From positions 1 to 61,274 of the forward strand of contig JAQTQJ010000011.1 in the NCBI GenBank assembly GCA_028712255.1: 61,274 bases of DNA, in the 5' to 3' direction. The notes under the pieces were generated by a model. It saw only the letters and a list, made by a program, of their open reading frames with translations. It was not told the origin of the DNA and made no database searches. The translations under genes and the position numbers were made by a program. Below, in pieces: positions 1-61,274 of this stretch. Positions within the stretch are counted from its first letter, which is position 1. Each line of letters starts with the position of its first letter. Origin of the DNA: Candidatus Omnitrophota bacterium (GTDB lineage Bacteria > Omnitrophota > Gorgyraeia > Gygaellales > Profunditerraquicolaceae).

Positions 1-180
1 ACGCATAAAGGCAGAACATTGCGGTACCGGCAGATAGCGCAGCGCTCCATAAAGGAGAAAAAGCTGCCCGTAATACACAAGGCTCCTGCTCAGCTAAAAG
101 ATAATCCCTGGAGATATTTTAGGCTTGCGGGGTCGAATCCTACGAAGGCCCCGGAAGAAGCATTGGCCGGCGTTCTTTAA
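1..180 (+). CDS. 3' end of an unidentified ORF entering from upstream (partial)
   Basis: Frame 1 is open from the window edge to TAA at 178-180 (...KDNPWRYFRLAGSNPTKAPEEALAGVL*). The stretch is visibly more GC-rich than the rest of the window. No family recognised; not in the supplied track. Confidence 0.25.
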   Translation, partial: THKGRTLRYRQIAQRSIKEKKLPVIHKAPAQLKDNPWRYFRLAGSNPTKAPEEALAGVL

Positions 181-185
181 AAACC

Positions 186-229
186 TTAAAATAGGACATT
201 TTAAAGTTGCTAGAAATAGGACATTTTAA
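186..229. promoter_or_regulatory. Two tandem operator-like inverted repeats (TTAAAAT-AGGAC-ATTTTAA and TAGAAAT-AGGAC-ATTTTAA) 25 bp apart, each followed by TTGCT
   Basis: Read directly at 186-204 and 211-229. Lies between the upstream ORF stop and the first glycan-cluster gene. Confidence 0.4.
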
Positions 230-330
230 TCTTGCTAATGCAATCACTAATATTAATATTTACTGAAATCATTCCTTGTTGTATAATAATTGGTTATTAC
301 ATTATAGTTTAATAGCGGAGTTAGCAGAAA

Positions 331-2169
331 ATGCGCCTTAAAAGGTTTCTTTATACTTACCGTAGGTCTTTTATTTTTCTTGCCCATCTACTGATTTTTA
401 TTATTGCATTTTTGTTTGCTTTTGTGTTGCGTTTTGATTTTTCTTTCCCCTTGGAGTATAAGTGGTTGATTGTCAAGATATTAGCAATTTTAGCTATTAT
501 TAAGACTCTCATATTCTACTACTTTGGAGTTTTCTCTGGCCTCTGGCGTTATGTAAATATTGATGATGTCTGGAGGATTACTAAAGCCTCATTTATTTCC
601 AGTGTAGTATTTGTTATTGTTGCTTTTTTTATTGGTATCAATTACTATTTGCCTTATTCGGTATTTGTCTTGGATTGGATTTTGTGTACGGGTTTAGTTA
701 CAGGGATGCGTTTTGCTACGCGCATGTTTAGGGAAAGATTTAGGCCTACTCCTAATATTTTTATGAAAAGGGTTTTGATTATGGGGGCTGGAGAGGCGGG
801 GGTTATGGTTTTACGTGAAGTTAAGCATAATCAAGAGCTTGGGATGAGGGTAATTGGTTTTATCGATGATGATCCTAATAAAAAAAGACAGTATATTCAA
901 GGGTTTAAGATTTTAGGTACCCGAAATGATATTGCTTCTATCGTAAAGGAAAAAAGTATTAATGAAGTTATTATTGCTATGCCTTCGGCAAGCGGGGAAT
1001 CGATTAGGGATATAATCTCCCGTTGTCAGCTGCCAAATTTGACAGTAAAGATTGTTCCTAAGTTGAATAAAATTCTGGGAGGGGAGCTGGAGATAAGGCC
1101 GCGCGAGGTTAAACCGGACGATCTTTTGGGTAGAGAGACGGTAAATATCGATAAGCTTGAGATAAGAAAATACCTAAAAGAGAAAAGGGTTTTAATTACC
1201 GGGGCTGCTGGCTCCATTGGTTCGGAGTTATGCAGGAAAGTTGCCAATTTTTCCCCGGAAGAAATTATTTTAATTGATCATAATGAAAACAATCTTTATT
1301 TTTTAATTATTGAACTCAAGTCAAAATATCCTAGCCTTAATATCCAATCGGTTATTGGCGATATCAATGATATCGGTTTGTTGAAAGAAACATTCTCTAA
1401 ATATAAACCGCAGGTAGTTTTTCATGCTGCAGCGTATAAACATGTACCGCTGATGGAGGATAATCCGATAGCGGCTGTAAAAAATAATGCTATTGGCAGC
1501 AGGAATATTATTTATGCTGCGCATCATTATCGTGTAGAGAGGTTTGTTTTGATTTCAACTGATAAAGCTGTAAATCCCGTAAATATTATGGGATTAAGCA
1601 AGAGATTGGCGGAGATTTTCCTGCAGGCTAAGGCAAAACGAAGCAAGACCAAATTTATGGCTGTGCGTTTTGGCAATGTCTTAGGTTCCGATGGAAGTGT
1701 CGTGCCGTTATTTAAAAAACAGATAGAAGCCGGTGGCCCTATAACTATAACGCATCCGGATGCAACCAGGTATTTTATGAGCATAAGAGAGGCTGCCCTT
1801 TTGGTTTTACAGGCAGGGGCAATAGGGGCAGGAGGAGAAATTTTTATACTGGATATGGGGGATCAAATTAAGATAGTTGATTTGGCTAAAGACCTGGTGA
1901 CATTGTCCGGTTTAGAATTAGGCAAGAATATTTTTATAAAGTATGTGGGCTTGCGGCCGGGGGAAAAAATCCGCGAAGAGCTGTTGCTTGATAAAGATAA
2001 AGATAAAATTACTAAACATAATAAGATCTACATTAATCAGCCCGATGATTTCGATCTTGTTTCTTTGAGAAAACAACTGAAGGAATTGGAAAGTTATATC
2101 AATTCAACAAATAAAGATAAAGTTATAAGGAAAATGAAAGAAATAGTTTTTTCCGCTAAAGGTAATTAA
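331..2169 (+). CDS. Membrane-bound polysaccharide biosynthesis protein, CapD/WbpM/PglF-type UDP-sugar 4,6-dehydratase
   Basis: 612 aa. N-terminal TM helices are followed by two Rossmann signatures (VLIMGAGEAG; VLITGAAGSIGSEL) and AAAYKHVP, the layout of this family. Confidence 0.85.
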   Translation: MRLKRFLYTYRRSFIFLAHLLIFIIAFLFAFVLRFDFSFPLEYKWLIVKILAILAIIKTLIFYYFGVFSGLWRYVNIDDVWRITKASFISSVVFVIVAFFIGINYYLPYSVFVLDWILCTGLVTGMRFATRMFRERFRPTPNIFMKRVLIMGAGEAGVMVLREVKHNQELGMRVIGFIDDDPNKKRQYIQGFKILGTRNDIASIVKEKSINEVIIAMPSASGESIRDIISRCQLPNLTVKIVPKLNKILGGELEIRPREVKPDDLLGRETVNIDKLEIRKYLKEKRVLITGAAGSIGSELCRKVANFSPEEIILIDHNENNLYFLIIELKSKYPSLNIQSVIGDINDIGLLKETFSKYKPQVVFHAAAYKHVPLMEDNPIAAVKNNAIGSRNIIYAAHHYRVERFVLISTDKAVNPVNIMGLSKRLAEIFLQAKAKRSKTKFMAVRFGNVLGSDGSVVPLFKKQIEAGGPITITHPDATRYFMSIREAALLVLQAGAIGAGGEIFILDMGDQIKIVDLAKDLVTLSGLELGKNIFIKYVGLRPGEKIREELLLDKDKDKITKHNKIYINQPDDFDLVSLRKQLKELESYINSTNKDKVIRKMKEIVFSAKGN

Positions 2170-2171
2170 TT

Positions 2172-3443
2172 ATGTTAGATAAGAAAAGACTTATTTTATA
2201 TTGCGACAGGGCAATAGTAGCCTGTTTATGTTTGCTAATTTTTTGTTTACCGTTTACAAAAGCCGCAGCCGAGTCTTTTACTTGGGCTGCTATTTTTTTA
2301 TGGTTGTTAAAGAGGATACTGGGATATCGGACAGAGGTTTTATGGGGCCTTTTCCCCAAGACAGCTTTAAATAGAGCTTTATCAGTTTATGTTTTTGCTA
2401 ATATTTTATCAGTTATCTTTTGCTCTAAATTAAATTTATTTTTACGAGGATTTTTTGGCAAAGAATTAAAATTTTTGCTTATATATTTTATGCTAGTTGA
2501 GGTTATAAATAATAAGAAGCGTCTTTTGAGTATTCTAATTGCGATAATTGCTTCTGCTGTGTTATTAACAGTCGATGGGGGGGTGCAATATTTTACCGGT
2601 AGGGATTTTTTAAGAGGCAATTATATGAATAGTTTCTGCGCTTCTTTTTTCGCAGGTAGCGGTTTTGCCGGCTGGTTAATCATAATCATTCCAACACTCT
2701 TGGGGATCTTAGCGGCAAAGATAATTGCGAATGTTAAATTAAAGATTCTATTTTTCGTGATGATTGGCATACAAATTTTATATTTATTATTAACATATTC
2801 CCGCGGGGCTTGGATAGGATTTTTAATTGCCATCTTATTTGTGCTGGTTTATTTTATTAAAAAGTTAAGTTTAATAACCAGGGTCCTGTTTTTAACCGCA
2901 TGTGTTTATTTATTGATTTTATTGATATTTTTGCCGCATATCTTGAACCCACAACTTAAATATGAAATATTAACGAAATTTAAATTTAGTCAAACTCTAA
3001 ATAATCGCGTAAAATCAATACCACAAATAACCACAGGTTCTAATTTAGAAAGGGTTATGCTTTGGAAAGAAGCTCTAAAAATAATCAGAGATTACCCGAT
3101 TACTGGGTGTGGGCTGAACAACTATTCCATAGTTGCCAGGCATTATAAAAGCTTTGAAGGAGGCGGCGTCTACCCGCATAATTCTTTTCTTCAAAAGACT
3201 GCTGAAATTGGCATTGTTGGTTTATTGGCTTTTCTTTTTCTTTTATTTAGTTTTTTTAAAATCGGAGTTATGCATTTAAAGAAAAAGAAAAATTATTTAG
3301 TCTTAGGTTTTTTAGCTGGTATTTTGGCTTTTTCAGTGCAAAGTTTCTTCGACACCAATCTTTATTCATTACAGATGGTGGTTTTATTTTGGTATATACT
3401 TGGCTTAACGATTGCTGTGATTAAATTAGATTCTTCAAAATAA
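2172..3443 (+). CDS. O-antigen ligase/polymerase family (Wzy_C) membrane protein, copy 1
   Basis: 423 aa polytopic membrane protein with YSRGAWIG and HNSFLQ..AEIGIVG motifs typical of the O-antigen ligase family. Confidence 0.75.
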   Translation: MLDKKRLILYCDRAIVACLCLLIFCLPFTKAAAESFTWAAIFLWLLKRILGYRTEVLWGLFPKTALNRALSVYVFANILSVIFCSKLNLFLRGFFGKELKFLLIYFMLVEVINNKKRLLSILIAIIASAVLLTVDGGVQYFTGRDFLRGNYMNSFCASFFAGSGFAGWLIIIIPTLLGILAAKIIANVKLKILFFVMIGIQILYLLLTYSRGAWIGFLIAILFVLVYFIKKLSLITRVLFLTACVYLLILLIFLPHILNPQLKYEILTKFKFSQTLNNRVKSIPQITTGSNLERVMLWKEALKIIRDYPITGCGLNNYSIVARHYKSFEGGGVYPHNSFLQKTAEIGIVGLLAFLFLLFSFFKIGVMHLKKKKNYLVLGFLAGILAFSVQSFFDTNLYSLQMVVLFWYILGLTIAVIKLDSSK

Positions 3444-3464
3444 GATAGATAACCTTATATCGCC

Positions 3465-4316
3465 ATGAAATGCATATTTTCTGTAGATGTTGAAGATTGG
3501 TTTCATATCTCTGGGCTTGTCAATACTCCGGAATTGCCAACTTGGGAATCATTTCCTTCGAGATTAGAAAAAAATTTTATGCAGTTATTGGATATTTTTA
3601 GCCAAAAAAATGTCCAAGTAACCTGTTTCTTCCTCGGATGGGTGGCGGAAAAATTCCCCCATTTAGTAAAAGAAGCAAAAGAGCGCGGCCATGAGATTGC
3701 TTCGCATGGGTATTCGCATAGGTTAGCATATGAAATGAGCCAGGAGGAGTTTCTAGCGGATGTCCGTAAGGCCAAGCAGATAATTGAGGATGTAAGTAGA
3801 GTGGCTGTGCTGGGATATCGGGCTCCGGGATTTTCAGTAACTAAAGATACTCCTTGGTTTTTTAATAAGTTAATGGAAGCAGGTTATACTTATGATTCGA
3901 GTGTTTTTTCTGCCCCAAGGGTATTCGGAGGGCTAAAAAGTAAAAGATACGCACCATATGCGGTAGGCAATGGGTCTTGTGAGTTTATTGAATTTCCAAT
4001 TACTGCGATTGAACTTTTTGGAAAGCCTTTTTGTTTTTTTGGCGGCGGCTATTTAAGGTTAACTCCGTATTTTCTTATTAAAGAGATGGGGTTGAAGGTT
4101 ATAAAAGAGAAACGCCCGGTTGTGTTTTATATCCATCCTAGAGAGATCGATCCAGATCAGCCGCGTTTACTTATGAATATGCAACGAAGATTTAATTCTT
4201 ATGTCAATTTGAAAACTACCAGAAATAAAATTATAAAGATACTCGATCAATTTGAGATTACGACTTTTACTAAATTCATTAAAGAACATAAAATCATGGA
4301 AGAGCCTATCCAATGA
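3465..4316 (+). CDS. Polysaccharide deacetylase (NodB fold, PEP-CTERM-locus-like subfamily)
   Basis: 283 aa. FSVDVEDWFH N-terminus and HGYSH motif. Confidence 0.75.
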   Translation: MKCIFSVDVEDWFHISGLVNTPELPTWESFPSRLEKNFMQLLDIFSQKNVQVTCFFLGWVAEKFPHLVKEAKERGHEIASHGYSHRLAYEMSQEEFLADVRKAKQIIEDVSRVAVLGYRAPGFSVTKDTPWFFNKLMEAGYTYDSSVFSAPRVFGGLKSKRYAPYAVGNGSCEFIEFPITAIELFGKPFCFFGGGYLRLTPYFLIKEMGLKVIKEKRPVVFYIHPREIDPDQPRLLMNMQRRFNSYVNLKTTRNKIIKILDQFEITTFTKFIKEHKIMEEPIQ

Positions 4317-4960
4317 AGAAAAACCAGGTAAAAACATTTTTTAATAAATACGCTGTTGATTTCAGTTTGATTTACGGAGGGGGCAACAATTTTTTTAATA
4401 ATTTTATAAATAATTATTTCAGAAAGTCGATGAAAGTAAGGTTTATAAAAACAATCCAGGGCTGCCAACCGCTTAGCGCAAAGAAGATAATTGATATTGG
4501 TTGCGGAGCTGGGCATTATGAGATTGCATTGGCAAAAGAAGGGGCGCAGTATATATATGCAGTAGATTTTGCCAAAGGGATGGTTGATCTGGCTAAAGAG
4601 AACGTTAAAAAAGCCGGTTTCGCAGATAAATGTAGGTTTGATCTGGTTAATTTTATATCGGATACTATTGGCGAGACCTTTGACTATGCGATTCTTATGG
4701 GCTTTATGGATTATATTAAAGACCCAAAAGTAGTAATAAAAAAAGTACTTTCTATTACTAAATCAAAAGCGTTTTTTAGTTTTCCAGTACGGGGAGGGAT
4801 ACTTGCCTGGCAGCGAAAACTCCGCTATAAAAACCGATGTGACCTATTTTTTTATGATCAAGAGCAAATATATAATTTATTCGAAGGCTTAGAGTATAAA
4901 AATCTAACAATAGAAAAAATTGGGCGGGATTTTTTTGTAACCGTAACCTGCAATGGATAA
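4313..4960 (+). CDS. Class I SAM-dependent methyltransferase
   Basis: 215 aa. Motif I IIDIGCGAGHY. 4-nt overlap with the upstream gene. Confidence 0.75.
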   Translation: MKKNQVKTFFNKYAVDFSLIYGGGNNFFNNFINNYFRKSMKVRFIKTIQGCQPLSAKKIIDIGCGAGHYEIALAKEGAQYIYAVDFAKGMVDLAKENVKKAGFADKCRFDLVNFISDTIGETFDYAILMGFMDYIKDPKVVIKKVLSITKSKAFFSFPVRGGILAWQRKLRYKNRCDLFFYDQEQIYNLFEGLEYKNLTIEKIGRDFFVTVTCNG

Positions 4961-5732
4961 ATATGATTTCTTAGATGCCAAGTCTCTCATAAACTTTATG
5001 CCTTATAAGAGGGAAATAGACCTTACTATTTTTGTGCCTTGTTACAATGAGGAAGGAAATATCATAGACACTTTCAATACTTTGACATCGGCACTATTAA
5101 AAACTAAGCTTTCCTGGGAAATTATAGTTATCGATGATGTTTCGACAGATAAATCTAAAGAGTTGATTTGTCAGTATATTGATGCCCATCCTGAGTATTC
5201 CATAAGGTTATTGGCTAGGAAAGTGAATATTGGTTTGGCTCAGAATTATATCGATGCGGCTTTTATCGCAAGAGGCAGATACTACAAGTTGGTTTCCGGA
5301 GATAACGCTGAGCATCAGGAAACCTTAGAAAATATTTTTAGCCTTTTAGGTAAAGCTGACATGATTATTCCCTGCCATCTTAGAGTTCAGGGGCGTTCTT
5401 TTATGCGGGACCTGTTCTCTAAAACTTATACTTTTATTGTTAACGCTATCAGTGGTTATAAGATTAAATATTATAATGGCGGGGCATTACATTTGACTCC
5501 TAATGTGTTACGCTGGCACACCGATTATCACGGGTATAGTTTTCAGGCGGATATTATCACTCGTTTACTGGACCAGGGGATGAGTTATATCGAGATTCCC
5601 GGCACTTCTCACGAAAGAAAAGCAGGGGTATCGCAAGCGCTTAAAGTAAAGAATTTTTTATCTGTCAGCCATTTCTTCCTTGATTTGTTAATCAGGCGGT
5701 TTGGCAGGATATACCGGAATAAAGCTAAATAG
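4953..5732 (+). CDS. Glycosyltransferase family 2
   Basis: 259 aa. GT-A signature TIFVPCYNEE ... IVIDDVSTD. Confidence 0.8.
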   Translation: MDKYDFLDAKSLINFMPYKREIDLTIFVPCYNEEGNIIDTFNTLTSALLKTKLSWEIIVIDDVSTDKSKELICQYIDAHPEYSIRLLARKVNIGLAQNYIDAAFIARGRYYKLVSGDNAEHQETLENIFSLLGKADMIIPCHLRVQGRSFMRDLFSKTYTFIVNAISGYKIKYYNGGALHLTPNVLRWHTDYHGYSFQADIITRLLDQGMSYIEIPGTSHERKAGVSQALKVKNFLSVSHFFLDLLIRRFGRIYRNKAK

Positions 5733-5740
5733 TTTAGTTT

Positions 5741-5854
5741 AATCGTTGCGCAGAAATCCCCGCCTTCTAAGGCGGGGCTGAATGCGCAACGATTATCCGC
5801 CAACGCTCCAGTGGCGGATAATCCAGAAAAGAAACCACGGGCTAAAGCCTGTGG
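5741..5854. repeat. Cluster of three GC-rich hairpins (family C)
   Basis: AATCGTTGCGCA..[CCCCGCC-TTCTAA-GGCGGGG]..TGCGCAACGATT at 5741-5794. TTATCCGCC-AACGCTCCAGT-GGCGGATAA at 5793-5821. CCACGGGCT-AA-AGCCTGTGG at 5835-5854. Confidence 0.85.
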
Positions 5855-5880
5855 AGATTCATTTTTATTCGGGAGATTTA

Positions 5881-6396
5881 ATGGGAATTTTATGTTTTTC
5901 AGTTGTCCTGGTAATAGCTGCAATAGTTTTGCATTTAATTTTATTGAAGCTTAAGTTTCGTTTACCTAGCAATCCTCTGATAGCAATAATTTTGATTTTC
6001 TTTTTCGTTTTGGTAGCCGGTTTTACAATCTCCTTTTTTTTAAGAAATGAATACAATTTTTTGCCAAATTCAATTTGGGAATATCTGCAAGTATTAATTT
6101 TCTATTTTCCGGTTATGTTAAGTTATGTCATTACCTATGTTGCGCTGGAAGATGACTCTCCTTCTATGACTATTGCGCGTTTTGTAGAACAGGCTAAAGA
6201 AAAGGGGAGAAGCCGGAGCCAAATAATGCAGATTATTACCAATGAAGCTTTAATATTACCCCGAATCAAGATTATGCTAAAAGACGGCTGGATAGAATAT
6301 AAAAATGGGCAGTATCTTGCAACGAAAAAAGGGCGATCCTATAACCAGTTTTTTGCCTTTGGGCTAAAACTATTAAGAATAACCAGAGAAGGCTAA
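5881..6396 (+). CDS. Membrane protein with C-terminal winged-helix-like domain, unknown function
   Basis: 171 aa from ATG 5881 (GGGAG SD). TM helices are followed by a soluble tail (...LPRIKIMLKDGWIEYKNGQYLATKKG). The track ORF start at 5782 translates the GC-rich palindromes. Confidence 0.5.
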   Translation: MGILCFSVVLVIAAIVLHLILLKLKFRLPSNPLIAIILIFFFVLVAGFTISFFLRNEYNFLPNSIWEYLQVLIFYFPVMLSYVITYVALEDDSPSMTIARFVEQAKEKGRSRSQIMQIITNEALILPRIKIMLKDGWIEYKNGQYLATKKGRSYNQFFAFGLKLLRITREG

Positions 6397-6403
6397 TATA
6401 AAA

Positions 6404-7351
6404 GTGTTAGAAAATTATACTCTATTAGTTTTGGCTCCTATTTTAGGTATGGTGAGCAATATTTTAGTTCATGTAATTGTGTCTCGTTTTAATCAGAGGC
6501 GCAGCCAGATAAAATGCCTTATTTTTGGTTTTATTTCCGGTTTAATTTGTGTGGTGATTCTATCTTTGGTAACCTATTGCAAGCAGATTAATAATTTAGA
6601 TTTTATTGCTTATTTATTGTTGGGTTGCATTGCTTATTCTGCGTTTGCTTATGTTTATTTTCATTTTATTAATATAAATATTGCTTCTCTTAGAATCCGT
6701 ATTCTGCAGGAAGTCATTGATTCCCCAGATGGCTTGACGGAAGAAGGCATACTTTCTCGATATAATGTTGAACAGATGCTTGATAATCGTATCCAGAGAC
6801 TAGTCGATAGTGGCCAGCTTATAGAGAAGCAAGGTGTTTATTCGCTTGGAAGTAATCGTATTTTTCTTACATTATTCTGGTTTTTTGAGGCATTAAAATT
6901 CATTTTTCTCGGCCGAGGTAACCGTTTATTAAGCCCGAATGATCAGCAGCCATTGTCTTTTGGCCTACTTATCAGAGTTTTATGGCAGAATCAGTTTTTT
7001 CGATTTCTATGCATTGGCGCAATAAATACTCTTTTTGGATATTGCGCCTATGCTTTTTTGGTAATTTTGAATATTGATTATAGGATTGCCCTTACCATTA
7101 GTACTACTCTTGCGGTTTTGTTTAATTATTATACAAATGGCCGTTTCGTTTTTCGTAATTCCGGTAAAAAAGTTCTTTTGAGGTTTATTCTATTGAATGT
7201 AATCATGTATATATTTAATCAGCTACTTCTTATTACCCTGGTTAGCCTTAGAATGGGGAAATTGGTGAGCCAGGCGTTGATAGTTCCTATTGTAATTATT
7301 ATTACTTTTATAATTAACAAAAGGTGGGTTTTCTTTAAAGGGAAATCCTAA
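6404..7351 (+). CDS. Fusion of a TM + winged-helix-like module with a C-terminal GtrA-like domain
   Basis: 315 aa, GTG start. The N-terminal half resembles 5881-6396 (..RIQRLVDSGQLIEKQGVYSLGSN). The C-terminal ~120 aa is a GtrA-like 4-TM domain (FFRFLCIGAINTLFGY...NGRFVFRN). Confidence 0.65.
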   Translation: MLENYTLLVLAPILGMVSNILVHVIVSRFNQRRSQIKCLIFGFISGLICVVILSLVTYCKQINNLDFIAYLLLGCIAYSAFAYVYFHFININIASLRIRILQEVIDSPDGLTEEGILSRYNVEQMLDNRIQRLVDSGQLIEKQGVYSLGSNRIFLTLFWFFEALKFIFLGRGNRLLSPNDQQPLSFGLLIRVLWQNQFFRFLCIGAINTLFGYCAYAFLVILNIDYRIALTISTTLAVLFNYYTNGRFVFRNSGKKVLLRFILLNVIMYIFNQLLLITLVSLRMGKLVSQALIVPIVIIITFIINKRWVFFKGKS

Positions 7352-7362
7352 AAGGAAAGAAA

Positions 7363-9453
7363 ATGCAGATGATAAGTTTTATAATGCAGGCTGTAATTGC
7401 AATATTTAGTTCCTGGTTGTTTACAAGAGCTTATTTTTATTCACGGTCGTTTAGCGACACAATTTTAACCTGTTTTATATTATTATTTGCTCAGATTGTT
7501 TCAGTAGAGCTTGCTTTAGGAATGCTGGGGCAATTCTATTTTTTAAATGTTTTTATAGCGCATCTATTAATTCTAATATTAGCTTATCTGAGCTACCGTA
7601 ATAAAAAAATCCCCTATCTTTTAAAGGTGGATTTAGGGATTTTTATGGACAGTAAATTATTAATTTTTGCTTTTTCAGTTTTTCTCGCCTTTTTTTCTGT
7701 GAAAGGTTACTTTAATCTGATCAATCCTCCTATTTCACCTGATAGTTTGCAAGGCCACCTTGCTTTTCCTGCCACCTGGATTATGCATGGAAATTTAGAG
7801 AATCGCCTTTGTATCTTTGGCGCAACCCCAATCCTGCATCCAGGTTCGTTAGAAACTACTGCCGGCACATATTATCCTATCAATGCCCAGTTATTTTTTG
7901 CCTGGCTTATGCTTCCTTTAAGAAATGCATTCCTGGCGGATATGGGAGAGGCTCCTTTTTATATCATTGGCATAATAGCAGTATATTCTATACTTAAGAA
8001 TTATAACGTTGATAAAAGGCTGGCTTTGTTAAGCGGTTTCCTTTGGGTCCTTATTCCGAATATCTTTAAGCAGCTTAAAACTGCATCTCAAGTTGATGTT
8101 GTTTGTGCGGTAATGTTTCTTCTGGTGTTCTACGTTGTTTTATTGCTTAAGCAGAACTTCACTTTAAAGAATTCTTTACTCTTTGGTATCACAGCAGGGC
8201 TTTTTATTGGAATCAAGATTATTAATATAGTTTGGTTAGCCGCTCTTATGCCAGTGATTTGCTATATGTTTTATCATGGAGCAAGAACCGCCAAGGCTAC
8301 TTTGAAGAAAATTTTAATTAATTTAAGTGTAATTGTTTTTTTTATTGTTTTATTTGGCGCATATATGTATATAAAGAACTTTATTTTGTTGGGTAATCCC
8401 GTATTCCCGGTTGATTTGACAATCTTTGGTAAAACTATTTTTAAAGGTTTAATTGATAATGCGACCTATGCTATAAAAATTGCTCCGGGAGATGGATTTA
8501 ATTTTATGAGGATAACTTTTAGGGAAGGCCTGGGCTTGCAATTTTTGTTTTTTGTTTTGCCTGGTACCTTTGTACCGTTATTTTTTTATCAGTATTTAAA
8601 GAAAAACAAATATTCCATTACCGAATATATGTTGATTTTTGCTACTCCGCTTATAATGTTTATTCTCTATAGGGCTTATGTTAATGTATTTGTCGTTCGC
8701 TATCTTTTCCCATATATAAGTTTTGGGCTATTAACGGCAATTATTTTTGTGACTAGATTTTCCAAAGGGAACAGGTATTTAGCTGTTGCTTCGTTTATCT
8801 CTATTTTTGTAGCAAGTTTTGAATTAGCTAACAGGTATGAACTGGTAGTATCGATTTTACTTTATTTAATATTTTTTACCTGTTTAGTAGTTTATAAAGA
8901 AAAAGTAATTTTGTTCTACAGAAGCAAGAAGTTCGGTAAGTTTATATTAATCTCTTTACTTTTGGTATTTTTATTTTTAATCTATTTTAACGAAAAATAT
9001 GATCGAGAAGAATTTGACCGCTATCCTAAGGTTTTTAGTAAGAAAGAATCTTGGCAGGTAGATATAGGAAGAGGCTGGAAGCGACTTAATGAATTAACTA
9101 ATACCGGCTCCCGCGTAGCTTATACCGGCCGTCAGGAAGTTTATCCTTTTTTTGGCAGGAGGCTTAAGAATGAAGTAAAGTATATCTCTATTAACGAGAA
9201 AGAAGCCGCTCCTTATAATAAACCTGATGGCCGGTATCGGGAAGTCAAAGATTTTTTGGCTTGGAAAGAAAATTTAAAGAAAGAAAGGATTGAGTATTTG
9301 TTTATAGCTCTTCCTTTTGCCATTAATAGAGAGTCGCAAGACCCCAGTAAATTTCCCATCGAAGATGAATGGGCTGCAAATCAGCCGGAAAATTTCCGAC
9401 TTTTATTTAGTAACTCATTATCCCATATTTATAAAGTTTCATTAAATAATTAA
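7363..9453 (+). CDS. Large polytopic membrane protein, GT-C-like (ArnT/PMT-type) glycosyltransferase, paralogue 1
   Basis: 696 aa. Many TM helices plus a C-terminal soluble domain. Shares blocks with 12480-14558 (YYPINAQLFFAWLMLPLRNAFLADMGEAPFY; GNPVFPVDLTIFGKTIFKG; FPIEDEWA). Confidence 0.55.
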   Translation: MQMISFIMQAVIAIFSSWLFTRAYFYSRSFSDTILTCFILLFAQIVSVELALGMLGQFYFLNVFIAHLLILILAYLSYRNKKIPYLLKVDLGIFMDSKLLIFAFSVFLAFFSVKGYFNLINPPISPDSLQGHLAFPATWIMHGNLENRLCIFGATPILHPGSLETTAGTYYPINAQLFFAWLMLPLRNAFLADMGEAPFYIIGIIAVYSILKNYNVDKRLALLSGFLWVLIPNIFKQLKTASQVDVVCAVMFLLVFYVVLLLKQNFTLKNSLLFGITAGLFIGIKIINIVWLAALMPVICYMFYHGARTAKATLKKILINLSVIVFFIVLFGAYMYIKNFILLGNPVFPVDLTIFGKTIFKGLIDNATYAIKIAPGDGFNFMRITFREGLGLQFLFFVLPGTFVPLFFYQYLKKNKYSITEYMLIFATPLIMFILYRAYVNVFVVRYLFPYISFGLLTAIIFVTRFSKGNRYLAVASFISIFVASFELANRYELVVSILLYLIFFTCLVVYKEKVILFYRSKKFGKFILISLLLVFLFLIYFNEKYDREEFDRYPKVFSKKESWQVDIGRGWKRLNELTNTGSRVAYTGRQEVYPFFGRRLKNEVKYISINEKEAAPYNKPDGRYREVKDFLAWKENLKKERIEYLFIALPFAINRESQDPSKFPIEDEWAANQPENFRLLFSNSLSHIYKVSLNN

Positions 9454-9456
9454 AGA

Positions 9457-10188
9457 ATGAGCTCTCAGTCTAAAATAGAAAGCAGGATAATCCCGGAGGA
9501 AACCGGGCGTAACCTTTATATGCAACATCTTAAAGTTTATGAATTCTTAAATCAAAATGCCAAGAACAGGCAAATTTTAGAGATTGGTTGCGGGGATGGG
9601 TATGGGGCTGCTTTTTTGGCTAAAACTGCAAGATCTATAGTCGCAGTTGATTACGAAGACCAAGTAATTTTTACAGCACAGAATAAATATAAGGCGAATA
9701 ATTTGCAATATCGCTGTATGGATGCAACAAGATTAGGATTTAAAGAGAATGAATTTGATCTCGTTTGTTCATTTCAGGTGATTGAGCATATTCCAGAAGA
9801 TAAATTATTAGTTTATCTTAACGAATTAAACAGGGTATTGAAGCCCAATGGAGAGCTTTATCTTTCTACTTTGAATCTTGGGAAGGTAATGAAAAACCCG
9901 CAAACTTATAAAAAGAATCCGGCGCATTGTAAAGAATTTGTTGCGGAAGACCTGAAAGCTATTCTGTCAAAGGTTTTTGATAATTATGTAATATATGGTT
10001 TGCACCCAAGCTTAAAACATCAATTCTACCTGGTTTTGAAGAAAAGCGGGATTTTTAAATCGTTCCCATTTTTTCTTAATCCAGTCGAGAGATTTTATAA
10101 AAACTTAACCACGGATGATTTTAAATTAACCGCTTCTAACCTTAATAAAGCATCTGATTTTGTTTGTGTTTGCAAGAAAAATGCATAA
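9457..10188 (+). CDS. Class I SAM-dependent methyltransferase
   Basis: 243 aa. Motif I ILEIGCGDGYG. Confidence 0.8.
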   Translation: MSSQSKIESRIIPEETGRNLYMQHLKVYEFLNQNAKNRQILEIGCGDGYGAAFLAKTARSIVAVDYEDQVIFTAQNKYKANNLQYRCMDATRLGFKENEFDLVCSFQVIEHIPEDKLLVYLNELNRVLKPNGELYLSTLNLGKVMKNPQTYKKNPAHCKEFVAEDLKAILSKVFDNYVIYGLHPSLKHQFYLVLKKSGIFKSFPFFLNPVERFYKNLTTDDFKLTASNLNKASDFVCVCKKNA

Positions 10189-11164
10189 AGCGCAAAAACG
10201 TAAGGCAAAGATATTTAAATTTTTTAAAGTCGCCAGGCTTCCTTATTTACCGTTTATTTTAGGTATTGAACCGGGAAATATCTGCAATTTAAACTGCCCA
10301 TTGTGCCCTACAGGAGCCCAGTCAGGCGGAGCAAAAAAAGGTTTTATGAAATTTGAATTTTTTAAAAATATATTTGATCAACTTAAAAATAGTTTAGTTA
10401 CCGTAAATCTTTATAATTGGGGAGAGCCGCTATTAAATAAAGACCTGTTTAAAATAATCAAATATATTAAAGATTATAAAAAAAACATATTTGTCGTCAC
10501 CAGCACAAATCTTAATATAAATGAGAAGGGTGTATTACTCAAACTTTTGAATTCAGGCATCGATGAAGTTATAGTTTCTTGTGATGGTGCTAGTGTTGAG
10601 GCTTACAACAAGTATAGAGTAGGAGGAGATTTTAATCTGGTTATGGAAAATCTTAAATTTTTAGCCGATCAGAAGCGTAAATTAGGCAGCAACGTAGATA
10701 TTGTTTGGAACTTTTTGGTATTTAAACATAATGAGCATGAAATAGCTACTGCTAGAGGTATGGCTGAAAAGCTTGGTGTTTCTTTTCGGTTAGGATTGAT
10801 GCGGACTTCGATGAAAGATGAGGTTCTTAAGCCCCACCAAGAGGCAATAAAAAAGGATTTGGATTGGATTCCAGATAATCCTGAATATAGCGCTTACGAT
10901 AAAGTTGGGCTTACTGCTAAAAAGATAATAAAAACATGCAAGAAACCGTGGCAAGAGATTGCTATAAACTGGAATGGTGAGGTTTTTCCTTGTTGCGCTG
11001 TTTACGGTGATAGTTTTAACTTTGGGGATACGGCCAAGGATTCTATAAGCAAGATTTGGAATAATGAAAAGTACATTTTGGCACGCAAAGAGATAATTAA
11101 TAAAAAAGAAAATCCTTTTACTATTTGCGGTATTTGTAAGAACAATGGTTTTATGCACATGTAG
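10181..11164 (+). CDS. Radical SAM enzyme with C-terminal SPASM/Twitch-type Cys-rich domain
   Basis: CNLNCPLCP (CX3CX2C) near the N-terminus. C-terminal CKKPW...FPCC...CGIC cluster. ATG 10181 overlaps the upstream stop (ATGCATAA); the track start is TTG at 10160. Confidence 0.85.
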   Translation: MHKAQKRKAKIFKFFKVARLPYLPFILGIEPGNICNLNCPLCPTGAQSGGAKKGFMKFEFFKNIFDQLKNSLVTVNLYNWGEPLLNKDLFKIIKYIKDYKKNIFVVTSTNLNINEKGVLLKLLNSGIDEVIVSCDGASVEAYNKYRVGGDFNLVMENLKFLADQKRKLGSNVDIVWNFLVFKHNEHEIATARGMAEKLGVSFRLGLMRTSMKDEVLKPHQEAIKKDLDWIPDNPEYSAYDKVGLTAKKIIKTCKKPWQEIAINWNGEVFPCCAVYGDSFNFGDTAKDSISKIWNNEKYILARKEIINKKENPFTICGICKNNGFMHM

Positions 11165-11201
11165 GATTTAGCTAGATAATGATTAAATTAAAAAATTAAC
11201 G

Positions 11202-11771
11202 ATGAATACAGAAAATTTTAACTTTTTGGATAAGCTTACTTGCTGGTTTCGTTTATCTATGACTGCCAAGTATATTGAACAAAATGACGCGGTGCTTGAT
11301 CTTGGCTGTGGTGTTCAGCACTATCTGCTTAAATGGGGCAAAGATAAATTCAGGGTTGGCTATGGGTTAGATTATGATGTAGAAGATTCTCAGAAAGAAA
11401 ATATACATCTAGTAAATTACAAATTTCAAGAAAGCCTGCCTTTTAAGGATGAGTTTTTTAATAAGGTTTTCCTGCTTGCTGTTTTAGAGCATATTGAAGA
11501 AACTGGAGCTGGGGTTCTTTTTCTTGAATTTTCCAGGATTTTAAAAAAGAAAGGGCGTGTAATCATTACTATACCGACTCTGCGCGGGAAAGCAACTTTA
11601 GAACTTCTTGCCTTAAAATTAAGAATTCTTTCCTTTGAAGAAATTTCCGACCATAAACATTATTATAGCGCCAAAGAGATTTCTGATTTAGCAAGAGCAA
11701 GCGGGTTAAAAGTCATTCATTCTAAGCTATTTCAATTTGGGCTAAATAGCCTTTATGTATTGGAAAAGTAG
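11202..11771 (+). CDS. Class I SAM-dependent methyltransferase
   Basis: 189 aa. VLDLGCGVQHY motif I and FLLAVLEHI motif. Confidence 0.7.
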   Translation: MNTENFNFLDKLTCWFRLSMTAKYIEQNDAVLDLGCGVQHYLLKWGKDKFRVGYGLDYDVEDSQKENIHLVNYKFQESLPFKDEFFNKVFLLAVLEHIEETGAGVLFLEFSRILKKKGRVIITIPTLRGKATLELLALKLRILSFEEISDHKHYYSAKEISDLARASGLKVIHSKLFQFGLNSLYVLEK

Positions 11772-11813
11772 CTTCGGTTTAAATTTTAACTCATTAAGAG
11801 AAAGAAAATAAAT

Positions 11814-12476
11814 ATGCAGATAAATAAAGAACTTTATAAATTACGTTTTGATGAAAACGAAAAAAATTGTAAAAATAATTTGTGGAAAGTACTTTGCAAA
11901 GATTTTTTACAGGATTTTATTAATCCCGATTCAAGTGTCCTTGACTTAGGAGCAGGCTTCTGTGAGTTTATTAACAATATTAAAGCAAAGATTAAATATG
12001 CCGTAGATATAAATCCTCAGCTGAAGGAGTACGCCAATAGGGAAGTACATGTTATAAATACCCATTCTGCTAATCTTCAAGGGATAAATACCGGCTCGCT
12101 AGATGTTGTTTTTTCAAGTGAGTTTTTTGAGCACCTGAAAAATAAGGAAGAGCTGTTTTTGACTCTTAAAGAGGCCCATAGGGTATTGCGTGAAGGAGGC
12201 AGGTTAATTATTATCTGCCCAAATATTCGTTATGTTGGGCATAGGTATTGGGATTTTATTGACCATGGTTTACCACTTACTCATTTGGGGATGCGCGAGG
12301 CACTCTTAGTAAATAAATATACTTTAATTAAGCTAATACCAAGATTTTTGCCTTATACTACTAAGAGCTGTTTGCCAAAAAACTTGTTTTTACTTAAAAT
12401 GTATTTAAAGATGCCATTTTTATGGCGTATATTTGGAAGCCAGATGTTTATTATTGCCCAGAAGGAGAAGGTGTAA
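11814..12476 (+). CDS. Class I SAM-dependent methyltransferase
   Basis: 220 aa. VLDLGAGFCEF motif I and FSSEFFEHL. Confidence 0.65.
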   Translation: MQINKELYKLRFDENEKNCKNNLWKVLCKDFLQDFINPDSSVLDLGAGFCEFINNIKAKIKYAVDINPQLKEYANREVHVINTHSANLQGINTGSLDVVFSSEFFEHLKNKEELFLTLKEAHRVLREGGRLIIICPNIRYVGHRYWDFIDHGLPLTHLGMREALLVNKYTLIKLIPRFLPYTTKSCLPKNLFLLKMYLKMPFLWRIFGSQMFIIAQKEKV

Positions 12477-12479
12477 ATA

Positions 12480-14558
12480 GTGGAGACACTCTTATTTTTT
12501 CTTTTGAATATTAGCCCGGTATGCGGAGCCTATCTATTAGTACGTAGATATTTCTCTTTTAAAGAGGCTGTGGATTCTTTTCTTGCCTACATCGTATTGT
12601 TTTATGCGCAGATTATAATAACAGTAATCTTTTTGGGGAGCCTCAATATTTTATCGTTAAATAATATTCTAATATTTAATTTTTTAGTTTTATTCTTTAT
12701 TTGGTTTATCTTAAAAAAGAAGCAAAATTACAGTTATAAAGCAGATTTAAATATGTCCATTAGCTGGTTACGGAATTTAGCTATAGATGATAAAATTTTG
12801 ATCTTTTGTTCGTCTTTAATTTTAGGATTTTCTATAGTTAAAATTGCGGTAAGCTTGGTAAATCCTCCATTTGGCTGGGATGATTTGAATTATCATTTTA
12901 CATTCGCAGTCGAATGGTTTAAGAACAAGTCGCTTCTTACACCGATAGTAGTTAGCGACTATCCTGCGCCAAGTTATTATCCTTTAAATGGCAGCTTCAT
13001 ATTTTTTTGGCTACTGTTGCCTTTTAAGAATGTTTTTCTTGCTAATCTAGGGCAGGTGCCTTTTTATATTGTTGTTTTTTTATCTATGTATTCTATCGGT
13101 AAAAAAATTGGCCTTAGCCAAAAATATTCGGTTTATGCTTCTATCTTGCTATTATTGGTGCCTAATTATTTTAAGCAGATGAGGATAGCTTATGTTGATG
13201 TTATGGTAGCTGCTTTTTTTCTACTGGCCCTTAATTTCTTAGCTAATTTAAAGAAGGAGTTTAGTATTAGAAATGTATTACTTGTGGGGTTGTCTTGTGG
13301 CCTATTAATCGGTACTAAAATAATAGCTATCCCGCATATGTTAATTATCTCAGTTTATTTTCTATTGTTATCTGGTCTCTCATTAATTAAAAATAGACAA
13401 TACAAGCGGTTTTTTTCTTCAGTTTTTATTTTTATATTAGCTGCTATTGTTATGGGGGGATTCAGCTATATCAGGAATTTTATCATGACGGGTAATCCGC
13501 TTTATCCTCTTGAGCTAAAGTTATTTGGAAGAACGCTTTTTAAGGGTGTCTTAGGAGGAGAATTTATCAATAATGATAATGGTGCATTTGCTTTGGGAAA
13601 ATTTCTTTTCCATGAAGGTGTAGGGGCTGGGTTTATTTTATATGTAATACCTGGTTTAATCCTTGCTGGCATTGCTTTAATAAAGAAAGCCCCTGCGCAT
13701 AAATGGCTTCTGTGGGCGTTGTTTATATTAATTCCATTTTTATATTTTGTTTACCGTTTTGAAGTTGGTGTTGCAAATATCAGGTATCTTTACCCTTGGT
13801 TTGCTATATGCTATATCCTGGCTATCTGGGGCTTGTCTACTTTTAGAATTCCGGAAAAAATACTCAGATACGGGCTTATTGTATGTTCACTTGCTTCAGT
13901 AGCTGAATTTGCCAAGCGCAATGAATTGATATTTTCATTTATATTATCATTAATATTATTTGTTTTATTTTTTAATATCCGTAAGGTTAAACGTTTTTTA
14001 TTATTAAAGCCGCTAGTAACTTTTTTTGTATTTTTTATAATTGGAGCTTCTTTTTTACAATATCTTTATATTGATTATTCTAAGAATGAATTTAAAAGGT
14101 ATAAGCTTTCGCAGAAGAATTCTGGGTTTTGGCCTGAGGCTATTGATGCCTGGATTTGGCTTGATCAAAACACAGACGGTAACAATATCGCCTATATTGG
14201 CAGGCCGGTGCCGTTTCCTTTGTATGGAACTAAGCTCAAGAATAATGTATTTTATGTTTCAGTAAACCAAGGGGCGCCGTATCTGCATGCTTATAGAAAT
14301 TCCTGGTATTCTTGTAGTGGCGGATATGAGAATTTTCATAAAGTACTCATGGAGCCAAATAATTACCGGGGTAATGCCGAGTACAATACATGGTTAAATA
14401 ATCTAAAGGAAAAAAATACGGGTTTCCTTTTTATTTATTCACTGCATCAGATTAAGGGGATAGAGTTTCCTATCGAGGATAGCTGGGCTAAAATGCATCC
14501 TGAGGTATTTAGCCTGGTATTTAATAACAATACAATACATGTTTATAGGATAAGATGA
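12480..14558 (+). CDS. Large polytopic membrane protein, GT-C-like glycosyltransferase, paralogue 2
   Basis: 692 aa, GTG start. Collinear with 7363-9453 (YYPLNGSFIFFWLLLPFKNVFLANLGQVPFY; GNPLYPLELKLFGRTLFKG; FPIEDSWA). First-loop acidic motif WDD. Confidence 0.55.
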   Translation: METLLFFLLNISPVCGAYLLVRRYFSFKEAVDSFLAYIVLFYAQIIITVIFLGSLNILSLNNILIFNFLVLFFIWFILKKKQNYSYKADLNMSISWLRNLAIDDKILIFCSSLILGFSIVKIAVSLVNPPFGWDDLNYHFTFAVEWFKNKSLLTPIVVSDYPAPSYYPLNGSFIFFWLLLPFKNVFLANLGQVPFYIVVFLSMYSIGKKIGLSQKYSVYASILLLLVPNYFKQMRIAYVDVMVAAFFLLALNFLANLKKEFSIRNVLLVGLSCGLLIGTKIIAIPHMLIISVYFLLLSGLSLIKNRQYKRFFSSVFIFILAAIVMGGFSYIRNFIMTGNPLYPLELKLFGRTLFKGVLGGEFINNDNGAFALGKFLFHEGVGAGFILYVIPGLILAGIALIKKAPAHKWLLWALFILIPFLYFVYRFEVGVANIRYLYPWFAICYILAIWGLSTFRIPEKILRYGLIVCSLASVAEFAKRNELIFSFILSLILFVLFFNIRKVKRFLLLKPLVTFFVFFIIGASFLQYLYIDYSKNEFKRYKLSQKNSGFWPEAIDAWIWLDQNTDGNNIAYIGRPVPFPLYGTKLKNNVFYVSVNQGAPYLHAYRNSWYSCSGGYENFHKVLMEPNNYRGNAEYNTWLNNLKEKNTGFLFIYSLHQIKGIEFPIEDSWAKMHPEVFSLVFNNNTIHVYRIR

Positions 14559-15253
14559 AATTATCGATAATCGTTCCGGCGCATAATGAAGAGGATAATA
14601 TTGGCAGCCTTATCGACAAAGCCGAATTAATTTTAAAAATTGATTTTGAATTACTGGTAGTTAATGACCATTCTTCTGATTCTACAGCCAGTATTGTTCT
14701 TGATAAGATGCGGCTCTTTGGTAATGTCCGCTTAATTGAAAATAAGTTGGATGCTGGATTTGCCAATGCTTTACGGTCAGGATTTGCCAATGCTTCAGGA
14801 GATCTTATTTTACCCCTTATGGCTGATCTTTGTGATGATCTGGGTACGGTTAATATAATGTATAATAAAATTAACGAAGGCTATGATGTAGTTTGTGGTT
14901 CCAGATATATTAAAGGCGGCGCAAGGATCGGAGGTTCTAAGCTAAAAGGATTCTTATCCTCTTTGGCTGGTTGGAGTTCATATTATTTATTAGGTGTATC
15001 CACTCATGATATTGCTAATGCTTTTAAAATGTATAGGAAAGGGGTTATCGGCAGTATCAATATTCAAGCAAAAGGTTTTGAAATATCCATGGAATTGCCA
15101 CTTAAAGCATACTACGCTGGCTTTAAGATAACCGAAACACCTACGAAGTGGCGTGAAAGAGAAAAAGGTAAATCCAGTTTTAGAATGTTTGACCTAATTC
15201 CCAATTATTTAAAGCTTTATCTTTGGGCACTTAAGAAAAGGATGGGTTTCTAA
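14555..15253 (+). CDS. Glycosyltransferase family 2, Dpm1/GtrB-like polyprenyl-phosphate sugar transferase (inferred)
   Basis: 232 aa. LSIIVPAHNEEDNI ... VVNDHSSDST ... MADLCDD. 4-nt overlap with the GT-C gene. Confidence 0.65.
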   Translation: MKLSIIVPAHNEEDNIGSLIDKAELILKIDFELLVVNDHSSDSTASIVLDKMRLFGNVRLIENKLDAGFANALRSGFANASGDLILPLMADLCDDLGTVNIMYNKINEGYDVVCGSRYIKGGARIGGSKLKGFLSSLAGWSSYYLLGVSTHDIANAFKMYRKGVIGSINIQAKGFEISMELPLKAYYAGFKITETPTKWREREKGKSSFRMFDLIPNYLKLYLWALKKRMGF

Positions 15254-15254
15254 T

Positions 15255-15932
15255 ATGGCATTACTTTCAGTTATTGTACCAGTTTTTAATGAAGCCAAGA
15301 CCATAAAACAGGTAATTGACAAAATTTATTCTGTGAATATCGATAAAGAAATTATTGTAATTGATAATTGCTCAACTGATGGGACGCAAAAAATTTTAAG
15401 CCTGTTACATTATGATAATTTAAAAGTTATTTATCATAGCAGTAACCGCGGCAAGGGAGCATCTTTCTTAACCGGTTTAGATAATGCTACTGGCGAGTAT
15501 ATTGTTACTCAAGATGCTGATTTGGAATATGATCCGAATGATTATCTGCGTTTATTCGAAGAGATTAAAGACGATAAGTATGATATGGTTTCAGGAGCGC
15601 GTTTTTTTGAAGGCCACCATGGGTTATTAATGCATGTAGCAGGCAACAAAGTCTTAACGTTTGTGCTGAACTTTCTTTATGGAGCAAAACTAAATGATTG
15701 CGCAACTTGTTATAAAATGGCACGCAGGCAGGTGTATAAAACATTTGCATTAGAATCCACTGGTTTTGATATGGATTTTGAAATTATCTGTAAAGCATTG
15801 AGGAAAGGTTTGAGAATTAAAGAATTAGCTGTTTCTTATCACCCACGTTCTTATAAAGAAGGAAAGAAAATCAGGATTAATGATGCTTTCTGGGCGATTT
15901 TAACTATGTTTAAGTATAGATTTTGGAGGTAA
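15255..15932 (+). CDS. Glycosyltransferase family 2
   Basis: 225 aa. LSVIVPVFNEAKTI ... VIDNCSTDGT ... QDADLEYDP. Confidence 0.8.
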   Translation: MALLSVIVPVFNEAKTIKQVIDKIYSVNIDKEIIVIDNCSTDGTQKILSLLHYDNLKVIYHSSNRGKGASFLTGLDNATGEYIVTQDADLEYDPNDYLRLFEEIKDDKYDMVSGARFFEGHHGLLMHVAGNKVLTFVLNFLYGAKLNDCATCYKMARRQVYKTFALESTGFDMDFEIICKALRKGLRIKELAVSYHPRSYKEGKKIRINDAFWAILTMFKYRFWR

Positions 15933-15936
15933 AGCC

Positions 15937-17172
15937 ATGAAAATACTGCAAGTTTTAGATTTTATTATTTATTGGTCAATCGTGATATTTCCTTTTTCGA
16001 TAGGTATCTCCAATGGTTTTATGAATACCTTTTTTGGATTTATTGTTGTCGCGTTCCTGCTTAAGAAGATAATAAAAAAAGAATGCATATTTTCTAAAAC
16101 GCATATTAATATTCCGTTACTAGCGTTATTTCTGTTAACCCTTTTTTCACTTTTTTATTCTGCTTACCCGAAAGATACGCTTAGGGGTGGGATTTTCAGG
16201 CTTCTGCAATATATTATTTTATTCTTTGCTCTTGTTGGAGAGGTAAGGGATAAAAAGCATATCTGGCGAATAATTTTTTCAATTTTTGCCGGTTTGGTAT
16301 TTGTTTCTATCGATGCGATTTGGCAGGTAGGTACCGGAAAAGATTTTGTAAGAGGATATAATCCAATGTTGCTTATAGGGCTAGTGCGGGCAACTGCGTC
16401 ATTTAGCGATCCTAACATTCTTGGTGTATATCTGAGCGCGGTTGCACCGTTATTTTTTGGACTTGTACTTTATCATTTTAAAGGATCAAAAAAAGTTTTA
16501 TTTGGATTGTTTAGTTTATTGGTATTAGCAGGAATTGCTTTGACATATTCACGCCCCACATTACTTGGAACATATTTAGCGCTGTTATTTTTAACAGTCG
16601 CCAGAAAAAGTAAATGGCTAATAACTGGCTTGGTTATTTTTATTTTAATTGCGCCATTTTTATTGCCTAAATCAGTTAAGCAGTTTGCCAAAGAAGTTGA
16701 TTATAACCCGGTAAGGTTTATGTGCAATGATGACCGGATTTCAATATTCAGGAACTCGATACAGATGATTAAGGCCAGTCCAATTGTCGGGCATGGCGCA
16801 AATACTTTTATGAAAAATTATAAAAAATATAAAGAAAATCCAGAGTATCGAAATGTTGTCACTTCGGACTTTTTATATGCCCACGATAATTTTTTACAGA
16901 TTGCAGGAGAATTAGGTTTACTGGGTTTAGGAGTTTTTATTTGGTTACTCTTTGAGTTATTTAAAGGTTGCGCATCTATATATAAACAGCTCAAAGATAG
17001 CCAGCTTAAAATTATTTTTCTTTCCTTGATAGCTTGCCTGATTGCTTTTTTAGTCAATGGCCTTACTGAAAGCAGCCTTAATTCCGCCCGTGTTGCAGGA
17101 ATTTTCTGGTATTTAATTGGATTTTCATTTGCTTTTCAGAAATTTATCTGTGTAAATGAAAAAACAAGTTAA
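15937..17172 (+). CDS. O-antigen ligase/polymerase family (Wzy_C) membrane protein, copy 2
   Basis: 411 aa polytopic protein with YSRPTLLG and HDNFLQIAGELGLLG motifs. Confidence 0.75.
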   Translation: MKILQVLDFIIYWSIVIFPFSIGISNGFMNTFFGFIVVAFLLKKIIKKECIFSKTHINIPLLALFLLTLFSLFYSAYPKDTLRGGIFRLLQYIILFFALVGEVRDKKHIWRIIFSIFAGLVFVSIDAIWQVGTGKDFVRGYNPMLLIGLVRATASFSDPNILGVYLSAVAPLFFGLVLYHFKGSKKVLFGLFSLLVLAGIALTYSRPTLLGTYLALLFLTVARKSKWLITGLVIFILIAPFLLPKSVKQFAKEVDYNPVRFMCNDDRISIFRNSIQMIKASPIVGHGANTFMKNYKKYKENPEYRNVVTSDFLYAHDNFLQIAGELGLLGLGVFIWLLFELFKGCASIYKQLKDSQLKIIFLSLIACLIAFLVNGLTESSLNSARVAGIFWYLIGFSFAFQKFICVNEKTS

Positions 17173-17186
17173 AAATATCTTTTTAT

Positions 17187-19019
17187 ATGTTTCTAAAGCC
17201 AAATAAAACTTATATTTTAGGAATATCTTGTTTTTATCATGATAGCGCAGCATGCCTGATTACAGACGGCCAGGTTGCTGCTGCTGTTCAGGAGGAACGT
17301 TTTAGCCGAAAAAAACACGATTTTGACTTTCCTAAAAACGCCATAGATTATTGCTTAAAAGAAGCAGGTATAGAAATAAAAGATTTAAATTTTGTGGTTT
17401 TTTATGATAAGCCATTTGTTAAATTCGAGCGTATACTGGAAACTGCCCTTGTTTATGCGCCCAGCGGTATAACTCAATTTGTTCGGGCTATTCCATTATG
17501 GCTGAAACAAAAACTTTGGATCTCTGAGCTTATTAGAAAGGATTTGAGTTACAAGGGGAAAATTTTATTCAGCCAGCACCATGAGTCGCATGCGGCCAGC
17601 GCTTTCTATCCTTGTCCATTTAAAGAGGCAGCGTTTTTAACTATGGACGGGGTAGGGGAATGGGATACAGCAAGTTTCGGGGTTGGCAGGGATAATGAGC
17701 TGGATATCCAATATTATCTTCGTTTTCCACATTCTCTGGGATTACTTTATTCGGCATTTACTTACTACGCTGGTTTTAAAGTCAATTCAGGGGAATACAA
17801 GCTTATGGGTTTGGCTCCATACGGCAGGCCCATTTATAAAGATTTAATTTTAAATGAATTAATAGATCTTAAAGATGATGGTTCTTTTAGGATGAATATG
17901 AAGTATTTTGGTTATTGCAATACTTTGCGTATGACAAACTCGCATTTTAATCATTTATTTGGCGCGCCCCCCAGGCAACCTGAAACCAGGATAACTCAAA
18001 AATATATGGATATAGCTGCTTCAATACAAGCTGTTACAGAAGAGATTGTGCTTAAAATGGCTCGTTATGTTCATAAGGTTACCGGCCAGAATAATCTTTG
18101 TTTAGCTGGGGGAGTTGCTTTAAATTGTGTGGGAAATGGCAGGATTCTGCGGGAAGGCCCATTTAAGAATATCTGGATCCAGCCGGCAAGCGGGGATGCC
18201 GGTGGGGCATTAGGTGCGGCACTTTTGATTTGGTACAAGTATTTGGGGAATAAGCGTATTGTTGATGGTAGCCATGATTTGCAAAGGGCTTCATTATTGG
18301 GGCCATCTTATAGTGATAGTTATATTGAGAATTTTTTGAAAGAATCAAGCGCTGTTTATAGGCAATTAGGGCAGGATTCTATTGTCAAGGAAGTGTCGGA
18401 TTTAATTATAGAAGGCAAGGTTATTGGTTGGTTTCAGGGAAGGATAGAGTTTGGGCCTAGGGCGTTAGGGGCAAGGAGTATTATCGCTGACGCGCGTAAG
18501 GCTGATATGCAGTTAAAGCTGAATTTAAAGATTAAATACCGTGAATCATTTCGGCCATTTGCGCCTACGGTTTTAAGAGAGAAGGCAAATGAATGGTTTG
18601 ATTTAAAGGGAGATAGCCCATATATGCTTTTGGTCGCTGCGGTTAAGGAAGAAAAAAGATTTTATGTATCCGAAGAAAATAAAAGCGGGTTTGAAAGGTT
18701 AAAAGACTCACGCTCTAGTATTCCTGCTGTGACGCATTTGGATTATACAGCTAGAGTTCAGACTATTGCCAGAGAAGACAATCCTCTTTATTATGATCTT
18801 ATAAATCAGTTTTATCAGAAAACAGGATGCCCGGTTATAATCAATACTTCTTTTAATGTCAGAGGAGAACCTTTAGTTTTGACTCCTGAGGATGCCTTTA
18901 GGTGTTTTATGCGCACTGAGATGGATTATCTGGTTATGGGTAGTTTTCTGCTCGATAAAACTAAGCAGAAGCCCATAGAAAAAGATTTAAAATGGCAGAA
19001 AGAATTTACGCTTGATTAA
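17187..19019 (+). CDS. Carbamoyltransferase (NodU/CmcH/SxtI family)
   Basis: 610 aa. ILGISCFYHDSAACLI..EERFSRKKHD N-terminus and C-terminal YrdC-like half typical of the family. Confidence 0.9.
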   Translation: MFLKPNKTYILGISCFYHDSAACLITDGQVAAAVQEERFSRKKHDFDFPKNAIDYCLKEAGIEIKDLNFVVFYDKPFVKFERILETALVYAPSGITQFVRAIPLWLKQKLWISELIRKDLSYKGKILFSQHHESHAASAFYPCPFKEAAFLTMDGVGEWDTASFGVGRDNELDIQYYLRFPHSLGLLYSAFTYYAGFKVNSGEYKLMGLAPYGRPIYKDLILNELIDLKDDGSFRMNMKYFGYCNTLRMTNSHFNHLFGAPPRQPETRITQKYMDIAASIQAVTEEIVLKMARYVHKVTGQNNLCLAGGVALNCVGNGRILREGPFKNIWIQPASGDAGGALGAALLIWYKYLGNKRIVDGSHDLQRASLLGPSYSDSYIENFLKESSAVYRQLGQDSIVKEVSDLIIEGKVIGWFQGRIEFGPRALGARSIIADARKADMQLKLNLKIKYRESFRPFAPTVLREKANEWFDLKGDSPYMLLVAAVKEEKRFYVSEENKSGFERLKDSRSSIPAVTHLDYTARVQTIAREDNPLYYDLINQFYQKTGCPVIINTSFNVRGEPLVLTPEDAFRCFMRTEMDYLVMGSFLLDKTKQKPIEKDLKWQKEFTLD

Positions 19020-19020
19020 G

Positions 19021-19410
19021 ATGAAGAATGCCAATACGCAAATACTTAAAAGTTTTGGGATAACTATGGGGTTTATTTTTATAGTTATAAGTGTGGTCTT
19101 ATTTTTTAAGCATGAAAATATTTTTTTTGTTGCAATAGTATCGATCTTGTTTTTTTTAGTAGCTTTTATTTTGCCTAGCCTGCTTTATCCGTTATACATA
19201 TCCTGGATGAAATTAGCCCTTGTTTTATCTTGGATTAATACCAGGTTGGTTTTATTTTTGATGTTCTATTTTATTTTTACTCCAATAGGCGTGATCCTGA
19301 AATTATTACGAAAAGATTTGCTAGATATAAAAATAAATAAAGCTGAAAAGACATACTGGAGAAAAAAGGATAAAGGTTCTGGTATCTCTTCTTATGAAAA
19401 ACAATTTTAG
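19021..19410 (+). CDS. SxtJ-like small membrane protein
   Basis: 129 aa from ATG 19021 (track start is TTG 19012). Three hydrophobic helices. Sits immediately after the carbamoyltransferase, as sxtJ does after sxtI. Confidence 0.5.
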   Translation: MKNANTQILKSFGITMGFIFIVISVVLFFKHENIFFVAIVSILFFLVAFILPSLLYPLYISWMKLALVLSWINTRLVLFLMFYFIFTPIGVILKLLRKDLLDIKINKAEKTYWRKKDKGSGISSYEKQF

Positions 19411-19419
19411 GAGGATAAA

Positions 19420-19578
19420 GTGGGTAAATTTTTAATTTTAAAAGAGTTAGGGGAGTTTCTGTGGATAAGGAAAAAGTGGTGGCTAACTCCGATTTTAATT
19501 ATGTTTGTTTTGTTTGGGATGTTGGTATTTTTTACACAGAGTAGTGCAGTAGCTCCATTCATTTATACGCTTTTCTAA
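19420..19578 (+). CDS. DUF5989/SxtK-like micro-membrane protein (not in the supplied track)
   Basis: GTG start 6 nt after AGGAGG. 52 aa: VGKFLILKELGEFLWIRKKWWLTPILIMFVLFGMLVFFTQSSAVAPFIYTLF*. The KKWW-TM-APFIYTLF ending matches my recollection of this family. Confidence 0.7.
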   Translation: MGKFLILKELGEFLWIRKKWWLTPILIMFVLFGMLVFFTQSSAVAPFIYTLF

Positions 19579-19584
19579 TTTTTC

Positions 19585-20487
19585 ATGATAGATAAACATA
19601 AGATTAAAAGGATTTTAGCAGTCCGTAATGACAGGTTTGGAGAGTTTTTACTGAATATTCCGGCTCTAAGGGCACTGAAAGAGGAATATCCCCAGGCAAA
19701 GCTTACCTTGGCGGTAAATCCTGTAGTTTGTGGATTGGCAAGTATAGTTGAGTGTATTGATGAGGTAGTAGTTTGGGATCAAATTAAGAAGAATTTGAGG
19801 AAATATAAATTTGAACTTGGAGTTGTTTTGAATCCTACCAAAGAGGCGCATCTGAATATTTTTCTGGCAGGCATTCCTGTCAGAGTAGGCTATAATAGGA
19901 AGTGGGGATTTTTGCTTACTCATAAGCTAAGAGATACAAAGGATATTGGCAAGAAACATGAAGTAGATTCTAATTTAGAGTTAGTTGCTTTAGTTGGAGC
20001 GTATACTCAGAATAAGTCTATTTTAATTAAAGTTAATGAAAAGCTTTTTCCTGAACTATCAAATCAGAAAATAATAGCAATACATCCTTTTACCAGTGAT
20101 CCGGTAAAGCTTTGGGCGATTGATAATTTTAAAGAATTGGCAGGGCGTATTAGGCGGCAATTAGGCCTCAAGGTTATATTAGTTGGGTTATCTCAAGACG
20201 CTATAAAAGTAGAGGGCGATATTATAAATATGATTAATAAGACTTCTCTATTGGAATTAGCCGCATTATTAAAACATTGTTCATTACTTATTTCAGGTGA
20301 TAGCGGGCCAGTGCATTTAGCTGCGGCTGTAGGTACCCCAGTGATAGCGTTATTCAGGAATGATTTAGCCGGTAAGGCTGCTAAACGTTGGGGGCCATAT
20401 GGAGAAGGACATATTGTGATTGAAAAGAGTAAACTTAGCGATATAAGCATAGATGAAGTATTTAATAGAATAAAGGACAAGGAATGA
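19585..20487 (+). CDS. Glycosyltransferase family 9 (heptosyltransferase-like)
   Basis: 300 aa. ILAVRNDRFGEFLL and SGDSGPVHLAAAVGTP motifs. Confidence 0.8.
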   Translation: MIDKHKIKRILAVRNDRFGEFLLNIPALRALKEEYPQAKLTLAVNPVVCGLASIVECIDEVVVWDQIKKNLRKYKFELGVVLNPTKEAHLNIFLAGIPVRVGYNRKWGFLLTHKLRDTKDIGKKHEVDSNLELVALVGAYTQNKSILIKVNEKLFPELSNQKIIAIHPFTSDPVKLWAIDNFKELAGRIRRQLGLKVILVGLSQDAIKVEGDIINMINKTSLLELAALLKHCSLLISGDSGPVHLAAAVGTPVIALFRNDLAGKAAKRWGPYGEGHIVIEKSKLSDISIDEVFNRIKDKE

Positions 20488-21590
20488 TTTTTAAAAGTGA
20501 GACGGATGCTGCGCCTAAAAAATTTAATTTTTTGATCATTAATCCTTTTGGTATCGGGGATGTCTTATTTACTACGCCGGTAATTAAAGCATTAAAGTCT
20601 CAATATCCAGATTCCTTTATCGGTTATTGGTCAAATCTAAGGGTTAAGCCGATTCTTGAAACTAACCCTCAGATAAACAAGGTTTTTGCTCTGTCACGCG
20701 GCGACTTTAAGAAAATTTTTCAGGAATCATTTTTTAAGGGAATATGGAATGCAATTAAGTTAACTTGGCAGATAAAAAAAGAGCATTTTGACATTTGTCT
20801 TGATTTCTCTCTTGATCACCGCTATAGTTTATTTACAAAAATAATCGGTATCAGCCAACGCATTGGATTTAACTATAAGGGAAGAGGCAGGTTTCTTACC
20901 AAGCGAATTGATTTGACAGGATATCAGGATAAACACGTAGTTGAATATTATTTAGAGCTTTTAAAATTTCTGAATATTCCTGTGGCAGATAAGAGTCTGT
21001 GCCTGAATATTTCTGCGCAGAGCCGGAGGAAGGCGCTAGATTTATTAACTGTTGTCGGAATCCAAGATAATGATTTGATAGTTGGTATTGTCCCTGGAGC
21101 AGGAGGTAGTTGGGGTAAGGATTCAGTCTATAAGCATTGGCCGGCATTGAAATTTGCTCAAGTAGCTGGTATGCTTGCCGGGGAGCTTAAAGCAAAAATC
21201 GTAATTTTAGGAGATGAATCTGAGCGCAAGATTGCTGAAGTTATTACGCATGTTATGCGTAATAAGCCAATAGATTTTACAGGTAAGATTGGATTGGAGA
21301 TTTTACCAGCAGTAATTAAAAATTGTAATTTACTCATTACTAATGATGGCGGCCCTATGCATATGGCAGTAGCTTTGGGGGTGAAAACAGTTTCTGTATT
21401 TGGCCCGGTAAGCGAGCTGGTGTACGGGCCGTTTCCAGATAGTTTTAAACATGTAGTTTTAAAATGGGATATGTCTTGTCGGCCATGCTATAATAATTTT
21501 AGGTTAAGCCCATGTGATAAAGACAGGGAATGTTTAAAATCCGTAAGTGTGAAAGCAGTTTTTGAAGCAGCAGTGAAGTTATTGAGTTAA
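20484..21590 (+). CDS. Glycosyltransferase family 9 (heptosyltransferase-like)
   Basis: 368 aa. INPFGIGDVLFTTP and TNDGGPMHMAVALG motifs. Confidence 0.8.
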   Translation: MIFKSETDAAPKKFNFLIINPFGIGDVLFTTPVIKALKSQYPDSFIGYWSNLRVKPILETNPQINKVFALSRGDFKKIFQESFFKGIWNAIKLTWQIKKEHFDICLDFSLDHRYSLFTKIIGISQRIGFNYKGRGRFLTKRIDLTGYQDKHVVEYYLELLKFLNIPVADKSLCLNISAQSRRKALDLLTVVGIQDNDLIVGIVPGAGGSWGKDSVYKHWPALKFAQVAGMLAGELKAKIVILGDESERKIAEVITHVMRNKPIDFTGKIGLEILPAVIKNCNLLITNDGGPMHMAVALGVKTVSVFGPVSELVYGPFPDSFKHVVLKWDMSCRPCYNNFRLSPCDKDRECLKSVSVKAVFEAAVKLLS

Positions 21591-21592
21591 AT

Positions 21593-21650
21593 AAAGGGGT
21601 CGGTTCTATTTTTTAGAACTGGACTCGGGAAAAATAGAACCGTCCCCTTT
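21593..21650. repeat. Family A palindrome (AAAGGGGACGGTTCT...AGAACCGTCCCCTTT), likely bidirectional intrinsic terminator
   Basis: AAAGGGGTCGGTTCTATTTTTT-loop-AAAAATAGAACCGTCCCCTTT followed by a T tract. The loop is similar to the copy at 24282. Confidence 0.85.
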
Positions 21651-21677
21651 ATTTTATCAGGATATCAAAGGAGATTC

Positions 21678-22835
21678 ATGAATATACCGACATTGGATTT
21701 AAAGAAGCAGATTGAGCCGATTCGTCAGGAATTGGATGCGGCAATAAAAGAAGTAATTGATAATACAAGTTTTATTCTTGGATCTGGTGTCGATAAGTTC
21801 GAGCGGCATGTTACTGAATATTCCGGCGCAAAATATGCAATTGGAGTTTCAAATGGTACCGACGCTATTTCTCTTGCAATGTTAGCGCTGGGAATTAAGC
21901 CTGATGATGGTGTAATTTGTCCTGCGTTTACCTATTATGCGACAGCTGGAGCGGTGGCAAATATAGGGGCTGTCCCGGTTTTTGCGGATATTGATTGCGA
22001 TACTTATAATATTTCGCTTGAAAGTGTGGAAAAAATATTATCTAGAAAGAATAAATTCAAAATAAAAGCAATTATTCCAGTGCATCTTTACGGGGCTTGT
22101 GCTGACATGGATGGGGTTTTGAAGCTGGCGCGTCAGTATAAAATCAAGGTTGTGGAAGATACAGCACAAGCATTCGGGGCAGAGTATCGAGGTAAAAAAG
22201 CAGGTACGCTTGGTGATTGCGGCACTGTGAGTTTCTACCCTGGAAAAAATATCGGTGCCTTTGGGGATGCAGGATTAATATTAACAAATATTAAAAACCT
22301 GGCAGAAAAAATAAGAATTTTTCGTAATCAAGGTAATAAGGATAAATATTATCATTTATTTTTGGGCCGTAATAACCGCTTAGATTCAATTCAGGCTGCA
22401 GTTCTTGATGTTAAGCTGAAATATCTTGATATATGGAATAAAAAGAGGCAGGAGGTTGCGCAGTACTACAATAGGAATTTAGCCGGGCTTAATCTTAAGT
22501 TACCGGTTGTAGCTAGAAATTCTACGCATATTTATCATCAGTATGTTCTTAGAGCACAGGTTTCAAATAAAAGCTTCGTGGATTACTTGCAAACAAAAGG
22601 AATTGATTCACGGGTATTTTATCCGGTTCCTTTGCATTTGCAGAAATGTTTTAAATATTTAGGATATAAAACAGGAAATTTTCCGGAAGCAGAAAAAGCG
22701 GCAAAGCAAACCTTTACTTTGCCGATTTATCCGGAGTTAACTCTGGAGGAAAAAAATTATATCATTTCTCAAGTCGAAACTGTTTCCCTGCCTTGCCGGC
22801 AGGCAGCTCAATCGGGAAATAGGGTAAAAATATGA
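21678..22835 (+). CDS. DegT/DnrJ/EryC1/StrS-family PLP-dependent sugar aminotransferase
   Basis: 385 aa, family-typical throughout (..SFYPGKNIGAFGDAG..). The last ~17 codons (VSLPCRQAAQSGNRVKI) read into a palindromic repeat. Confidence 0.85.
   Translation: MNIPTLDLKKQIEPIRQELDAAIKEVIDNTSFILGSGVDKFERHVTEYSGAKYAIGVSNGTDAISLAMLALGIKPDDGVICPAFTYYATAGAVANIGAVPVFADIDCDTYNISLESVEKILSRKNKFKIKAIIPVHLYGACADMDGVLKLARQYKIKVVEDTAQAFGAEYRGKKAGTLGDCGTVSFYPGKNIGAFGDAGLILTNIKNLAEKIRIFRNQGNKDKYYHLFLGRNNRLDSIQAAVLDVKLKYLDIWNKKRQEVAQYYNRNLAGLNLKLPVVARNSTHIYHQYVLRAQVSNKSFVDYLQTKGIDSRVFYPVPLHLQKCFKYLGYKTGNFPEAEKAAKQTFTLPIYPELTLEEKNYIISQVETVSLPCRQAAQSGNRVKI
22776..22819. repeat. Family D element (GAAACTGTTTCC ... 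TCAATCGGGAAA) carrying the palindrome CTGCCTTGCCGGCAGGCAG
   Basis: Shares GAAAC(T/A)GTTTCC and TCAATCGGGAAA with 30439-30470. Shares the TGCC(T)TGCCGGCAGGCA core with 59780-59799. Confidence 0.6.
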
Positions 22836-22888
22836 CCCTTCCTTAAAAGGTATAGGAAGGCCTACCCTTGCGGGATAAGGAGTTATTG

Positions 22889-23656
22889 ATGGCAAAATTA
22901 TCGGTTGTAGTTTTAACTAAGAATGAGGAGTCATGTATTGGGCAGTGCCTTGAATCGGTGAAGTGGGCTGATGAAATTATCGTGGTAGATGATGAAAGTA
23001 CAGATAAGACAGTCGAGATTGTTAAAAAATATAACTGTAAAGTTTTCTTTAGGAAAATGGATGTGGAGGGTAAGCATAGAAATTGGGCTTACGCACAGGC
23101 AAAAAATAATTGGGTATTAAGCCTTGATGCAGATGAGACGGTTACGCCTGAATTAAGAATAGAGATTGAGAGCGCAATAGCAACAGATGAATTTGTTGCT
23201 TATGACATTCCTTTGCGTAACTTTATTAGTAATTATTGGGTAAAATACGGTGGTTGGTATCCGGCAGCGAAGGTAAGGCTATTTAAAAAAGATAAATTTA
23301 AATATGAAGAATCTGAGGTGCATCCGCGCGCCTTTATTGAAGGCTCCTGCGGACATCTAAAATTTGATATCATTCATCGAGGATACCCGGATTTAGAGCA
23401 TTTTTTAAATAGTGTGAATCGTCAGTCTACTCTTGAAGCGGTAAAATGGATAAATACCGGCCGTAAGATGACGCTACTTTGGGTTTCTTGGAGGGCGGTG
23501 GACAGATTTTTTAGAAGATACATCCGTAAGAAATCATATAAGGATGGTATGTACGGGTTTGTTATTGCTTATTTTGACACCTTGTATCAAATATTAAGTT
23601 ATGTAAAGTTTAGAGAGATGCAGAATAAAAATAAGCAAAGCTTGAATAGGCACTGA
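22889..23656 (+). CDS. Glycosyltransferase family 2
   Basis: ATG 22889 after AAGGAG. LSVVVLTKNEE ... IVVDDESTD ... LDADE. Confidence 0.75.
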   Translation: MAKLSVVVLTKNEESCIGQCLESVKWADEIIVVDDESTDKTVEIVKKYNCKVFFRKMDVEGKHRNWAYAQAKNNWVLSLDADETVTPELRIEIESAIATDEFVAYDIPLRNFISNYWVKYGGWYPAAKVRLFKKDKFKYEESEVHPRAFIEGSCGHLKFDIIHRGYPDLEHFLNSVNRQSTLEAVKWINTGRKMTLLWVSWRAVDRFFRRYIRKKSYKDGMYGFVIAYFDTLYQILSYVKFREMQNKNKQSLNRH

Positions 23657-23661
23657 ATTAA

Positions 23662-23715
23662 AAAGGGGACGTTTCCCTTTTAGAAGTATAGAATACTAAA
23701 AAGGGAAACGTCCCC
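23662..23715. repeat. Family A palindrome (variant GGGGACGTTTCCC)
   Basis: AAAGGGGACGTTTCCCTTTT-loop-AAAAGGGAAACGTCCCC. Confidence 0.8.
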
Positions 23716-23745
23716 GTTTAAAAGTTACTTGATTGGTATTAAATT

Positions 23746-24282
23746 ATGAAAGCAATTTTTTTAGATAGAGATGGCGTAATAAATAGGTATCCTGGGGATA
23801 AGCTATATGTAACTTCAATAAAGAAATTCAAGTTTTTGCCATATGCAAAAAAAGCAATTGCTTTATTGACCAAAAATGGTTTTAAAATATTTGTAGCATC
23901 CAATCAGGCTGGAATAGGTAAGGGTATATATAGCCAGAAAACTTTAAATATGATAACTGTCAAGATGCTCTCTGATATTGAGAAAGCGGGAGGCAGGATT
24001 GATAAGGTTTATTATTGTACTCATCGTAAAGAAATAGGTTGCTCCTGTCGTAAGCCAAAACCAGGGTTGTTAAAGATGGCTGCAGAAGAGTTTAAAATTA
24101 ATTTAAAAGACGCTTATTTTATTGGCGATGCCATACGCGATATCTTTACTGCGAATGCAGCAGGATGCAAGTCTATTCTGGTGTTGACTGGGAAAGAAAA
24201 ACAAAAAAATCAAAAAAATTGGAAAGTAAAGCCGGATTTTGTATTTAAGAACTTATTGGCGGTAGCTAAATTTTTAAAATAA
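23746..24282 (+). CDS. gmhB: D-glycero-D-manno-heptose 1,7-bisphosphate phosphatase (HAD)
   Basis: 178 aa. IFLDRDGVIN motif I and C.H....C.CRKPKPG zinc motif typical of GmhB. Confidence 0.8.
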   Translation: MKAIFLDRDGVINRYPGDKLYVTSIKKFKFLPYAKKAIALLTKNGFKIFVASNQAGIGKGIYSQKTLNMITVKMLSDIEKAGGRIDKVYYCTHRKEIGCSCRKPKPGLLKMAAEEFKINLKDAYFIGDAIRDIFTANAAGCKSILVLTGKEKQKNQKNWKVKPDFVFKNLLAVAKFLK

Positions 24283-24340
24283 AAGGGGACGGTTCTATTT
24301 TTCTAGAACTGCTCTCTGGAAAAATAGAACCGTCCCCTTT
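24282..24340. repeat. Family A palindrome
   Basis: AAAGGGGACGGTTCTATTTTTC-loop-GAAAAATAGAACCGTCCCCTTT. Confidence 0.85.
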
Positions 24341-24357
24341 ATTTAACAAGTAAAATT

Positions 24358-25449
24358 ATGAAAGTATTAATTACTTATGTTTCAGCAGGCGCCGGGCATC
24401 GTAAAGTAGCTGAGGCAATATATGATTACCTAAAAAATAACCGGCAGGATTTAACTCTTGAGCTGGTTGATCTTTTGCCTTTTACCAGCCGATTTTTTCG
24501 TTTTTGTTATAATCGCGGTTATCCATTCTTAGTACATTCTGCTGTCTGGTTTTGGGGTTTTTTCTTCTGGATGGCAGAGTTTAACCTGACTCGTCGATTT
24601 ATCCGTAAAATTTCTTCTATTATAAATTATTTTAGCTGTCAAAAATTCGTAAAATATCTTGAGGATGAGAATTCTGATTTTATCATTTCTACGCATTTCC
24701 TTAATTCAGAGCTGGCAGCTGGTTTAAAATTAAAAAATAAAATTAAGTCAAAGCTTATTACTGTGATTACGGATTTTGGGGTACATCCGTTTTGGGTATC
24801 TAGGGGAACAGATATCTATATTGCTGCATCAGGGTTTACCAGGGATGAATTATTAAGATCAGGGGTAGATGAAATCCAAATTATGGTTTTAGGGATTCCC
24901 TTCAGCCAAAATTTTAGTAAAACTCAAGATAGAAAGCGCTTGGCAGATAAATTTGGTATTTTGGTAGATAAGTTTACGGTGTTGATTATGACGGGGTCAT
25001 TTGGGACAGGCCCGCTTGAGAAAATTACCCAGAGCCTTTGTGATGAAACGCAAGTATTGGTAGTTTGTGCGAATAATAAATCTCTATTTACGAGGCTGAG
25101 GAAAAAAGATTATAAGAGTGTGAGAGTTTTTGGATTTGTGGATAACGTTGGCGAGCTGATGGCGGTTTCTGATATTATGATTACTAAGCCTGGTGGTTCA
25201 AGTATTACCGAGTTGTTGGTTATGGGATTAGTCCCTATATTTATAACGGCAATACCCGGCCAAGAGAAAAATAATGCTAAAATTTTGGCTGCTTATGGAG
25301 TAGGATTTACACCTGAGAATATTAAGCAGATTAAGAAGTTAGTTATTGATTTAAAGAATGACCCGAAGAAGCTAAAAAGTTTAAAAAACAATGCTATGGC
25401 ATTGGCTAAGCCATTTGCCTGCCAGGAGCTAGCTGATGTTATACGCTAA
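24358..25449 (+). CDS. MGDG-synthase-like / GT28 diacylglycerol glycosyltransferase
   Basis: 363 aa. KVLITYVSAGAGHRKVAEAI N-terminus and C-terminal GT28 domain (ITKPGGSSITE). Confidence 0.7.
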   Translation: MKVLITYVSAGAGHRKVAEAIYDYLKNNRQDLTLELVDLLPFTSRFFRFCYNRGYPFLVHSAVWFWGFFFWMAEFNLTRRFIRKISSIINYFSCQKFVKYLEDENSDFIISTHFLNSELAAGLKLKNKIKSKLITVITDFGVHPFWVSRGTDIYIAASGFTRDELLRSGVDEIQIMVLGIPFSQNFSKTQDRKRLADKFGILVDKFTVLIMTGSFGTGPLEKITQSLCDETQVLVVCANNKSLFTRLRKKDYKSVRVFGFVDNVGELMAVSDIMITKPGGSSITELLVMGLVPIFITAIPGQEKNNAKILAAYGVGFTPENIKQIKKLVIDLKNDPKKLKSLKNNAMALAKPFACQELADVIR

Positions 25450-27280
25450 TGTTGTATTGGGGCTGCCTATTGACGGGCCATTTGATTACCTTGTTCCGCC
25501 TGATTTAGAGAATAAAATTACTGTTGGGATAAGGGTTTTGGTAAATTTCCGCAATAAAAGAGAAGTAGCCTATGTAGTTGGATTAAATAAAAAAACCAAG
25601 ATTAAAAAAATAAAAGAAATTTTGTCAGTTCTTGACCAAGCACCTATTTTAGATGAAAGTATGCTTTTGTTAACTAGGAATTTGGCTCAATATTATTGTT
25701 GTTCCTGGGGAGAGGCTATTGAAACTGCGCTTCCTGAAGGATTAAGAAAAGGTAAAGAAACTAAAAAAGGGGACGGTTCTCTTTTTTTTAATAAAGTTAC
25801 AGGAAAAGAGAACCGTCCCCTTTTTCTTCAAGGGCAGGAGCGTATGTCGGTTTATTTAAAAGAGATTAAGCAATTTTGTGCAGATAGGCGTTCAGTGATT
25901 GTTTTGTTTAGTGATATTTCTGAGGCAGAAAGGGCGAAGAAATTAATTGAGCAAGATTCAGGTTTAGAGGTCTTTTTGGTATTCCGTAAACAGCTAAAGG
26001 AGCTGGAAGTCTGGGAAAAAATCAGGCAGGCACAATGTTGCATTGTTGTTGGAACACGTTCAAGTATTTTCTCTCCGGTAAATAATTTAGGGTTGATTAT
26101 TGTTGATCAGGAGGATGATTCTGTTTATAAACAGGAGCAGGTGCCGCATTATCATGCTAGAGAAGTTGGGTTGATGCGTGCTCAAATTGATGGAGCAAAG
26201 ATTATTTTGGGCAGCTACTGCTTATCTTTGAGAAGCTTTTATCTGGCGCATAAAGAGAATCATGAGTTTAGAATTGTTCCTTCTGAAACAGCATACCCGC
26301 TTGTTAAAGTTATTGATTTGAGCCGGCTTGCTTATGCCGAAAGAAAAATTAAATCTATTTTTTCTAAGTTGTTGGCGGATGCAGTATATTCTACGCTTGG
26401 TGAAAGAGGAAAAATTCTTCTGGTGATTAACCGTAAAGGTTTTGCAACTTCTGCAAGCTGTCATAATTGCGGCGTGGCTTTGAAATGCCCGCGTTGCAAT
26501 ATTAATTTGGTATTTCATTTTGGAGAGGATAAATTAAAATGCCACCATTGTAATTTCAAGATGGAGCTGCCTAAGATTTGCCCTAATTGTAATGCCGGCT
26601 ATATTAAGTATTCCGGTATAGGAACAGAAAAAGTTGAAAGCGAATTAGCCCGGATTTTTCCTCAGGCATCCGTTAAGATAATAGATGAGCAAAAAGGCAT
26701 GGTTAATTTATCTGATGCGGATATTTTTGTGGGCACAGGCTTTGTAGCAAAACAGCAGGGTTCTATAAGGTTTGATTTAATCGGAGTTTTGGCTATAGAT
26801 AATTCGCTTAACCGGATAGATTTTATGGCTTCTGAAAAAACATTTTCCATGCTTATGAGTTTGGTTAGTTTGACCGCTAAGAAAATGATTATTCAGAGTG
26901 CCAACGCCAGCCATCATTGTTTTCAGGCATTGATTAAGAATGACCCTGAATTATTTTATGAAAGAGAATTAGCGCAGCGTAAACAGTTAAATCTTGCACC
27001 GTTTAAACATATGATTTTGCTTAAGATTAGGGGAATAAACCCAGAGAAGGTTAAAAAGGCATCCGTTGATTTATTTCAGAGGTTAAATGCTCTAAAGACG
27101 GCCAGTATGAAAATATTATCTCTTAATTGCGGCCAGCCTGCTAAGTTACGGGGTAATTTTTATTATCAAATATTAATGCGCGCATCTAGTCCACAAAAAG
27201 CCAGCCATTTTTTAAAATCTCACTTAAAAGAATGGCATTATTCAGGTATAATAGTTACGATAGATGTGGATCCGGTTTAA
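25436..27280 (+). CDS. priA: Primosomal protein N' (PriA) homologue with degenerate NTPase motifs
   Basis: 614 aa collinear with PriA (IVVGTRSSIF, YKQEQVPHYHAREV, CHNCG..CPRC..CHHC..CPNC zinc region). Walker A is absent (LQGQERMSVYL) and DEEH is replaced by DQED. Confidence 0.8.
   Translation: MLYANVVLGLPIDGPFDYLVPPDLENKITVGIRVLVNFRNKREVAYVVGLNKKTKIKKIKEILSVLDQAPILDESMLLLTRNLAQYYCCSWGEAIETALPEGLRKGKETKKGDGSLFFNKVTGKENRPLFLQGQERMSVYLKEIKQFCADRRSVIVLFSDISEAERAKKLIEQDSGLEVFLVFRKQLKELEVWEKIRQAQCCIVVGTRSSIFSPVNNLGLIIVDQEDDSVYKQEQVPHYHAREVGLMRAQIDGAKIILGSYCLSLRSFYLAHKENHEFRIVPSETAYPLVKVIDLSRLAYAERKIKSIFSKLLADAVYSTLGERGKILLVINRKGFATSASCHNCGVALKCPRCNINLVFHFGEDKLKCHHCNFKMELPKICPNCNAGYIKYSGIGTEKVESELARIFPQASVKIIDEQKGMVNLSDADIFVGTGFVAKQQGSIRFDLIGVLAIDNSLNRIDFMASEKTFSMLMSLVSLTAKKMIIQSANASHHCFQALIKNDPELFYERELAQRKQLNLAPFKHMILLKIRGINPEKVKKASVDLFQRLNALKTASMKILSLNCGQPAKLRGNFYYQILMRASSPQKASHFLKSHLKEWHYSGIIVTIDVDPV
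25766..25823. repeat. Family A palindrome located in-frame inside priA
   Basis: AAAGGGGACGGTTCTCTTTTTTTT-loop-AAAAGAGAACCGTCCCCTTT, translated as KGDGSLFFNKVTGKENRPLF. Confidence 0.85.
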
Positions 27281-27300
27281 AGAGCGTTAAATTTTGGATT

Positions 27301-27361
27301 AGCTATAAGCCGTAAGCGTTAAGCATTAGGCCTACAGCTTATAGCTTAAAACTTACAGCTT
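27301..27361. repeat. Family B heptad palindrome (nTAAGCT units followed by AGCTTAn units)
   Basis: AGCTATAAGCCGTAAGCGTTAAGC...CAGCTTATAGCTTAAAACTTACAGCT. Confidence 0.8.
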
Positions 27362-27393
27362 GTTTTTAGAATTTAGTGCTTGAGGGAGTTAAT

Positions 27394-28335
27394 ATGAAAA
27401 TAGTATTTTTTGGTAGTTCACATTTTGCTGTTGCTTCTCTTGAGGCCTTGATAAAAAACAATTATGAGGTTGTCTGTGTGGTTACTCAGCCGGATAAACA
27501 AAGAGGCAGGCATTTGCATCTGTCGGGTACGGATGTTAAGAGCATTGCCTTTGATGAAAAGCTAAAAATTTTCCAGCCGAAGGATATTAAAGCTAGAGAA
27601 AGCGTAAAATTTTTAAAAGCTATCGGTGCGGATGTTTTTGTGATCGTAGCCTATGGGCAGATATTATCCCAGGAGGTCTTGGATATTCCTAAAATTATGC
27701 CAGTTAACATTCATGCCTCGCTTTTACCGCGCTACCGTGGGGCAGCCCCGATTAATTGGGCAATAATTAACGGAGAGAAAAAGAGCGGGATTACGGTTAT
27801 TTACGTTGCCCGCTTGATGGATGCCGGCCCAATTATTATGCAGGAAGAGGTAAAGATCGAAAATGAAGATACATCGATAACTCTTGAAGAAAAGTTGCGT
27901 ATTTGTGGAGCTAGGCTTTTAATTGAGGCCCTTAGGTGTATTGATAGCAGGGATTATCATTTAGTTGATCAGAAAGAAGAGGATGTTATTTATGCTCCAA
28001 AGTTAAAGAAAGAAATTGGTTTAATTGATTGGGGCAATTTTGCTGTAAATATTCATAATCAGATAAGAGGGGTCTTGCCTTGGCCGGGAGCCTTTACTAG
28101 CTATGGCGGGAAAATACTAAAGATTTTTCATTCGGAAGTTTCCGCAATATTTCCTAATCATAAACCTTTACCCGGTGAAGTAGTCAAGGCGGATAAACAT
28201 GGTATTGTTATAGCTTGCGGTAGAGGGTTTTTAAAAGTTGACCAACTTCAGCTGGAAGGAGGCAAATGCATGAGCGCGCAGAATTTTATTATCGGCCATA
28301 AACTTGCTGCAGGAGAAGTTTTGGGTAAAAAGTAG
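27394..28335 (+). CDS. fmt: Methionyl-tRNA formyltransferase
   Basis: ATG 27394 after GAGGGA. MKIVFFGSS..VVTQPDK..GR and HASLLPRYRGAAPI motifs. Confidence 0.9.
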   Translation: MKIVFFGSSHFAVASLEALIKNNYEVVCVVTQPDKQRGRHLHLSGTDVKSIAFDEKLKIFQPKDIKARESVKFLKAIGADVFVIVAYGQILSQEVLDIPKIMPVNIHASLLPRYRGAAPINWAIINGEKKSGITVIYVARLMDAGPIIMQEEVKIENEDTSITLEEKLRICGARLLIEALRCIDSRDYHLVDQKEEDVIYAPKLKKEIGLIDWGNFAVNIHNQIRGVLPWPGAFTSYGGKILKIFHSEVSAIFPNHKPLPGEVVKADKHGIVIACGRGFLKVDQLQLEGGKCMSAQNFIIGHKLAAGEVLGKK

Positions 28336-28371
28336 TTGCAAGATTTAGCCCTTCTGTTATAATTATTCCCT

Positions 28372-29397
28372 ATGCCAGAATTAAGAAAAGATCCAGTTAT
28401 AGGTAGGTGGGTAATTATTTCCACTGAACGTGCTCGTCGTCCTGATCAATTTGCAAGCCAGACTAAAGATCAGGAGAATCCGTTGGACTGCCCATTTTGC
28501 GAAGGCAAAGAAGCAAAAACTCCCCCTGAAATTTATGCTATTCGTCCGCATAATTCTACTCGTAATGCTCCGGGTTGGGATTTACGTGTCGTTCCTAGTA
28601 TCTCACCTTTTTTAAGAGTAGAAGGCGATCTGGAGCGCCGGGGAAATGGTGTTTATGACGTAATGAACGGAGTAGGCGCGCATGAGATTGTAATTGAAAC
28701 TAATCAGCATATAGCCAATATGGCGGATTTGAGTGAAGAACAAATTACTAAAATACTTAATTGTTATTCTGATAGAATAATTGATTTGGAGAAAGATATC
28801 CGTTTTAAATATGTTTTAGTATTCAAAAATTATGGTAAGGGTTCAGGAGGCACGGCAATCAGGCATACTCGTTCACAGTTGATTGCTACTCCGGTTAACC
28901 CTAAGCGAGTAAAAGAGGAGTTAGCAGGCGCGCGCCTCTACTATGAATATCATGAACGCTGCGTATTCTGTGATTTGATTAAACAGGAGTTGGCGCAAAA
29001 GGAGAGGGTAATTTTGGATTTGGATGGTTTTTTAGCGGTTACTCCGTTTGCTGCGCGTTTTCCTTTTGAAACCTGGATTTTACCGAAGCAGCATTGTTCG
29101 GATTATACCTGTATGGATGCCGAATCACGCAGAAACCTTGCTCGCCTGCTCAAAGCTGTTCTTTTAAAAATGAAAATCGGGTTAAATGATCCGGATTATA
29201 ATTACGTAATTCATACTGCACCATTCCGAAGACAAAAGAGCGGTTATTGGAAAACTATTGATCAGGATTATCATTGGCATATTGAGATTATGCCTCACTT
29301 GACCAAAGTTGCTGGTTTTGAATGGGGAACAGGTTTTTATATCTGTCCTCTTCCTCCGGAGGAAACAGCTAAATTTTTAAGAGAGGTAGAAATTTAA
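28372..29397 (+). CDS. GalT-like HIT-superfamily nucleotidyltransferase paralogue lacking the nucleophilic His (H-T-R-S-Q)
   Basis: 341 aa. CPFCEG zinc motif and GAHEIVIE are retained. The HxHxQ position reads RHTRSQ (Arg codon CGT at 28870-28872). Confidence 0.75.
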   Translation: MPELRKDPVIGRWVIISTERARRPDQFASQTKDQENPLDCPFCEGKEAKTPPEIYAIRPHNSTRNAPGWDLRVVPSISPFLRVEGDLERRGNGVYDVMNGVGAHEIVIETNQHIANMADLSEEQITKILNCYSDRIIDLEKDIRFKYVLVFKNYGKGSGGTAIRHTRSQLIATPVNPKRVKEELAGARLYYEYHERCVFCDLIKQELAQKERVILDLDGFLAVTPFAARFPFETWILPKQHCSDYTCMDAESRRNLARLLKAVLLKMKIGLNDPDYNYVIHTAPFRRQKSGYWKTIDQDYHWHIEIMPHLTKVAGFEWGTGFYICPLPPEETAKFLREVEI

Positions 29398-30396
29398 ATG
29401 GGTGAATTAAGAAGGGATCCGGTTGTTGGCCGATGGGTGATTGTGGATACAGAGCGCCCAAAGAAACCACAAGACATTAAATATGAACAGCATATTCCCG
29501 AAGGTGGATTATGTCCGTTTTGTTATGGTAATGAATCTATGACTCCTCCGGAGATAAGCTGTTTTCGTGATCCAGGTACTGCAGCAAATTCTGTCGGCTG
29601 GCAGGTACGTGTGGTTGCCAATAAATTTCCGGCTTTACAGATTGAAGGCGATCTTAACCGCAGAGGAATAGGTATTTATGATATGTCAAACGGAATAGGA
29701 GCGCATGAAGTTTTAATTGAAAGCCCATACCATAATAAGGATATTCCAGAGCTCTTAGAGCAGGAAATTGAAAGCTATCTTAAAATGTGCTGCGAGCGCC
29801 TGGCGGACTTAAAAAAAGACAGTCGTTTTAAATATATTATGGTTTTTCGTAATTATGGAGCTGCCGCCGGGGCGACATTAGAGCATCCTCATACGCAATT
29901 GATAGCCTTGCCTATGGTGCCAAAAAATACGCTGGAAGAGATTCACGGCGCGCGTGATTATTATAATTACCGTGAGCGTTGTATATTCTGTGATATCCTT
30001 CGCCAGGAGATTGGCGATAAATCAAGAATAATCTTAGAAAATAAATATTTTATTTCTTTCTGTCCTTTTGTTTCCCGGTTTCCATTTGCAATCATGATCA
30101 TGCCCAAGCAGCATAGTGGTTATTTTAGCCATATTTCATCAGGTCCGGAACTATCGGCCTTAGCACAGATTTTAAAAGATACATTAACAAAACTAAAAAA
30201 AGTATTTGTAAATTTATCATATAATTATATAATTCATTCTGCGCCTATTAACGGTGAAGCTGATGTGGAGTATTACCATTGGCATATTGAGATTATGCCA
30301 AAGCTTACGCAAGTTGCAGGTTTTGAGTGGGGGACCGGTTTCTATATTGATCCAACCTCGCCTGAATTAGCCGCTCAGTATTTAAAAGCCGTATAG
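29398..30396 (+). CDS. GalT-like HIT-superfamily nucleotidyltransferase (hexose-1-P uridylyl/ADP-glucose phosphorylase type), canonical HPHTQ
   Basis: 332 aa. CPFCYG, GAHEVLIE and EHPHTQLIALP (29884-29898). ATG follows directly after the TAA of the upstream paralogue. Confidence 0.8.
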   Translation: MGELRRDPVVGRWVIVDTERPKKPQDIKYEQHIPEGGLCPFCYGNESMTPPEISCFRDPGTAANSVGWQVRVVANKFPALQIEGDLNRRGIGIYDMSNGIGAHEVLIESPYHNKDIPELLEQEIESYLKMCCERLADLKKDSRFKYIMVFRNYGAAAGATLEHPHTQLIALPMVPKNTLEEIHGARDYYNYRERCIFCDILRQEIGDKSRIILENKYFISFCPFVSRFPFAIMIMPKQHSGYFSHISSGPELSALAQILKDTLTKLKKVFVNLSYNYIIHSAPINGEADVEYYHWHIEIMPKLTQVAGFEWGTGFYIDPTSPELAAQYLKAV

Positions 30397-30438
30397 AAGA
30401 ATTGGGGTAAAGATTACCCACGTTTGCCGATTAGCTGC

Positions 30439-30495
30439 GAAACAGTTTCCGCTTCAATCGGGAAACTGTTACCAGATTAGGTTGGAAACTGTTTC
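30439..30495. repeat. Family D hairpin plus an extra arm
   Basis: AACAGTTTCC-GCTTCAATCG-GGAAACTGTT forms a perfect 10-bp stem (30441-30470). An extra GGAAACTGTTTC arm lies at 30484-30495. Confidence 0.7.
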
Positions 30496-30521
30496 GTCAA
30501 AATATAAAGAGGAGGAGTCAG

Positions 30522-31574
30522 ATGGCAGTTAAAGTCGGTATTAATGGTTTTGGTAGGATTGGTCGTCTTGTGGCGCGCGCAATTTTAGAAAAAAATAGTA
30601 AAAACATAGAACTTGTGGCAATCAATGATTTAACTGATGCCAAAAGTAATGCCTATCTTTTTAAGTATGATTCTGTGCACGGACGTTTTAATGGTGAAGT
30701 AAAGGCAACTGCTGATGATGTAATCTCAGTTAATGGCAAAGATATTAAAGTTTTAAGCAAAAGAGATCCGGCTGAGCTTCCCTGGAAAGATTTGGGAGTG
30801 GAGATTGTAGTTGAATCCACAGGGTTATTTACAATTAAAAAAGATGGAGTGAATAAAAAAGGCAAAGAAGTAAAAGGCGCAGAGAATCATATAACTAAGG
30901 GTGGCGCTAAAAAAGTGGTTATCTCTGCTCCGGCTGAAGGAGAAGATATAACGATTGTTATGGGTGTTAATGAGTCAAAGTATGATCCTAAGAATCATCA
31001 TGTAATTTCCAATGCTTCCTGTACCACCAATTGCCTTGCTCCTGTTGCTAAGGTTATCAACGATAACTGGGGTATTGTGAAGGGGCTTATGACTACGATA
31101 CATTCCTATACTAATGACCAAAGATTGCAGGATATGGCACACTCAGATTTACGGCGTGCCCGCGCTGCTGCGGTTTCCATGATTCCTACTTCTACCGGAG
31201 CTGCTAAGGCAATATCATTGGTTATCCCGGAATTAAAAGGCAAACTTGATGGTTTTGCAATCCGTGTGCCTACACCTAATGTTTCGGTCGTGGATTTGAG
31301 CGCAACCTTATCTAAGAAAGTGACTGTTGAGGAGCTAAATGCTGCTTTTAAGGCAGCGGCAGAAGGCTCGATGAAAGAGATACTTGGATACACCGAAGAT
31401 CCGGTAGTTTCAATTGATTTTAATCATTGTTTATTAAGCTCGATAGTTGATGCCAAAATAACTAAAGTTATTCAGGATGATTTTATTAAAGTGTTGGCCT
31501 GGTATGACAATGAGTGGGGTTATTCTAACCGTGTAGTGGATTTATGCGATTATATTGTTAAGAAGGGATTATAA
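30522..31574 (+). CDS. gap: Glyceraldehyde-3-phosphate dehydrogenase
   Basis: 350 aa. [12 protein letters not shown] and [12 protein letters not shown]. Confidence 0.95.
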
Positions 31575-31591
31575 GTCTAAATGGCTGTCCC

Positions 31592-31619
31592 AATAGTGAC
31601 TGTCACTATTCTATTTTTT
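31592..31619 (+). terminator. Putative intrinsic terminator after gap
   Basis: AATAGTGAC-T-GTCACTATT palindrome followed by CTATTTTTT. Confidence 0.5.
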
Positions 31620-31682
31620 AAGCATTACACCCAGCGCTATAAGGAATTGCGCTGGTGTTACCCTGGTGGGTAAGGAGAAAAG

Positions 31683-32864
31683 ATGGCAAAATTAACCTTA
31701 AAAGATATTGATATAAAAAATAAAGTAGTTTTGGTGCGTGCGGATTTTAATGTGCCGCTTGATGCCAACCTTAATATTACTGATGATATACGTATTCAGG
31801 CAACTCTGCCTACCTTAAAATATATTTTAGAGAATGGCGCAAAGAAGCTGGTGATTATGAGCCATTTGGGCCGTCCTGATGGCAAGCCGGTTGCCAAATA
31901 CAGCCTTAAGCCGGTAGTAGCTCGCCTGAAAGAACTCTTAGGGCAAAATGTACTGTTTTTGAGCGATTGTGTAGGTGATAATATTAAGCAGGAAATCGAT
32001 AAATCGAAAGATAGGGTAATTTTACTGGAGAATCTACGTTTTCACGCTGAAGAGGAGGCTAATGACGCTGGTTTTGCCAAGCAGTTAGCATCTTTGGCTG
32101 ATATTTTTGTTAATGATGCTTTTGGTACCGCCCATCGCGCACACGCATCTACTGAAGGGGTTACACATTTCTTAAAATCTGCCGCAGGTTTTCTTTTAGA
32201 GAAAGAGATTAAATATTTAGGTAGTGCCGTGAGTAATCCTCAGAAGCCCTTTATGGTTATTTTGGGCGGAGCAAAGGTGACGGATAAAATCGGCCTTATT
32301 CAGAACCTGCTTCCTAAATGTGACGCCATTCTCGTCGGAGGAGGCATGGCTTATACGTTTCTAAAAGCTCAAGGCAAACAGATTGGTAATTCAAAGCTGG
32401 AAAAAGATAAGTTAGATCTAGCTAAATCAATTTTAGACCAAGCTAAAAAATTAAATAAGGAAATCTTGTTACCCATTGATAATGTGGTTGTGGACAATAT
32501 CGATCCGAATGCCTTAACTGAAATTGTCGCAGATAATATTCCTGATGGCAAAATTGCCGTTGATATCGGACCAAAAACAATTAAGTTATTTGAGGGTAAA
32601 TTAAAATTCGCTAAAACTATTGTTTGGAATGGCCCTATGGGAATATTTGAAATGGATAATTTTAGCAAAGGGACTCAAAGCCTAGCTGAATTTATTGCTA
32701 CGTTAAAAACTACCTCGATAATCGGCGGAGGAGATACGGCAGCAGCAATTGCTAAATTTAAATTAGAAGATAAAATGTCACATATCTCAACGGGGGGAGG
32801 GGCAAGCCTGGAATTTCTGGAGGGAAAATCTTTGCCAGGGATTGCTGCGCTTACGGAAAAATAA
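31683..32864 (+). CDS. pgk: Phosphoglycerate kinase
   Basis: 393 aa. [14 protein letters not shown] and GGGDTAAA motifs. Confidence 0.95.
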
Positions 32865-32865
32865 A

Positions 32866-33639
32866 ATGAGGAAAACAATTATTGCCGGAAATTGGAAGAT
32901 GTATAAGACAATCAATGAATCCATTAATTTAGCCAATGGTTTAAAACGCGAACTCTTTAAATTAGATTTTGCGAAGGTTGATGTGGTGTTATGCCCAGTA
33001 TTTACCGCTTTAAATGAAGTAGCTGAAGTTTTGAATGAAACGGATATCCAGTTAGGAGCTCAAGATATTTATTGGCAGGATGAAGGGGCTTTTACCGGAG
33101 AGGTTTCTGGGCTTATGCTTAAAGATGCCGGCTGCCAGTATGTTATTATCGGGCATTCTGAACGCAGGCAGTTTTTTGGCGAGACTAACGAAACTGTGAA
33201 TAAAAAGATTAAGGCTAGCTTAAAACACGGATTAGCTCCTATTGTATGTGTGGGTGAGAATCTACAGGAAAGAGAGTCTAATAATACATTTAAGGTGATT
33301 AAAGATCATATTGAAAACGGTTTAGTTGACATTAATGTAGATGATATGCTTAAAATAGTAATTGCGTATGAGCCGGTTTGGGCAATCGGCACTGGTAAGA
33401 CTGCCACCGGCCAGCAGGCGCAGGAAGCGCATAAGTTCATACGTGATTTATTAAAAAAGATTTATGGGGAAGAAGTTGCCAGCCAAGTTAGGATTCAATA
33501 TGGCGGAAGTGTTAAGCCTGAAAATATTGTAGAATTGATGGGTAAACCGGATGTAGATGGAGCATTAGTGGGTGGAGCAAGCTTAAAGACAGATTCTTTT
33601 AGTTCAATAGTAACTAAAGCAAGCGAGGTTGTGAAATGA
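32866..33639 (+). CDS. tpiA: Triosephosphate isomerase
   Basis: ATG 32866 lies 1 nt after the pgk stop. [16 protein letters not shown] and [10 protein letters not shown] motifs. Confidence 0.95.
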
Positions 33640-34055
33640 TGACATTTTTGATTATAATCCATGTGACTGCCTGTATAATTTTAATTGGTTTGGTTTTAAT
33701 TCAGCGTGGAAGAGGAGCAGGGTTAGTCGAGAGTTTTGCCGGAGTTGAGTCGATGTTTGGTACAAAGACAAGCGTTTTTCTTACGCGTACAACTACGATT
33801 ATGTCTATTGTTTTTTTTATAACCTGCTTGAGCTTGGCGGTATTGTCAGTTAAACAGAGTAAGTCATTGATGCGTGATGTGCGTACTGTTAGGCCAAAGG
33901 CAGAATTGCCTAAAACGGCAACAACTAATACTGAAGCAGCTAAGACAGAACAAGTCAAGACAGAACCAGCAAAAGTCCAAGCAGTAAAGGCTGAAACAGA
34001 AAAGGTTCAGACGCCAGCACCAACAGCCAAGCCGGATGCAGCAAAAACTAAATAA
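33636..34055 (+). CDS. secG: Preprotein translocase subunit SecG with a long low-complexity C-terminal tail
   Basis: ATGA overlap with tpiA. The two-TM SecG core (..LIQRGRGAGL..FGT..) is followed by ~60 aa rich in K/T/E/A/P. Confidence 0.8.
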   Translation: MMTFLIIIHVTACIILIGLVLIQRGRGAGLVESFAGVESMFGTKTSVFLTRTTTIMSIVFFITCLSLAVLSVKQSKSLMRDVRTVRPKAELPKTATTNTEAAKTEQVKTEPAKVQAVKAETEKVQTPAPTAKPDAAKTK

Positions 34056-34071
34056 AGCAGAATAAAAGAAT

Positions 34072-34112
34072 AAAGGGGACGGTTCTCTTGTTCAAGAGAA
34101 CCGTCCCCTTTT
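34072..34112. repeat. Family A palindrome (short-loop form)
   Basis: AAAGGGGACGGTTCTCTTG-TTCA-AGAGAACCGTCCCCTTTT. Confidence 0.85.
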
Positions 34113-34121
34113 AATTTAAAG

Positions 34122-35267
34122 ATGAAAAATAAAAAATTATTTTGGGTTTTTGCTTTAAGTAGTGCGGTTTATTTTACGCAAGGCATAGAAGGCCTGCCTG
34201 CTCAGGGGCTGTTTTATTATCTTAAAGAAACTTTGCATTTTTCTCCTGAAAAAATAATGGTTTTAGGCAGCCTCACTACTTTTGCCTGGCTGGTTAAACC
34301 ATTAATTGGTTATGCTATAGATAATTCATTTACTAAACGTATTTGGATATTTATTTCTCTTTTACTGGATATAGTTTTTGTTTTACTTTTAGGCTTAATG
34401 CAGCTGCCGCTTATTATTTTGGTAGTATTACTCGTTCTTAATTCTTCGGGTGCGGCTTTTCGGGATGTGGCGGTTGATGGAATCATGTGCGTAGAGGGGA
34501 AAAAATATCAGGCTACAGGAAAAATCCAAAGCATCCAGTGGGCCTCAATATTAGTGGCTGGATTATTTACCGGCATAGGCGGAGCCTTTATTGCGCAGAA
34601 GTGGGATTACAGAATAGGTTTCTTATGTTTAATTCCGATTTATCTGTTAGTTGGTTTACCAACATATTTTTATCAGGAAAACAAAGCAGAAAAGAAGTAT
34701 TCAACCTTATTTACGGATTTAAAGAGGCTTTTTAGCGATAGAAAGATATTAATTATTGGCCTGTTCATATTTTTATATAAATATTCGCCTTCTTTTGGCA
34801 CTCCTTTATTTTTTATCCAGCGTGATAGTTTTAAATGGGGCAAGATGTGGATTGGGACACTGGCTACGATAGGTACTTTATTTGGGGTTATTGGTGCGCT
34901 GCTTTATTATAAATTTAGCCAGAGGATAAACATTAAGAAATGGTTGTATTTTTCGGTGTTTACCGGCGCCCTGACTACGCTAAGTTATTTATATTACACT
35001 CCATTAACCGCGGTTGCCTACGATATAATATATAACCTTATAGGTATGTTTATATTTTTAATGGTTATGGATTTTATGGCCAGGCATTCAATCAAAGGAT
35101 TAGAGGCGACCTCATTTGCGCTTTTATGCAGTATAAATAACCTATCTGATGTATCAAGTAATCTGTCAGGTGCGTTTTTACTTCCAATAATCGGCTTAAA
35201 ATGGCTGATCGTTCTATCTGCATTAACTAGCTTTTTTTGTCTGTTCCTCATCAATAAGATTGAATGA
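34122..35267 (+). CDS. MFS-type transporter, folate-biopterin transporter (BT1)-like
   Basis: 381 aa with ~12 TM helices. The N-terminal YFTQGIEGLP...YYLKETLHFSPEK..WLVKPLIGY resembles the BT1 family. Confidence 0.55.
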   Translation: MKNKKLFWVFALSSAVYFTQGIEGLPAQGLFYYLKETLHFSPEKIMVLGSLTTFAWLVKPLIGYAIDNSFTKRIWIFISLLLDIVFVLLLGLMQLPLIILVVLLVLNSSGAAFRDVAVDGIMCVEGKKYQATGKIQSIQWASILVAGLFTGIGGAFIAQKWDYRIGFLCLIPIYLLVGLPTYFYQENKAEKKYSTLFTDLKRLFSDRKILIIGLFIFLYKYSPSFGTPLFFIQRDSFKWGKMWIGTLATIGTLFGVIGALLYYKFSQRINIKKWLYFSVFTGALTTLSYLYYTPLTAVAYDIIYNLIGMFIFLMVMDFMARHSIKGLEATSFALLCSINNLSDVSSNLSGAFLLPIIGLKWLIVLSALTSFFCLFLINKIE

Positions 35268-35282
35268 CCTTAGCAGCTAAAT

Positions 35283-35370
35283 AAAGGGACCGTTTCTATT
35301 TTTCAACTAAGTCTGGTGAAGGAAAAATAGAAACGGTCCCTTTATTTAAAGGAAAAATAGAACCGTCCCC
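35283..35370. repeat. Family A palindrome (variant GGGACCGTTTC) plus an orphan right arm
   Basis: The full hairpin spans 35283-35343. An extra GGAAAAATAGAACCGTCCCC arm lies at 35351-35370. Confidence 0.8.
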
Positions 35371-35419
35371 TGATTTTTTCTATTGCCATTTTAGGGACTA
35401 TTCGATATAATATTTAACT

Positions 35420-36019
35420 ATGATGGAACTATTTAAGCCTTATATACTTAGCTTTATTCCGCTTTTTGTGGCGGTGGATGCCATTGGCAATATTCCTATC
35501 TACTTATCTTTGGTTGAAAATTTTTCTAAGGCTCAGCAGAAAAAGATAGTTTTGGATGCGGTTACTACGGCTACTGCGGTTGCGGTTATTTTTATGGTTG
35601 TAGGCAAGTGGATATTTTCGCTGTTGGGCATAACTATTCCGGATTTTCAGATTGCAGGAGGGGCGCTTTTATTTATTATTGCTGTTCGCTTATTAATGCC
35701 AGGGGCTCAGAAAAGTACTTTAACCAACTCGCATGCTAAAGATATGGGTGTATTTCCATTAGGGACCCCTTTAATTACGGGCCCGGCGGTTTTAACCACG
35801 ACGCTAATGATGATGAATAGTTTTGGCGCCGTACCTACTTTAGTTGCATTGATATTAAATATGATTTTTGTCTGGCTTGCTTTGGTTAAAGCGGATGTAA
35901 TTATAAAGTTTATCGGCCCAAGCGGTATTCGAGCATTCTCTAAAATAATCTATATATTGTTAGCTGCCATTGCGGTTATGATGATTAGGCATGGCATAGC
36001 CGGAGCATTTTTGAAGTGA
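35420..36019 (+). CDS. MarC-family (UPF0056) integral membrane protein
   Basis: 199 aa with 6 TM helices. FIPLFVAVDAIGNIPIY N-terminus typical of MarC. Confidence 0.75.
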   Translation: MMELFKPYILSFIPLFVAVDAIGNIPIYLSLVENFSKAQQKKIVLDAVTTATAVAVIFMVVGKWIFSLLGITIPDFQIAGGALLFIIAVRLLMPGAQKSTLTNSHAKDMGVFPLGTPLITGPAVLTTTLMMMNSFGAVPTLVALILNMIFVWLALVKADVIIKFIGPSGIRAFSKIIYILLAAIAVMMIRHGIAGAFLK

Positions 36020-37239
36020 TGCGTAAAGTTTTAACTTTTATTATGGCAGGTGGTAAAGGAGAACGGCTCCTGCCTTTAACCAAAGACCGCACTAAACCGG
36101 CAGTCCCTTTCGGCGGGATTTATCGGATTATCGATTTTACTCTAAGCAATTGTATTAATTCAGGGATGCGTAAGATTTATATCTTAACACAATATAAATC
36201 CGCTTCTTTGCAAAGGCATATTCGCTTGGGTTGGAATTTTCTGCCTTCGGAGCTAGGCCAGTTTATTGAATTACTTCCTGCCCAACAGCGTATAGGAGAT
36301 TCCTGGTATTTGGGTACGGCCGATGCCATCTATCAGAACCTCTATACTTTAGAAATGGATAAGCCGGATGAAGTTCTGATTTTAGCCGGTGACCATATCT
36401 ATAAAATGAATTATTATTCTATGATTGATGTACATCGTGAACAGAATGCGGATCTGACGGTGGGAGTTGTAGAGATCGATAAAACTAAAGCCAAACATTT
36501 AGGAGTTATTGAAACGGATCCTAATGGAAGGGTCACGGGTTTTCAGGAGAAACCGGTAAATCCTAAAACTATTCCCGGAAGTCCCGATAAAATTTATGGT
36601 TCAATGGGGATATATGTATTCAATCAGTCTGTCCTGATGCAGGAGTTATTGGAGGATGCCAGGAATCATAAATCATCACATGATTTTGGTAAAGATATTA
36701 TTCCTCAGATGTTAAAAAAAGGAATGAAGATTATTGCCTATGATTTCCGTAATAAAGACAAGGAAGAGGAATATTGGCGGGATATTGGAACTATTGATGC
36801 CTATTATGAAGCAAATATGGAGCTAATTCAGGTAAATCCCACATTTAATCTTTATGATCAGGAGTGGTTAATCAGGACTTTTCAGGAGCAATATCCACCG
36901 GTTAAAACTGTGCATTCGGGGGACAAAGAAGAAGGGCGGGTGGGATTGGTGCTTGATTCGATAGTTTCCGAAGGTTGCGTTGTTAGCGGCGGCAGAGTGC
37001 AGCGTTCAATATTATCACCGAATGTTCGAATAAATAGTTTCTCTGAAGTGTATGATTCAATTTTAATGGAAGGGGTTAATGTCGGCAGGTATGCTAAGAT
37101 TAAACGCGCCATTATTGATAAAGATGTGAATATTCCACAGGGGATGATTATCGGTTTTAATTTAGAAGAAGATAAAAAGAGGTTTTTTGTCAGTGAATCA
37201 GGAATTGTTGTAGTCGCCAAAGGAACAGAAATTAAGTGA
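36019..37239 (+). CDS. glgC: Glucose-1-phosphate adenylyltransferase
   Basis: AGGKGERLLPLTKDRTKPAVPFGGIYRIIDFTLSNCINSG. ATG 36019 or GTG 36016, overlapping the MarC stop. Confidence 0.9.
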   Translation: MRKVLTFIMAGGKGERLLPLTKDRTKPAVPFGGIYRIIDFTLSNCINSGMRKIYILTQYKSASLQRHIRLGWNFLPSELGQFIELLPAQQRIGDSWYLGTADAIYQNLYTLEMDKPDEVLILAGDHIYKMNYYSMIDVHREQNADLTVGVVEIDKTKAKHLGVIETDPNGRVTGFQEKPVNPKTIPGSPDKIYGSMGIYVFNQSVLMQELLEDARNHKSSHDFGKDIIPQMLKKGMKIIAYDFRNKDKEEEYWRDIGTIDAYYEANMELIQVNPTFNLYDQEWLIRTFQEQYPPVKTVHSGDKEEGRVGLVLDSIVSEGCVVSGGRVQRSILSPNVRINSFSEVYDSILMEGVNVGRYAKIKRAIIDKDVNIPQGMIIGFNLEEDKKRFFVSESGIVVVAKGTEIK

Positions 37240-37313
37240 CCACGCGTAGCGTGGTCATCCCCGTGAAAAGCGGGGATCTAAAAGAATGGATTCCCGCTTT
37301 TCACGGGAATGAC
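37238..37313. repeat. Small hairpin plus family E palindrome (GTCATCCCCGTGAAAAGCGGGGATC ... GATTCCCGCTTTTCACGGGAATGAC)
   Basis: GACCACGC-GTA-GCGTGGTC at 37238-37256, then a long inverted repeat at 37254-37313. Confidence 0.85.
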
Positions 37314-37328
37314 TAAAGTAAGGAAACG

Positions 37329-37778
37329 ATGATTAGAAAAGCCAAAATAAAAGATATTAAACAAATTCAGGGGTTGATTGGTTATTTCGCAAGGCAGGAT
37401 GTTATGCTGCCTCGTTCACTTAATGAGCTTTATGAGAATATCCGTGATTTTTGGGTTTATGAAGATAAAGGAAAGATAACCGGTTGCGCTGCCTTACATA
37501 TCTCTTGGGATGATTTAGCGGAAATTAAATCTTTGGCAGTTGCTAAAAATAAGCAAGGAAAAGGTTTGGGCCGTGATTTAGTTTTGGCTTGCCTTGCAGA
37601 AGCCCAAGTGATGGGAGCAAGAAAAGTTTTTGCGTTAACCTACAAACCCAATTTTTTCAAAAAGTTAGGGTTTAGAAAGATAAAACATGAGGCACTGCCG
37701 CATAAAATCTGGGCGGAGTGTATTAACTGCTGTAAATTCCCCAACTGCCAGGAGATTGCCCTGCTAAAATCATTGTAA
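37329..37778 (+). CDS. GNAT-family N-acetyltransferase (short ArgA-like form)
   Basis: 149 aa. Acetyl-CoA motif NKQGKGLGRDL. C-terminal KIWAECINCCKFPNCQE resembles short N-acetylglutamate-synthase-like GNATs. Confidence 0.7.
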   Translation: MIRKAKIKDIKQIQGLIGYFARQDVMLPRSLNELYENIRDFWVYEDKGKITGCAALHISWDDLAEIKSLAVAKNKQGKGLGRDLVLACLAEAQVMGARKVFALTYKPNFFKKLGFRKIKHEALPHKIWAECINCCKFPNCQEIALLKSL

Positions 37779-37814
37779 AAATAAATTTATATGCTATAAT
37801 TTTTGATTTGCAAT

Positions 37815-37888
37815 TATAAGCATAAGCTTTAAGCTGTAAGTATTAAGTTTTAAGCTTACAGCTTATAACTTAAGGCTTACAGCTTAAC
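37815..37888. repeat. Family B heptad palindrome
   Basis: TATAAGC ATAAGCT TTAAGCT GTAAGTA TTAAGTT TTAAGCT | TACAGCT TATAACT TAAGGCT TACAGCT, a strict 7-nt period. Confidence 0.85.
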
Positions 37889-37904
37889 AATCAGGAGGAA
37901 ACAA

Positions 37905-39056
37905 ATGGATTATTTATTGACCGATGAACAAAAGATGATCAAGGATTTGGCGCATAAGATTGCCGAAGAAAAGATTCGTCCGGCAGCGGCTAAATATGAT
38001 ATTAGCGAAGAGTACCCCTGGGATGTTTTAAAGGTCATGGGTGAATCTGATATGTTTGGTTTATTTATTCCTGAAGAGTACGGCGGTTTTGCCAATAGCA
38101 CAATGAATCTATGCTTGGCAACCGAAGAGTTTTCCCGTGCCTGCGGCGGTATTGCAGTTTGCTATGCGGCCAGCGCTCTGGGGACAATCCCGATTGTTTT
38201 GTTTGGTACCGATGAACAGAAGAAAAAATATTTACCTGACCTAGCTAAAGGTAAAAAGGTTGCGGCATTCGCCATTACTGAACCTGAGGCTGGATCTGAT
38301 GCTTCAGGAATTAAAACTGTTGCTAGAAAAGAAGGAAAGCATTATATTTTAAATGGCCTCAAGCATTTTATTACTAACGGCGGAGATGCCGAAACTTATG
38401 TTGTAATTGCCATGACTGATAAAACAAAAGGAGCTCGTGGGGCAACTGCATTTATCGTTGAAAAAGGAACTCCTGGTTTTACTTTTGGTAAAAAAGAGGA
38501 TAAATTTGGTATTCGCGCCTCAAGTACGCGCGAACTGATTTTTACTGATTGTTTGATCCCAGAGGAGAATTTATTGGCAAAAGAAGGCATGGGTTTTATC
38601 GTCACTATGAGGACTTTTGATATGTCGCGGCCGGGTGTTGCGGCTCAGGCATTAGGTATTGCCCAGGGGGCTTTGGAGTTAGCAGTAAAATATGTGCGCG
38701 AAAGAGTACAGTTTGGTAAACCGATATCCAGTTTCCAAGGAATCCAGTGGATGATAGCAGATATGGCTACGGAAATCGAAGCAGCCCGCGGTTTAGTTTA
38801 TTCTACCGCTAGAATGCTTGATGCCGGAGTAAAGGATGTATCTAAAGAATCGGCAATGGCCAAGATGTATGCTTCAGATGTAGCGATGAAGGTTAGCGTA
38901 GATGCTTTGCAATTATTCGGCGGATACGGATATATGAAAGATTATCCGATTGAAAAATATGTACGTGATGCTAAAATTACCCAGATCTATGAGGGGACAA
39001 ACCAGGTGCAGCGCGGTATTATTGGTTTGAAAGTAATTAAGGAAATGGCCAAATGA
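37905..39056 (+). CDS. Acyl-CoA dehydrogenase (butyryl-CoA dehydrogenase-like)
   Basis: 383 aa. AFAITEPEAGSDA ... YEGTNQVQR. Confidence 0.9.
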   Translation: MDYLLTDEQKMIKDLAHKIAEEKIRPAAAKYDISEEYPWDVLKVMGESDMFGLFIPEEYGGFANSTMNLCLATEEFSRACGGIAVCYAASALGTIPIVLFGTDEQKKKYLPDLAKGKKVAAFAITEPEAGSDASGIKTVARKEGKHYILNGLKHFITNGGDAETYVVIAMTDKTKGARGATAFIVEKGTPGFTFGKKEDKFGIRASSTRELIFTDCLIPEENLLAKEGMGFIVTMRTFDMSRPGVAAQALGIAQGALELAVKYVRERVQFGKPISSFQGIQWMIADMATEIEAARGLVYSTARMLDAGVKDVSKESAMAKMYASDVAMKVSVDALQLFGGYGYMKDYPIEKYVRDAKITQIYEGTNQVQRGIIGLKVIKEMAK

Positions 39057-39064
39057 GTGGTAAA

Positions 39065-39125
39065 CTATAAGTCCTAAGCTTTAAGCTTACGGCGGCTTAT
39101 AGCTTATAACTTACAGCTTACAGCT
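39065..39125. repeat. Family B heptad palindrome
   Basis: CTATAAGTCCTAAGCTTTAAGCTTACGGCGGCTTATAGCTTATAACTTACAGCTTACAGCT. Confidence 0.85.
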
Positions 39126-39136
39126 AAAGATTAAAT

Positions 39137-39919
39137 ATGAATATAATCGTTTGTATCAAACAGGTTCCTGAGACTACTGAAGTAAGGATTAACCCTGAGA
39201 CCAATACACTGATGCGCGAAGGGGTCAAGGCGATTATAAATCCTTTTGATATGTATGCTATTGAAGAAGCAGTGAGGCTTAAGGAGAGATTTGGCGGTAA
39301 GATTAGCGTGCTTACCATGGGGCCGCCTCAGGCAGATCAGGCTTTGCGTGAAGCAATTTCTATGGGTGCTGATGAAGGTTATTTAGTTTGCGACCGTGCC
39401 TTTGCCGGAAGCGATACTTGGGCAACCAGCTATACTTTGGCAGGAGCAATTAAGAAGCTGGGAGCTTTTGATTTGATTATTTGTGGCAAACAAGCTTCAG
39501 ATGGAGACACGGCGCAGGTTGGCCCGGGAATATCCACGCATTTGAATATTCCGCAGGTAACTTATGTTAAAAAAGTAGAAGAGGCAACGGATAAGTCTAT
39601 GCGCCTGGAAAGAATGCTGGAAGAGGGATATGAAATTATTGAAACACCGCTTCCTGCGCTTTTAACCGTAGTTAAGGAGATCAACGAACCAAGGATTCCT
39701 TCGTTAAAAGGCTTAATGCGCGCAAAAAGCGCCAAAATTACTATGTTGACTCAAAAGGAGCTGGATTTGGATCCGCAACAGATTGGTTTATGCGGTTCAC
39801 CTACTCAGGTAGTAAAGATATTTACTCCAACACCAAGGGTTGGCGGCCAGATACTTAAAGGCGAGATTGACGAGATTGCCAAAGAGCTGGTGAGTTTAAT
39901 TAAAGACGAGGTTAATTAA
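39137..39919 (+). CDS. etfB: Electron transfer flavoprotein, beta subunit
   Basis: 260 aa. MNIIVCIKQVPET and CGKQASDGDTAQVGP. Confidence 0.9.
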   Translation: MNIIVCIKQVPETTEVRINPETNTLMREGVKAIINPFDMYAIEEAVRLKERFGGKISVLTMGPPQADQALREAISMGADEGYLVCDRAFAGSDTWATSYTLAGAIKKLGAFDLIICGKQASDGDTAQVGPGISTHLNIPQVTYVKKVEEATDKSMRLERMLEEGYEIIETPLPALLTVVKEINEPRIPSLKGLMRAKSAKITMLTQKELDLDPQQIGLCGSPTQVVKIFTPTPRVGGQILKGEIDEIAKELVSLIKDEVN

Positions 39920-39922
39920 AAA

Positions 39923-41125
39923 ATGTCTATTGCTATTATCGTTGAGAAATGCACCGGTTGTTCTTTGTGCGTTAAAGCCTGTCCTTTTGATGCTATTCGG
40001 ATTATGGATAAGAAGGCATCAGTTGATTTGCATAAGTGTACACTTTGCGGCTCATGTAAAGATGTATGCAAGTTTAAAGCGGTTTTACTAGAGAAGACCC
40101 CGGCTCAATGTGAATTGCCTGATATAAAAGATTATAAAGGAATTTGGGTTTTTATCGAACAGAAGAATGGCCGGGTGCAGTCGGTTTCATACGAATTATT
40201 AGGCAAGGCTCAAGAGTTGGCTAAGAAATTAAATTGCCAGGTAAGCGGGGTATTAATTGGAGATAAAATAGAAGATCAATTGGATGAATTAATTTTCTGC
40301 GGGGCAGATAATATCTATTTAGTAGAAGCTCCTGAGTTGGCTAATTTCCAGGATGAGCCATATACGAATATTTTAGTAGAGTTGGTTAAGAAATATAAGC
40401 CTGAAATTCTCTTGTGTGGAGCAACAAATATTGGCAGGAGCTTGATTTCTCGCGTGGCTATAAATATCAAGGCAGGACTAACCGCAGATTGCACGGGGTT
40501 GGATATTGACCCGGATAAAAAGATTCTATTGCAGACGCGCCCGGCTTTCGGCGGCAATATCATGGCTACAATTATTTCTCCCAATTACCGCCCGCAGATG
40601 GCAACAGTAAGGCATAAAGTTTTTGTCCCCATGCCCGCTGATAAAAAACGCAAAGGTAAGATTATAAAGGAAAGTTTCGACAATTCTCTTTATGTTTCAC
40701 GCACAAGGCTTATTGATATTGTTGAAGAGATTGAATCTACGGTAAATTTATCCGAAGCAAATATTATTGTTTCCGGAGGCCGCGGGATAGGCTCTCATGA
40801 AAATTTTAAATTATTAGAAGACCTGGCTCATGTTTTAGGGGCTGCAGTCGGCTCATCGCGTGCGGCGGTGGATTCCGGTTGGATGCCTTATTCGCATCAA
40901 GTTGGACAGACCGGCCGTACAGTTGGCCCGAAGATCTATTTTGCATGCGGGATAAGCGGCCAAATTCAGCACCTTGTTGGAATGCAGTCTTCAAAAATTA
41001 TCGTTGCCATCAATAAAGATCCTGAAGCTCCAATTTTCAAAGTTGCTACCTATGGAATTGTCGGCGATCTTTTTCAGGTTGTTCCTGCTTTAACGCAAGC
41101 TTTCAAAATAGCTCTCCGGAAATAA
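39923..41125 (+). CDS. etfA: Electron transfer flavoprotein alpha subunit with N-terminal 2x[4Fe-4S] ferredoxin domain
   Basis: 400 aa. CTGCSLCVKACP and CTLCGSCKDVC motifs precede the ETF-alpha core (GISGQIQHLVGM). Confidence 0.85.
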   Translation: MSIAIIVEKCTGCSLCVKACPFDAIRIMDKKASVDLHKCTLCGSCKDVCKFKAVLLEKTPAQCELPDIKDYKGIWVFIEQKNGRVQSVSYELLGKAQELAKKLNCQVSGVLIGDKIEDQLDELIFCGADNIYLVEAPELANFQDEPYTNILVELVKKYKPEILLCGATNIGRSLISRVAINIKAGLTADCTGLDIDPDKKILLQTRPAFGGNIMATIISPNYRPQMATVRHKVFVPMPADKKRKGKIIKESFDNSLYVSRTRLIDIVEEIESTVNLSEANIIVSGGRGIGSHENFKLLEDLAHVLGAAVGSSRAAVDSGWMPYSHQVGQTGRTVGPKIYFACGISGQIQHLVGMQSSKIIVAINKDPEAPIFKVATYGIVGDLFQVVPALTQAFKIALRK

Positions 41126-41136
41126 AGTTAAATCTA

Positions 41137-41180
41137 GGGGACGGTTCTCTTTTTAAAATTTAAAAAAGAAAACCGTCCCC
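41137..41180. repeat. Family A palindrome
   Basis: GGGGACGGTTCTCTTTTT-loop-AAAAAGAAAACCGTCCCC. Confidence 0.8.
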
Positions 41181-41231
41181 ATGTTTTTGGTATTATTTGC
41201 ATGTATATGTTAAAGAATGTAAAGATTCTCC

Positions 41232-41261
41232 TTGACAAAAAAGGGCTTTTTTGTTTATAAT
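41232..41261 (+). promoter_or_regulatory. Consensus sigma70-type promoter (TTGACA-18-TATAAT)
   Basis: TTGACA at 41232-41237 and TATAAT at 41256-41261. The first ATG (41268) lies 7 nt downstream of the -10 box. Confidence 0.6.
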
Positions 41262-41267
41262 AAACCT

Positions 41268-41447
41268 ATGGTAAATAACAATTTGATGACTATTGAAGAC
41301 CTGGCGGACTATTTAAAAGTTACCCGCCGCACTATTTATGATTGGCTAAAGCATAATAAGATACCTGCGCTAAAACTTGTAGGCCAATGGCGCTTTAAAA
41401 AAGATAAGATTGACGACTGGCTTGATGGCCAGTCCCAACCTCATTAA
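41268..41447 (+). CDS. Excisionase-family (MerR-like) helix-turn-helix DNA-binding protein
   Basis: 59 aa from ATG 41268 (alternative ATG at 41286). TIEDLADYLKVTRRTIYDWLKHNKIPALKLVGQWRFKKDKIDDWL. Confidence 0.7.
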   Translation: MVNNNLMTIEDLADYLKVTRRTIYDWLKHNKIPALKLVGQWRFKKDKIDDWLDGQSQPH

Positions 41448-41505
41448 CATGCGGCGCTAATTGGTATTGCGCCGGTGTATGTTTCTACATTAGGAGGAAT
41501 TAAAT

Positions 41506-44500
41506 ATGTATTTTAAAAGACTAGAATTGGTTGGTTTTAAATCATTTTGCGATAAGACTACGCTTAATTTTGAGCCGGGAATTACCGCTGTTGTCGGGCC
41601 GAATGGCTGCGGAAAATCGAATATTTTTGATTCTATCCGTTGGGTTCTAGGGGAGCAGTCGGCAAAATCATTACGCGGTTCAGAGATGCTTGATGTTATC
41701 TTTAATGGTACGGATAACAAGGAGCCGCTGAGCATGGCTGAGGTAAGCCTGACTTTTGATAATACCAGCCGTTTTTTTAATGTTGATAATCCGGAGGTGT
41801 TGATTACCCGCAGGCTTTTTCGATCAGGGGAAAGCGAATATATGCTTAATAAAGCCACAGTGCGGCTTAAGGATATTCTGGATCTGTTATTAGGAACGGG
41901 TATTGGTGCTGAAAGTTATTCTATTATTGCCCAGGGGAAAATTGATTTGGTATTAAGTTCTCGCCCGGAAGACCGCAGGATTGTTTTTGATGAGGCAAGT
42001 GGAATAAGTAAGTATAAAGCTCAGAAAAGAGAAACTATGCGTAAGCTGGAAGAGACCGAACAAAATCTTCTGCGTGTAAATGATATTGTTACAGAAGTTA
42101 GGCGTCAGATTGGATCTTTAGAGCGCCAAGCTAATAAAGCGCGAAAATATAAGGAAATTTTTGAAGAACTGAAATTGAAAGAAATTGACTTGGCTGTCCT
42201 TGATAAAAAAAATCTGCTCAAAGAAAAGGACGAACTTATTCATCAACTGGCTGTTTTGGAAAAAGAAGAGTCATCTTTGAATGAATTAGTCAGGCAACAG
42301 GAAGAAAAGATTGCTAACCGTCAGTCGGAGTTAAAAACTTTAGAACAAGCCTTAATGGATGTGCGCAGTCAAATGCTCAGTTTGGAAAACAGCCTGATAC
42401 GCAATAACGAACATATTAATTTTAATCAGCAGCGTATAGTCGAATTAACCCAGAATTATGGAGTTTTAGTTGGGCAGATTGATCAGGCTCATGCCAAGCT
42501 CGTCCAGGACCAGGAGAAGCTGCAAAAGGTACGTAGTGAGTACGCAAGCCTCAAAGAGAATATAGACAGTAAACAATCTGTTTTGGAACAGAAGGAAGAT
42601 GAAATCAATAAGCTAGGCGTTCTTATTAAAAACTCCCTAGAGGTTATTTCCGAAAGCAAAAAATTAATTTTAGATTTAGAGGCTGCAATTTCCAATGTTC
42701 ATAATGAAATAGGGAATTTCAACTCTAGGCATCAGGTATTCTTGGCGCGTAAAAAAAGGTTAGAAATTGAAAAAGCTAAAGTTTATGAAGAGAAGGTGAT
42801 CACTGAGGAAGTCCTCAAAAAGGTTGCTGAGGAGTTGATAGCTACCCGTACGCTGGTTGATGAATTTAGTAAAAAGATATCTGATGTAAAGATAAGCCTC
42901 CAGCAGGAAGGGCAAAATTTGAATGAGATTAATAAAGAGATTGCCAATCTTGAAAATGAAAAAATTACCCTGGTTTCCCACAAGGAATTTTTAGAGAAAT
43001 TAAAGAGTAAATATGATGATATTGGTGAATCTTTGAATGCGGTGATTTATCTGGATAAGGCGCCAAGTGAGAGCCTGACCGGATTGGTGGTAAAGATTCA
43101 GAATCAAGGCCTTTTTGAAAAAGATGGTCATATAGCGGATACCTCTGTTTTTAAAATAAGCGGAGAGGCCAAGCCCATCGAATTAGATACGCGCAATATT
43201 GATGAAAAGATTTTAAAAATAGAGGAGAATCTTGGTGAACTGAGGAACAAAATGATATTGCGTCAGACCTGCATTTCGGAGTTAACTAAGATGTCCGTGG
43301 ATCTTGAGCAAGAACTGCGCAATCACGAGATTACGTTAGCTAATAAAGAATCTAGCTGCCAGGCGACTCAGGAACAATTTAATAAAATTAAAGAAGAAGA
43401 GGATGTTATTGTAATGGAGCTTTCTGATGTAGGGCGCGAGATTACTGCAATCGAGCAGAATTTAGCTACTTTTCAGGAGCAGCTTTCTAGTTTAAATAAC
43501 CAACAAAGGCTTAAACAGGATTTAATTGGGCAAGAAGAGGACGCCATTACGTTAAACAGTAAGGCGCGTGAGGAAGTCCTGGTTTTGATTACTCAAACTA
43601 AAACTGAAATTGAAGCGCTTAATAAGCGTTTTAGTTCCGATGAGGCGACTCTAAAAATCTTAGATGAAACCTATGCTCAGGATAAGGGGAGCCTGGAGAA
43701 TATTGAGAGGCAAATTAACGAAGCCAAAGAGCGCCAAGATGCTTTGAAGTTTGAAATTACGCAATGCCAGGATTTGATTAAGCAGTCAGAAATTTTAATT
43801 GAACAAAAAAAAGGTGAATTTTATCAAGTTGAACTTAAATACAATGAGGTTTCCGGGGGAACAGCCGGGTTAGTCAAGAAGATTGAGGCTGACCGTAAGG
43901 CGCTTGACCAGGTTAAAAACCAATTGCATGATTTAGCGATGCGTGATAAAGATTTGGATTATCGCTATGCGACAATAAAGGAAAGGATGCTTTCTGCTTA
44001 TAGAATAGATTTAGATCAACAGAATCAACAAGATAAAGAATTAGGCAAAGAAGGGCTCTCTGAGGAGATCAATGAATTAAAAAGAAAGCTTGATTCCTGC
44101 GGCTCGGTAAATTTAGTTGCCATAGAAGAGTACGATGAGTTAAAGAAGCGTTACGATTTTCTTATTCAGCAACAGACTGACCTTGGCCAGGCAAAAGAAT
44201 CTTTGCATCAGGCAATTTTAAAAATTAACCGTACTACAAAGCAGATGTTTATGGAGACATTTGAGAAAGTGAAGGTGGAATTTAAGAACTATTTTCGCCT
44301 GCTTTTTAACGGCGGTGACGCGCAGCTTTTCTTGCTTGATGAGAATGATCCGCTTGAGTCGGGGATTGAGATTATCTGCCGGCCTCCGGGAAAGAAACTG
44401 CAGAATGTACTTCTTCTTTCCGGCGGCGAGAAAACCATGTCGGCAATTGCTTTGATATTTGCGATTTTTAAAGTTAAGCCTTCGCCATTCTGCATTTTGG

Positions 44501-44736
44501 ATGAGATTGATGCTGCTCTTGATGAAGCCAACGTTGACAGGTTCTCAAGAGTCTTGCAGGAGTTTGCCAAGAGCTCCCAGTTTATTGTGATTACCCATAA
44601 CAAAAAAACAATTGTTAATGCCAATATTATGTATGGTATTACTATGGAACAGTCTGGAGTTTCTAAGATAGTTTCCGTAAAATTGTCGCAGAATAAAGAA
44701 AAGGAAAAACAAGAGGAACCAATCCTGTCATCCTGA
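41506..44736 (+). CDS. smc: Chromosome segregation protein SMC
   Basis: 1076 aa. FKSF..GPNGCGKSN Walker A, long coiled coils, LSGGEKT signature and ILDEIDAALD Walker B. Confidence 0.95.
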   Translation: MYFKRLELVGFKSFCDKTTLNFEPGITAVVGPNGCGKSNIFDSIRWVLGEQSAKSLRGSEMLDVIFNGTDNKEPLSMAEVSLTFDNTSRFFNVDNPEVLITRRLFRSGESEYMLNKATVRLKDILDLLLGTGIGAESYSIIAQGKIDLVLSSRPEDRRIVFDEASGISKYKAQKRETMRKLEETEQNLLRVNDIVTEVRRQIGSLERQANKARKYKEIFEELKLKEIDLAVLDKKNLLKEKDELIHQLAVLEKEESSLNELVRQQEEKIANRQSELKTLEQALMDVRSQMLSLENSLIRNNEHINFNQQRIVELTQNYGVLVGQIDQAHAKLVQDQEKLQKVRSEYASLKENIDSKQSVLEQKEDEINKLGVLIKNSLEVISESKKLILDLEAAISNVHNEIGNFNSRHQVFLARKKRLEIEKAKVYEEKVITEEVLKKVAEELIATRTLVDEFSKKISDVKISLQQEGQNLNEINKEIANLENEKITLVSHKEFLEKLKSKYDDIGESLNAVIYLDKAPSESLTGLVVKIQNQGLFEKDGHIADTSVFKISGEAKPIELDTRNIDEKILKIEENLGELRNKMILRQTCISELTKMSVDLEQELRNHEITLANKESSCQATQEQFNKIKEEEDVIVMELSDVGREITAIEQNLATFQEQLSSLNNQQRLKQDLIGQEEDAITLNSKAREEVLVLITQTKTEIEALNKRFSSDEATLKILDETYAQDKGSLENIERQINEAKERQDALKFEITQCQDLIKQSEILIEQKKGEFYQVELKYNEVSGGTAGLVKKIEADRKALDQVKNQLHDLAMRDKDLDYRYATIKERMLSAYRIDLDQQNQQDKELGKEGLSEEINELKRKLDSCGSVNLVAIEEYDELKKRYDFLIQQQTDLGQAKESLHQAILKINRTTKQMFMETFEKVKVEFKNYFRLLFNGGDAQLFLLDENDPLESGIEIICRPPGKKLQNVLLLSGGEKTMSAIALIFAIFKVKPSPFCILDEIDAALDEANVDRFSRVLQEFAKSSQFIVITHNKKTIVNANIMYGITMEQSGVSKIVSVKLSQNKEKEKQEEPILSS

Positions 44737-44851
44737 GGGAGCATGGTGATTTCCGTCATTCTGAGCCCGAAGGGCGAAGAATCTAAAGACGAGATCCTTC
44801 CCCTTCACTTCGTTCAGGGTCAGGATGACGTTATGACGCAGTCAGAATGAC
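44727..44851. repeat. Nested family E palindromes (GTCATYCTGAG ... TCAGRATGAC) between convergent smc and GGDEF genes
   Basis: Left arms at 44727 and 44755. Right arms at 44820-44829 and 44841-44851. The outer arms overlap the smc stop and abut the GGDEF stop. Confidence 0.8.
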
Positions 44852-46054
44852 TCATGCGCAACAAGTATTATTTTTGCCTTTGTTTTTGGCTTGGTAGAGT
44901 GACTTATCGGAAGAAGTAATTAATTCTGCTGGAAGTTGTCCATCTTCGGGGAAAGTAGCAATCCCTAAGCTTGCCGTCAACATCTTATTGGGAAAAATTT
45001 CTTCATTCAGGAAAGGGGATTTTTGGATATCCATCCTTATGCGTTCAGCGATTAAAAAAGCCTCTTTTTTATCAGTACGGGGAAGGATGATAGTAAATTC
45101 TTCTCCTCCGTAACGGCAGACAAAATCCATTTTACGCGATTGATTACGTAAGAGGGTAGCTAGGTCTTTTAATATTTTATCTCCTGCCTGATGTCCAAGC
45201 GTATCATTATAGATTTTAAAATCATCTATATCTACCGTAATTAAGCTAAGTGGGCTTTTATTTGCTTTAGTCTTTTCAATCTCCGTGTGTAGTAAGTACT
45301 GAAAATACCCATGGTTCCAGAGGCCGGTCAAATAATCCGAATGCGCCCGTTCCGCGGTTAATTCAAAGAGTTGAGAGTTTTCGATTGCCAGGCCTGCTTG
45401 GTTGGCAAGCATAGTTAGCATGCGGATATCATCTTTGGTAATCGGGTCATTGGTAATAAAATTATCTGCCACGATTATTCCATTTACTCTGTCTTTTGCT
45501 TTTAGAGGAATGAGCACAAGTTCATCGCTTTCCAATATTTGGATTACCGGTGAATTTCGGTACTGATGGAGAGTTTGACCGGTTAAATGCAGAGGCATGC
45601 CTTCTAATACCGCCAAGGCGAGCGGATTTTCATTCTTATTAAGCATAGATACTTTTAAATCCCTAACCTGCCGGTTAAAACTTGATTCTAATACAACATT
45701 AGAATTTTTAAAGGCGCCGATTAGGTCATCAAGATCCATTTTTTCCTCTTCGATTTTTGTCCAGGCAATGTTAGCTTCTTCCCCATTTTCCGGGCCGATT
45801 CCCATCTTGCCTTCGATGATTTTTTCTTTCTCATTAACCAAGAAAAGCATGGCGCGGTTAAAACCTAAGCCTGTATGCGCGGTTACACCGGTAAGGATAA
45901 TATAGAGGATTTCATCTAGCTTTAGTGTGGTGCGCATAGCATTAGAAACCTCATAGAGTATCCCTAGCTCAGTTTTGGTACGTTCAAGTTCAACTTTGAG
46001 TTTATTTAACTCTTCCATAAGGCTAAATCTAGCATATTCTGTTCTGCTTGTCAA
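44852..46054 (-). CDS. Diguanylate cyclase with N-terminal coiled coil and GAF domain
   Basis: 400 aa. RYGGEEF active site with I-site RKMD five residues upstream. The only minus-strand gene in the window. Confidence 0.9.
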   Translation of the reverse strand: MTSRTEYARFSLMEELNKLKVELERTKTELGILYEVSNAMRTTLKLDEILYIILTGVTAHTGLGFNRAMLFLVNEKEKIIEGKMGIGPENGEEANIAWTKIEEEKMDLDDLIGAFKNSNVVLESSFNRQVRDLKVSMLNKNENPLALAVLEGMPLHLTGQTLHQYRNSPVIQILESDELVLIPLKAKDRVNGIIVADNFITNDPITKDDIRMLTMLANQAGLAIENSQLFELTAERAHSDYLTGLWNHGYFQYLLHTEIEKTKANKSPLSLITVDIDDFKIYNDTLGHQAGDKILKDLATLLRNQSRKMDFVCRYGGEEFTIILPRTDKKEAFLIAERIRMDIQKSPFLNEEIFPNKMLTASLGIATFPEDGQLPAELITSSDKSLYQAKNKGKNNTCCA

Positions 46055-46080
46055 GGAAGGCGAAAAGAAAGCGAAAAGAA

Positions 46081-46113
46081 CTATAAGTTTTAAGTCCTAA
46101 GTTGTAAGCTAAA
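46081..46113. repeat. Family B half-element; direct repeat of 48505-48537
   Basis: CTATAAGTTTTAAGTCCTAAGTTGTAAGCTAAA versus CTGTAAGTTTTAAGTCCTAAGCTGTAAGCTAAA: 33 nt with 2 mismatches. Confidence 0.85.
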
Positions 46114-46116
46114 AAT

Positions 46117-46156
46117 AAAGGGGACGGTTCTCTTAAAAAAGAGAAGCGTCCCCTTT
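46117..46156. repeat. Family A palindrome in a divergent intergenic region
   Basis: AAAGGGGACGGTTCTCTT-AAAAAA-GAGAAGCGTCCCCTTT. It lies upstream of both flanking genes, so it terminates neither. Confidence 0.8.
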
Positions 46157-46162
46157 ATTTCT

Positions 46163-46191
46163 TTGACAGAATAAAAGGTATGCATTATAAT
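46163..46191 (+). promoter_or_regulatory. Consensus sigma70-type promoter (TTGACA-17-TATAAT) of fibre-like gene 1
   Basis: TTGACA at 46163-46168 and TATAAT at 46186-46191. Shares TGCATTATAATATAA with the promoter at 47018. Confidence 0.7.
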
Positions 46192-46213
46192 ATAAATAAT
46201 ACTGGAGAAGCAT

Positions 46214-46930
46214 ATGGGTAGGTTATTAAAAAGTATTTTTCTAATTTTTTTTCTTCTGTTTTTTTGTTCAATTAGTGTTTTTGCAGCCGAAGAAATTACC
46301 ATTACTACTTACTATCCTTCGCCTTATGGTTCGTATAATCAATTACAGGCTAGTACTCTGGGAGTGGGAGATAATAATGGCAATGGAGTACTTGATAGTA
46401 GAGATGTCCCTAATCCAACTACGAATCCCGGAGAGGTTTGGATTAGGGGTAGGGTCGGTATTGGCGGTTCCTCAACGTTTATAGATATTTTTAAAGATCC
46501 AAAATTGACTCTTTGGGCTAATAATGGTGTTGATGGCGGCGGCGATCTGATTTTTAAAGATAATGGAAATGATGCTGGTGATATTGTTTGGATTAACTCA
46601 AGTAATACGCAGCTTGGCCGCATATGGACAAACACTGGTGGCCTTTCAGAGCTCTATTTTAGCTCCGGAGATATAACAGCTGATCTTACAATAAAAGCTA
46701 ATGGCGACGTTGGTATTGGGACGACGGACCCGAATAGTAAGTTCCAAGTAGTAGGAAATTATCTGCAAATACCAACAATGGCGAGTTTTCCTCCGGCTAG
46801 CGATTGCAATGAAGATTCGGAAGTAGGCCGAATGGTAGTATCCGGATACCCTTCGGAAGGGTTTTTATGGGTGTGCTTGCATGGTAGTGATAATATTATT
46901 CGTTGGGTTAAAGAAAACCATACATATTAG
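46214..46930 (+). CDS. Secreted fibre/adhesin-like protein, short paralogue (unknown family)
   Basis: 238 aa. Signal peptide (..SVFA/AEE), conserved EEITITTYYPSPYGSYNQL, Ca-binding-like GDNNGNGVLDSRD, G(R/D)VGIG repeats and a C-terminal two-Cys domain. Confidence 0.6.
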   Translation: MGRLLKSIFLIFFLLFFCSISVFAAEEITITTYYPSPYGSYNQLQASTLGVGDNNGNGVLDSRDVPNPTTNPGEVWIRGRVGIGGSSTFIDIFKDPKLTLWANNGVDGGGDLIFKDNGNDAGDIVWINSSNTQLGRIWTNTGGLSELYFSSGDITADLTIKANGDVGIGTTDPNSKFQVVGNYLQIPTMASFPPASDCNEDSEVGRMVVSGYPSEGFLWVCLHGSDNIIRWVKENHTY

Positions 46931-46965
46931 GGCTGCGTGAAGCAGATATTTTCATGTTAGATCTC

Positions 46966-47010
46966 CCCTTCTTTTTACGTCAATTGAACTAAAAAGAAGG
47001 GATTTTTATT
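46966..47010 (+). terminator. Intrinsic terminator of fibre-like gene 1
   Basis: CCCTTCTTTTT-loop-AAAAAGAAGGG followed by ATTTTTATTT. Homologous to the terminator at 48453. Confidence 0.7.
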
Positions 47011-47017
47011 TGTTGTT

Positions 47018-47046
47018 TTGACAGGCAAAGCGAGTGCATTTATAAT
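47018..47046 (+). promoter_or_regulatory. Consensus sigma70-type promoter (TTGACA-17-TATAAT) of fibre-like gene 2
   Basis: TTGACA at 47018-47023 and TATAAT at 47041-47046. Confidence 0.7.
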
Positions 47047-47067
47047 ATAATCAATCCTGGAGGCGAT

Positions 47068-48435
47068 ATGTTCAAATTATTTAAAAGTATTTTTCTAATT
47101 TCCTTTATTTTGTTTTTCTGTCTAACTTATCTTTTTGCTGTTGAAGAAATTACTATTACTACTTATTATCCTTCGCCTTACGGAAGCTACAATGAGTTAA
47201 CAGTAGCAAGTAGGCAGGCTATAGGAGATGTTAATGGAGACGGTGGAGTAGATAATTCTGACCTGGGAGTTGATGATTCTGGAAATCCCTTACCCGGAAG
47301 CCTGATAGTGGCAGGCAATGTCGGAATAGGGAAACGGTCACCATTTCGTAAATTGGACGTGGCAGGAGGAGCAAGCTTAGAGGATACTTTGTTCGTATAT
47401 GCTACCCAAAATGCGGATTATAACGTTGGCGCTCAAATTATGACAAACAGGAGCAGCGTAACCGGTAGTAATACTGCTTTGAAGCTTTATGCTGCCGGCG
47501 CAACGAATAACTATGCTTTAATTGTTCAAACTGGCGATGTCGGTATTGGGACGACGACTCCGCAAAGAACTTTAGATGTTAGTACAAATGGGCAAATTAC
47601 TTTTGGCAATAATGGTTATTCTTCTACCAGTTCGCCTGGAATGTTTTGGTATTCCGACAACGTAAACTATGGTATTTATAAATCTGCCGGTTCTTGGTCA
47701 AGTCCGAATTATCAGCAATTGACCTTAGCCTTCGCAACTGGTATTGTTATCGATGGCGGCAGTGTTTATGGTAAAAGCGGTACAGTTTTGCAGCCAAATG
47801 GCGGCAATGTCGGCATTGGGATGACGACACCGTCGACTAGTAAACTAGCAGTTGCAGGTTCAATTGCCGGAGGGGAAACATCAACGGGTTGGGTGCTAGG
47901 GAAAGGCGCTTGGGGTCCGGATGTATGGTTAAGACTTACAACAACACAGGCAGGTTCTACTTATCATAATTTTGCTGTCGGTCCTTTCTGGGCTAACGGT
48001 GCCACACGTTATGATTTAGCTGAAGTTACTCCGGTAAGAAAAGAGGATATATTAGAGGTTGGAGATGTAGTTTGTATAGATCAAGAAGCAAGGGTGAGGA
48101 TGAGACGCAGCCAGAAGGCTTATGATTTTCTTGTTGCCGGTATTGTTTCAGATCCGAATACTGCCTCTATGGTAATCGGAGGAGATACCCCTCCGGAAAA
48201 AATTAATTCCATTAATGATAAGAAACCTATTGCTTTAGTCGGACGGGTGCTGTGTAAAGTTAGTACAGAAAATGGACCGATTGAAATAGGAGATTTATTG
48301 GTTACTTCCAATAAACCCGGTTATGCCATGAAGGCAAATATAGATAAGCTAAAGCCGGGTATGGTATTGGGAAAAGCTATGGAATCTTTAAAAGATGGCG
48401 AAGGCAAAATTGTTGTTTGGGTAACATTGCAATAA
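47068..48435 (+). CDS. Secreted fibre/adhesin-like protein, long paralogue (unknown family)
   Basis: 455 aa. Signal peptide (..YLFA/VEE), identical EEITITTYYPSPYGSYN module, dockerin/EF-hand-like GDVNGDGGVDNSD, three G(N/D)VGIG(K/T/M)..P...L.V.G repeats, and a distinct ~150-aa C-terminal domain (YDLAEVTP...). Confidence 0.6.
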   Translation: MFKLFKSIFLISFILFFCLTYLFAVEEITITTYYPSPYGSYNELTVASRQAIGDVNGDGGVDNSDLGVDDSGNPLPGSLIVAGNVGIGKRSPFRKLDVAGGASLEDTLFVYATQNADYNVGAQIMTNRSSVTGSNTALKLYAAGATNNYALIVQTGDVGIGTTTPQRTLDVSTNGQITFGNNGYSSTSSPGMFWYSDNVNYGIYKSAGSWSSPNYQQLTLAFATGIVIDGGSVYGKSGTVLQPNGGNVGIGMTTPSTSKLAVAGSIAGGETSTGWVLGKGAWGPDVWLRLTTTQAGSTYHNFAVGPFWANGATRYDLAEVTPVRKEDILEVGDVVCIDQEARVRMRRSQKAYDFLVAGIVSDPNTASMVIGGDTPPEKINSINDKKPIALVGRVLCKVSTENGPIEIGDLLVTSNKPGYAMKANIDKLKPGMVLGKAMESLKDGEGKIVVWVTLQ

Positions 48436-48452
48436 TATTTTTTTAGTTAGAT

Positions 48453-48500
48453 TTCCCTCCTTTTTACGTCTATTGAAGGTAGAAAGGGGGAATTTTTGTT
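48453..48500 (+). terminator. Intrinsic terminator of fibre-like gene 2
   Basis: TTCCCTCCTTTTT-loop-AGAAAGGGGGAA followed by TTTTTGTTT. Confidence 0.65.
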
Positions 48501-48537
48501 TATAGCTGTAAGTTTTAAGTCCTAAGCTGTAAGCTAA
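48501..48537. repeat. Family B half-element (direct repeat of 46081; inverted partner of 48885-48933)
   Basis: TATAGCTGTAAGTTTTAAGTCCTAAGCTGTAAGCTAAA. Confidence 0.85.
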
Positions 48538-48544
48538 AGACAAT

Positions 48545-48910
48545 ATGGCAGGAACCTTCAAAGAAATAAAAGTTTGGCAGAAAGCTCATGAATTAGTCCT
48601 AGAAATATACAAAATTACCGAAGGCTTCCCAATTTCAGAAAGATACAATTTAACTTCTCAACTAAGAAGATCATGTGCCTCGGTTCCTACTAATATCGTT
48701 GAAGGCTACAAGAGAAGAAGCGATAAGGATTTTGCGCATTTTCTTAATATGGCCGATAGTTCTTTAGAGGAAACAAAATATCATCTGCTTTTGGCTCATG
48801 ATTTAACGTATTTAGATAAAATTAGTTATGAGCGCCTATTAATATTAGCCGATGAAATCGGCCGAATGCTTTATGGTTTTCAAAATAAGCTTAAAACTTA
48901 CAGCCTATAG
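48545..48910 (+). CDS. Four-helix-bundle protein (23S rRNA intervening-sequence protein / Avd-like family)
   Basis: 121 aa. KVWQKAHELVLEIYKIT..FP..ERYNLTSQLRRSCASVPTNIVEGY.R.S.KDFAHFLNMADSSLEET.YHL is family-typical. Confidence 0.85.
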   Translation: MAGTFKEIKVWQKAHELVLEIYKITEGFPISERYNLTSQLRRSCASVPTNIVEGYKRRSDKDFAHFLNMADSSLEETKYHLLLAHDLTYLDKISYERLLILADEIGRMLYGFQNKLKTYSL

Positions 48911-48933
48911 CTTATAGCTTACAACTTACAGCT
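48885..48933. repeat. Family B half-element, inverted orientation; overlaps the last codons of the four-helix-bundle gene
   Basis: ATAAGCTTAAAACTTACAGCCTATAGCTTATAGCTTACAACTTACAGCT. CTTAAAACTTACAGC is the reverse complement of GCTGTAAGTTTTAAG at 48505. Confidence 0.85.
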
Positions 48934-48947
48934 AGGGTAATATTCGT

Positions 48948-48976
48948 TTGACAGTATGAAGTGGGCAAGTTATAAT
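48948..48976 (+). promoter_or_regulatory. Consensus sigma70-type promoter (TTGACA-17-TATAAT) upstream of recA
   Basis: TTGACA at 48948-48953 and TATAAT at 48971-48976. Confidence 0.65.
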
Positions 48977-49008
48977 ATTTTATTAAATTCGAAAAATTGG
49001 AGGTTAGG

Positions 49009-50037
49009 ATGGTTACTAAAGAGAAAAAAGAAGAGGCGCAGCAAAATATTTCTGATCGCAGCAAGGCGCTGGAATTGGCTTTAGCGCAGATAGAGAAGCA
49101 GTTTGGCAAGGGTTCGATTATGAAGCTGGGTGCGCATACTAAAGTCAATATTGAAACGATATCTACAGGTGCTTTGACCCTGGATCTGGCTTTGGGGATA
49201 GGTGGCCTTCCTCGTGGAAGAGTAGTGGAAATATTCGGGCCGGAAGCTTCCGGTAAAACTACTTTGACTTTAACGGCCATCAGGGAGATTCAGAAAAAGG
49301 GAGGAGTGGCAGCATTTATTGATGCGGAGCATGCTTTCGATTCAACTTATGCCAAGCTTATCGGAGTCAACTTAGATGATCTTTTGATATCACAGCCGGA
49401 TACCGGTGAGCAAGCTTTGGAGATTGCCGAAACCTTGGTGCGTTCTAATGCTGTAGATTTAGTGGTAATTGATTCAGTGGCGGCATTAACTCCGCGCGCT
49501 GAAATCGAAGGAGAGATGGGAGACTCTCATATGGGCCTTCAGGCGCGCCTGATGTCGCAGGCCTTGCGTAAATTGACCGGCTGCATTAGTAAATCGCGCA
49601 CTACTTTAATTTTTATTAATCAGCTGCGCGAGAAGATTGGCGTGATGTTCGGTTCGCCGGAGACTACCCCGGGAGGCCGGGCGCTTAAATTTTACGCGTC
49701 AGTAAGATTAGATGTGCGTAGGATTGCTTATTTAAAAGACGGAGATAAAATTATTGGCAATCATGTCAGGGTAAAGGTAGTTAAAAATAAAATTGCTCCG
49801 CCTTTTCGTGAAGCTGAGTTTGATATTATGCATAATGGAGGTATTGCCAAATCCGGAGCAGTGATTGATGGGGCGCTAAATTTGGAAGTAATTGCCAAAA
49901 GCGGTACCTGGCTTTCATTTGAAGATAAAAAGCTGGGCCAGGGTAGGGATGCAGCGATAAAATTCTTAAAAGAGAATCCAAAATTACAGGAAGATATTGA
50001 AAAAGCAACTCGTAAAAAGTCAAGCCTGGCTGAATAA
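49009..50037 (+). CDS. recA: Recombinase RecA
   Basis: ATG 49009 after [14 protein letters not shown] Walker A, family-typical throughout. Confidence 0.95.
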
Positions 50038-50479
50038 TACGGAAAAAGCCAAAGCCTATGCTTTTCTGCTGCTTAAGTTTCGCCTGCGTAGTGAGAACGA
50101 GTTATTAGCGCGTTTAAAACAAAAAGGCTTTTCCCAAGAGCTAGCAGTAGACACGGTTAATTTTTTAAAAGATAAAGAGTTTATCGATGATCGTGTTTTT
50201 GCCAAGGGTTGGGTAGCAGCTCGCCTTAAACGGCCGTTTGGTATAAGAAGAATAAGGCAGGAGCTTTTGAGTAAAGGCTTAAGTGAGCAGATTATTGAGG
50301 ATTCTCTGGTTCAAGCCAGAGAAGATTATAGTGAAAGCCAGATAGTCAGTCAGTTAGCTAAGCAGAGATTTTCAAAATTAGCTGGTATAGAGCCGCAGAA
50401 AGCAAAAGCGCGCGTATATGGTTATTTGATACGTCGGGGGTTCTCACCGGATATAGTGAGTGAAATAATCAAAAAATAA
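49997..50479 (+). CDS. recX: Regulatory protein RecX
   Basis: 160 aa in the RecX position, with a three-repeat helical pattern. The only in-frame start is TTG 49997, overlapping recA by 41 nt, so the start is uncertain. Confidence 0.7.
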
Positions 50480-50539
50480 GGGAGACGGTTCTATTTTTTC
50501 CGTCGCTTTATATGATTAAAAAATAGAACCGTCACCTTT
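50478..50539. repeat. Family A palindrome (variant GGGAGACGGTTCT / AGAACCGTCACC)
   Basis: AAGGGAGACGGTTCTATTTTTT-loop-AAAAAATAGAACCGTCACCTTT. Confidence 0.8.
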
Positions 50540-50551
50540 ATTTTCATAATT

Positions 50552-53161
50552 ATGACCGCGGATATTTTAAGAGAAAAATTTCTTACTTTTTTTAAAGCCA
50601 AGAAACATAAGGTTATTGATAGTGATTCTTTAGTTCCTAAGGATGATCCTACGGTATTATTTACTCCCGCCGGAATGAATCAGTTTAAAAAAGAATTTTT
50701 AGGGCTTGATTCTGGTTTTAAACGAGCGGCTACTTCACAGCGTTGCCTGCGCACGGATGATTTGGATAAAGTAGGTAAAACCAGCGTGCATCATACTTTT
50801 TTTGAGATGTTGGGAAATTTTTCTTTCGGCGGCTATTTTAAGAATGAGGCGATATCCTGGGCTTGGGAGTTTTTAACTGAAGAATTAAAAATTAGCCCGG
50901 ATAAACTTTGGATTTCAGTTTATCAAGATGATGATGAGGCTTATGATATTTGGAGGAATGTTATAAAAATTACTGAAAATAAAATTATTAGATTAGGGGA
51001 TAAGGATAATTTTTGGCCGGCAGAAGCAAAAACCAAAGGGCCTAATGGCCCATGCGGCCCATGCTCGGAGATATTTTATGATTTTGGAGATGATGTAGGA
51101 TGTAAAAAACCGGATTGTTCGCCGGCTTGTAGTTGTGGAAGATTTGCCGAGATTTGGAATTTAGTATTTACCCAATTTAACCGTAAACCCGATGGCTCTT
51201 TAGAGCCATTACCTAATAAAAATATCGATACCGGAATGGGGCTAGAAAGGCTAGCTGCGGTTATCCAGGGAGTAAAAAGTAATTTTGAAACTGAATTGTT
51301 CCAGCCGGTAATAAAAGAGATAACTAAGGGACTGCCCCCGACCTGCCCGCCGACGCGTCAGTGGCGGGAGGGGACTGTCCCCGTTGAATCGCTTTATGCC
51401 ATAGCTGATCATGTGCGGGCAGTAGTATTTTCCATCTTTGACGGAATATTGCCTTCTAATGAAGGAAGAGGTTATGTAATAAGAAAAATAATACGTAAAT
51501 CCATTTTACATTTAAATAGCTTGGGAATTAAAGGCCCTTTTCTTTACCGTTTAGTGGCAACAGTGGTTGAAATTATGCGCAAACCTTATCCTGAATTGAC
51601 TAATCGACGGGAAGAAATTGCCCAGATTATTTTAGCCGAAGAAAAAAATTTTATTAATACGCTTAGTTCAAGCGAAGAATTATTCAGGAGTAAATTTATT
51701 GAATTTATAAATAAACCAAATCCCGAAGCCGTGGGGAATATAGTTTTCCTGTTGCATGATACCTATGGAATTCCTCTGGAGTTAACTAAAGAATGGCTGG
51801 ATAAGCATAATATAAGTTTCTCCGAAAATGCTTTTGAGGCGGCTATGAAGGAGCAGAAGGCGCGTTCAAAGGCTGGTAGCGCAATGAAAGGCGATGTATT
51901 TGGCGCCAAAGGCCTGGATATAAAAGTTAAAGAGAGTAAATTTGTTGGTTATAAAGATAATTCCGCGGAAGCTAAAATTCTGGCCATATTAAAAGATAAT
52001 AAGGAAGTGGATGAGATTTTATCTGAGGACAAGATACAGGTTGTTTTAGATAAGACCCCGTTTTATGCAGAAAGCGGCGGCCAAGTTGGGGATACTGGGG
52101 AGTTAGTGAAAGGGGAAAATGTTTTTGAAGTTCTTGATACTAAAAAAATCGATAATGTTATTTTACATATTGGTAAGGTCAAATCCGGTAATTTTAAAAA
52201 AGGTGATTCGGTAGTTGCTAAGATAGATGTCGAGCGCAGGTTAAATATTTCCAAGAATCACACGGCAACGCATTTATTACAGGCATCTTTACGGGAAGTT
52301 CTAGGAAATCACGTCCAACAGCAAGGATCCCTAGTCACTGAGGAAAAACTTCGTTTTGATTTCACACATTTTAAAGGGTTATCAGGCCAAGAAATTACCA
52401 GGGTTGAGGAGCTAGCTAATAGCTATATTATTAAAAATTATGTGGTGGATTCTAAAGAGATGGCGCTTAAAGAAGCTAAGAAAGCTGGAGCTTTAGCTTT
52501 TTTTGAGGAAAAATATGGTGAAAATGTACGTGTGGTTGAAATTGGAGGTATTTCAAAAGAACTTTGCGGTGGTACGCACCTCAATGATATTAAGCAAATC
52601 GGTTTGATAAAAATAATCAGTGAAAGTAGCGTCGCCAGCGGAATAAGAAGGATTGAAGCAGTTACTGCGAAGTTTGCCGAACAGTTTGTTAAGGATCAGG
52701 AGCAAAAAGCGATTGAAGAATCCAAAAAGAAGATTAAGTTGGAAGAGAAGAAAGCACAAGAGAAGAAACGTAGCGCAGAGATGAATAGTGCGCTGCCTGC
52801 TCGGGCGCTTGAACTTTCAGAGAAGTACGTAAAGATAAACGGAATAAATGCTGTTTTTTCGGTTGAAAATAATTTAGATATGAAGTTACTGCGTCTTTTG
52901 GCGGACACGGTTAAGGCTAAGCTTACTCAGGCAGCAATCGTTTTAGGATCTAATGATGGCAACAGAGCTTTTCTAGTTGTTGGTTTGACTGCGGATTTAT
53001 GTTTAAAGGGATTAAGCGCCAAAGATATTATTCTTGAAGTTGCCTCGCTTATTGGCGGTAGCGGTGGCGGAAGGGAAGATTTTGCGCAAGCCGGAGGCAA
53101 TTTACCGGAGAATTTTACGCTGGTATTTGATAAAATAAAGGATATAATAATAAAGTTATGA
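50552..53161 (+). CDS. alaS: Alanine--tRNA ligase
   Basis: 869 aa. FTPAGMNQFK, editing-domain HTATHLL and C-terminal DHHA1-like domain. Contains an in-frame GC-rich palindromic insert at 51328-51383. Confidence 0.95.
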   Translation: MTADILREKFLTFFKAKKHKVIDSDSLVPKDDPTVLFTPAGMNQFKKEFLGLDSGFKRAATSQRCLRTDDLDKVGKTSVHHTFFEMLGNFSFGGYFKNEAISWAWEFLTEELKISPDKLWISVYQDDDEAYDIWRNVIKITENKIIRLGDKDNFWPAEAKTKGPNGPCGPCSEIFYDFGDDVGCKKPDCSPACSCGRFAEIWNLVFTQFNRKPDGSLEPLPNKNIDTGMGLERLAAVIQGVKSNFETELFQPVIKEITKGLPPTCPPTRQWREGTVPVESLYAIADHVRAVVFSIFDGILPSNEGRGYVIRKIIRKSILHLNSLGIKGPFLYRLVATVVEIMRKPYPELTNRREEIAQIILAEEKNFINTLSSSEELFRSKFIEFINKPNPEAVGNIVFLLHDTYGIPLELTKEWLDKHNISFSENAFEAAMKEQKARSKAGSAMKGDVFGAKGLDIKVKESKFVGYKDNSAEAKILAILKDNKEVDEILSEDKIQVVLDKTPFYAESGGQVGDTGELVKGENVFEVLDTKKIDNVILHIGKVKSGNFKKGDSVVAKIDVERRLNISKNHTATHLLQASLREVLGNHVQQQGSLVTEEKLRFDFTHFKGLSGQEITRVEELANSYIIKNYVVDSKEMALKEAKKAGALAFFEEKYGENVRVVEIGGISKELCGGTHLNDIKQIGLIKIISESSVASGIRRIEAVTAKFAEQFVKDQEQKAIEESKKKIKLEEKKAQEKKRSAEMNSALPARALELSEKYVKINGINAVFSVENNLDMKLLRLLADTVKAKLTQAAIVLGSNDGNRAFLVVGLTADLCLKGLSAKDIILEVASLIGGSGGGREDFAQAGGNLPENFTLVFDKIKDIIIKL
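51328..51383. repeat. GC-rich hairpin pair (family C-like) in-frame inside alaS
   Basis: CCCGCC-GACGCGTCAGT-GGCGGG (51346-51368) and GGGGAC-T-GTCCCC (51370-51382). Same CCGCC/GGCGG stem and 11-nt loop as 5797-5817. Confidence 0.75.
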
Positions 53162-54384
53162 AAATAATCCGTTTTACCAGTAAAAAATTAGAAAAGATTT
53201 ACAATCGAGGGCAATCACGGCAGAGGCGCGTTGAAGAGAAAGTCAGAAAGATTATTGACGATGTGCGTTTTTTCGGCGATGAGGCATTACTTAAATATAC
53301 CCGTAAATTCGATAAGGTTAAATTAAGCTTGCGCCAACTGAAAGTTTCTCAGATTGAGATTAGTGGGGCTTATGCGAATATTAGTCCGGATTTTGTTCCT
53401 TCTCTAAGAGTAATTATCGAAAATGTAAACCGTTTTTATCGTAAACAACTACGTAAATCCTGGAGGATTAAAGGGGCCGAAGGAGTGGTCTTGGGAGAAA
53501 ACTATACGCCCTTAGACAGGATAGGCGTCTATATACCTGCCGGTACGGCACCACTAGTTTCTACCGTATATATGACTGTTTTACCGGCAAAACTGGCGCA
53601 GGTTAAAAAAGTTGTTTTGATCAGCCCTCCGGATAAAAACGGGTATATTAACCCGCATATTTTAGTTATTGCTGACCTGTTAAAGGTTGATGAGGTTTAT
53701 CGGGTTGGCGGGGCGCAGGGAATTGCTGGCTTGGCTTATGGGACTAAAACTATTCCTAAGGTAGATAAGATTGTTGGCCCGGGCAATATTTATGTAAGCG
53801 AAGCAAAACGTCAGGTATATGGGGCAGTTGATATTGATATGATTGCCGGGCCTACGGAGCTAGTGATTATTGCTAATCGTTTCAGTGACCCGAAATTTGT
53901 TATTGCTGATTTACGCGCTCAAGCCGAACATGCAAAGGGCCTGGCAATATTAATTACTAATTCTAAAAGTTTGGCCAATGAAGTAAAGTCTAAGCTTTCC
54001 GGGGATAATGGTTATATTATTTTGACAAAAAATTTAGAGCAGGCTGCTGAGATTGCTAATAGAATAGCTCCTGAACATTTGGAGATTTTGGTACAGAATC
54101 CTAAGACTTTACTTAAGAGGATAAAAAATGCCGGAGCAATATTCTTAGGCCCTTATAGCCCTGTAGCCCTAGGTGATTATGTTGCCGGGCCTAGCCATGT
54201 TTTACCCACAGGAGGCTCTGCTCGCTTTTTCTCAGGGCTCAACGTTTATGATTTTATTAAGAGCAGCCATATAATCAGTTATTCAAAAAAAGCATTAGAA
54301 AAAATACGTGAGCCATTGGAAAAAGTTGCTGGGATTGAAGGACTGCAAAAACACGTGGATTCTGTAAGGAGCAGGTTTGTATAG
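53158..54384 (+). CDS. hisD: Histidinol dehydrogenase
   Basis: 408 aa. ATGA overlap with alaS. Family-typical sequence (..GPGNIYV.EAKR.V.G.V.IDM.AGPTE..). Confidence 0.95.
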   Translation: MKIIRFTSKKLEKIYNRGQSRQRRVEEKVRKIIDDVRFFGDEALLKYTRKFDKVKLSLRQLKVSQIEISGAYANISPDFVPSLRVIIENVNRFYRKQLRKSWRIKGAEGVVLGENYTPLDRIGVYIPAGTAPLVSTVYMTVLPAKLAQVKKVVLISPPDKNGYINPHILVIADLLKVDEVYRVGGAQGIAGLAYGTKTIPKVDKIVGPGNIYVSEAKRQVYGAVDIDMIAGPTELVIIANRFSDPKFVIADLRAQAEHAKGLAILITNSKSLANEVKSKLSGDNGYIILTKNLEQAAEIANRIAPEHLEILVQNPKTLLKRIKNAGAIFLGPYSPVALGDYVAGPSHVLPTGGSARFFSGLNVYDFIKSSHIISYSKKALEKIREPLEKVAGIEGLQKHVDSVRSRFV

Positions 54385-54393
54385 CTATAAAAT

Positions 54394-54430
54394 AAAGGGG
54401 ACGGTTCTCTAGTTTTAGAGAACCGTCCCC
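54394..54430. repeat. Family A palindrome (short-loop form)
   Basis: AAAGGGGACGGTTCTCTA-GTTT-TAGAGAACCGTCCCC. Confidence 0.85.
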
Positions 54431-54459
54431 GGATTTCTAATTCTTTAAGGAGTGATTTT

Positions 54460-55068
54460 ATGAACAAGAGGACTTTTAATTATAGGAGAGCTAGCAAGGA
54501 AACTGTCATTGACGTTAAATTAAACATTGATGGTTCAGGGGAAGTAAAAATTAATTCGGGTATCGGTTTTTTAGATCACATGTTTGAATTATTTGCTTTT
54601 TGGGGGCATTTTGATTTAGAACTTACTACTATTGAAGCTGACTTAAAAGTAGATGTTCATCATACAAATGAAGATTTAGGTATTGTTTTGGGGCAAGTTT
54701 TTAAAAAAGCATTGGGAGATAAAGTAGGTATTAATAGGCTTGGATCTATGTCAGTACCTATGGAAGATGTAACAGCGAGTGTGGCTGTTGATGTTAGCGG
54801 TAGAGGTTCGTTTAAATTGACTATTGGGCAATTAGGCTACGAGATTCAACCTCAGGATGGATATGATATTAAATACGCGGAGCATTTTTTTGAGGCATTT
54901 GCCAAACAACTGGGGATGAATTTAAACATAAAGATCGATCATCCTAATCGTGATTTACACGCTACTCTGGAGCCAGTTTTTAAAGCCCTGGGTATTGCTT
55001 TGGATCAAGCCACCCAAATTGACCCACGTAGAAAAGGGATTCCATCGACCAAAGGCGTAATTGACTAA
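54460..55068 (+). CDS. hisB: Imidazoleglycerol-phosphate dehydratase
   Basis: 202 aa. GIGFLDHM and HHTNEDLGI motifs. Confidence 0.95.
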   Translation: MNKRTFNYRRASKETVIDVKLNIDGSGEVKINSGIGFLDHMFELFAFWGHFDLELTTIEADLKVDVHHTNEDLGIVLGQVFKKALGDKVGINRLGSMSVPMEDVTASVAVDVSGRGSFKLTIGQLGYEIQPQDGYDIKYAEHFFEAFAKQLGMNLNIKIDHPNRDLHATLEPVFKALGIALDQATQIDPRRKGIPSTKGVID

Positions 55069-55683
55069 ATGAAGATTGCGATTATCGACTATGGTATGGG
55101 TAATGTTCATAGCGTGGCTAAGGCAATTGCGTTTTTTGGGGCTACTCCTGTAATAACAAATAAAAAAAGCAATATAAGTTCTGCTGCTAAAATAATATTG
55201 CCAGGTGTGGGAGCTTTTGATGATGCAATCTTTGAATTAGAGAAGCAAGATTTAATCAGTGTGATTAAAGAGCAGGTTAAGCAAAAAAAACCGTTCTTGG
55301 GAATTTGTTTAGGGCTGCAACTTTTATTTGAAAGCAGCCAGGAAGCTAAAATTAATAAAGGCCTGGGTATTTTAGGTGGAAGCGTAGTTAAATTTATTAC
55401 CGCAGATAATTTGAAGGTTCCACATATGGGTTGGAATGATCTTAAAATTATAGCAGGAAAATGCCCTTTGTTAAACGGGGTAACTGATAATTCTCAGGTT
55501 TATTTTTGTCACTCATATTATCCTAAGCCTTTTGATGAATCTGTGGTTGCTGCAACTACGGATTACGGAATAAAATTTGCCTCTGTTTTATGGAAGGATA
55601 ACGTTTACGGAGCGCAGTTTCATCCGGAAAAGAGCCAGGGAGTTGGGTTAAAGATGATTGAGAATTTCGTAAAGTTATGTTGA
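55069..55683 (+). CDS. hisH: Imidazole glycerol phosphate synthase, glutaminase subunit
   Basis: 204 aa. IAIIDYGMGN, GICLGLQLL and FHPEKS. Confidence 0.95.
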   Translation: MKIAIIDYGMGNVHSVAKAIAFFGATPVITNKKSNISSAAKIILPGVGAFDDAIFELEKQDLISVIKEQVKQKKPFLGICLGLQLLFESSQEAKINKGLGILGGSVVKFITADNLKVPHMGWNDLKIIAGKCPLLNGVTDNSQVYFCHSYYPKPFDESVVAATTDYGIKFASVLWKDNVYGAQFHPEKSQGVGLKMIENFVKLC

Positions 55684-56396
55684 TTATACCGGCGATAGAT
55701 TTAAAGGAAGGCAAAGTTGTCAGGCTTTTTCAGGGTAAGTTTAACCAAGAGAAGGTTTATTCCAGCGACCCGGTAAAGGTAGCTAAACATTGGGCCAAAC
55801 AGGGGGCAAAGTTTTTACATATTGTGGATCTGGATGGCGCTTTATCTGGAGCGCCTAAAAATTTAAAAGTTTTAGGAGAAATTGTAAAAGAGGTCGGTAT
55901 ACCGGTTGAATTTGGTGGAGGAGTAAGAAATACTCAAACAATATCTAAGCTCTTGGCCTTGGGAGTGCAGAGGGTTATTTTAGGGACAAAAGCTGCCAGT
56001 GATGGAAAATTTCTAAAAAAATCTCGGGAAAAATTTGGTGATAAAGTTATTGTGAGCATTGATGCAAAGAATGGAAAAGTTTTGACGCAAGGTTGGAATC
56101 GCAATAGCGTTAAAACTACTCTTGATTTTGCACGTCAATTAAAGAAAATAGGTTTTAACCAAGTTATTTATACGGATATTTCTAAGGATGGTACTTTAAG
56201 GGGCCCAAATATCCTGGGGATTAAAGAGTTACTTAAGGAAACAGGGCTAAATGTTATTGCTTCAGGAGGAATTTCCGGTTTAAGAGATTTAGTAAAGCTT
56301 GATAAACTTAAAGCGCAAGGATTGGCAGGAGTTATTATCGGTAAAGCCCTGTATGAAGGTAAATTTACCTTAGCCCAGGCATTGAAGTTAAAATAA
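55677..56396 (+). CDS. hisA: ProFAR isomerase
   Basis: 239 aa. IIPAIDLKEGKVVRL and HIVDLDGA. Confidence 0.95.
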   Translation: MLIIPAIDLKEGKVVRLFQGKFNQEKVYSSDPVKVAKHWAKQGAKFLHIVDLDGALSGAPKNLKVLGEIVKEVGIPVEFGGGVRNTQTISKLLALGVQRVILGTKAASDGKFLKKSREKFGDKVIVSIDAKNGKVLTQGWNRNSVKTTLDFARQLKKIGFNQVIYTDISKDGTLRGPNILGIKELLKETGLNVIASGGISGLRDLVKLDKLKAQGLAGVIIGKALYEGKFTLAQALKLK

Positions 56397-56529
56397 TAAG
56401 GTGTCCCGTCTCGTAATATGTGCCAAAATTCTCTTCGATAATTTTGGCATACTCGGAGGGATAATTCACGCAATGACTTACTCACACTGCCGTGTTCGTA
56501 AGTCAAACGTTCATTAAAAAGGAGGGGGG

Positions 56530-56964
56530 ATGGCAAAAAAAGTACTGTTTTTGGGGTTAGCGGCGATATTTGTTTTTTCTTTAAGTGGGTGCGCTACAAT
56601 GCGTAAAAATAATGATTTAGAGATTCAGGCGTTAAAGGATAAGGTTTCCGTGCTTGAGACACAGTTACGCGAAAAAGATGATGAGATTAGCGGCTTAAAA
56701 GGTTCTATAGTAAAAAGTAATGAAGAAGTTAATATGAGTGTTCCTAAAACCGATGGAGTCAATGAACAACCAGATGGAAAACAAATTCAGACAGCTTTAA
56801 ATAATGCTGGTTATTATGCAGGCACCGTTGATGGTAAGTTGGGTAAAAAAACACGAAAAGCAGTAAGAGAATTTCAAAAAGCCAATAATTTGCCTATTGA
56901 TGGTAAGGTGGGCAAAAAAACTTGGCTAGTTTTAAAGGATTATTTGGAGAAAAAAATTAAATAA
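56530..56964 (+). CDS. Lipoprotein with coiled coil and C-terminal peptidoglycan-binding (PG_binding_1) domain
   Basis: 144 aa. Lipobox LSGC. IQTALNNAGYYAGTVDGKLGKKTRKAVREFQKANNLPIDGKVGKKTW. Confidence 0.8.
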   Translation: MAKKVLFLGLAAIFVFSLSGCATMRKNNDLEIQALKDKVSVLETQLREKDDEISGLKGSIVKSNEEVNMSVPKTDGVNEQPDGKQIQTALNNAGYYAGTVDGKLGKKTRKAVREFQKANNLPIDGKVGKKTWLVLKDYLEKKIK

Positions 56965-56976
56965 GGCTATGTATCC

Positions 56977-57070
56977 GTCATTCTGAGGAGTACCGCCAGC
57001 GGTGGAACGACGACGAAGAATCTAGAAACGAGATCCTTTCCCTTCGGCTTCGCCTCAGGGTCAGGATGAC
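56977..57070. repeat. Family E palindrome
   Basis: GTCATTCTGAGGAG...CGAAGAATCTAGAAACGAGATCCTTTC...CCTCAGGGTCAGGATGAC. Confidence 0.85.
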
Positions 57071-57098
57071 AGAAAATTAGACAGTAATAATTGTATTT

Positions 57099-57857
57099 AT
57101 GCTTAGTAAACGTATTATTCCTTGTTTGGATATTAAAGAAGGCCGCGTTGTTAAGGGAGTAAAATTTCTAGGTCTTCGTGATGCCGGGGATCCGGTTGAG
57201 GTGGCAAAGGTTTATGACCAGCAGCAAGCTGATGAATTGGTTTTTCTGGATATTACTGCCAGTGTTGAAAACAGGAAAACTTTAGCTACCTTAGTGCAAA
57301 GAATCGCTCAAAATATCTTCATGCCTTTTACAGTTGGCGGAGGTATAGGCGAGACTGAAGATATTCGCAATATTTTAAATGCCGGAGCTGAAAAAGTTTC
57401 AATTAATACGCAAGCGGTAAAATTTCCTCAGTTAATAAGCGATGCCGCAAAGAGATTTGGCAGTCAGTGCGTTGTGGTGGCTATTGATGCCAAGAAGCAG
57501 GATGGGCATTGGGAGGTGTTTATTAATGGAGGCAGAACGCCTACGGGCCTTGATGTGTTAGCTTGGGCTCAAAAAGCAGCTCAGCTTGGAGCTGGTGAAA
57601 TTCTTTTGACCAGTATGGATTTTGACGGGACCAAAGATGGTTATGATTTAGAATTAACCAAGGCAGTTACCGGTAAAATTAGTATTCCGGTAATTGCCTC
57701 AGGTGGCGCAGGAAAGTTAGAGGATTTCTATAATGTTTTTAAAGATACAGGGGCAGATGCCGCATTAGTTGCCTCGCTTTTTCACTACCAGGAATTTTCG
57801 ATAAAACAGGTAAAGAATTATTTAAAAGAAAGAGGAGTAGCGGTGAGATTAAGTTAA
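57099..57857 (+). CDS. hisF: Imidazole glycerol phosphate synthase, cyclase subunit
   Basis: 252 aa. [17 protein letters not shown]. Confidence 0.95.
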
Positions 57858-57860
57858 TAG

Positions 57861-57905
57861 GATTAAGTTTTTAAGCTATAAGTCGTAAGCTTACAACTTA
57901 TGCTT
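57861..57905. repeat. Family B heptad palindrome
   Basis: GATTAAGTTTTTAAGCTATAAGTCGTAAGCTTACAACTTATGCTT. Confidence 0.75.
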
Positions 57906-57924
57906 GGGGGAAGGGGAAATTTAA

Positions 57925-58257
57925 GTGAAAAAAATATCGTTTAAGTTGTCAAGTTTAAAGTTTGATCAGAATGGGTTAATACCGGCAATTATCCAGGATT
58001 ATAAAAACCAGCAGGTATTAATGTTGGCTTATATGAATAAGGAATCTTTACGGCGTTCTTTAAAATTGGGTAAAACCTGTTTTTGGTCGCGTTCTCGGAA
58101 AGAATATTGGGTTAAGGGATTGACTAGCGGGCATTTTCAGTTTATTAAGTCAATCGACTATGATTGTGATATGGACGCGCTTTTAATTAAAGTACGCCAG
58201 GTTGGTAAGGCATGCCATACGAATAATAGAAGTTGTTTTTATAGAAAGATAGAATAG
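57925..58257 (+). CDS. hisI: Phosphoribosyl-AMP cyclohydrolase (HisI domain only)
   Basis: 110 aa, GTG start. [19 protein letters not shown]......FWSRSR...W.KG.TSG. No HisE domain. Confidence 0.9.
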
Positions 58258-58266
58258 GGGTAAAGG

Positions 58267-59748
58267 TTGATTAGGCCGACTTTAAGTGAATTTTTAAATT
58301 ATACCAAAAAAGGCAATGTTATTCCTGTTTACAAAGAGATAAATGCCGATTTGGATACGCCAGTTTCTGCTTTTTTAAAAATCCAGCAGGGGGATTATTC
58401 TTTTCTTTTGGAGTCTGTAGAAGGGCAGGAGAAAATCGCTCGCTACTCATTTTTAGGCAGCAATCCCAGTTTGATTTTTAAAAGCAAGGATAAACGGATT
58501 GAAATTTTTGATATAGCCGCGAATAAAAAAAGAAATTTTATAACCGATAGTTCTCCTCTTGTTGAAATCAAAAAAATAATGCAAGATTTTCGCAGTGTCC
58601 AGATACCTGAGTTGCCACGTTTTTATGGGGGGCTGGTTGGTTATATTGGTTATGATACGGTAAGATTTTTTGAAAACATCCCGGATAAGAACAAAGATAA
58701 TTTAAATATTCCTGATACGCTTTTAATTTTAACTGATGCGCTTTTAATTTTTGACCGGCTTAACCATACCATAAAAATCGTTAATAATGTTATTTTGCCA
58801 AAGGCTTTGAATTTGCCTGAGAAAAAGAAGCTTTATGAACAGGCAATCAAGAAAATTGAATCGATACATAATGATTTTAACCGTTCTGTTATCCTAAGAA
58901 ATGATGCGATTGGATCCAAAAAGTTACGCATTAACAGTAATTTTAAGCAATCAGAGTTTGTGAGAATAGTTAAAAAGGCAAAAGAATATATAAAGAAGGG
59001 CGATATTATCCAGGTAGTTTTATCACAGCGGTTTAAGGTTAAGGCGCAAAAAGATGGTTTCACCATTTATCGGGCTTTACGAAGCCTTAATCCTTCGCCT
59101 TATATGTATTATCTTAAATTAAAAGATTTTTCTATTGTTGGTTCAAGTCCTGAGATGCTGGTGCGTTGTGAAAATGGTCTGGTACAGAATCGTCCTATCG
59201 CCGGTACCCGCAGGCGCGGTAAAAGTGAACAGGAGGATGTACGCCTTGAAAAAGAACTCTTGAATGATGAGAAAGAAAAAGCAGAACACTTGATGTTGGT
59301 AGATTTGGGAAGGAATGATTTAGGCCGTATAAGTGAGCCTGGCCGGGTCAGGGTTGATGAGTTTATGCATGTGGAGAAATATTCCCATGTAATGCATCTG
59401 GTCAGCCAGGTGAGCGCGGCTCTTGACAAAAAAAGGTTTGATATCTATGATGTGTTAAAAGCCACATTTCCTGCAGGTACCGTAAGCGGCGCGCCTAAAA
59501 TCCGGGCAATGGAGATTATTGATGAGCTGGAAAATTTAAAACGCTCGCTTTATGCCGGAGCAATCGGTTATTTTAGTTTTTCGCATAACCTGGATACTTG
59601 CATCGCCATCCGTACGATAGTCCTCAAAGATGGTTTTGCTTATGTGCAAGCTGGGGCGGGGATTGTCGCTGACTCTGTTCCGGCAAAAGAATATCAGGAA
59701 TCAGTGAATAAAGCAGAAGCACTAATGGAAGCAATTAGAAGCAATTAG
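58267..59748 (+). CDS. trpE: Anthranilate synthase component I
   Basis: 493 aa, TTG start. LLESVEGQEKIARYSF and GAIGYF motifs. Confidence 0.85.
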   Translation: MIRPTLSEFLNYTKKGNVIPVYKEINADLDTPVSAFLKIQQGDYSFLLESVEGQEKIARYSFLGSNPSLIFKSKDKRIEIFDIAANKKRNFITDSSPLVEIKKIMQDFRSVQIPELPRFYGGLVGYIGYDTVRFFENIPDKNKDNLNIPDTLLILTDALLIFDRLNHTIKIVNNVILPKALNLPEKKKLYEQAIKKIESIHNDFNRSVILRNDAIGSKKLRINSNFKQSEFVRIVKKAKEYIKKGDIIQVVLSQRFKVKAQKDGFTIYRALRSLNPSPYMYYLKLKDFSIVGSSPEMLVRCENGLVQNRPIAGTRRRGKSEQEDVRLEKELLNDEKEKAEHLMLVDLGRNDLGRISEPGRVRVDEFMHVEKYSHVMHLVSQVSAALDKKRFDIYDVLKATFPAGTVSGAPKIRAMEIIDELENLKRSLYAGAIGYFSFSHNLDTCIAIRTIVLKDGFAYVQAGAGIVADSVPAKEYQESVNKAEALMEAIRSN

Positions 59749-59779
59749 GAGAGCACTCCGCGCTAATGGGTATTGCGCG

Positions 59780-59799
59780 CCTGCCTGCCGGCAGGCAGG
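59780..59799. repeat. Perfect 20-nt palindrome CCTGCCTGCCGGCAGGCAGG
   Basis: Read directly. Same core as 22788-22806. Followed by the small hairpin TTGCCC-TCGT-GGGCAA. Confidence 0.8.
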
Positions 59800-59834
59800 G
59801 GTGTTGCCCTCGTGGGCAAGAAAGGAGAAACTTA

Positions 59835-60080
59835 ATGTCAGTACATATTCGTTTAAGAAGAATAGGCAAGAATCCAGTAGGTAAACCGCACTTTCGCGTT
59901 ACTGCTTTCGATGAACGTATGGGCCGGGATAGCCGGATAATTGAAGAGTTGGGTTATTATAAGCCGACAACTGGGGCTGCGGTGCTTAAGAAAGAACGCA
60001 TTGCTGAGTGGGTAAAAAATGGCGCTCAAGCTTCGGCGACCGTAAAAAGTTTATTGAAGAAATTAAATAAAGGAGCCTAA
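59835..60080 (+). CDS. rpsP: 30S ribosomal protein S16
   Basis: ATG 59835 after AAAGGAG. MSVHIRLRRIGKNPVGKPHFRVTAFDERMGRDSRIIEELGYYKP. Confidence 0.9.
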   Translation: MSVHIRLRRIGKNPVGKPHFRVTAFDERMGRDSRIIEELGYYKPTTGAAVLKKERIAEWVKNGAQASATVKSLLKKLNKGA

Positions 60081-60081
60081 T

Positions 60082-60363
60082 ATGCCACAACAAGGTGCAG
60101 TTAATCCCATAGTTCAGCTTATGCCGTTAGCATTAATTTTTATTATTTTTTATTTTTTGTTAATAAGGCCTCAGAAGCAAAAAGAGAAAGAGCACCAAAA
60201 AATGCTTCTGGGTATTAATAAAAATGATGAGATTGTAACTTTAGGCGGCATCCATGGCACAGTCGTCAATGTAAAGGATAAGACTTTAACTTTACGCATT
60301 GATGAAAACGTAAAGATGGAGATTGAGAAAAATAGCGTGGCTTATATAAAGAAACCCAATTAG
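60082..60363 (+). CDS. yajC: Preprotein translocase subunit YajC
   Basis: 93 aa. A single TM helix is followed by LLIRPQKQKEKEHQKML...DEIVTLGGIHGTV. Confidence 0.85.
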   Translation: MPQQGAVNPIVQLMPLALIFIIFYFLLIRPQKQKEKEHQKMLLGINKNDEIVTLGGIHGTVVNVKDKTLTLRIDENVKMEIEKNSVAYIKKPN

Positions 60364-60387
60364 TTAATGCTGAAAAATTCTCTTTTT

Positions 60388-60461
60388 GTCATCCTGAGGA
60401 GCGAAGCGACGAAGGATCTCAAGAGATTCTTCGTCGAGGCTTTGCCTCTCCTCAGAATGAC
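60388..60461. repeat. Family E palindrome
   Basis: GTCATCCTGAGGAGCGAAGCGACGAAGGATCTCAAGAGATTCTTCGTCGAGG...CCTCAGAATGAC. Confidence 0.85.
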
Positions 60462-60523
60462 GATAGGTAAAAAATGGGGTTTTCATCAGTATTAAATAAT
60501 TAGAATAAACAGGAGTTTTATAA

Positions 60524-61274
60524 ATGGAAAGAAAACTGACCTATAAAATATTGCTTATCTTGGGGGTTATTGGTTTATGTTTATATTATACATTTCCTTT
60601 AAATAAGCGCATTAATCTGGGGCTTGATCTTCAGGGTGGAATGCACCTTTTGCTAAAAGTTGATACCAGCCATCTTGAAGGGCAGGCTAAGCTTGATGCA
60701 TGCGACCGGGCAGTTGAGGTAATCCGCAATCGCATTGATGAATTTGGGGTCAGGGAAACTTCTATTCAAAAGCAGGGTGAGGATGAGATTGTTGTGCAAT
60801 TACCCGGGGTTACCGATCGGCAACGCGCTATTGATCTAATCGGTAAAACTGCCATGCTTGAATTTAAAATTGTTTCTAATGATGCGGATAAACTTAAAAA
60901 TGCAATTGCAGGGACAATACCAGAAGGCTATGAGCTAAAGTATTCTTCTGAAGAGAATGAACCCTTATTACTTGAGAAGCAGGCGGTTCTGGTTGGAGAT
61001 TCACTGACTGATGCTTCAGTCCGTTTTGACCAGAGTCAGTTTAGCGAGCCGATAGTCGGGTTGCGTTTTAATCCCGCAGGCGCCAAAAAATTTGCTGAAG
61101 TGACTGCCGCTAATATAGGTAAACGCTTGGCGATTGTTTTGGATGGTAAAGTTCAATCAGCTCCGCGGATTAGAGAGGCAATTCCCTCAGGTGAGGCGGT
61201 AATCAGCGGACGATTTGATGTGCAAACAGCTCAGGATTTAGCTTTAGTTTTGAGAGTGGGAGCACTACCAGCTC
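60524..61274 (+). CDS. secD: Protein translocase subunit SecD (5' part, runs off the window)
   Basis: ATG 60524 after AGGAG. MERKLTYKILLILGVIGL...INLGLDLQGGMHLLLKVD is typical of the SecD N-terminus. Not in the supplied track. Confidence 0.85.
   Translation, partial: MERKLTYKILLILGVIGLCLYYTFPLNKRINLGLDLQGGMHLLLKVDTSHLEGQAKLDACDRAVEVIRNRIDEFGVRETSIQKQGEDEIVVQLPGVTDRQRAIDLIGKTAMLEFKIVSNDADKLKNAIAGTIPEGYELKYSSEENEPLLLEKQAVLVGDSLTDASVRFDQSQFSEPIVGLRFNPAGAKKFAEVTAANIGKRLAIVLDGKVQSAPRIREAIPSGEAVISGRFDVQTAQDLALVLRVGALPA

Follow-up and report, generated by a model that had tools for sequence, protein, structure and literature searches.

Restart of replication in bacteria is controlled chiefly by PriA. 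According to reviews, its helicase motifs are conserved everywhere except in Deinococcus-Thermus. We asked whether the DNA analysed here (hereafter the window, a stretch of 61,274 nt forming positions 1 to 61,274 of contig JAQTQJ010000011.1 from a Candidatus Omnitrophota bacterium) encodes a PriA that has lost its motor, as a preliminary description of the sequence had proposed, and what such a protein could still do at an abandoned replication fork. The features discussed are collected in Table 1.

The PriA fold and the former helicase motifs

The gene, which shares its first 14 nt with the end of the upstream glycosyltransferase gene, had been described as that of a PriA homologue, and profile, domain and structure comparisons all agreed with this identification. 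The 614-aa protein scored 356.6 bits with TIGR00595 (PriA/primosomal protein N'), over the cut-off of 230.35, its residues 136-614 matching positions 10-509 of the 509 in the model, while the PRK05580 equivalog models, more specific than TIGR00595, all stayed under their own cut-offs. Pfam identified the PriA domains given in Table 1 and gave no match to DEAD, ResIII or Helicase_C in the protein, and the match to PriA in the PDB had E=3e-65. The AF2 model was well folded (pLDDT 77, pTM 0.77) and Foldseek placed it closest to PriA structures (TM 0.72-0.78 overall, 0.78 for 8fak_H), followed by the SF2 helicases Mfd, Pol-theta helicase and UvrB. Comparison of the model with PriA structures showed that the fold of the two RecA-like SF2 lobes is present. 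The gene at 25436-27280 encodes the bacterium's own PriA replication-restart protein.

Table 1. Features of the priA locus, with positions in the window.
Feature	Position	Strand	Remarks
MGDG-synthase-like glycosyltransferase gene	24358..25449	+	PF06925; conserved left neighbour, locus marker
priA orthologue	25436..27280	+	Single ORF, ATG start; 614 aa, predicted PriA pseudohelicase
3' DNA-binding domain (3'BD)	25448..25735	+	Residues 5-100; PF17764 at 95.1 bits
23-aa linker	25748..25816	+	Residues 105-127; replaces winged-helix (WH) domain and first helix (Q-motif region) of lobe 1
Strand beta1 and former Walker A (motif I), LFLQGQERMSVYL	25820..25858	+	From alignments to 4NL4 and P0168
Former motif Ia, VLFSDISEAER	25901..25933	+	Canonical VPEIsLTPQT; from clade consensus comparison
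IVVGTRSSIF (GxRS DNA-contact block, lobe 1)	26042..26071	+	Residues 203-212; retained
Former motif II (Walker B, DEEH), DQED	26105..26116	+	Residues 224-227; from alignments
Aromatic-rich loop (ARL, motif IIa), YKQEQVPHYHAREV	26126..26167	+	Residues 231-244; retained
Former motif III, LGSYC	26207..26221	+	Residues 258-262; canonical LGSAT
Motif IV block, NRKGFA	26429..26446	+	Retained; R333, G335 and F336 invariant; conserved in both clades
Cysteine-rich region (CRR)	26459..26590	+	Four CxxC pairs, two predicted Zn sites; PF18319 at 36 bits
Former motif V, VGTGFVAKQQGSIRF	26729..26773	+	Canonical GTQMiAKGlDFP; from alignments and clade consensus
Former motif VI, LMSLVSLTAKK	26852..26884	+	Canonical LLTQVAGRAGRGxxxG
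PriA C-terminal domain (CTD)	26999..27274	+	Residues 522-613; PF18074 at 46 bits
fmt (methionyl-tRNA formyltransferase)	27376..28335	+	PF00551, PF02911; conserved right neighbour, locus marker

The register of the motifs was taken from a HMMER alignment to the PriA of Klebsiella pneumoniae (4NL4), with which BLASTP against P0168, a canonical Omnitrophota PriA encoded at the same chromosomal position, agrees. All NTPase/helicase signatures had been described as degenerated, and each motif string quoted in support was found where it had been reported. At the former Walker A, LQGQERMSVYL (25826-25858, residues 131-141) has its QGQERMSVYL aligned on TGSGKTEVYL, which puts R136 in the place of the catalytic Lys, E135 in that of the preceding Gly and M137 in that of the Thr. 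R136 is kept in 119/120 close relatives, G133, Y140 and L141 are invariant, and in the predicted secondary structure GQER (133-136) lies between a strand (129-132) and a helix (137-149), the position of the P-loop in the RecA fold. Motif Ia has changed from PEIxLTPQ to SDISEAER and motif V from GTQMxAKG to GTGFVAKQ. In motif II, D224 is invariant and Q225 is found in 115 of the 120 close relatives, and more divergent members of the degenerate clade still carry DEEQ, DEEE or DEEH. SYC is aligned on the SAT of motif III, and GSATP occurs in none of 71 degenerate sequences against 115 of 119 canonical ones. Motif VI has lost both arginines together with 5 aa (SLVSLTAKK, residues 475-483; the 4NL4 alignment sets SLTA--K--K on the GRAGRAGKQG stretch), and QxxGRxGR is present in 0/71 degenerate versus 119/119 canonical sequences.

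An intact GK(T/S) and DExH elsewhere in the protein would have spoken for misplaced alignments. A regular-expression search of the whole 614-aa protein found no GK[ST], GxxxxGK, DExH, SAT, GRxGR or QxxGR outside the aligned positions. Displaced motifs or a frameshift were rejected as well, since the other two frames, with 50 and 74 stops, are also free of the motifs. Taken with what is known of E. coli and Deinococcus PriA, these changes suggest that the Omnitrophota PriA motor can no longer bind or hydrolyse ATP and that the protein would be a pseudohelicase.

We also considered that the protein might still be an active NTPase or helicase, working through non-canonical residues or with a partner protein that supplies in trans the rest of the nucleotide site. 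Some residues of the former motifs are indeed conserved (G133, R136, D224, E226), the related proteins P0218 and P0244 keep GSGKT without motif VI, so that nucleotide binding without hydrolysis may exist in intermediates, and a review mentions reports that E. coli PriA has a further nucleotide site, a weaker one, whose location was never established (PMC5778457). We nevertheless regard this as highly improbable, considering that the Gly, Lys and Thr of the P-loop, the His of motif II, motif III, both arginines of motif VI and the Q-motif helix are all lost, that K230R alone abolishes the ATPase of E. coli PriA (PMC5778457) and that the PriA of D. radiodurans, with milder changes, has no measurable ATPase (PMC4504706).

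The scaffold of the protein had been described as retained. This holds for the 3'BD pocket, the aromatic-rich loop, the CRR and the CTD, which are invariant. It does not hold for the helix at the N-terminus of lobe 1 or for the WH domain, both of which are missing: residues 126-241 of K. pneumoniae PriA have no counterpart in the 4NL4 alignment. The linker found instead has a pLDDT below 50 in the AF2 model. Its length is about 24 aa, against about 50 aa in canonical PriAs lacking the WH and 110-210 aa in PriAs that have it, and against P0168 the region shows a gap of 49 aa. As canonical Omnitrophota PriAs also lack the WH domain, this domain is not universal in the PriA family. The loss of the WH domain and of the first helix of lobe 1, as well as the degeneracy of motifs Ia and V, had gone unmentioned in the preliminary description.

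Sequence integrity, selection and distribution in Omnitrophota

A sequencing or assembly error, or a decaying pseudogene, would explain the motif loss, and the motif loss itself is all that speaks for either. Across positions 25000-27700, contigs assembled independently from a landfill metagenome tile the sequence at 8-12x without a single mismatch or gap, and those of a second sample match 25913-26476 exactly. An assembly error was rejected on these public contigs, identical to the window. The apparent indel or joint at 25766-25823 was traced to a single Logan contig, of which 59 nt at one end are inverted and contain 11 mismatches, and does not belong to the gene. Purifying selection acts on every domain, the dead lobes included, with a median dN/dS of 0.12 for the 3'BD, 0.13 for lobe 1, 0.08 for lobe 2, 0.06 for the CRR (the lowest) and 0.14 for the CTD. 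With an intact ORF of 614 codons, a well-folded model and at least 193 species-level genomes that encode relatives about as long, the chance that we are looking at a pseudogene or an artefact is practically nil; clade-wide loss, dN/dS and the identical contigs refute it.

Motif loss was seen in all of the 120 closest homologues, and no GK[ST] was present in 80/80 species-level genomes whose proteins are 38-76% identical to the 614-aa protein. The degenerate form spans about 100 clusters at 50% identity, and wherever its members are named they are labelled Omnitrophota, in both subclades. The loss of the motor motifs is not the property of a single gene but characterises much of the phylum. Canonical Omnitrophota PriAs, on the contrary, carry Walker A in 119/119 sequences, DE[EA]H in 117/119, GSATP in 115/119 and QxxGRxGR in 119/119.

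Both forms occupy the same place in the chromosome. The gene order GT9-DegT-GT2-HAD-MGDG_GT-priA-fmt-galT-galT-gap surrounds degenerate PriAs (in the window and at the related locus L085), and an identical order surrounds the canonical P0168 and P0376. The MGDG glycosyltransferase lies directly upstream of priA in nearly all related loci with an upstream flank and in the genomes with canonical PriA; fmt lies directly downstream in nearly all related loci with a downstream flank, and in L081, L083 and L085. The degenerate gene is orthologous to bona fide priA by locus. As other Omnitrophota hold a canonical PriA at this very position, the motifs appear to have decayed in place inside the phylum, and with an origin independent of that in Deinococcus-Thermus. 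Partly decayed forms also exist (P0218 and P0244, above).

In a neighbour-joining tree on all columns, the degenerate clade was nested within the WH-less canonical PriAs. Helicase-lobe columns gave a bootstrap of 60/60 for a single origin of the clade, and the 250 non-helicase columns alone gave 1/60 by a strict criterion, with a full-data tree that was nearly monophyletic. It is mainly two shared indels that suggest a single origin.

A second priA was found neither in the window nor on either strand of 1.12 Mb of related flanks, and a Pfam scan of the 48 window ORFs of at least 150 aa revealed no dnaB, loader, priB, dnaT or ssb. Scans of the window for tRNAs and Rfam families found nothing, and the Omnitrophota literature makes no mention of PriA or replication restart.

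Retained DNA-contact elements and the proposed role

The blocks flanking the former motifs had been reported as intact, and they were found so and invariant in relatives. In the 3'BD, the pocket for the 3' end is formed by F16-D17-Y18 (25481-25489) and K60 (25613-25615), all invariant in 71 relatives, which align to D17, Y18 and K61 of E. coli PriA, the residues that bind the 3' end (PMC5778457); in the second degenerate subclade the pocket Lys is often Asn or Ser. The IVVGTRSSIF block is kept in both degenerate and canonical clades, with G206, R208, S209 and F212 invariant. The ARL, whose counterpart in E. coli PriA crosslinks to the fork junction (PMC5175346), is the most conserved segment of the protein (Y231, K232, Q233, Q235, P237, H238 and Y239 invariant) and is kept in nearly all of 139 representatives. 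The pairs CHNC/CPRC/CHHC/CPNC correspond to C342/345/351/354/369/372/382/385, inserted in lobe 2, and all 8 Cys are invariant in the 71 relatives and in 139/139 representatives. The CTD is equally conserved in degenerate and canonical Omnitrophota PriAs (mean pairwise identity 0.52 versus 0.48). A spike of read depth at the ARL was also observed, coming from co-occurring relatives.

These observations suggest that the gene, presumably the only priA of the bacterium, probably encodes a PriA without ATPase activity, which would still recognise forks that have been abandoned and recruit the replicative helicase. The two RecA-like lobes would be kept as a rigid body that bears DNA-contact surfaces (the GTRS block and the ARL) and on which the 3'BD, the CTD and the zinc-binding CRR are arranged as in PriA. 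At an abandoned fork or D-loop, the 3'BD pocket (F16/D17/Y18/K60) would capture the 3' end of the nascent leading strand, with the ARL at the junction; the CRR and CTD would then engage the single-stranded lagging-strand template, and the complex would recruit DnaB, either directly or with the help of a loader or of SSB, and allow the replisome to be rebuilt. The CRR of E. coli PriA can switch only once a duplex lagging arm has been unwound (PMC13594977). A PriA unable to unwind would act only on forks whose lagging template is already single-stranded or has been cleared by another helicase. What is expected of the protein is then an absence of ATPase activity, fork binding, helicase recruitment and this restriction of substrates.

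The scaffold role we infer by analogy with the E. coli priA300 protein and D. radiodurans PriA. The helicase-loading step is drawn solely by analogy, since no partners were found in the window and since, to our knowledge, PriB and DnaT of the E. coli type are not expected outside Proteobacteria. In the 4NL4 alignment, N574 takes the place of R697 of E. coli PriA, which is presumably part of the SSB-tail pocket; SSB binding may differ for this reason.

An alternative, which we consider unlikely, is that the protein has been neofunctionalised, keeping the fold and the recognition of DNA structures without reloading the replisome; it might cap or protect forks and D-loops or have a regulatory function, restart being left to another factor or to a second priA. 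Consistent with this, the helicase lobes, compared with the other domains, have evolved faster than those of canonical Omnitrophota PriAs (mean pairwise identity of lobe 1 0.46 versus 0.69, the 3'BD, CRR and CTD being equal), the WH domain has been deleted along with the helix that begins lobe 1, the pocket Lys varies in the second subclade, and the search for a second priA was limited to the window and the 1.12 Mb of flanks. Against it stand the position of the gene at the exact locus of canonical priA, the lack of a second copy in the DNA searched, and the fact that the 3'BD pocket, ARL, CRR and CTD, the fork and partner elements of E. coli PriA, are the most conserved parts. Moreover, helicase-dead PriAs elsewhere support restart or keep restart-type interactions.

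A bolder version of the ATPase-dead reading is possible, though we find it doubtful. The locus would hold a graded natural series, from canonical PriA through forms that keep GSGKT and have lost motifs II and VI to the motor-less PriA without the N-terminal helix of lobe 1, and the fully dead form would be not just a passive leftover. The former motor, fixed in one conformation, would permanently present the CRR, the CTD and an ssDNA-encircling, partner-binding state that E. coli PriA would reach only after ATP-driven unwinding. If true, restart in these small-genome bacteria would be a constitutive, helicase- and PriB-independent hand-off from a minimal PriA to DnaB.

Comparison with known PriAs and significance

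The naturally helicase-deficient Deinococcus PriA that the preliminary description mentioned does exist: in the work of Lopper, Boone & Morrow (2015, PMC4504706), the protein of D. radiodurans showed neither ATPase nor helicase activity but bound ssDNA, forks and DnaB. It carries a K-to-R change in Walker A and poor matches to motifs I and II (PMC4504706). The Omnitrophota PriA resembles the Deinococcus-Thermus proteins in the change of the Walker A Lys to Arg (R136 aligns to K230), in a degenerate Walker B (DQED on DEEH) and in the lineage-wide nature of the trait, and by analogy fork binding and DnaB recruitment without unwinding would be expected. Judged from the published description of D. 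radiodurans PriA, it differs in that motifs Ia, III, V and VI are also gone, with a 5-aa deletion in motif VI, and in that the Q-motif helix and the WH are absent. Moreover, inactivity was measured for D. radiodurans PriA, whereas for the Omnitrophota PriA it is predicted from the loss of motifs.

The Lys to Arg change at this Walker A position is also that of E. coli priA300 (K230R). This protein and the K230A/D variants have no ATPase, helicase or translocase activity, yet assemble primosomes, and priA300 cells are much like wild type, with restart supported (PMC5778457). Helicase-dead alleles are tolerated only with PriB, since the PriA-PriC pathway needs the helicase (PMC5778457), and the dispensability of the motor is therefore context-dependent. 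Each of the E. coli variants was engineered by one substitution that leaves the rest of the motor and the WH intact, whereas the Omnitrophota changes are natural, multi-motif and long fixed, in a lineage where PriB, PriC and DnaT are not expected.

In its architecture (3'BD-lobe1-lobe2/CRR-CTD) the protein is like E. coli PriA with the WH deleted (6DCR), its second-best structural match by Foldseek (TM 0.74). In 6DCR, however, the deletion is engineered and the ATPase core active, while the Omnitrophota loss is natural and accompanied by a dead motor. WH loss is shared with the canonical Omnitrophota PriAs of 660-680 aa, such as P0168 (36% identical over the full length) and P0376 (on CP070780.1), which have the same flanking genes, 3'BD, CRR and CTD. 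These differ from the degenerate form by all four motifs and a helix of about 25 aa before strand beta1, and are presumably active helicases. As far as we know, mycobacterial PriA carries a UniProt flag for no detectable helicase domains, and a literature search on a helicase-less mycobacterial (actinobacterial) PriA found nothing.

The Omnitrophota protein thus appears to be the second natural case of a PriA pseudohelicase, which has been shown experimentally so far only in Deinococcus, and a more extreme one: an independent and far more radical loss of the motor, fixed under strong purifying selection in much of an uncultured phylum. In the public record one close homologue bears the name "replication restart helicase PriA", implying an activity that these proteins almost certainly lack; for annotation, this means that a helicase name is being placed on motor-less PriAs. 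As intact and half-decayed orthologues sit at one chromosomal position in sister lineages, the order of loss becomes tractable.

In conclusion, the locus favours the idea that what is conserved at the core of PriA function is the structure-specific recognition of forks together with the recruitment of the helicase, rather than unwinding. A minimal PriA, as found in nature, would consist of the 3'BD, the CRR, the CTD and two inert lobes that carry the ARL. With the Omnitrophota PriAs, natural proteins are at hand with which one can ask which surfaces of PriA are enough for loading.

Helicase motifs of the window PriA

The window PriA is encoded by a single open reading frame with recognisable 3' DNA-binding (3'BD), zinc-ribbon and C-terminal (CTD) domains (table below), and gave no Pfam match to DEAD, ResIII or Helicase_C. 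In the profile alignment to TIGR00595 proposed in the preliminary description, it passed the family cut-off (356.6 against 230.35 bits), and HMMER aligned its residues 132-595 to the K. pneumoniae and E. coli PriA sequences of the PDB (E=3e-65). This alignment bore out the register proposed for the degenerate motifs: QGQERMSVYL lies on TGSGKTEVYL (motif I), DQED on DEEH (motif II), SYC on SAT (motif III) and SLTA--K--K on the GRAGRAGKQG stretch (motif VI). The coordinates quoted with them were all exact. Intact motifs might have lain elsewhere in the protein; this is not the case, as GK[ST], DExH, SAT and GRxGR were found neither elsewhere in the window PriA nor in other frames. Motifs Ia and V, overlooked at first, are likewise degenerate. 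Also overlooked was a 23-aa linker that stands in for two elements, the winged-helix (WH) domain and the opening helix of lobe 1 with its Q-motif-like LxxEQ; this segment, residues 126-241 in K. pneumoniae, has no counterpart in the window protein.

Sequencing or assembly error was the other explanation to consider, and the window PriA sequence is not an artefact. Logan contigs from a landfill-metagenome run tile 25000-27700 with 0 mismatches and 0 gaps at 8-12x depth, and a second sample matches 25913-26476, including DQED and the aromatic-rich loop (ARL), so that independent contigs without any difference speak against such an error. We also noticed that contig word depth, 8-12x nearby, rises over 26092-26182 to 56x (run X1) and 14x (run X3). 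This segment is precisely the one that codes for DQED and the ARL, and many short contigs with 1-2 mismatches are stacked there. The pile-up fits the presence, in the same landfill samples, of several related Omnitrophota strains that share an ultra-conserved stretch.

An AlphaFold2 model from 71 homologues (pLDDT 77, pTM 0.77) places GQER (133-136) at the P-loop position, flanked by a strand (129-132) and a helix (137-149). The best Foldseek match was 8fak_H, E. coli PriA on a fork (TM 0.78), followed by 6dcr, an engineered E. coli PriA without WH, with other SF2 helicases far lower. These matches indicate that the modelled scaffold is that of a PriA lacking the WH domain.

Features of the window and domains of its PriA
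Feature	Position	Length	Remarks
ORF	5782-6396	204 aa	no Pfam match at E<=1e-5
ORF	7363-9453	696 aa	no Pfam match at E<=1e-5
ORF	12480-14558	692 aa	no Pfam match at E<=1e-5
MGDG-synthase-like glycosyltransferase gene	24358-25449		upstream of priA
priA	25436-27280 (+)	614 aa	single ORF
PriA 3'BD	residues 5-100		Pfam, 95 bits
PriA zinc ribbon			Pfam, 36 bits
PriA CTD	residues 522-613		Pfam, 46 bits
galT-like gene 1	28372-29397		galactose-1-phosphate uridylyltransferase-like, HIT-superfamily, DUF4921/DUF4931
galT-like gene 2	29398-30396		galactose-1-phosphate uridylyltransferase-like, HIT-superfamily, DUF4921/DUF4931
SMC-like protein	41506-44736	1076 aa	SMC_N match across both ends
ORF	46214-46930	238 aa	no Pfam match at E<=1e-5
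ORF	47068-48435	455 aa	no Pfam match at E<=1e-5
recA-recX-alaS	48997-53161		~22 kb downstream of priA

Motor loss across Omnitrophota and the priA locus

The suggested survey of related MAGs revealed that the helicase motifs are absent from all of the 120 best homologues (63-87% identity, 593-645 aa), which are Candidatus Omnitrophota MAGs where named. Conserved replacements of their own stand instead, Q-G-x-[DE]-R-[ML]-P-V-Y-L, I-[IV]-D-Q-E and K-T-F-x-L-L-x-G-L-x-x-L-T-S-K, with G133, Y140, L141 and D224 invariant and R136 present in 119/120. Relatives were encoded in 193 stretches (one genome per GTDB species); among the best 80 of these (38-76% identity, nearly all labelled Omnitrophota), none had Walker A or motif VI, and the more divergent ones still had DEEQ, DEEE or DEEH at motif II. 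A joint alignment separated canonical Omnitrophota PriAs from the degenerate species set by Walker A and by QxxGRxGR (each 119/119 vs 0/71), DE[EA]H (117/119 vs 4/71) and GSATP (115/119 vs 0/71). Taxonomy here follows the submitters' labels, and the few MAGs labelled Planctomycetales, Patescibacteria or Margulisiibacteriota are probably mislabelled.

An exhaustive search taking in 1.84 billion cluster representatives gave about 100 clusters, at 50% identity, of fully degenerate PriAs with a linker of ~24 aa. It also gave partly decayed PriAs with linkers of 45-58 aa, such as P0181 (AQAKTEVYL and DEEH, motif VI absent), P0218 and P0244 (GSGKT retained, motifs II and VI gone) and P0201 (SGRIEVYIQ). 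Among canonical PriAs, the nearest (660-680 aa, ~50-aa linker, without WH) are Omnitrophota as well, as is a second, more distant degenerate subclade typified by P0152, with WOR_2 genomes among its members. Three long PriAs with an N-terminal insert of ~190-200 aa, hence a WH region (P0226, 807 aa; P0188, 823 aa; P0239, 804 aa), have Walker A and/or motifs II and VI missing or damaged, suggesting that motor decay may recur outside the short Omnitrophota clade.

The gene order of the window is GT9-GT9-DegT-GT2-HAD-MGDG_GT-priA-fmt-galT-galT-gap. The MGDG_GT-priA-fmt core was found in essentially every related locus whose flanks were long enough, around P0152 and, decisively, around the canonical P0168 and P0376, the latter on the 1.43-Mb chromosome CP070780.1. 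By position, then, the degenerate gene is orthologous to canonical priA. This orthology indicates that motif decay took place at this locus, inside Omnitrophota, and argues for a loss independent of that in Deinococcus-Thermus. The check for a second priA came out negative for the stretches covered, namely the window and 1.12 Mb of related flanks.

Phylogeny was by neighbour joining only, and in this tree the degenerate clade is nested inside WH-less canonical PriAs with partly decayed forms at its base. Its monophyly had 60/60 bootstrap support on the lobe columns and is left unresolved by the non-helicase domains alone. Two indels common to the clade, a deletion before strand beta1 and a 5-aa deletion in motif VI, also support a single origin, which is plausible but not proven.

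Other features of these loci were observed. The MGDG-synthase-like gene runs 14 nt into priA (25436-25449), suggesting co-transcription or translational coupling, and the GT-priA-fmt order is common to degenerate and canonical Omnitrophota. The two galT-like genes, tandem and divergent, directly follow fmt and are kept beside priA-fmt in the related loci L081 and L085. In the partly decayed lineage of P0219 (L082, 942-6238), priA directly adjoins recX-alaS-ruvX-yceG. On CP070780.1, ~4.6 kb downstream of priA-fmt, lies a gene for an AddA/UvrD-type helicase-nuclease of 1050 aa (L083, 14597-17749; UvrD-helicase, UvrD_C, PDDEXK_1) that is absent from the equivalent place in the window. The two longest ORFs without Pfam match sit inside a polysaccharide/LPS-type glycosyltransferase and methyltransferase cluster, and the SMC-like protein showed no hinge domain at E<=1e-5. 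No tRNA genes or Rfam families were found in the 61 kb. Of the 50 ORFs that reach 150 aa, 48 are on the forward strand, and every 2-kb bin shows a positive GC skew (0.07-0.31), so the window as a whole seems to belong to a single replichore, its genes being very strongly co-oriented.

Constraint on the motor-less lobes

We estimated dN/dS in 24 degenerate-clade pairs whose amino-acid identity is 80% or higher. Median values were low in every domain (3'BD 0.12, lobe 1 0.13, lobe 2 0.08, cysteine-rich region (CRR) 0.06, CTD 0.14), so that the dead lobes are now under as much constraint as the DNA-binding domains. Relative to the canonical Omnitrophota clade, conservation of 3'BD, CRR and CTD is unchanged, and only the lobes are less conserved (mean pairwise identity 0.46 vs 0.69 and 0.55 vs 0.74). 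This fits a removal of catalytic constraints, with structural and binding constraints retained.

Invariant elements include the 3'-end pocket (F16, D17, Y18, K60), the ARL (Y231, K232, Q233, Q235, P237, H238, Y239), the GxRS and NRxGF blocks, and the eight cysteines, kept in 139/139 representatives. In the second degenerate subclade (e.g. P0156, P0158, P0161, P0171, P0172, P0178, P0182), F-D-Y is retained and the pocket Lys (K60 in the window PriA, K61 in E. coli) is Asn or Ser in many members; most fall below the Pfam CRR threshold despite having all eight cysteines.

Precedents and a possible mode of action

PriA pseudohelicases as a kind are already known (Lopper et al. 2015). D. radiodurans PriA has a K-to-R change as in the window PriA and poor motifs I and II; its ATPase and unwinding are not measurable, and it binds DnaB as well as ssDNA and forks, the latter two at E. 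coli-like affinity (PMC4504706). Compared with its published description, the window PriA belongs to another lineage (Omnitrophota, PVC group) with a probably independent origin, has lost motifs Q, I, Ia, II, III, V and VI altogether, and differs by the deletion in motif VI and the absence of the lobe-1 N-terminal helix and WH. Moreover, unlike that case, Omnitrophota offer an intact-to-dead orthologue series at one locus within a phylum, and purifying selection on the dead lobes has been quantified. The searchable literature, whose coverage is incomplete, held no mention of PriA motor loss in Omnitrophota, large Omnitrophota genomics papers included. The finding is informative for replication-restart specialists, and of little surprise given D. 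radiodurans PriA and priA300, the E. coli K230R helicase-dead allele.

The preliminary description read the protein as an ATPase-dead scaffold for fork recognition and primosome loading; by analogy with these precedents, we infer its activity state, DNA binding and partner contacts along the same lines. In E. coli PriA, the ARL can be crosslinked to the junction of the fork (PMC5175346), and the CRR swings round single-stranded lagging-strand DNA, permitting PriB binding, a duplex lagging arm needing to be unwound before this swing (PMC13594977). [quoted passage not shown] In Omnitrophota, the 3'BD and ARL would recognise the 3' end and the junction, the CRR and CTD would next engage the single-stranded lagging template, and DnaB or its loader would then be recruited. 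As this would involve no ATP-driven step, Omnitrophota PriA would act only where the lagging template of a fork or D-loop is exposed; other substrates would first have to be prepared by a different helicase.

Follow-up and report, generated by a model that had tools for sequence, protein, structure and literature searches.

The window, the whole 61,274-nt stretch of Omnitrophota DNA analysed here, carries on its forward strand two tandem genes for paralogous GalT-like proteins, gene A (28,372–29,397; GalT-like or ADP-glucose-phosphorylase-like, 341 amino acids, stop codon TAA at 29,395–29,397) and gene B (29,398–30,396; 332 amino acids), which encodes a complete cis catalytic set and is the proposed catalytic subunit. 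As an earlier note on this DNA had described, the ATG of B (29,398–29,400) directly follows the TAA of A. The two proteins are 47% identical (160/340 positions, BLASTP E = 1e-116), far above chance. The coupling junction (29,381–29,400, forward strand) includes a Shine-Dalgarno-like GAGAGG (29,381–29,386) within the 3′ end of A; an AGAGAGG motif recurs at this place across many related loci, and stop-start spacing is −14 to +4 nt in about 29/38 pairs. A and B share one reading frame across the junction in this window. Programmed read-through was rejected as a conserved feature, since spacing in relatives ranges from −14 to +409 nt and the frame is variable.

The order A then B on the same strand is conserved in 39/39 loci showing both genes and in three more divergent pairs (L085–L087), so that the two genes are co-conserved in relatives. 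Downstream on the forward strand lie gap (30,522–31,574), pgk (31,683–32,864) and tpiA (32,842–33,639), together spanning 30,522–33,639; these are conserved neighbours of the pair, and gap directly follows it in 30/36 tandem loci. The only glycogen gene found in the window encodes a GlgC-type glucose-1-phosphate adenylyltransferase (36,016–37,239, forward strand). This context, with gap-pgk-tpiA right after the pair and glgC about 6 kb downstream, agrees with the earlier note, as does the lack of galactose genes nearby: tblastn searches with E. coli GalK, GalM and GalE give no match to galK or galM in the 61-kb window and only a weak epimerase-family match at 1,186–1,560, 27 kb away. None of galK, galE and galM was found in the 39 tandem loci, where the neighbours are fmt, priA, gap, pgk and tpiA.

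Both proteins belong by homology to the GalT / ADP-glucose phosphorylase branch of the HIT superfamily (GalP_UDP_transf plus GalP_UDP_tr_C). PF01087 and PF02744 are matched by A (3.5e-8 and 4.4e-13) and by B (1.6e-12 and 2.8e-13), all above the gathering cut-offs, and both proteins align full-length to PDB 1Z84. The best PDB match of each is At5g18200, the ADP-glucose phosphorylase of Arabidopsis thaliana (PDB 1Z84, 2H39 and 2Q4H; E = 6e-70 and 39.7% identity for A, 3e-64 and 36.6% for B), whereas class I Leloir GalT is only remotely similar (E. coli GalT, E = 1e-22 to 1e-27). Length, the CPFC + His + His zinc site, a second Cys-x-x-Cys/His site and the GFExGTG loop are common to At5g18200 and the pair; its HxHxQ motif is matched in B and its Arg-x-x-Arg in A. 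At5g18200 has been described as homodimeric, its active sites lying between the subunits, and each of its chains carries both halves, whereas in Omnitrophota these halves are split over two genes.

It is scarcely credible that the locus holds an ordinary Leloir GalT duplicated by chance, with A a recent, inactive and functionless copy, and this reading is refuted as far as sequence evidence reaches. The database does name both proteins galactose-1-phosphate uridylyltransferase, and TIGR00209 is passed by a narrow margin (A 107 and B 130 bits, cut-off 102), but NF008724 (PRK11720) gives only 124 bits for A and 135 bits for B against a cut-off of 448. The pair also stands apart from the galK, galE and galM context of class I enzymes, its closest solved relative is an ADP-glucose phosphorylase, and across a phylum A remains intact and is better conserved than B.

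Enzymes of the GalT type are textbook examples of symmetric homodimers, and Ser161 of E. coli GalT is reportedly essential, according to mutagenesis by the Frey laboratory. The class I enzymes E. coli GalT and human GALT share with the pair a fold family and, as predicted for A:B, an active site built at the dimer interface. In human GALT, the glucose-1-phosphate site combines Lys334–Gln346 of one chain with Gln188 and Asn173 of the other, and Arg48 is supplied by the chain opposite Gln188; in E. coli GalT, Arg28, Arg31, Gly159 and Ser161 contact UDP-glucose (PMC5081055). Intersubunit hydrogen bonds tabulated for human GALT include ARG48A-PHE99B and ARG51A-ASP98B (PMC8513022). We read A and B against the class I residues His164/His166/Gln168, Asn77, Ser161 and Arg28/Arg31 and the 311–323 loop; the resulting cis and trans roles are transferred from human and E. 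coli enzymes only about 20–26% identical to A and B, and one of their two literature supports is homology modelling with molecular dynamics simulation rather than a crystal contact list. In this family each active site spans the dimer interface. From one chain come the nucleotide strand (Asn-Asp/Lys), the essential Ser, the zinc-ligand and nucleophile His residues and the Gln, termed cis elements here; from the other come the Arg-x-x-Arg near the N terminus and the loop for hexose phosphate, termed trans elements.

Gene A encodes a remodelled cis half. The catalytic loop T161-A-I-R-H165-T-R167-S-Q169 (28,852–28,878, forward strand) contains R164-H-T-R167-S-Q169 (28,861–28,878), in which Arg167 (CGT, 28,870–28,872) occupies the nucleophile position, and zinc-ligand His165 and Gln169 are retained. 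The earlier note had reported this substitution, which is not a one-off: all of the 120 best database homologues of A (73–91% identical) read H-x-[R/K]-S-Q, with Arg in 114 and Lys in 6, and among the 38 paired A copies position 167 is Arg in 35 and His in 3 (L028, L029 and L035). A displaced nucleophile, which the same note had named as an outcome that would refute its reading, is not seen; alignment with B, At5g18200 and E. coli GalT reveals no shifted His in A, the H-x-X-x-Q spacing is identical in all four proteins, and the one-residue insertion in the catalytic loop of A lies upstream of His165. The motif H-x-H-x-Q with its second His as acceptor is absent from A and its 120 orthologues, so that A belongs to the GalT / ADP-glucose phosphorylase branch by homology and not as a catalytic member. 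Ser76-Ile77 (28,597–28,602, forward strand) replaces the Asn-Lys of B and single-copy homologues on the nucleotide-binding strand, corresponding to E. coli Asn77-Asp78, and the Asn-to-Ser change is found in 36/38 paired A copies (95%) and 120/120 orthologues. Position 161, equivalent to Ser161 of E. coli, is Thr in this window and Gly, Thr and Ser in 29, 6 and 2 of the 38 copies, respectively.

Other parts of A are strongly kept. The zinc-site cysteines C40-P-F-C43 (28,489–28,500, forward strand), the GAHE His104 and the first His of the motif are all present, as had been noted earlier, along with His113, which aligns with zinc ligands His115 of E. coli GalT and His133 of At5g18200. Cys40 and Cys43 occur in 38/38 copies, as does the full set of predicted zinc ligands (C40, C43, H113 and H165). 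The Arg-x-x-Arg segment T18-E-R20-A-R-R23-P24 (28,423–28,443, forward strand), aligned with Arg28/Arg31 of E. coli GalT, Arg48/Arg51 of human GALT and Arg41/Arg44 of At5g18200, is intact in 38/38 paired copies; among the 120 orthologues Arg20 is universal and Arg occupies position 23 in about 116. The trans loop L310–I324 (LTKVAGFEWGTGFYI; 29,299–29,343, forward strand) aligns with the hexose-1-phosphate loop, human Lys334–Gln346. Neither the loop nor its flanks (Ile324 and Pro326) vary among A copies or single-copy homologues, and in B the flanks are relaxed, a comparison in which loop conservation is biased by the retrieval of tandem and single-copy loci through a genome scan using a 9-sequence alignment and the single pattern [AD]GFEWGTG.

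Gene B encodes the complementary state. Its canonical motif E162-H163-P-H165-T-Q167, with zinc-ligand His, nucleophile His and Gln, lies at 29,881–29,898 on the forward strand; the earlier note had recognized EHPHTQ correctly, and its interval of 29,884–29,898 is trivially offset, taking in only HPHTQ. H-x-H-x-Q is present in 39/39 paired copies and 120/120 orthologues, and the same holds for the Asn of Asn75-Lys76 (29,620–29,625, forward strand) on the canonical nucleotide-binding strand. The zinc-site cysteines C39-P-F-C42 (29,512–29,523, forward strand) belong to the predicted ligand set C39, C42, H112 and H163, kept in 39/39 pairs. The counterpart of the Arg-x-x-Arg segment is weakened to T18-E-R20-P-K-K23-P24 (29,449–29,469, forward strand), with Arg20 kept and Lys at position 23, and orthologues mostly read T-D-H-P-N-K-P or worse. 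Strict R-x-x-R is found in 0/39 paired B copies and R-x-x-K in 1/39, the copy in this window; across 120 orthologues position 20 is His in 106 and Arg in 3, and position 23 is Lys in 81 and Arg in 2. The counterpart of the trans loop (LTQVAGFEWGTGFYI; 30,304–30,348, forward strand) has a conserved core and relaxed flanks.

Loss is thus reciprocal across homologues. In Omnitrophota tandem pairs the trans motif is intact in 38/38 A copies and the full cis set in none, the cis set is intact in 39/39 B copies, and both halves are intact in 37/37 single-copy homologues drawn from 10 or more other phyla; because the sequences share ancestry, these counts are not independent events. The pattern recurs in two independent samples of orthologues, 120 for A and 120 for B. 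An unbiased screen for positions conserved in A and differing from the residue common to B and single copies returned only the Asn77 equivalent (Ser) and the His166 equivalent (Arg); a relaxed screen added the equivalents of Asp78 and Ser161, all of them known active-site positions. Screening the other way, for positions relaxed in B and invariant in A and single copies, picked out Arg20 and the residues flanking the trans loop. Gene A cannot be read as a decaying pseudogene, because it is intact in more than 150 genomes or contigs and more conserved than B: mean identity for the same genome pairs is 66% for A–A and 61% for B–B, A–A exceeds B–B in 94% of comparisons, and mean column entropy is lower in A.

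We propose that A and B together make up an obligate heterodimer, a nucleotidyl-transferase or phosphorylase of the GalT / ADP-glucose phosphorylase type, a reading to which we give a probability of roughly 0.7. It is argued from the reciprocal loss and from a 599-aa A–B fusion (P0121, contig PWOP01000182.1), found in one genome at the same position upstream of gap-pgk-tpiA. Of A, the fusion preserves nothing but the N-terminal VERAKRP segment and the C-terminal half, which includes the trans loop; the B half starts at CPFC, hence lacks the R segment, and carries EHPHTQ. Under the proposed scheme, a duplication within Omnitrophota would have been followed by complementary degeneration, B retaining the cis half and losing Arg-x-x-Arg, and A retaining Arg-x-x-Arg and the trans loop and losing the cis half (Asn to Ser, Lys to Ile, Ser to Gly/Thr and His to Arg/Lys). 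An A:B dimer would then hold one live site (B cis plus A trans) and one pseudo-site (A cis plus B trans), the latter Arg-centred, remodelled and presumably incapable of forming a covalent nucleotidyl-enzyme, and neither A:A nor B:B homodimers would have a complete site. Tight stop-start coupling would favour equimolar synthesis of the two chains. The earlier proposal of a heterodimer gains strong indirect support from the reciprocal loss; its description as one catalytic and one pseudo-enzyme subunit is incomplete, since A and B each carry a defect in one half of the shared site.

The pair could instead form two separate homodimers, with B the working enzyme and A an independent non-catalytic binder of sugar nucleotides or sugar phosphates, perhaps a sensor or regulator, sharing only the operon. 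GalT-family proteins are normally homodimers, and A is strongly conserved, including its zinc site, Gln169 and loop. At positions 20 and 23, B often has His and Lys; as both remain basic, some activity might persist in a B:B dimer, and the B of this window has Arg20. Outside Omnitrophota, one clade of single-copy proteins (L064, L067 and P0122) has intact HxHxQ and no R-x-x-R, with no paralogue within 3–6 kb, and motif loss alone is therefore no proof of partner dependence. The separate-homodimer arrangement is nevertheless unlikely, as it leaves unexplained why B lost a motif invariant in all 37 single copies, in Arabidopsis and in E. coli, why every paired A copy keeps that motif with no catalytic site of its own to serve, and why the fusion contains only the complementary halves. 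It also does not explain the retention of ATERARRP in ever more degenerate A copies: P0136 and P0181, the latter having lost CPFC and the first His as well, keep this segment and are directly followed by a cis-intact B with a degraded R motif.

Alternatively, A might be an enzyme of altered chemistry, its Arg or Lys permitting non-covalent hydrolysis or phosphorolysis, or a Lys-linked intermediate, on another substrate, so that the pair would provide two activities. The A pocket is itself conserved (Ser76 in 95%, Arg/Lys167 in 100% of 120 orthologues, Gln169 and the zinc ligands), and the three His-bearing A copies fit this idea. It is improbable, more so than separate homodimers, because four cis active-site positions have changed together, including the Ser161 equivalent, and the partner arginines that would hold substrate phosphates in the A site in trans are gone. 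The 114:6 preference for Arg over Lys points to charge, not nucleophilicity. Direct transfer is disfavoured as well, since the ping-pong pocket of GalT has room for only a single hexose phosphate at any one time.

Returning to the heterodimer, conservation of the trans-loop core in B would not be required if the pseudo-site were completely dead, and this counts against it. One tentative possibility, which we consider doubtful, is that the pseudo-site is a remodelled ligand-binding pocket that acts as a sensor of a hexose phosphate, or of some other phosphorylated metabolite, and regulates the one live site. It would have lost nucleotide and transfer elements (the Asn77, Ser161 and His166 equivalents of A and the Arg-x-x-Arg of B), kept hexose-phosphate elements (the GFEWGTGFY loop core of B, and Gln169 and the zinc site of A) and gained a conserved central Arg or Lys. 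If so, an originally symmetric enzyme of glycogen operons would in Omnitrophota have become a heterodimer under allosteric control, wired to gap-pgk-tpiA.

The closest bacterial relatives of the pair point to alpha-glucan metabolism. GalT-like proteins of Zixibacteria, Ignavibacteria, Acidobacteriota, Auribacterota, Thermoguttaceae and others are 50–56% identical to A and B, single-copy and embedded in glgC-glgA-X-GH57 clusters, unlike the gal-operon class I GalT. B nests among them in a rough neighbour-joining tree, and these proteins probably represent the ancestral state and catalyse the same chemistry. Single-copy homologues adjoin a glgA, GH57, glgC or sugar nucleotidyltransferase gene in 23/39 loci, and fusion proteins of GlgA (GlgA–GalT-like, 19 cluster members) and of GH57 (GH57–GalT-like) support the same link. 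Together with At5g18200, these loci and fusions favour a role in ADP-glucose or glycogen turnover over Leloir metabolism, as the earlier note had supposed, on better grounds than a glgC 6 kb away. The likely reaction would be ADP-glucose + phosphate ⇌ glucose-1-phosphate + ADP, or a close NDP-hexose variant, and would connect alpha-glucan metabolism with the downstream glycolytic genes; that the live site carries out ADP-glucose phosphorolysis via adenylyl-His is likely by analogy with the closest relative and from the glycogen context and fusions of homologues, and substrate and direction of flux are predictions of the same kind. The Omnitrophota pair has left the glycogen operon for a place between fmt and gap-pgk-tpiA, and glycogen genes adjoin only 3/39 loci, so the pair may act on a different substrate from its single-copy relatives. 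Another tentative possibility concerns the parent family, as encoded in operons or fusions with glgA and GH57: it may run ATP-independently from glucose-1-phosphate and ADP to ADP-glucose and phosphate, pulled by glycogen synthase, which would constitute an undescribed entry into bacterial glycogen synthesis.

We found no paper describing the glycogen-operon GalT-like proteins, and they are unmentioned in a 2024 Chem Rev review of prokaryotic alpha-glucan enzymes. The searchable literature yielded nothing relevant on a bacterial ADP-glucose phosphorylase, on a GalT pseudo-enzyme or heterodimer, or on GalT in GH57 or glycogen clusters, and no case of a reciprocally split active site in the GalT branch of the HIT superfamily; a lineage-wide split of a shared site between two genes would thus be the first found in this branch. 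The bacterial GalT-like group comprises about 2000 clusters at E ≤ 1e-30, annotated as galactose-1-phosphate uridylyltransferase, with members in glycogen operons or fused to glycogen synthase or GH57. Genome-based metabolic reconstructions of Omnitrophota and of many other uncultured phyla probably mis-assign such genes to galactose catabolism.

Heteromers of an enzyme and a dead paralogue are known elsewhere, including the deoxyhypusine synthase and AdoMetDC ‘prozymes’ of trypanosomatids, and further examples of heteromers are heterodimeric ABC exporters with one degenerate ATP site and the small and large subunits of plant ADP-glucose pyrophosphorylase. Their folds and chemistries are unrelated to GalT, and they follow the same logic: duplication turns a homo-oligomer with composite sites into a heteromer with one canonical site, the other site degenerates on both contributing chains, and the ‘dead’ paralogue turns indispensable. 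Within the HIT superfamily, the predicted avian Hint–Asw heterodimer is an inhibitory pairing rather than a complementary one. The Omnitrophota pair would add a natural example of an obligate heteromer arising by complementary degeneration, in which the ‘dead’ subunit is the more conserved one.

Some degenerate representatives lie outside the fmt-A-B synteny, with P0142 beside acetate kinase, P0129 beside a baeRF gene, and P0146 and P0135 on short contigs or in unrelated contexts. No partner gene is visible near these four, and the tandem model therefore does not extend to them. The sequencing runs that carry the A–B locus are all DNA metagenomes, from landfill and groundwater. A promoter-like TTGCAA-16 nt-(TG)TATAAT (28,336–28,363, forward strand) in the 36-nt fmt–A spacer has the top score in a consensus scan (10/12 matches, extended −10), in a region whose total number of such consensus matches is not above shuffle expectation. 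TTGCA-N16/17-TATAAT also occurs upstream of A in at least 13 related loci. The site ends 8 nt before the ATG of A with no Shine-Dalgarno between, so the mRNA of A may be leaderless or nearly so. The B–gap spacer contains three 23-nt units (30,422–30,496, forward strand) that include a perfect 10-nt hairpin stem and share a GGAAACTGTT core, whose three exact copies in the window all fall within this spacer; these units may be a putative operator array or RNA element upstream of gap.

The two GalT-like genes of the window are collinear paralogues, with an upstream copy, A (28372-29397, forward strand, 341 aa), and a downstream copy, B (29398-30396, forward strand, 332 aa), that are 47% identical over their full length (E = 1e-116). 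The TAA stop of A directly abuts the ATG of B, which bears out the tandem, coupled arrangement described in the earlier note. GAGAGG lies within the last codons of A, 11 nt 5' of the B ATG, and in about 29 of the 38 A-B pairs the stop-start spacing falls between -14 and +4 nt. The fmt-A spacer (28336-28371) carries a near-consensus promoter-like match, TTGCAA-16 nt-(TG)TATAAT, that ends 8 nt 5' of the A ATG with no Shine-Dalgarno sequence in between, so the mRNA of A may be leaderless or nearly so; this arrangement recurs 5' of A in 13 or more related loci (among them L002, L004-L006, L010, L015, L021 and L024). Two related genomes carry an insert of 271-409 nt at the A-B junction (L012, 9030-9300; L013, 9030-9438). 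It consists of GC-rich palindromic units in repeated copies (…ACCCGCACCTCGTAAGC…GCACTCGGTGGGGTTT…) that resemble REP or MITE elements and disrupt the stop-start coupling. The window comes from an uncultured member of Candidatus Omnitrophota. Metagenome runs containing the locus sequence came from landfill and groundwater.

Pfam detects both GalT half-domains in each protein, and both fall far short of the equivalog model NF008724. Their best solved relative is Arabidopsis At5g18200 (structure entries 1Z84 and 2H39, the latter an H186G mutant), with E values of 6e-70 for A (39.7% identity) and 3e-64 for B (36.6% identity), versus only 1e-22 to 1e-27 for E. coli GalT; in fold, motifs and probable chemistry the pair belongs to the GalT/ADP-glucose phosphorylase branch. 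B carries the motif E162-H-P-H165-T-Q167 (29881-29898) and on this basis qualifies as a catalytic member of the GalT/ADP-glucose phosphorylase branch. The corresponding motif of A is R164-H-T-R167-S-Q169, in which H-T-R aligns with H184-S-H186 of At5g18200, so that Arg167 (CGT, 28870-28872) takes the place of the nucleotidyl-accepting histidine. The alignments thus agree with the earlier reading of an arginine at the second histidine of A and of a retained CPFC motif and first motif histidine; A keeps the CPFC cysteines, His165 and His113, the last aligned with the zinc ligand His115/His133. A nucleophile shifted by a residue or two would have undone that reading, and no displaced histidine was found in alignments of A to solved relatives. 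All of the best 120 database homologues of A (73-91% identical) read H-x-[R/K]-S-Q; 114 have Arg and 6 have Lys. By motif, then, A is a homologue within the GalT/ADP-glucose phosphorylase branch that fails its defining nucleophile test.

Comparison of A (38-41 copies), B (38-39 copies) and 37 homologues that occur as single copies in other phyla places the missing histidine within a reciprocal pattern of loss. A screen for columns conserved in A and differing from the residue common to B and the single copies returned exactly two, the equivalents of E. coli Asn77 (Asn to Ser in A) and His166 (His to Arg). Relaxed thresholds added the equivalents of Asp78 (Lys to Ile) and Ser161 (Ser to Gly or Thr, beside a one-residue insertion in A), the latter reportedly essential in E. 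coli GalT according to mutagenesis from the Frey laboratory. All four positions belong to the cis active site. The reverse screen, for columns invariant in A and single copies and relaxed in B, picked out the flanks of the C-terminal loop and Arg20, the equivalent of E. coli Arg28. The N-terminal motif T-[E/D]-R-[A/G/S]-[K/R]-R-P, whose counterparts are P-H-R28-A-K-R31-P in E. coli and P-A-R-A-K-R-P in At5g18200, is intact in all A and all single copies and degraded in B copies (for example, TDHPNKP, TDSPLKP, KSNTPAI, IDKAKGP and TEDYWKP). In copy-by-copy scores, which like the other counts are phylogenetically non-independent, the trans element R-x-x-[R/K] is present in 38/38 A copies, 37/37 single copies and 1/39 B copies (the window's own B, which has R..K; strict R-x-x-R is found in none), and the cis element (Asn plus H-x-H-x-Q) in 0/38, 37/37 and 39/39, respectively. 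Independent protein sets of 120 orthologues each agree with these counts: B has H-x-H-x-Q and Asn75 in 120/120, with His in 106 and Arg in 3 at position 20 and Lys in 81 and Arg in 2 at position 23, and A has Arg20 in 120/120 and Ser in place of Asn at position 76 in 120/120. Judged by identity across the same genome pairs, A is under stronger constraint than B (mean 66% for A-A vs 61% for B-B, with A-A higher in 94% of comparisons).

Three A copies (L028, L029 and L035) retain the histidine, having already undergone the Asn to Ser and Ser to Gly changes, and their B partners already lack the N-terminal arginine motif, suggesting that loss of the histidine in A came late. A single transition suffices to turn His (CAT) into Arg (CGT), and the histidine-retaining copies are dispersed among arginine copies in a rough neighbour-joining tree. 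Very divergent A copies recovered by an exhaustive HMMER search retain ATERARRP or STERSKRP, are followed within 10-22 nt by a B that is cis-intact and whose arginine motif is degraded, and share fmt-A-B(-gap) synteny. Among them, P0127 reads RHVRSQ, P0136 reads SHSRSH, and P0181 lacks not only CPFC but also the first histidine.

Scanning GTDB at one genome per species, with retrieval by the C-terminal loop pattern, yielded 80 loci. An A-type gene was followed by a B-type gene on the same strand in 39/39 loci showing both, a phylogenetically non-independent count drawn from genomes labelled Omnitrophota or, for some third-party assemblies, Planctomycetales/Planctomycetia; the pair is thus co-conserved in relatives, as the earlier note's proposal demanded. 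Available A-B pairs number more than 150. The general synteny is priA-fmt-A-B-gap-pgk-tpiA, with gap directly 3' of the pair in 30/36 loci and fmt directly 5' in 23/34.

In GalT, Gln188 interacts with Asn97, and Arg28, Arg31, Gly159 and Ser161 of the E. coli enzyme contact UDP-glucose; in the human enzyme the Glc-1-P site joins Lys334-Gln346 of one chain to Gln188/Asn173 of the other, and Arg48 (E. coli Arg28) lies on the chain opposite Gln188 (PMC5081055). Intersubunit hydrogen bonds tabulated in a molecular dynamics study (ARG48A-PHE99B, ARG48B-PRO100A, ARG51A-ASP98B and HIS47A-PRO100B; PMC8513022) indicate that the Arg-x-x-Arg segment of one chain lies against the Asn-Asp-Phe nucleotide strand of its partner. 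With cis and trans roles transferred from these distant homologues, and each active site of a GalT-type dimer made from both chains, an A:B dimer would have one complete site, formed by Asn75, Ser160, His163, His165 and Gln167 of B with Arg20, Arg23 and the trans loop of A, and a second site to which both chains contribute defective parts. A:A would lack the nucleophile and B:B the trans arginines, which are invariant elsewhere in the family in our comparison. The reciprocal half-site loss, itself well supported by sequence evidence, points to an A:B heterodimer. A 599-aa A-B fusion in one genome (PWOP01000182.1), directly 5' of gap-pgk-tpiA-secG, retains just the complementary parts: its first half has only the N-terminal segment MSELRKDP...VERAKRP and the C-terminal half-domain with a GFEWGTG loop, and its second half starts at CPFC, thereby lacking the arginine segment, and carries EHPHTQ. 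Like the stronger constraint on A, the late loss of its histidine and the trans motif of very divergent A copies, the fusion fits the heterodimer model and, as a singleton cluster, is weighed as supportive only. Heteromers of an enzyme and a dead paralogue with interface sites include trypanosomatid prozymes, degenerate-site ABC exporters and the large and small subunits of plant AGPase, and the evolutionary logic of A-B resembles theirs; in our literature search no pair of this sort came up for the GalT/ADP-glucose phosphorylase family.

The substitutes for the B arginines are often His and Lys, so B:B may have residual activity. The core of the B trans loop and the remodelled pocket of A are both conserved, which suggests that the doubly defective site may still bind a ligand. 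The family has roughly 2000 clusters. Sorting 137 cluster representatives gave 91 with both halves intact, 21 with cis only, 9 with trans only and 16 that seem defective in both; some defective representatives are singletons in unrelated contexts. Half-site loss is therefore widespread, and a tandem partner is not always the explanation. A single-copy clade (P0122, L064 and L067) keeps HxHxQ and lacks the arginine motif with no partner visible; at L064 and L067 the gene (KHAHSQ) lies between a large outer-membrane-protein-like gene and ruvX/mltG-like genes. Likewise without a visible partner, the P0142 singleton (L082-L084) reads GHSISE and adjoins acetate kinase, and P0129 (L089) reads QHSYSH, lacks both arginine motif and nucleophile, and adjoins a baeRF/eRF1-like gene. 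The tandem model does not account for the function of these three singleton types.

The closest homologues outside Omnitrophota are single-copy (50-56% identity) and lie directly beside glycogen genes, confirmed by Pfam, in 23/39 loci. Typical orders, where X is the GalT-like gene, are glgC-glgA-X-GH57, (NTP_transf_4)-X-glgA, GH57-GH57(BE_C)-X and glgA-GH57-X-GH57; loci of the first type occur in many phyla (L044, L048, L057, L075, L080 and others). These proteins are named galactose-1-phosphate uridylyltransferase in databases, and our literature search found no description of bacterial glycogen-operon GalT-like proteins, nor their treatment as glycogen-pathway enzymes. The exhaustive search also recovered three kinds of fusion: a GlgA-type starch synthase with a GalT-like module (P0159, 814 aa, 19 cluster members, Coprothermobacterota), GH57 with a GalT-like module (P0166, 875 aa; P0188, 858 aa), and a single chain with two complete GalT-like modules (P0147, 871 aa, a transcript of the euglenid Eutreptiella gymnastica). 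P0147, in which both modules read HxHSQ after a 140-aa low-complexity N-terminus, is a predicted eukaryotic single-chain version of the dimer. The neighbours, the fusions and the relationship to At5g18200 together favour the role in ADP-glucose or glycogen turnover that the earlier note had preferred to Leloir metabolism, and neither galK nor galM occurs within the window; A-B probably catalyses an NDP-glucose/glucose-1-phosphate reaction of alpha-glucan metabolism and not a step of Leloir galactose catabolism, and we infer both its substrate and its direction of flux. A glycogen gene is present in only 3/39 tandem loci, and glgC of the window lies 5.6 kb downstream of the pair. In Omnitrophota the pair has moved beside gap-pgk-tpiA.

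The 125-nt spacer between B and gap contains three 23-nt units with a GGAAACTGTT core (30422-30496); the only exact copies of this core in the 61-kb window are these three. The array includes a perfect 10-nt inverted repeat (30441-30450/30461-30470) and might serve to control gap, either as an operator array or as an RNA hairpin. Farther downstream (37905-41125), an acyl-CoA dehydrogenase gene 3' of glgC is followed by genes for ETF beta and then for an ETF alpha subunit that carries a ferredoxin-like 2x[4Fe-4S] domain at its N-terminus; such an arrangement typifies electron-bifurcating systems of the Bcd/Etf type.

Follow-up and report, generated by a model that had tools for sequence, protein, structure and literature searches.

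Paired tail-fibre-like proteins of Omnitrophota belong to a large family defined by a conserved N-terminal motif

Two adjacent genes in the Omnitrophota DNA analysed here (the window, 61,274 nt at its full length) encode paralogous members of a large, essentially Omnitrophota-restricted family of tail-fibre-like proteins, most probably homotrimeric surface fibres. Gene A (46214..46930) specifies a 238-aa fibre protein without a chaperone domain, and gene B (47068..48435) a 455-aa fibre pro-protein; both lie on the forward strand, as do all features below unless another strand is given. Their identity as fibres is well supported. We consider it reasonably probable that A and B are exported to the cell surface as trimeric fibres, each with a constant docking peptide at its N-terminus and a tip that can be exchanged; they would assemble as trimers, be anchored by their N-termini and bind host surfaces.

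Organization of the two-gene locus

Each gene is equipped as a unit of its own. Gene A is preceded by a perfect TTGACA-17-TATAAT promoter (46163..46191) and a predicted GGAG ribosome-binding site (46204..46207), and followed by an intrinsic terminator (46966..47010; hairpin 46966-47001, then a U-run). Gene B has an equally perfect promoter (47018..47046), a predicted GGAGG site (47059..47063) and a hairpin terminator with a U-run (48453..48500). The string TGCATT(T)ATAATATAA, whose copies differ by a 1-nt indel, is common to both promoter regions. The tandem promoters described in the original prediction are borne out, as is the homology of the terminators, which are 76% identical over the 42 nt compared and fold at -16.2 kcal/mol (z = -3.1) for A and -19.9 kcal/mol (z = -3.5) for B. 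The claim that both genes are strongly and independently expressed agrees with this layout, in which each would be transcribed alone from its consensus sigma-70 promoter and stopped by its own terminator. Four perfect promoters occur in the window against 0.07 expected, and the other two precede SMC and recA; the cassette promoters are real, yet not exclusive to the cassette. Across the family, perfect promoters are enriched upstream (13/118 family genes versus 16/680; Fisher p=7e-5), and one was found at each fibre gene of the recA slot examined, in at least 10 other genomes.

Further features surround the pair. Two 38-nt direct repeats flank the A-B block, copy 1 at 46081..46118, with four heptad-spaced TAAG units, and copy 2 at 48506..48543, 89% identical to it; these are the only two copies in the window (0 expected), and none was found in the 121 loci retrieved. 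Just 5' of promoter A, a hairpin with 22-bp arms (46113..46160; 95% complementary; -32.3 kcal/mol on either strand, z about -8) carries U-runs on both strands and resembles a bidirectional terminator or insulator; no similar hairpin occupies the equivalent position in the closest relative, L093. A 23S_rRNA_IVP/bAvd-like gene adjoins the locus. A diversity-generating retroelement target was considered and rejected: no reverse transcriptase lies among the neighbours, and local repetition is limited to the fibre motif and the flanking 38-nt copies.

The shared N-terminus

Both proteins begin with a predicted signal peptide of 24 residues, MGRLLKSIFLIFFLLFFCSISVFA in A (46214..46285; predicted cleavage VFA|AEE) and its counterpart in B (47068..47139; LFA|VEE). 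As read from the sequence, each has a basic n-region, a hydrophobic core of 15-17 residues and a V/L-F-A cleavage motif, with small residues at -3 and -1 of the predicted A site, and AF2 models form helices over residues 2-22 in A and 2-21 in B. These peptides agree with the predicted secretion of both proteins. The Sec-type signal peptide is directly followed by EEITITTYYPSPYGSY in A and B, and its removal would, by sequence rules, leave a mature N-terminus (A/V)EEITITTYYPSPYGSY. The string EEITITTYYPSPYGSYN(Q/E)L follows the signal peptide in both proteins, and the family-defining motif, ITITTYYPSPYGSY, occupies residues 28-41 of A (46295..46336) and of B (47149..47190).

Nucleotide identity between the genes is 78% over 134 nt and 75.6% across the first 45 codons, of which 24 are identical, nine differ synonymously and 12 non-synonymously; this moderate level argues against recent conversion. 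The common N-terminal module proposed originally is present, but its limit of about 45 codons does not stand, since protein homology runs to about residue 190 (BLASTP, 40% over 194 aa, E=9e-28), extending through the first GDVGIGTT repeat.

Within this module, A (residues 53-64, DNNGNGVLDSRD, 46370..46405) and B (residues 54-65, DVNGDGGVDNSD, 47227..47262) each contain a 12-residue loop matching the EF-hand/dockerin pattern. The loop of A sits in the best-predicted stretch of its N-terminal module (AF2 pLDDT 77-90), and D64 and P66 of A are invariant in alignment A4. Both loops fit the Ca-binding pattern, as claimed, but the likeness to a dockerin reduces to one EF-like loop below the Pfam threshold (Dockerin_1, PF00404, on the B loop: 12.7 bits versus a gathering score of 22.9). 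What A and B share with type I dockerins and EF-hands is the 12-residue loop pattern of DVNGDGGVDNSD and DNNGNGVLDSRD; a type I dockerin is not supported, the score being sub-threshold, a single loop standing in place of two loop-helix repeats and a cohesin context being absent. The pattern occurs in only 13/103 family members.

A large family nearly confined to Omnitrophota

Homologues number 471 for A and at least 1,290 for B. The search for further members that the original prediction called for yielded 1,346 clusters at 50% identity with the N-terminal motif profile (E<=1e-10) and 7,593 matches at E<=1e-3, and among 113 new top matches the motif lay at about residues 25-35 in 101. It stands straight after the signal peptide in 181 of 240 homologues, and the logo of these 181, again placing it at about residues 25-35, contains six near-invariant positions: Y, Y, P, P, G and Y. 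A scan of one genome per species recovered at least 120 loci, among which several genomes have three to four motif matches and tandem pairs occur; among the matches listed, all but a few come from Omnitrophota MAGs. No match was present among 2.9 million viral contigs.

Searches of Pfam, NCBIfam, PDB sequences and the literature found nothing that matches the motif itself, bearing out the earlier statement that it could not be assigned to any described signal, and no known functional domain was found to match the N-terminal module. Confidence for the motif in AF2 monomer models is low (pLDDT 45-63). The conserved part spans about 20 aa; in the A-type subfamily, where it includes the Ca-type loop, it reaches about 60 aa. 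Members range from 135 to 670 aa and have very heterogeneous ends. The constancy of the N-terminus against free replacement of the distal parts, proposed from two proteins, holds at family scale and is evident by comparison.

Fibre bodies and distal ends

Beyond the shared module, B carries the three predicted G(N/D)VGIG repeats (fibre body 47314..47826; repeats starting at 47314, 47533 and 47803) and A a single GDVGIGTT repeat (46703..46726). The fibre-like, tail-fibre-related nature of the proteins is upheld by several lines of evidence. PHROG tail-fibre families match A (E=1.4e-4) and B (E=1.9e-8), and there are matches to viral structures in BFVD. Foldseek with the A model returned Bdellovibrio MAT fibres as all of its top 11 PDB matches (E=8e-4 to 3e-2), the TM-scores being only 0.2-0.4 and the query a low-confidence monomer with pLDDT 68. 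No Pfam family reaches threshold on B itself. Its AF2 monomer model is poor outside the chaperone domain, with low pLDDT in the fibre body, as is expected for an intertwined trimer. Among complete family ORFs, a Peptidase_S74 chaperone ends 22/103 and a G2-like one 12/103, the rest being diverse; Gp34_trimer, Collar and Gp10_C are further domains found, and NCBI names P0126, P0131 and P0177 'tail fiber domain-containing proteins'.

Protein A ends in a two-Cys mini-domain (CNEDSEVGRMVV...FLWVCLHG...RW, 46805..46906), likely the distal tip, which has one clear homologue only (P0122) and low AF2 confidence.

The distinct C-terminus of B, about 150 aa originally taken for a distal binding domain, is better explained otherwise. 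Its last 140 aa (D316-Q455, 48013..48432) are probably an intramolecular chaperone of the phi29 gp12 (Peptidase G2) type rather than a binding domain. AF2 models residues 316-455 with a pLDDT of about 96; Foldseek matches them to 3suc (E=1.4e-5) and 3gqh (TMt 0.58, probability 1.00), and BFVD to 'Preneck appendage protein' entries (TMt 0.64-0.69) and to Peptidase G2 entries. At the sequence level, gp12 is the only match of the domain profile among PDB sequences, at a marginal E=0.12, and hhalign with gp12 gave 86.9%. PF11962 (Peptidase_G2) finds nothing on B at E<=1; it matches 4/27 related domains (best E=1.9e-4) and 1/103 family ORFs, while the XM1_gp53 capsid-decoration (phage cement) family matches 9/27 of the related domains. 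The domain lies C-terminal to a presumably trimeric fibre and, in most members, closes the protein.

In both hmmsearch and hhalign, an invariant D-x-A-E aligns on S691|D692-F-A-E695 of gp12, the start of the fragment that gp12 releases; neither the D nor the E of D-[LIVMF]-A-E varies among 97 domain copies or within alignment A3. From the fold, this profile alignment and the gp12 site, the chaperone of B is predicted to cut itself off at Y315|D316 through D-x-A-E once the trimer has formed. Cleavage of gp12 is reported to need ATP, and ATP is lacking outside the cytoplasm. The last residue of mature gp12* is 691 (PMC6542822). B residues 316-455 resemble gp12 in fold, in the acidic pair at the cleavage site and in C-terminal place, and differ in that sequence similarity is marginal and that B is a cellular protein predicted to be Sec-exported and not a virion protein.

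Genomic setting

The fibre genes occupy a conserved slot, with the order SMC, GGDEF, fibre (1-3 copies), recA, recX and alaS kept in about 15 Omnitrophota genomes. The flanks are 74-95% identical, compared with 44-87% for the fibre N-terminal module, and similarity of the distal parts is mostly undetectable. The neighbour reported as a c-di-GMP cyclase is confirmed by Pfam as a divergently oriented GAF-GGDEF diguanylate cyclase gene (44852..46054, reverse strand), 74-92% identical across about 15 syntenic loci; this conserved synteny is the sole basis for a putative c-di-GMP link of the fibres. No recurrent neighbour gene pointing to a docking partner or to dedicated secretion machinery was found at family loci.

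Comparison with known fibres

The overall layout of the family resembles that of the mosaic adhesive trimer (MAT) fibres of Bdellovibrio bacteriovorus, such as Bd2133, Bd2439, Bd3182 and Bd1334. In these, a signal peptide precedes a conserved N-terminal domain that presumably contacts a surface element, and a trimeric stalk leads to variable tips, some with S74 and some lacking it (PMC10769870). The likeness comprises an N-terminus that stays constant between paralogues, chimeric tips, an S74-ended subset, multiple paralogues per genome and a presumed predatory or host-dependent lifestyle; a phage-like, trimeric beta-helical stalk would be a further common feature. Of the MAT features, a predicted signal peptide and variable, chimeric C-termini with an S74 subset recur in the family. 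Compared by description, the constant part differs: the beta-rich N-terminal domain of about 130 aa is absent from the A/B family, which has instead the motif of about 20 aa within up to about 60 aa. Full-length MAT fibres reach about 1,000 aa (Bd2133, 1,031 aa) as against 135-670 aa here, and in place of S74 some Omnitrophota members carry a chaperone of the G2/gp12 type. The phylum differs as well, and the Omnitrophota proteins are known here from sequence.

Phage S74 endosialidase-type tail fibres and tailspikes (PF13884) are similar in two respects: S74 ends 22/103 proteins that begin with the family N-terminus, and the GxVGIGTxxP repeats are typical of 'tail fiber domain-containing proteins'. 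Neither A nor B, however, has an S74 domain.

A further parallel concerns short docking peptides of viruses. The adenovirus fibre attaches to the penton base through FNPVYPY. In gp12, the N-terminal 32 residues attach to the phage collar in extended form (PMC6542822). As in these two cases, the Omnitrophota motif would, in the model proposed, be a short, conserved, Tyr/Pro-rich, extended N-terminal peptide that joins a trimeric fibre to a base structure; sequence homology is lacking and the resemblance is by analogy only.

Assembly and role of the N-terminal motif

On the reading we favour, exported fibres would trimerise from the C-terminal end, driven in B by the gp12/Peptidase-G2-type chaperone (316-455), while A, lacking a chaperone, would end in its small two-Cys tip. 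The near-invariant, unstructured N-terminal peptide would be the proximal docking element, joined in A, B and further members by the Ca-type loop, and may fix the fibres of the family to one conserved cell-envelope partner. The variable tips may bind host, prey or substrate surfaces, as suggested by the MAT analogy and by the lifestyle of the phylum, whose members are inferred predators or parasites (PMC10066038).

The strongest competitor, which we nonetheless regard as unlikely, holds that the motif acts chiefly as a signal for export across the outer membrane and not as an anchor, the fibres being released or held in some other way. Precedents exist: mature CsgA is directed to the CsgG channel by its first 22 residues, and Bacteroidota have a lipoprotein export signal. 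Exported fibres need some way across the outer membrane, and the motif stands at the start of every mature family protein, is unstructured in models and is the sole element common to all architectures. Against this, no secretion component lies near the genes, and in the closest analogues, MAT (PMC10769870) and gp12 (PMC6542822), it is the proximal, conserved N-terminal part that serves attachment; the two roles are, moreover, compatible and not exclusive.

Distinctly less probable is that the motif is a structural trimer cap or registration sequence without an external partner. A three-fold cap could arise from its beta-strand-like ITITTYY and the Pro/Tyr-rich turn that comes next, and the first fibre repeat adjoins the motif in some members, such as P0063 and P0072, but near-invariance over more than 1,000 clusters with otherwise unrelated bodies is more typical of a common binding partner, and folding of S74/G2 fibres nucleates at the C-terminus.

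Donor-strand exchange, known from chaperone-usher pilins, TasA and archaeal threads, would instead make A and B pilus-like subunits, with the ITITTYY strand inserted into the next subunit. The N-terminal strand, in which hydrophobic residues alternate and which begins where the signal peptide stops, would suit such polymers, as would the very strong promoters. We nevertheless consider this very improbable: the bodies are tail-fibre/MAT-like, many with trimer-specific S74 or G2 chaperones, the sizes of 135-670 aa and the C-terminal ends are extremely heterogeneous, unlike those of pilins, and nothing resembling an usher or chaperone turned up among the neighbours.

That A and B are true phage tail fibres left by a prophage or tailocin is scarcely credible despite the tail-fibre PHROG and BFVD matches, the phage-type chaperone domains and the nearby bAvd-like/23S-IVP gene, being largely refuted by the predicted Sec signal peptides, a housekeeping neighbourhood syntenic in about 15 genomes, the lack of other phage genes or a reverse transcriptase nearby and the absence of matches in viral contigs.

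We suggest tentatively, as an idea more apt to fail than to hold, that TTYYPSPYGSY is a novel N-terminal sorting or anchoring signal. Its reader would be a dedicated base protein or envelope machinery, specific to Omnitrophota, which exports and displays a repertoire of interchangeable host-recognition fibres. If so, the signal would be the cellular equivalent of a baseplate adaptor in phages or, alternatively, an analogue at the N-terminus of sorting tags that lie at the C-terminus, like the T9SS CTD, and identifying the partner of TTYYPSPYGSY would reveal the apparatus with which these uncultured nanobacteria attach to hosts.

A tandem cassette of two fibre genes

Genes A (46214-46930, 238 aa) and B (47068-48435, 455 aa) lie in tandem on the same strand, each equipped with a perfect TTGACA-17-TATAAT promoter (46163-46191 for A, 47018-47046 for B), a GGAG(G) ribosome-binding site and a 3' hairpin with a U-run. 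The hairpins are 76% identical and fold at -16.2 (A) and -19.9 kcal/mol (B), with z-scores of -3.1 and -3.5. The window sequence confirms the original prediction of a two-unit cassette sharing promoter, 5' end and terminator, and A and B are shown, at sequence level, to be independent transcription units. Their 5' parts share 78% nucleotide identity across 134 nt. The common N-terminus is real and extends further than was predicted, the proteins aligning over 194 residues at 40% identity (E=9e-28). Of the first 45 codons, 24 are the same in both genes; among the rest, 9 differences are synonymous and 12 non-synonymous, a pattern that indicates an old duplication maintained by purifying selection and makes recent conversion between A and B unlikely.

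The whole window contains four perfect promoters, against 0.07 expected by chance, and its genome seems to use textbook sigma-70 promoters. The other two (TTGACA-N17/18-TATAAT; 41232-41261 and 48948-48976) lie upstream of SMC and recA, suggesting that perfect promoters mark strongly expressed genes in general. Across the family, 13 of 118 genes have a perfect upstream sigma-70 promoter, compared with 16/680 (2%) other ORFs (p=7e-5), a rough enrichment since the comparison ORFs include intra-operon and possibly spurious ones. Such a promoter was found at every fibre gene examined in the recA slot (SMC / GGDEF / fibre / recA / recX / alaS).

Several elements flank the cassette. A 38-nt direct repeat (46081-46118 and 48506-48543, 89% identical) brackets the two-gene block; its core, TATAAGT TTTAAGT CCTAAGT TGTAAGC, places TAAG every 7 nt. 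The repeat occurs just twice in the window and was absent from 121 related loci; it could be the scar of a recombination event or an array bound by a regulator. A strong hairpin (46113-46160; -32.3 kcal/mol, z about -8) lies between the promoter of A and the divergent GGDEF gene, and each of its strands has U-runs. The corresponding intergenic region of the closest relative (L093:700-800) is much shorter and lacks this hairpin, so the element looks like a lineage-specific insertion and is possibly a transcriptional insulator. Between B and recA, a gene at 48545-48910, with no counterpart at this position in most syntenic loci, encodes a 121-aa 23S rRNA-intervening-sequence protein that is also bAvd-like (49 bits). 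The idea that such a neighbour raises, of a diversity-generating (DGR) target, was rejected, there being no reverse transcriptase nearby and no template/variable repeat pair.

A large family with an invariant N-terminal motif

Homologues number at least 1,290 for B and 471 for A, and those with a named source come nearly all from Omnitrophota MAGs. In 181 of 240 retrieved proteins the motif (E)(E/D)(I/L)TITTYYPSPYGSY comes after the signal peptide, near residue 30, and hardly varies at its Y, Y, P, P, G and Y positions. When 1.84 billion cluster representatives were searched with a profile of the mature N-terminus, 7,593 matched with E<=1e-3, and for 1,346 the E-value was 1e-10 or lower. The family comprises no fewer than about 1,200 50%-identity clusters. 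The motif stands at residues ~25-35 in 101 of 113 new top matches, the remainder being giant GxVGIGT-repeat proteins; six of these (P0303, P0313, P0325, P0335, P0336 and P0363; 1,500-3,600 aa, 12-27 GxVGIGT-type repeats) match the repeat half of the profile and lack YYPSPYGSY. A third search, with a short N-terminal profile, added little beyond short fragments.

A back-translated motif pattern, with ~0.1 chance matches expected, was scanned against one genome per prokaryotic species and matched at least 120 loci; all but a few of those listed are Omnitrophota MAGs. Among the matches listed, tandem pairs are common and several genomes hold at least three or four motif loci, copy numbers per genome being lower bounds. 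The same pattern had no match in 2.9 million viral contigs. The family appears restricted to one phylum apart from a few listed loci, and its motif could serve as a phylum marker. The motif also occurs in MAGs deposited as 'uncultured Planctomycetales/Planctomycetia' and in one 1.9-kb contig binned as Woesearchaeota (loci L001, L006, L013-L015, L021, L031-L033, L040, L043, L058, L061, L068, L069, L073, L075, L077, L084, L099, L105, L116 and L118). In at least one Planctomycetales/Planctomycetia-labelled locus (L001), recA adjoins the fibre gene, an arrangement shared with the Omnitrophota slot; the loci concerned are probably coarsely labelled Omnitrophota or mis-binned contigs.

Neither the motif nor A or B has a significant match in Pfam, NCBIfam or PDB sequences, and full-text literature searches (the motif string; Omnitrophota with tail fibre; MAT with Omnitrophota) returned nothing. 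The N-terminal module had been called unrecognised at the outset, and this description holds across all the sources searched.

Constant slots and replaced tips

Neighbourhood clustering of 890 ORFs from the 120 loci listed reveals two main settings. The first, SMC / GGDEF (divergent) / one to three fibre genes / recA / recX / alaS, is the window's own arrangement and recurs in at least about 15 loci. The second, argG / argH / fibre / lysA, is found in at least about 19 Omnitrophota loci, often with two tandem copies (for example L017, L025, L032, L034, L037, L038, L041, L046, L098 and L109). Recurrent neighbours in this set are housekeeping genes only (SMC, GGDEF, recA, recX, alaS, argG/H, lysA); no conserved partner, secretion or assembly gene recurs, and pilin-like genes lie near fibre genes in a few loci only.

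The closest relative among the fetched loci is L093, from an Omnitrophota MAG, with SMC 83% and GGDEF 92% identical. Across the recA slot, identity to the window proteins is 74-92% for GGDEF and 80-95% for recA, while the one to three fibre genes encode 183 to 529 aa, keep 44-87% identity in the N-terminal module and mostly show no alignment at all in their distal parts. For the predicted combination of a constant module with exchangeable distal parts, this comparison of sequences is direct evidence. The GAF-GGDEF gene (44852-46054 in the window) is always divergent from and adjacent to the recA-slot fibre in ~15 genomes, at 74-92% identity, which may reflect mere gene-order conservation or regulation of fibre expression through c-di-GMP.

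Fibre bodies and a mosaic of modules

The bodies of A and B carry G(N/D)VGIG(T)xxP repeats and match the PHROG tail-fibre family phrog_9942 (E=1.9e-8 for B, 1.4e-4 for A). In the AF2 monomer models the stalk is poorly predicted, as intertwined trimers would lead one to expect, and neither motif nor stalk obtained a usable structure. In a PDB fold search with the A model, the best 11 matches were all mosaic adhesive trimer (MAT) fibres of Bdellovibrio bacteriovorus (Bd2439, Bd3182, Bd2133 and Bd1334), at E-values of 8e-4 to 3e-2 but with low TM-scores.

A domain census covered 103 complete ORFs of the family, drawn from the species-genome loci listed, and found an S74 endosialidase-type chaperone at the C-terminal end of 22 and the T4 gp34 trimerisation domain in three, with Collar, Gp10_C, ApeC and Peptidase_G2 in single members each; C1q and other domains also occur among homologous proteins. 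The family therefore combines phage-fibre modules in mosaic fashion, always after the same constant N-terminus. The end of A (46805-46906, residues 198-231) reads C-x6-VGRMVV-x9-LWVC-x-HG-x5-RW and resembles the Cys-bracketed C...AGTMRY...(I/E)YC(D)G..W closing other members (P0171, P0209, P0231). Such two-Cys ends may form a recurrent small disulfide-bonded tip module that is in no domain library.

A putative self-removing chaperone in B

The C-terminal ~150 aa of B had been proposed as a distal binding domain, a reading that is probably wrong. Residues 316-455 (AF2 pLDDT ~96) rank first, in Foldseek against the PDB, with the pre-mature phi29 pre-neck appendage gp12 (3suc, E=1.4e-5) and its cleaved fragment (3gqh, TMt 0.58), followed by trimeric phage capsid decoration proteins; BFVD matches are named 'Preneck appendage protein' and 'Peptidase G2 IMC autoproteolytic cleavage domain'. 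A profile of 27 domain copies had gp12 as its sole match among PDB sequences (E=0.12), aligning the family-invariant D-x-A-E on DFAEYF, directly after the WS of the gp12 cleavage site, and chain 3gqh starts exactly at that Asp. Alignment by hhalign to gp12 residues 680-854 left this register unchanged (86.9% probability). Pfam assigns four of the 27 copies to Peptidase_G2 and nine to a capsid-decoration family of related fold; B itself is below every Pfam threshold, so membership in Peptidase G2 is backed by fold and motif, not by a curated model. The domain closes 12 of the 103 family ORFs, eight of which end no more than 4 residues from it. The C-terminal domain of gp12 is an auto-chaperone, cleaved off once folded (PMC3357383), and mature gp12* ends at residue 691 (PMC6542822). 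On the combined evidence of fold, profile, hhalign, Pfam and the gp12 literature, B 316-455 is interpreted as a trimerisation chaperone that would be removed by cleavage, predicted to fall between Y315 and D316; the stretch immediately ahead of residue 315 would then form the mature tip. A G2-type chaperone, as predicted here for a cellular protein that is exported, would widen the known use of this phage device.

How the fibres may work

Both proteins carry a predicted Sec-type leader and an invariant mature N-terminus. Export would proceed by Sec, with cleavage between VFA and AEE in A and between LFA and VEE in B; trimerisation would be nucleated from the C-terminus, the chaperone of B removing itself; the N-terminal peptide would dock every member of the family on a single conserved partner in the envelope; and the variable tips would bind host, prey or substrate. 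The docking idea draws on the extreme conservation of the motif against a hypervariable background, its disorder in monomer models (pLDDT 45-63) and precedents in other fibres. The adenovirus fibre motif FNPVYPY binds the penton base. The N-terminal 32 residues of gp12 are extended peptides docking on the phage collar (PMC6542822), and the MAT N-terminal domain is 'presumed to bind a surface element' (PMC10769870).

Alternatively, the motif might act as an outer-membrane export signal, an unlikely role though one compatible with anchoring, or, less probably still, as a purely structural trimer cap. Donor-strand polymerisation through the N-terminal strand is disfavoured by the trimer-specific chaperones and heterogeneous subunits, and an origin of A and B as prophage or tailocin remnants is largely excluded by housekeeping synteny, signal peptides and the absence of motif matches among 2.9 million viral contigs.

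In A and B the motif is followed by an EF-hand-like loop that conforms to the Ca-loop pattern; as only 13 of 103 members have such a loop, it is accessory and does not belong to the universal tag. A full dockerin domain was rejected (a single loop, with a sub-threshold Pfam match), as were lipoproteins, the signal-peptide Cys lying outside any lipobox and not being conserved.

Relation to MAT fibres and biological significance

By analogy, the Bdellovibrio MAT fibres are the closest known system, functionally and architecturally. The families differ in phylum and in attachment element: in place of the ~130-aa N-terminal domain that defines MAT, the Omnitrophota proteins have a ~20-aa linear motif. 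The latter proteins are also smaller and, unlike MAT, include some members with a G2-type chaperone. No description of the Omnitrophota family was found in the literature searched or in curated domain libraries; its members are probably phage-derived mosaic surface fibres of host-dependent bacteria, with an apparently undescribed N-terminal tag.

Discussion of how Omnitrophota recognise and hold hosts has so far focused on Tad pili, type IV pili and giant ORFs. These bacteria are abundant, mostly ultra-small and uncultured, and thought to be predators or parasites (PMC10066038). The invariant 14-residue motif offers a search pattern for cataloguing the fibre repertoire of any MAG and an epitope to be used with antibodies or in FISH-coupled imaging; its peptide (AEEITITTYYPSPYGSYNQL) would be a bait for the envelope partner. 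Being large, phylum-restricted and multi-copy, with about a tenth of its genes behind a perfect promoter and an invariant tag joined to rapidly replaced tips, the family is a concrete candidate for the host-recognition layer of Omnitrophota, one that would parallel the Bdellovibrio MAT fibres with a different attachment element.
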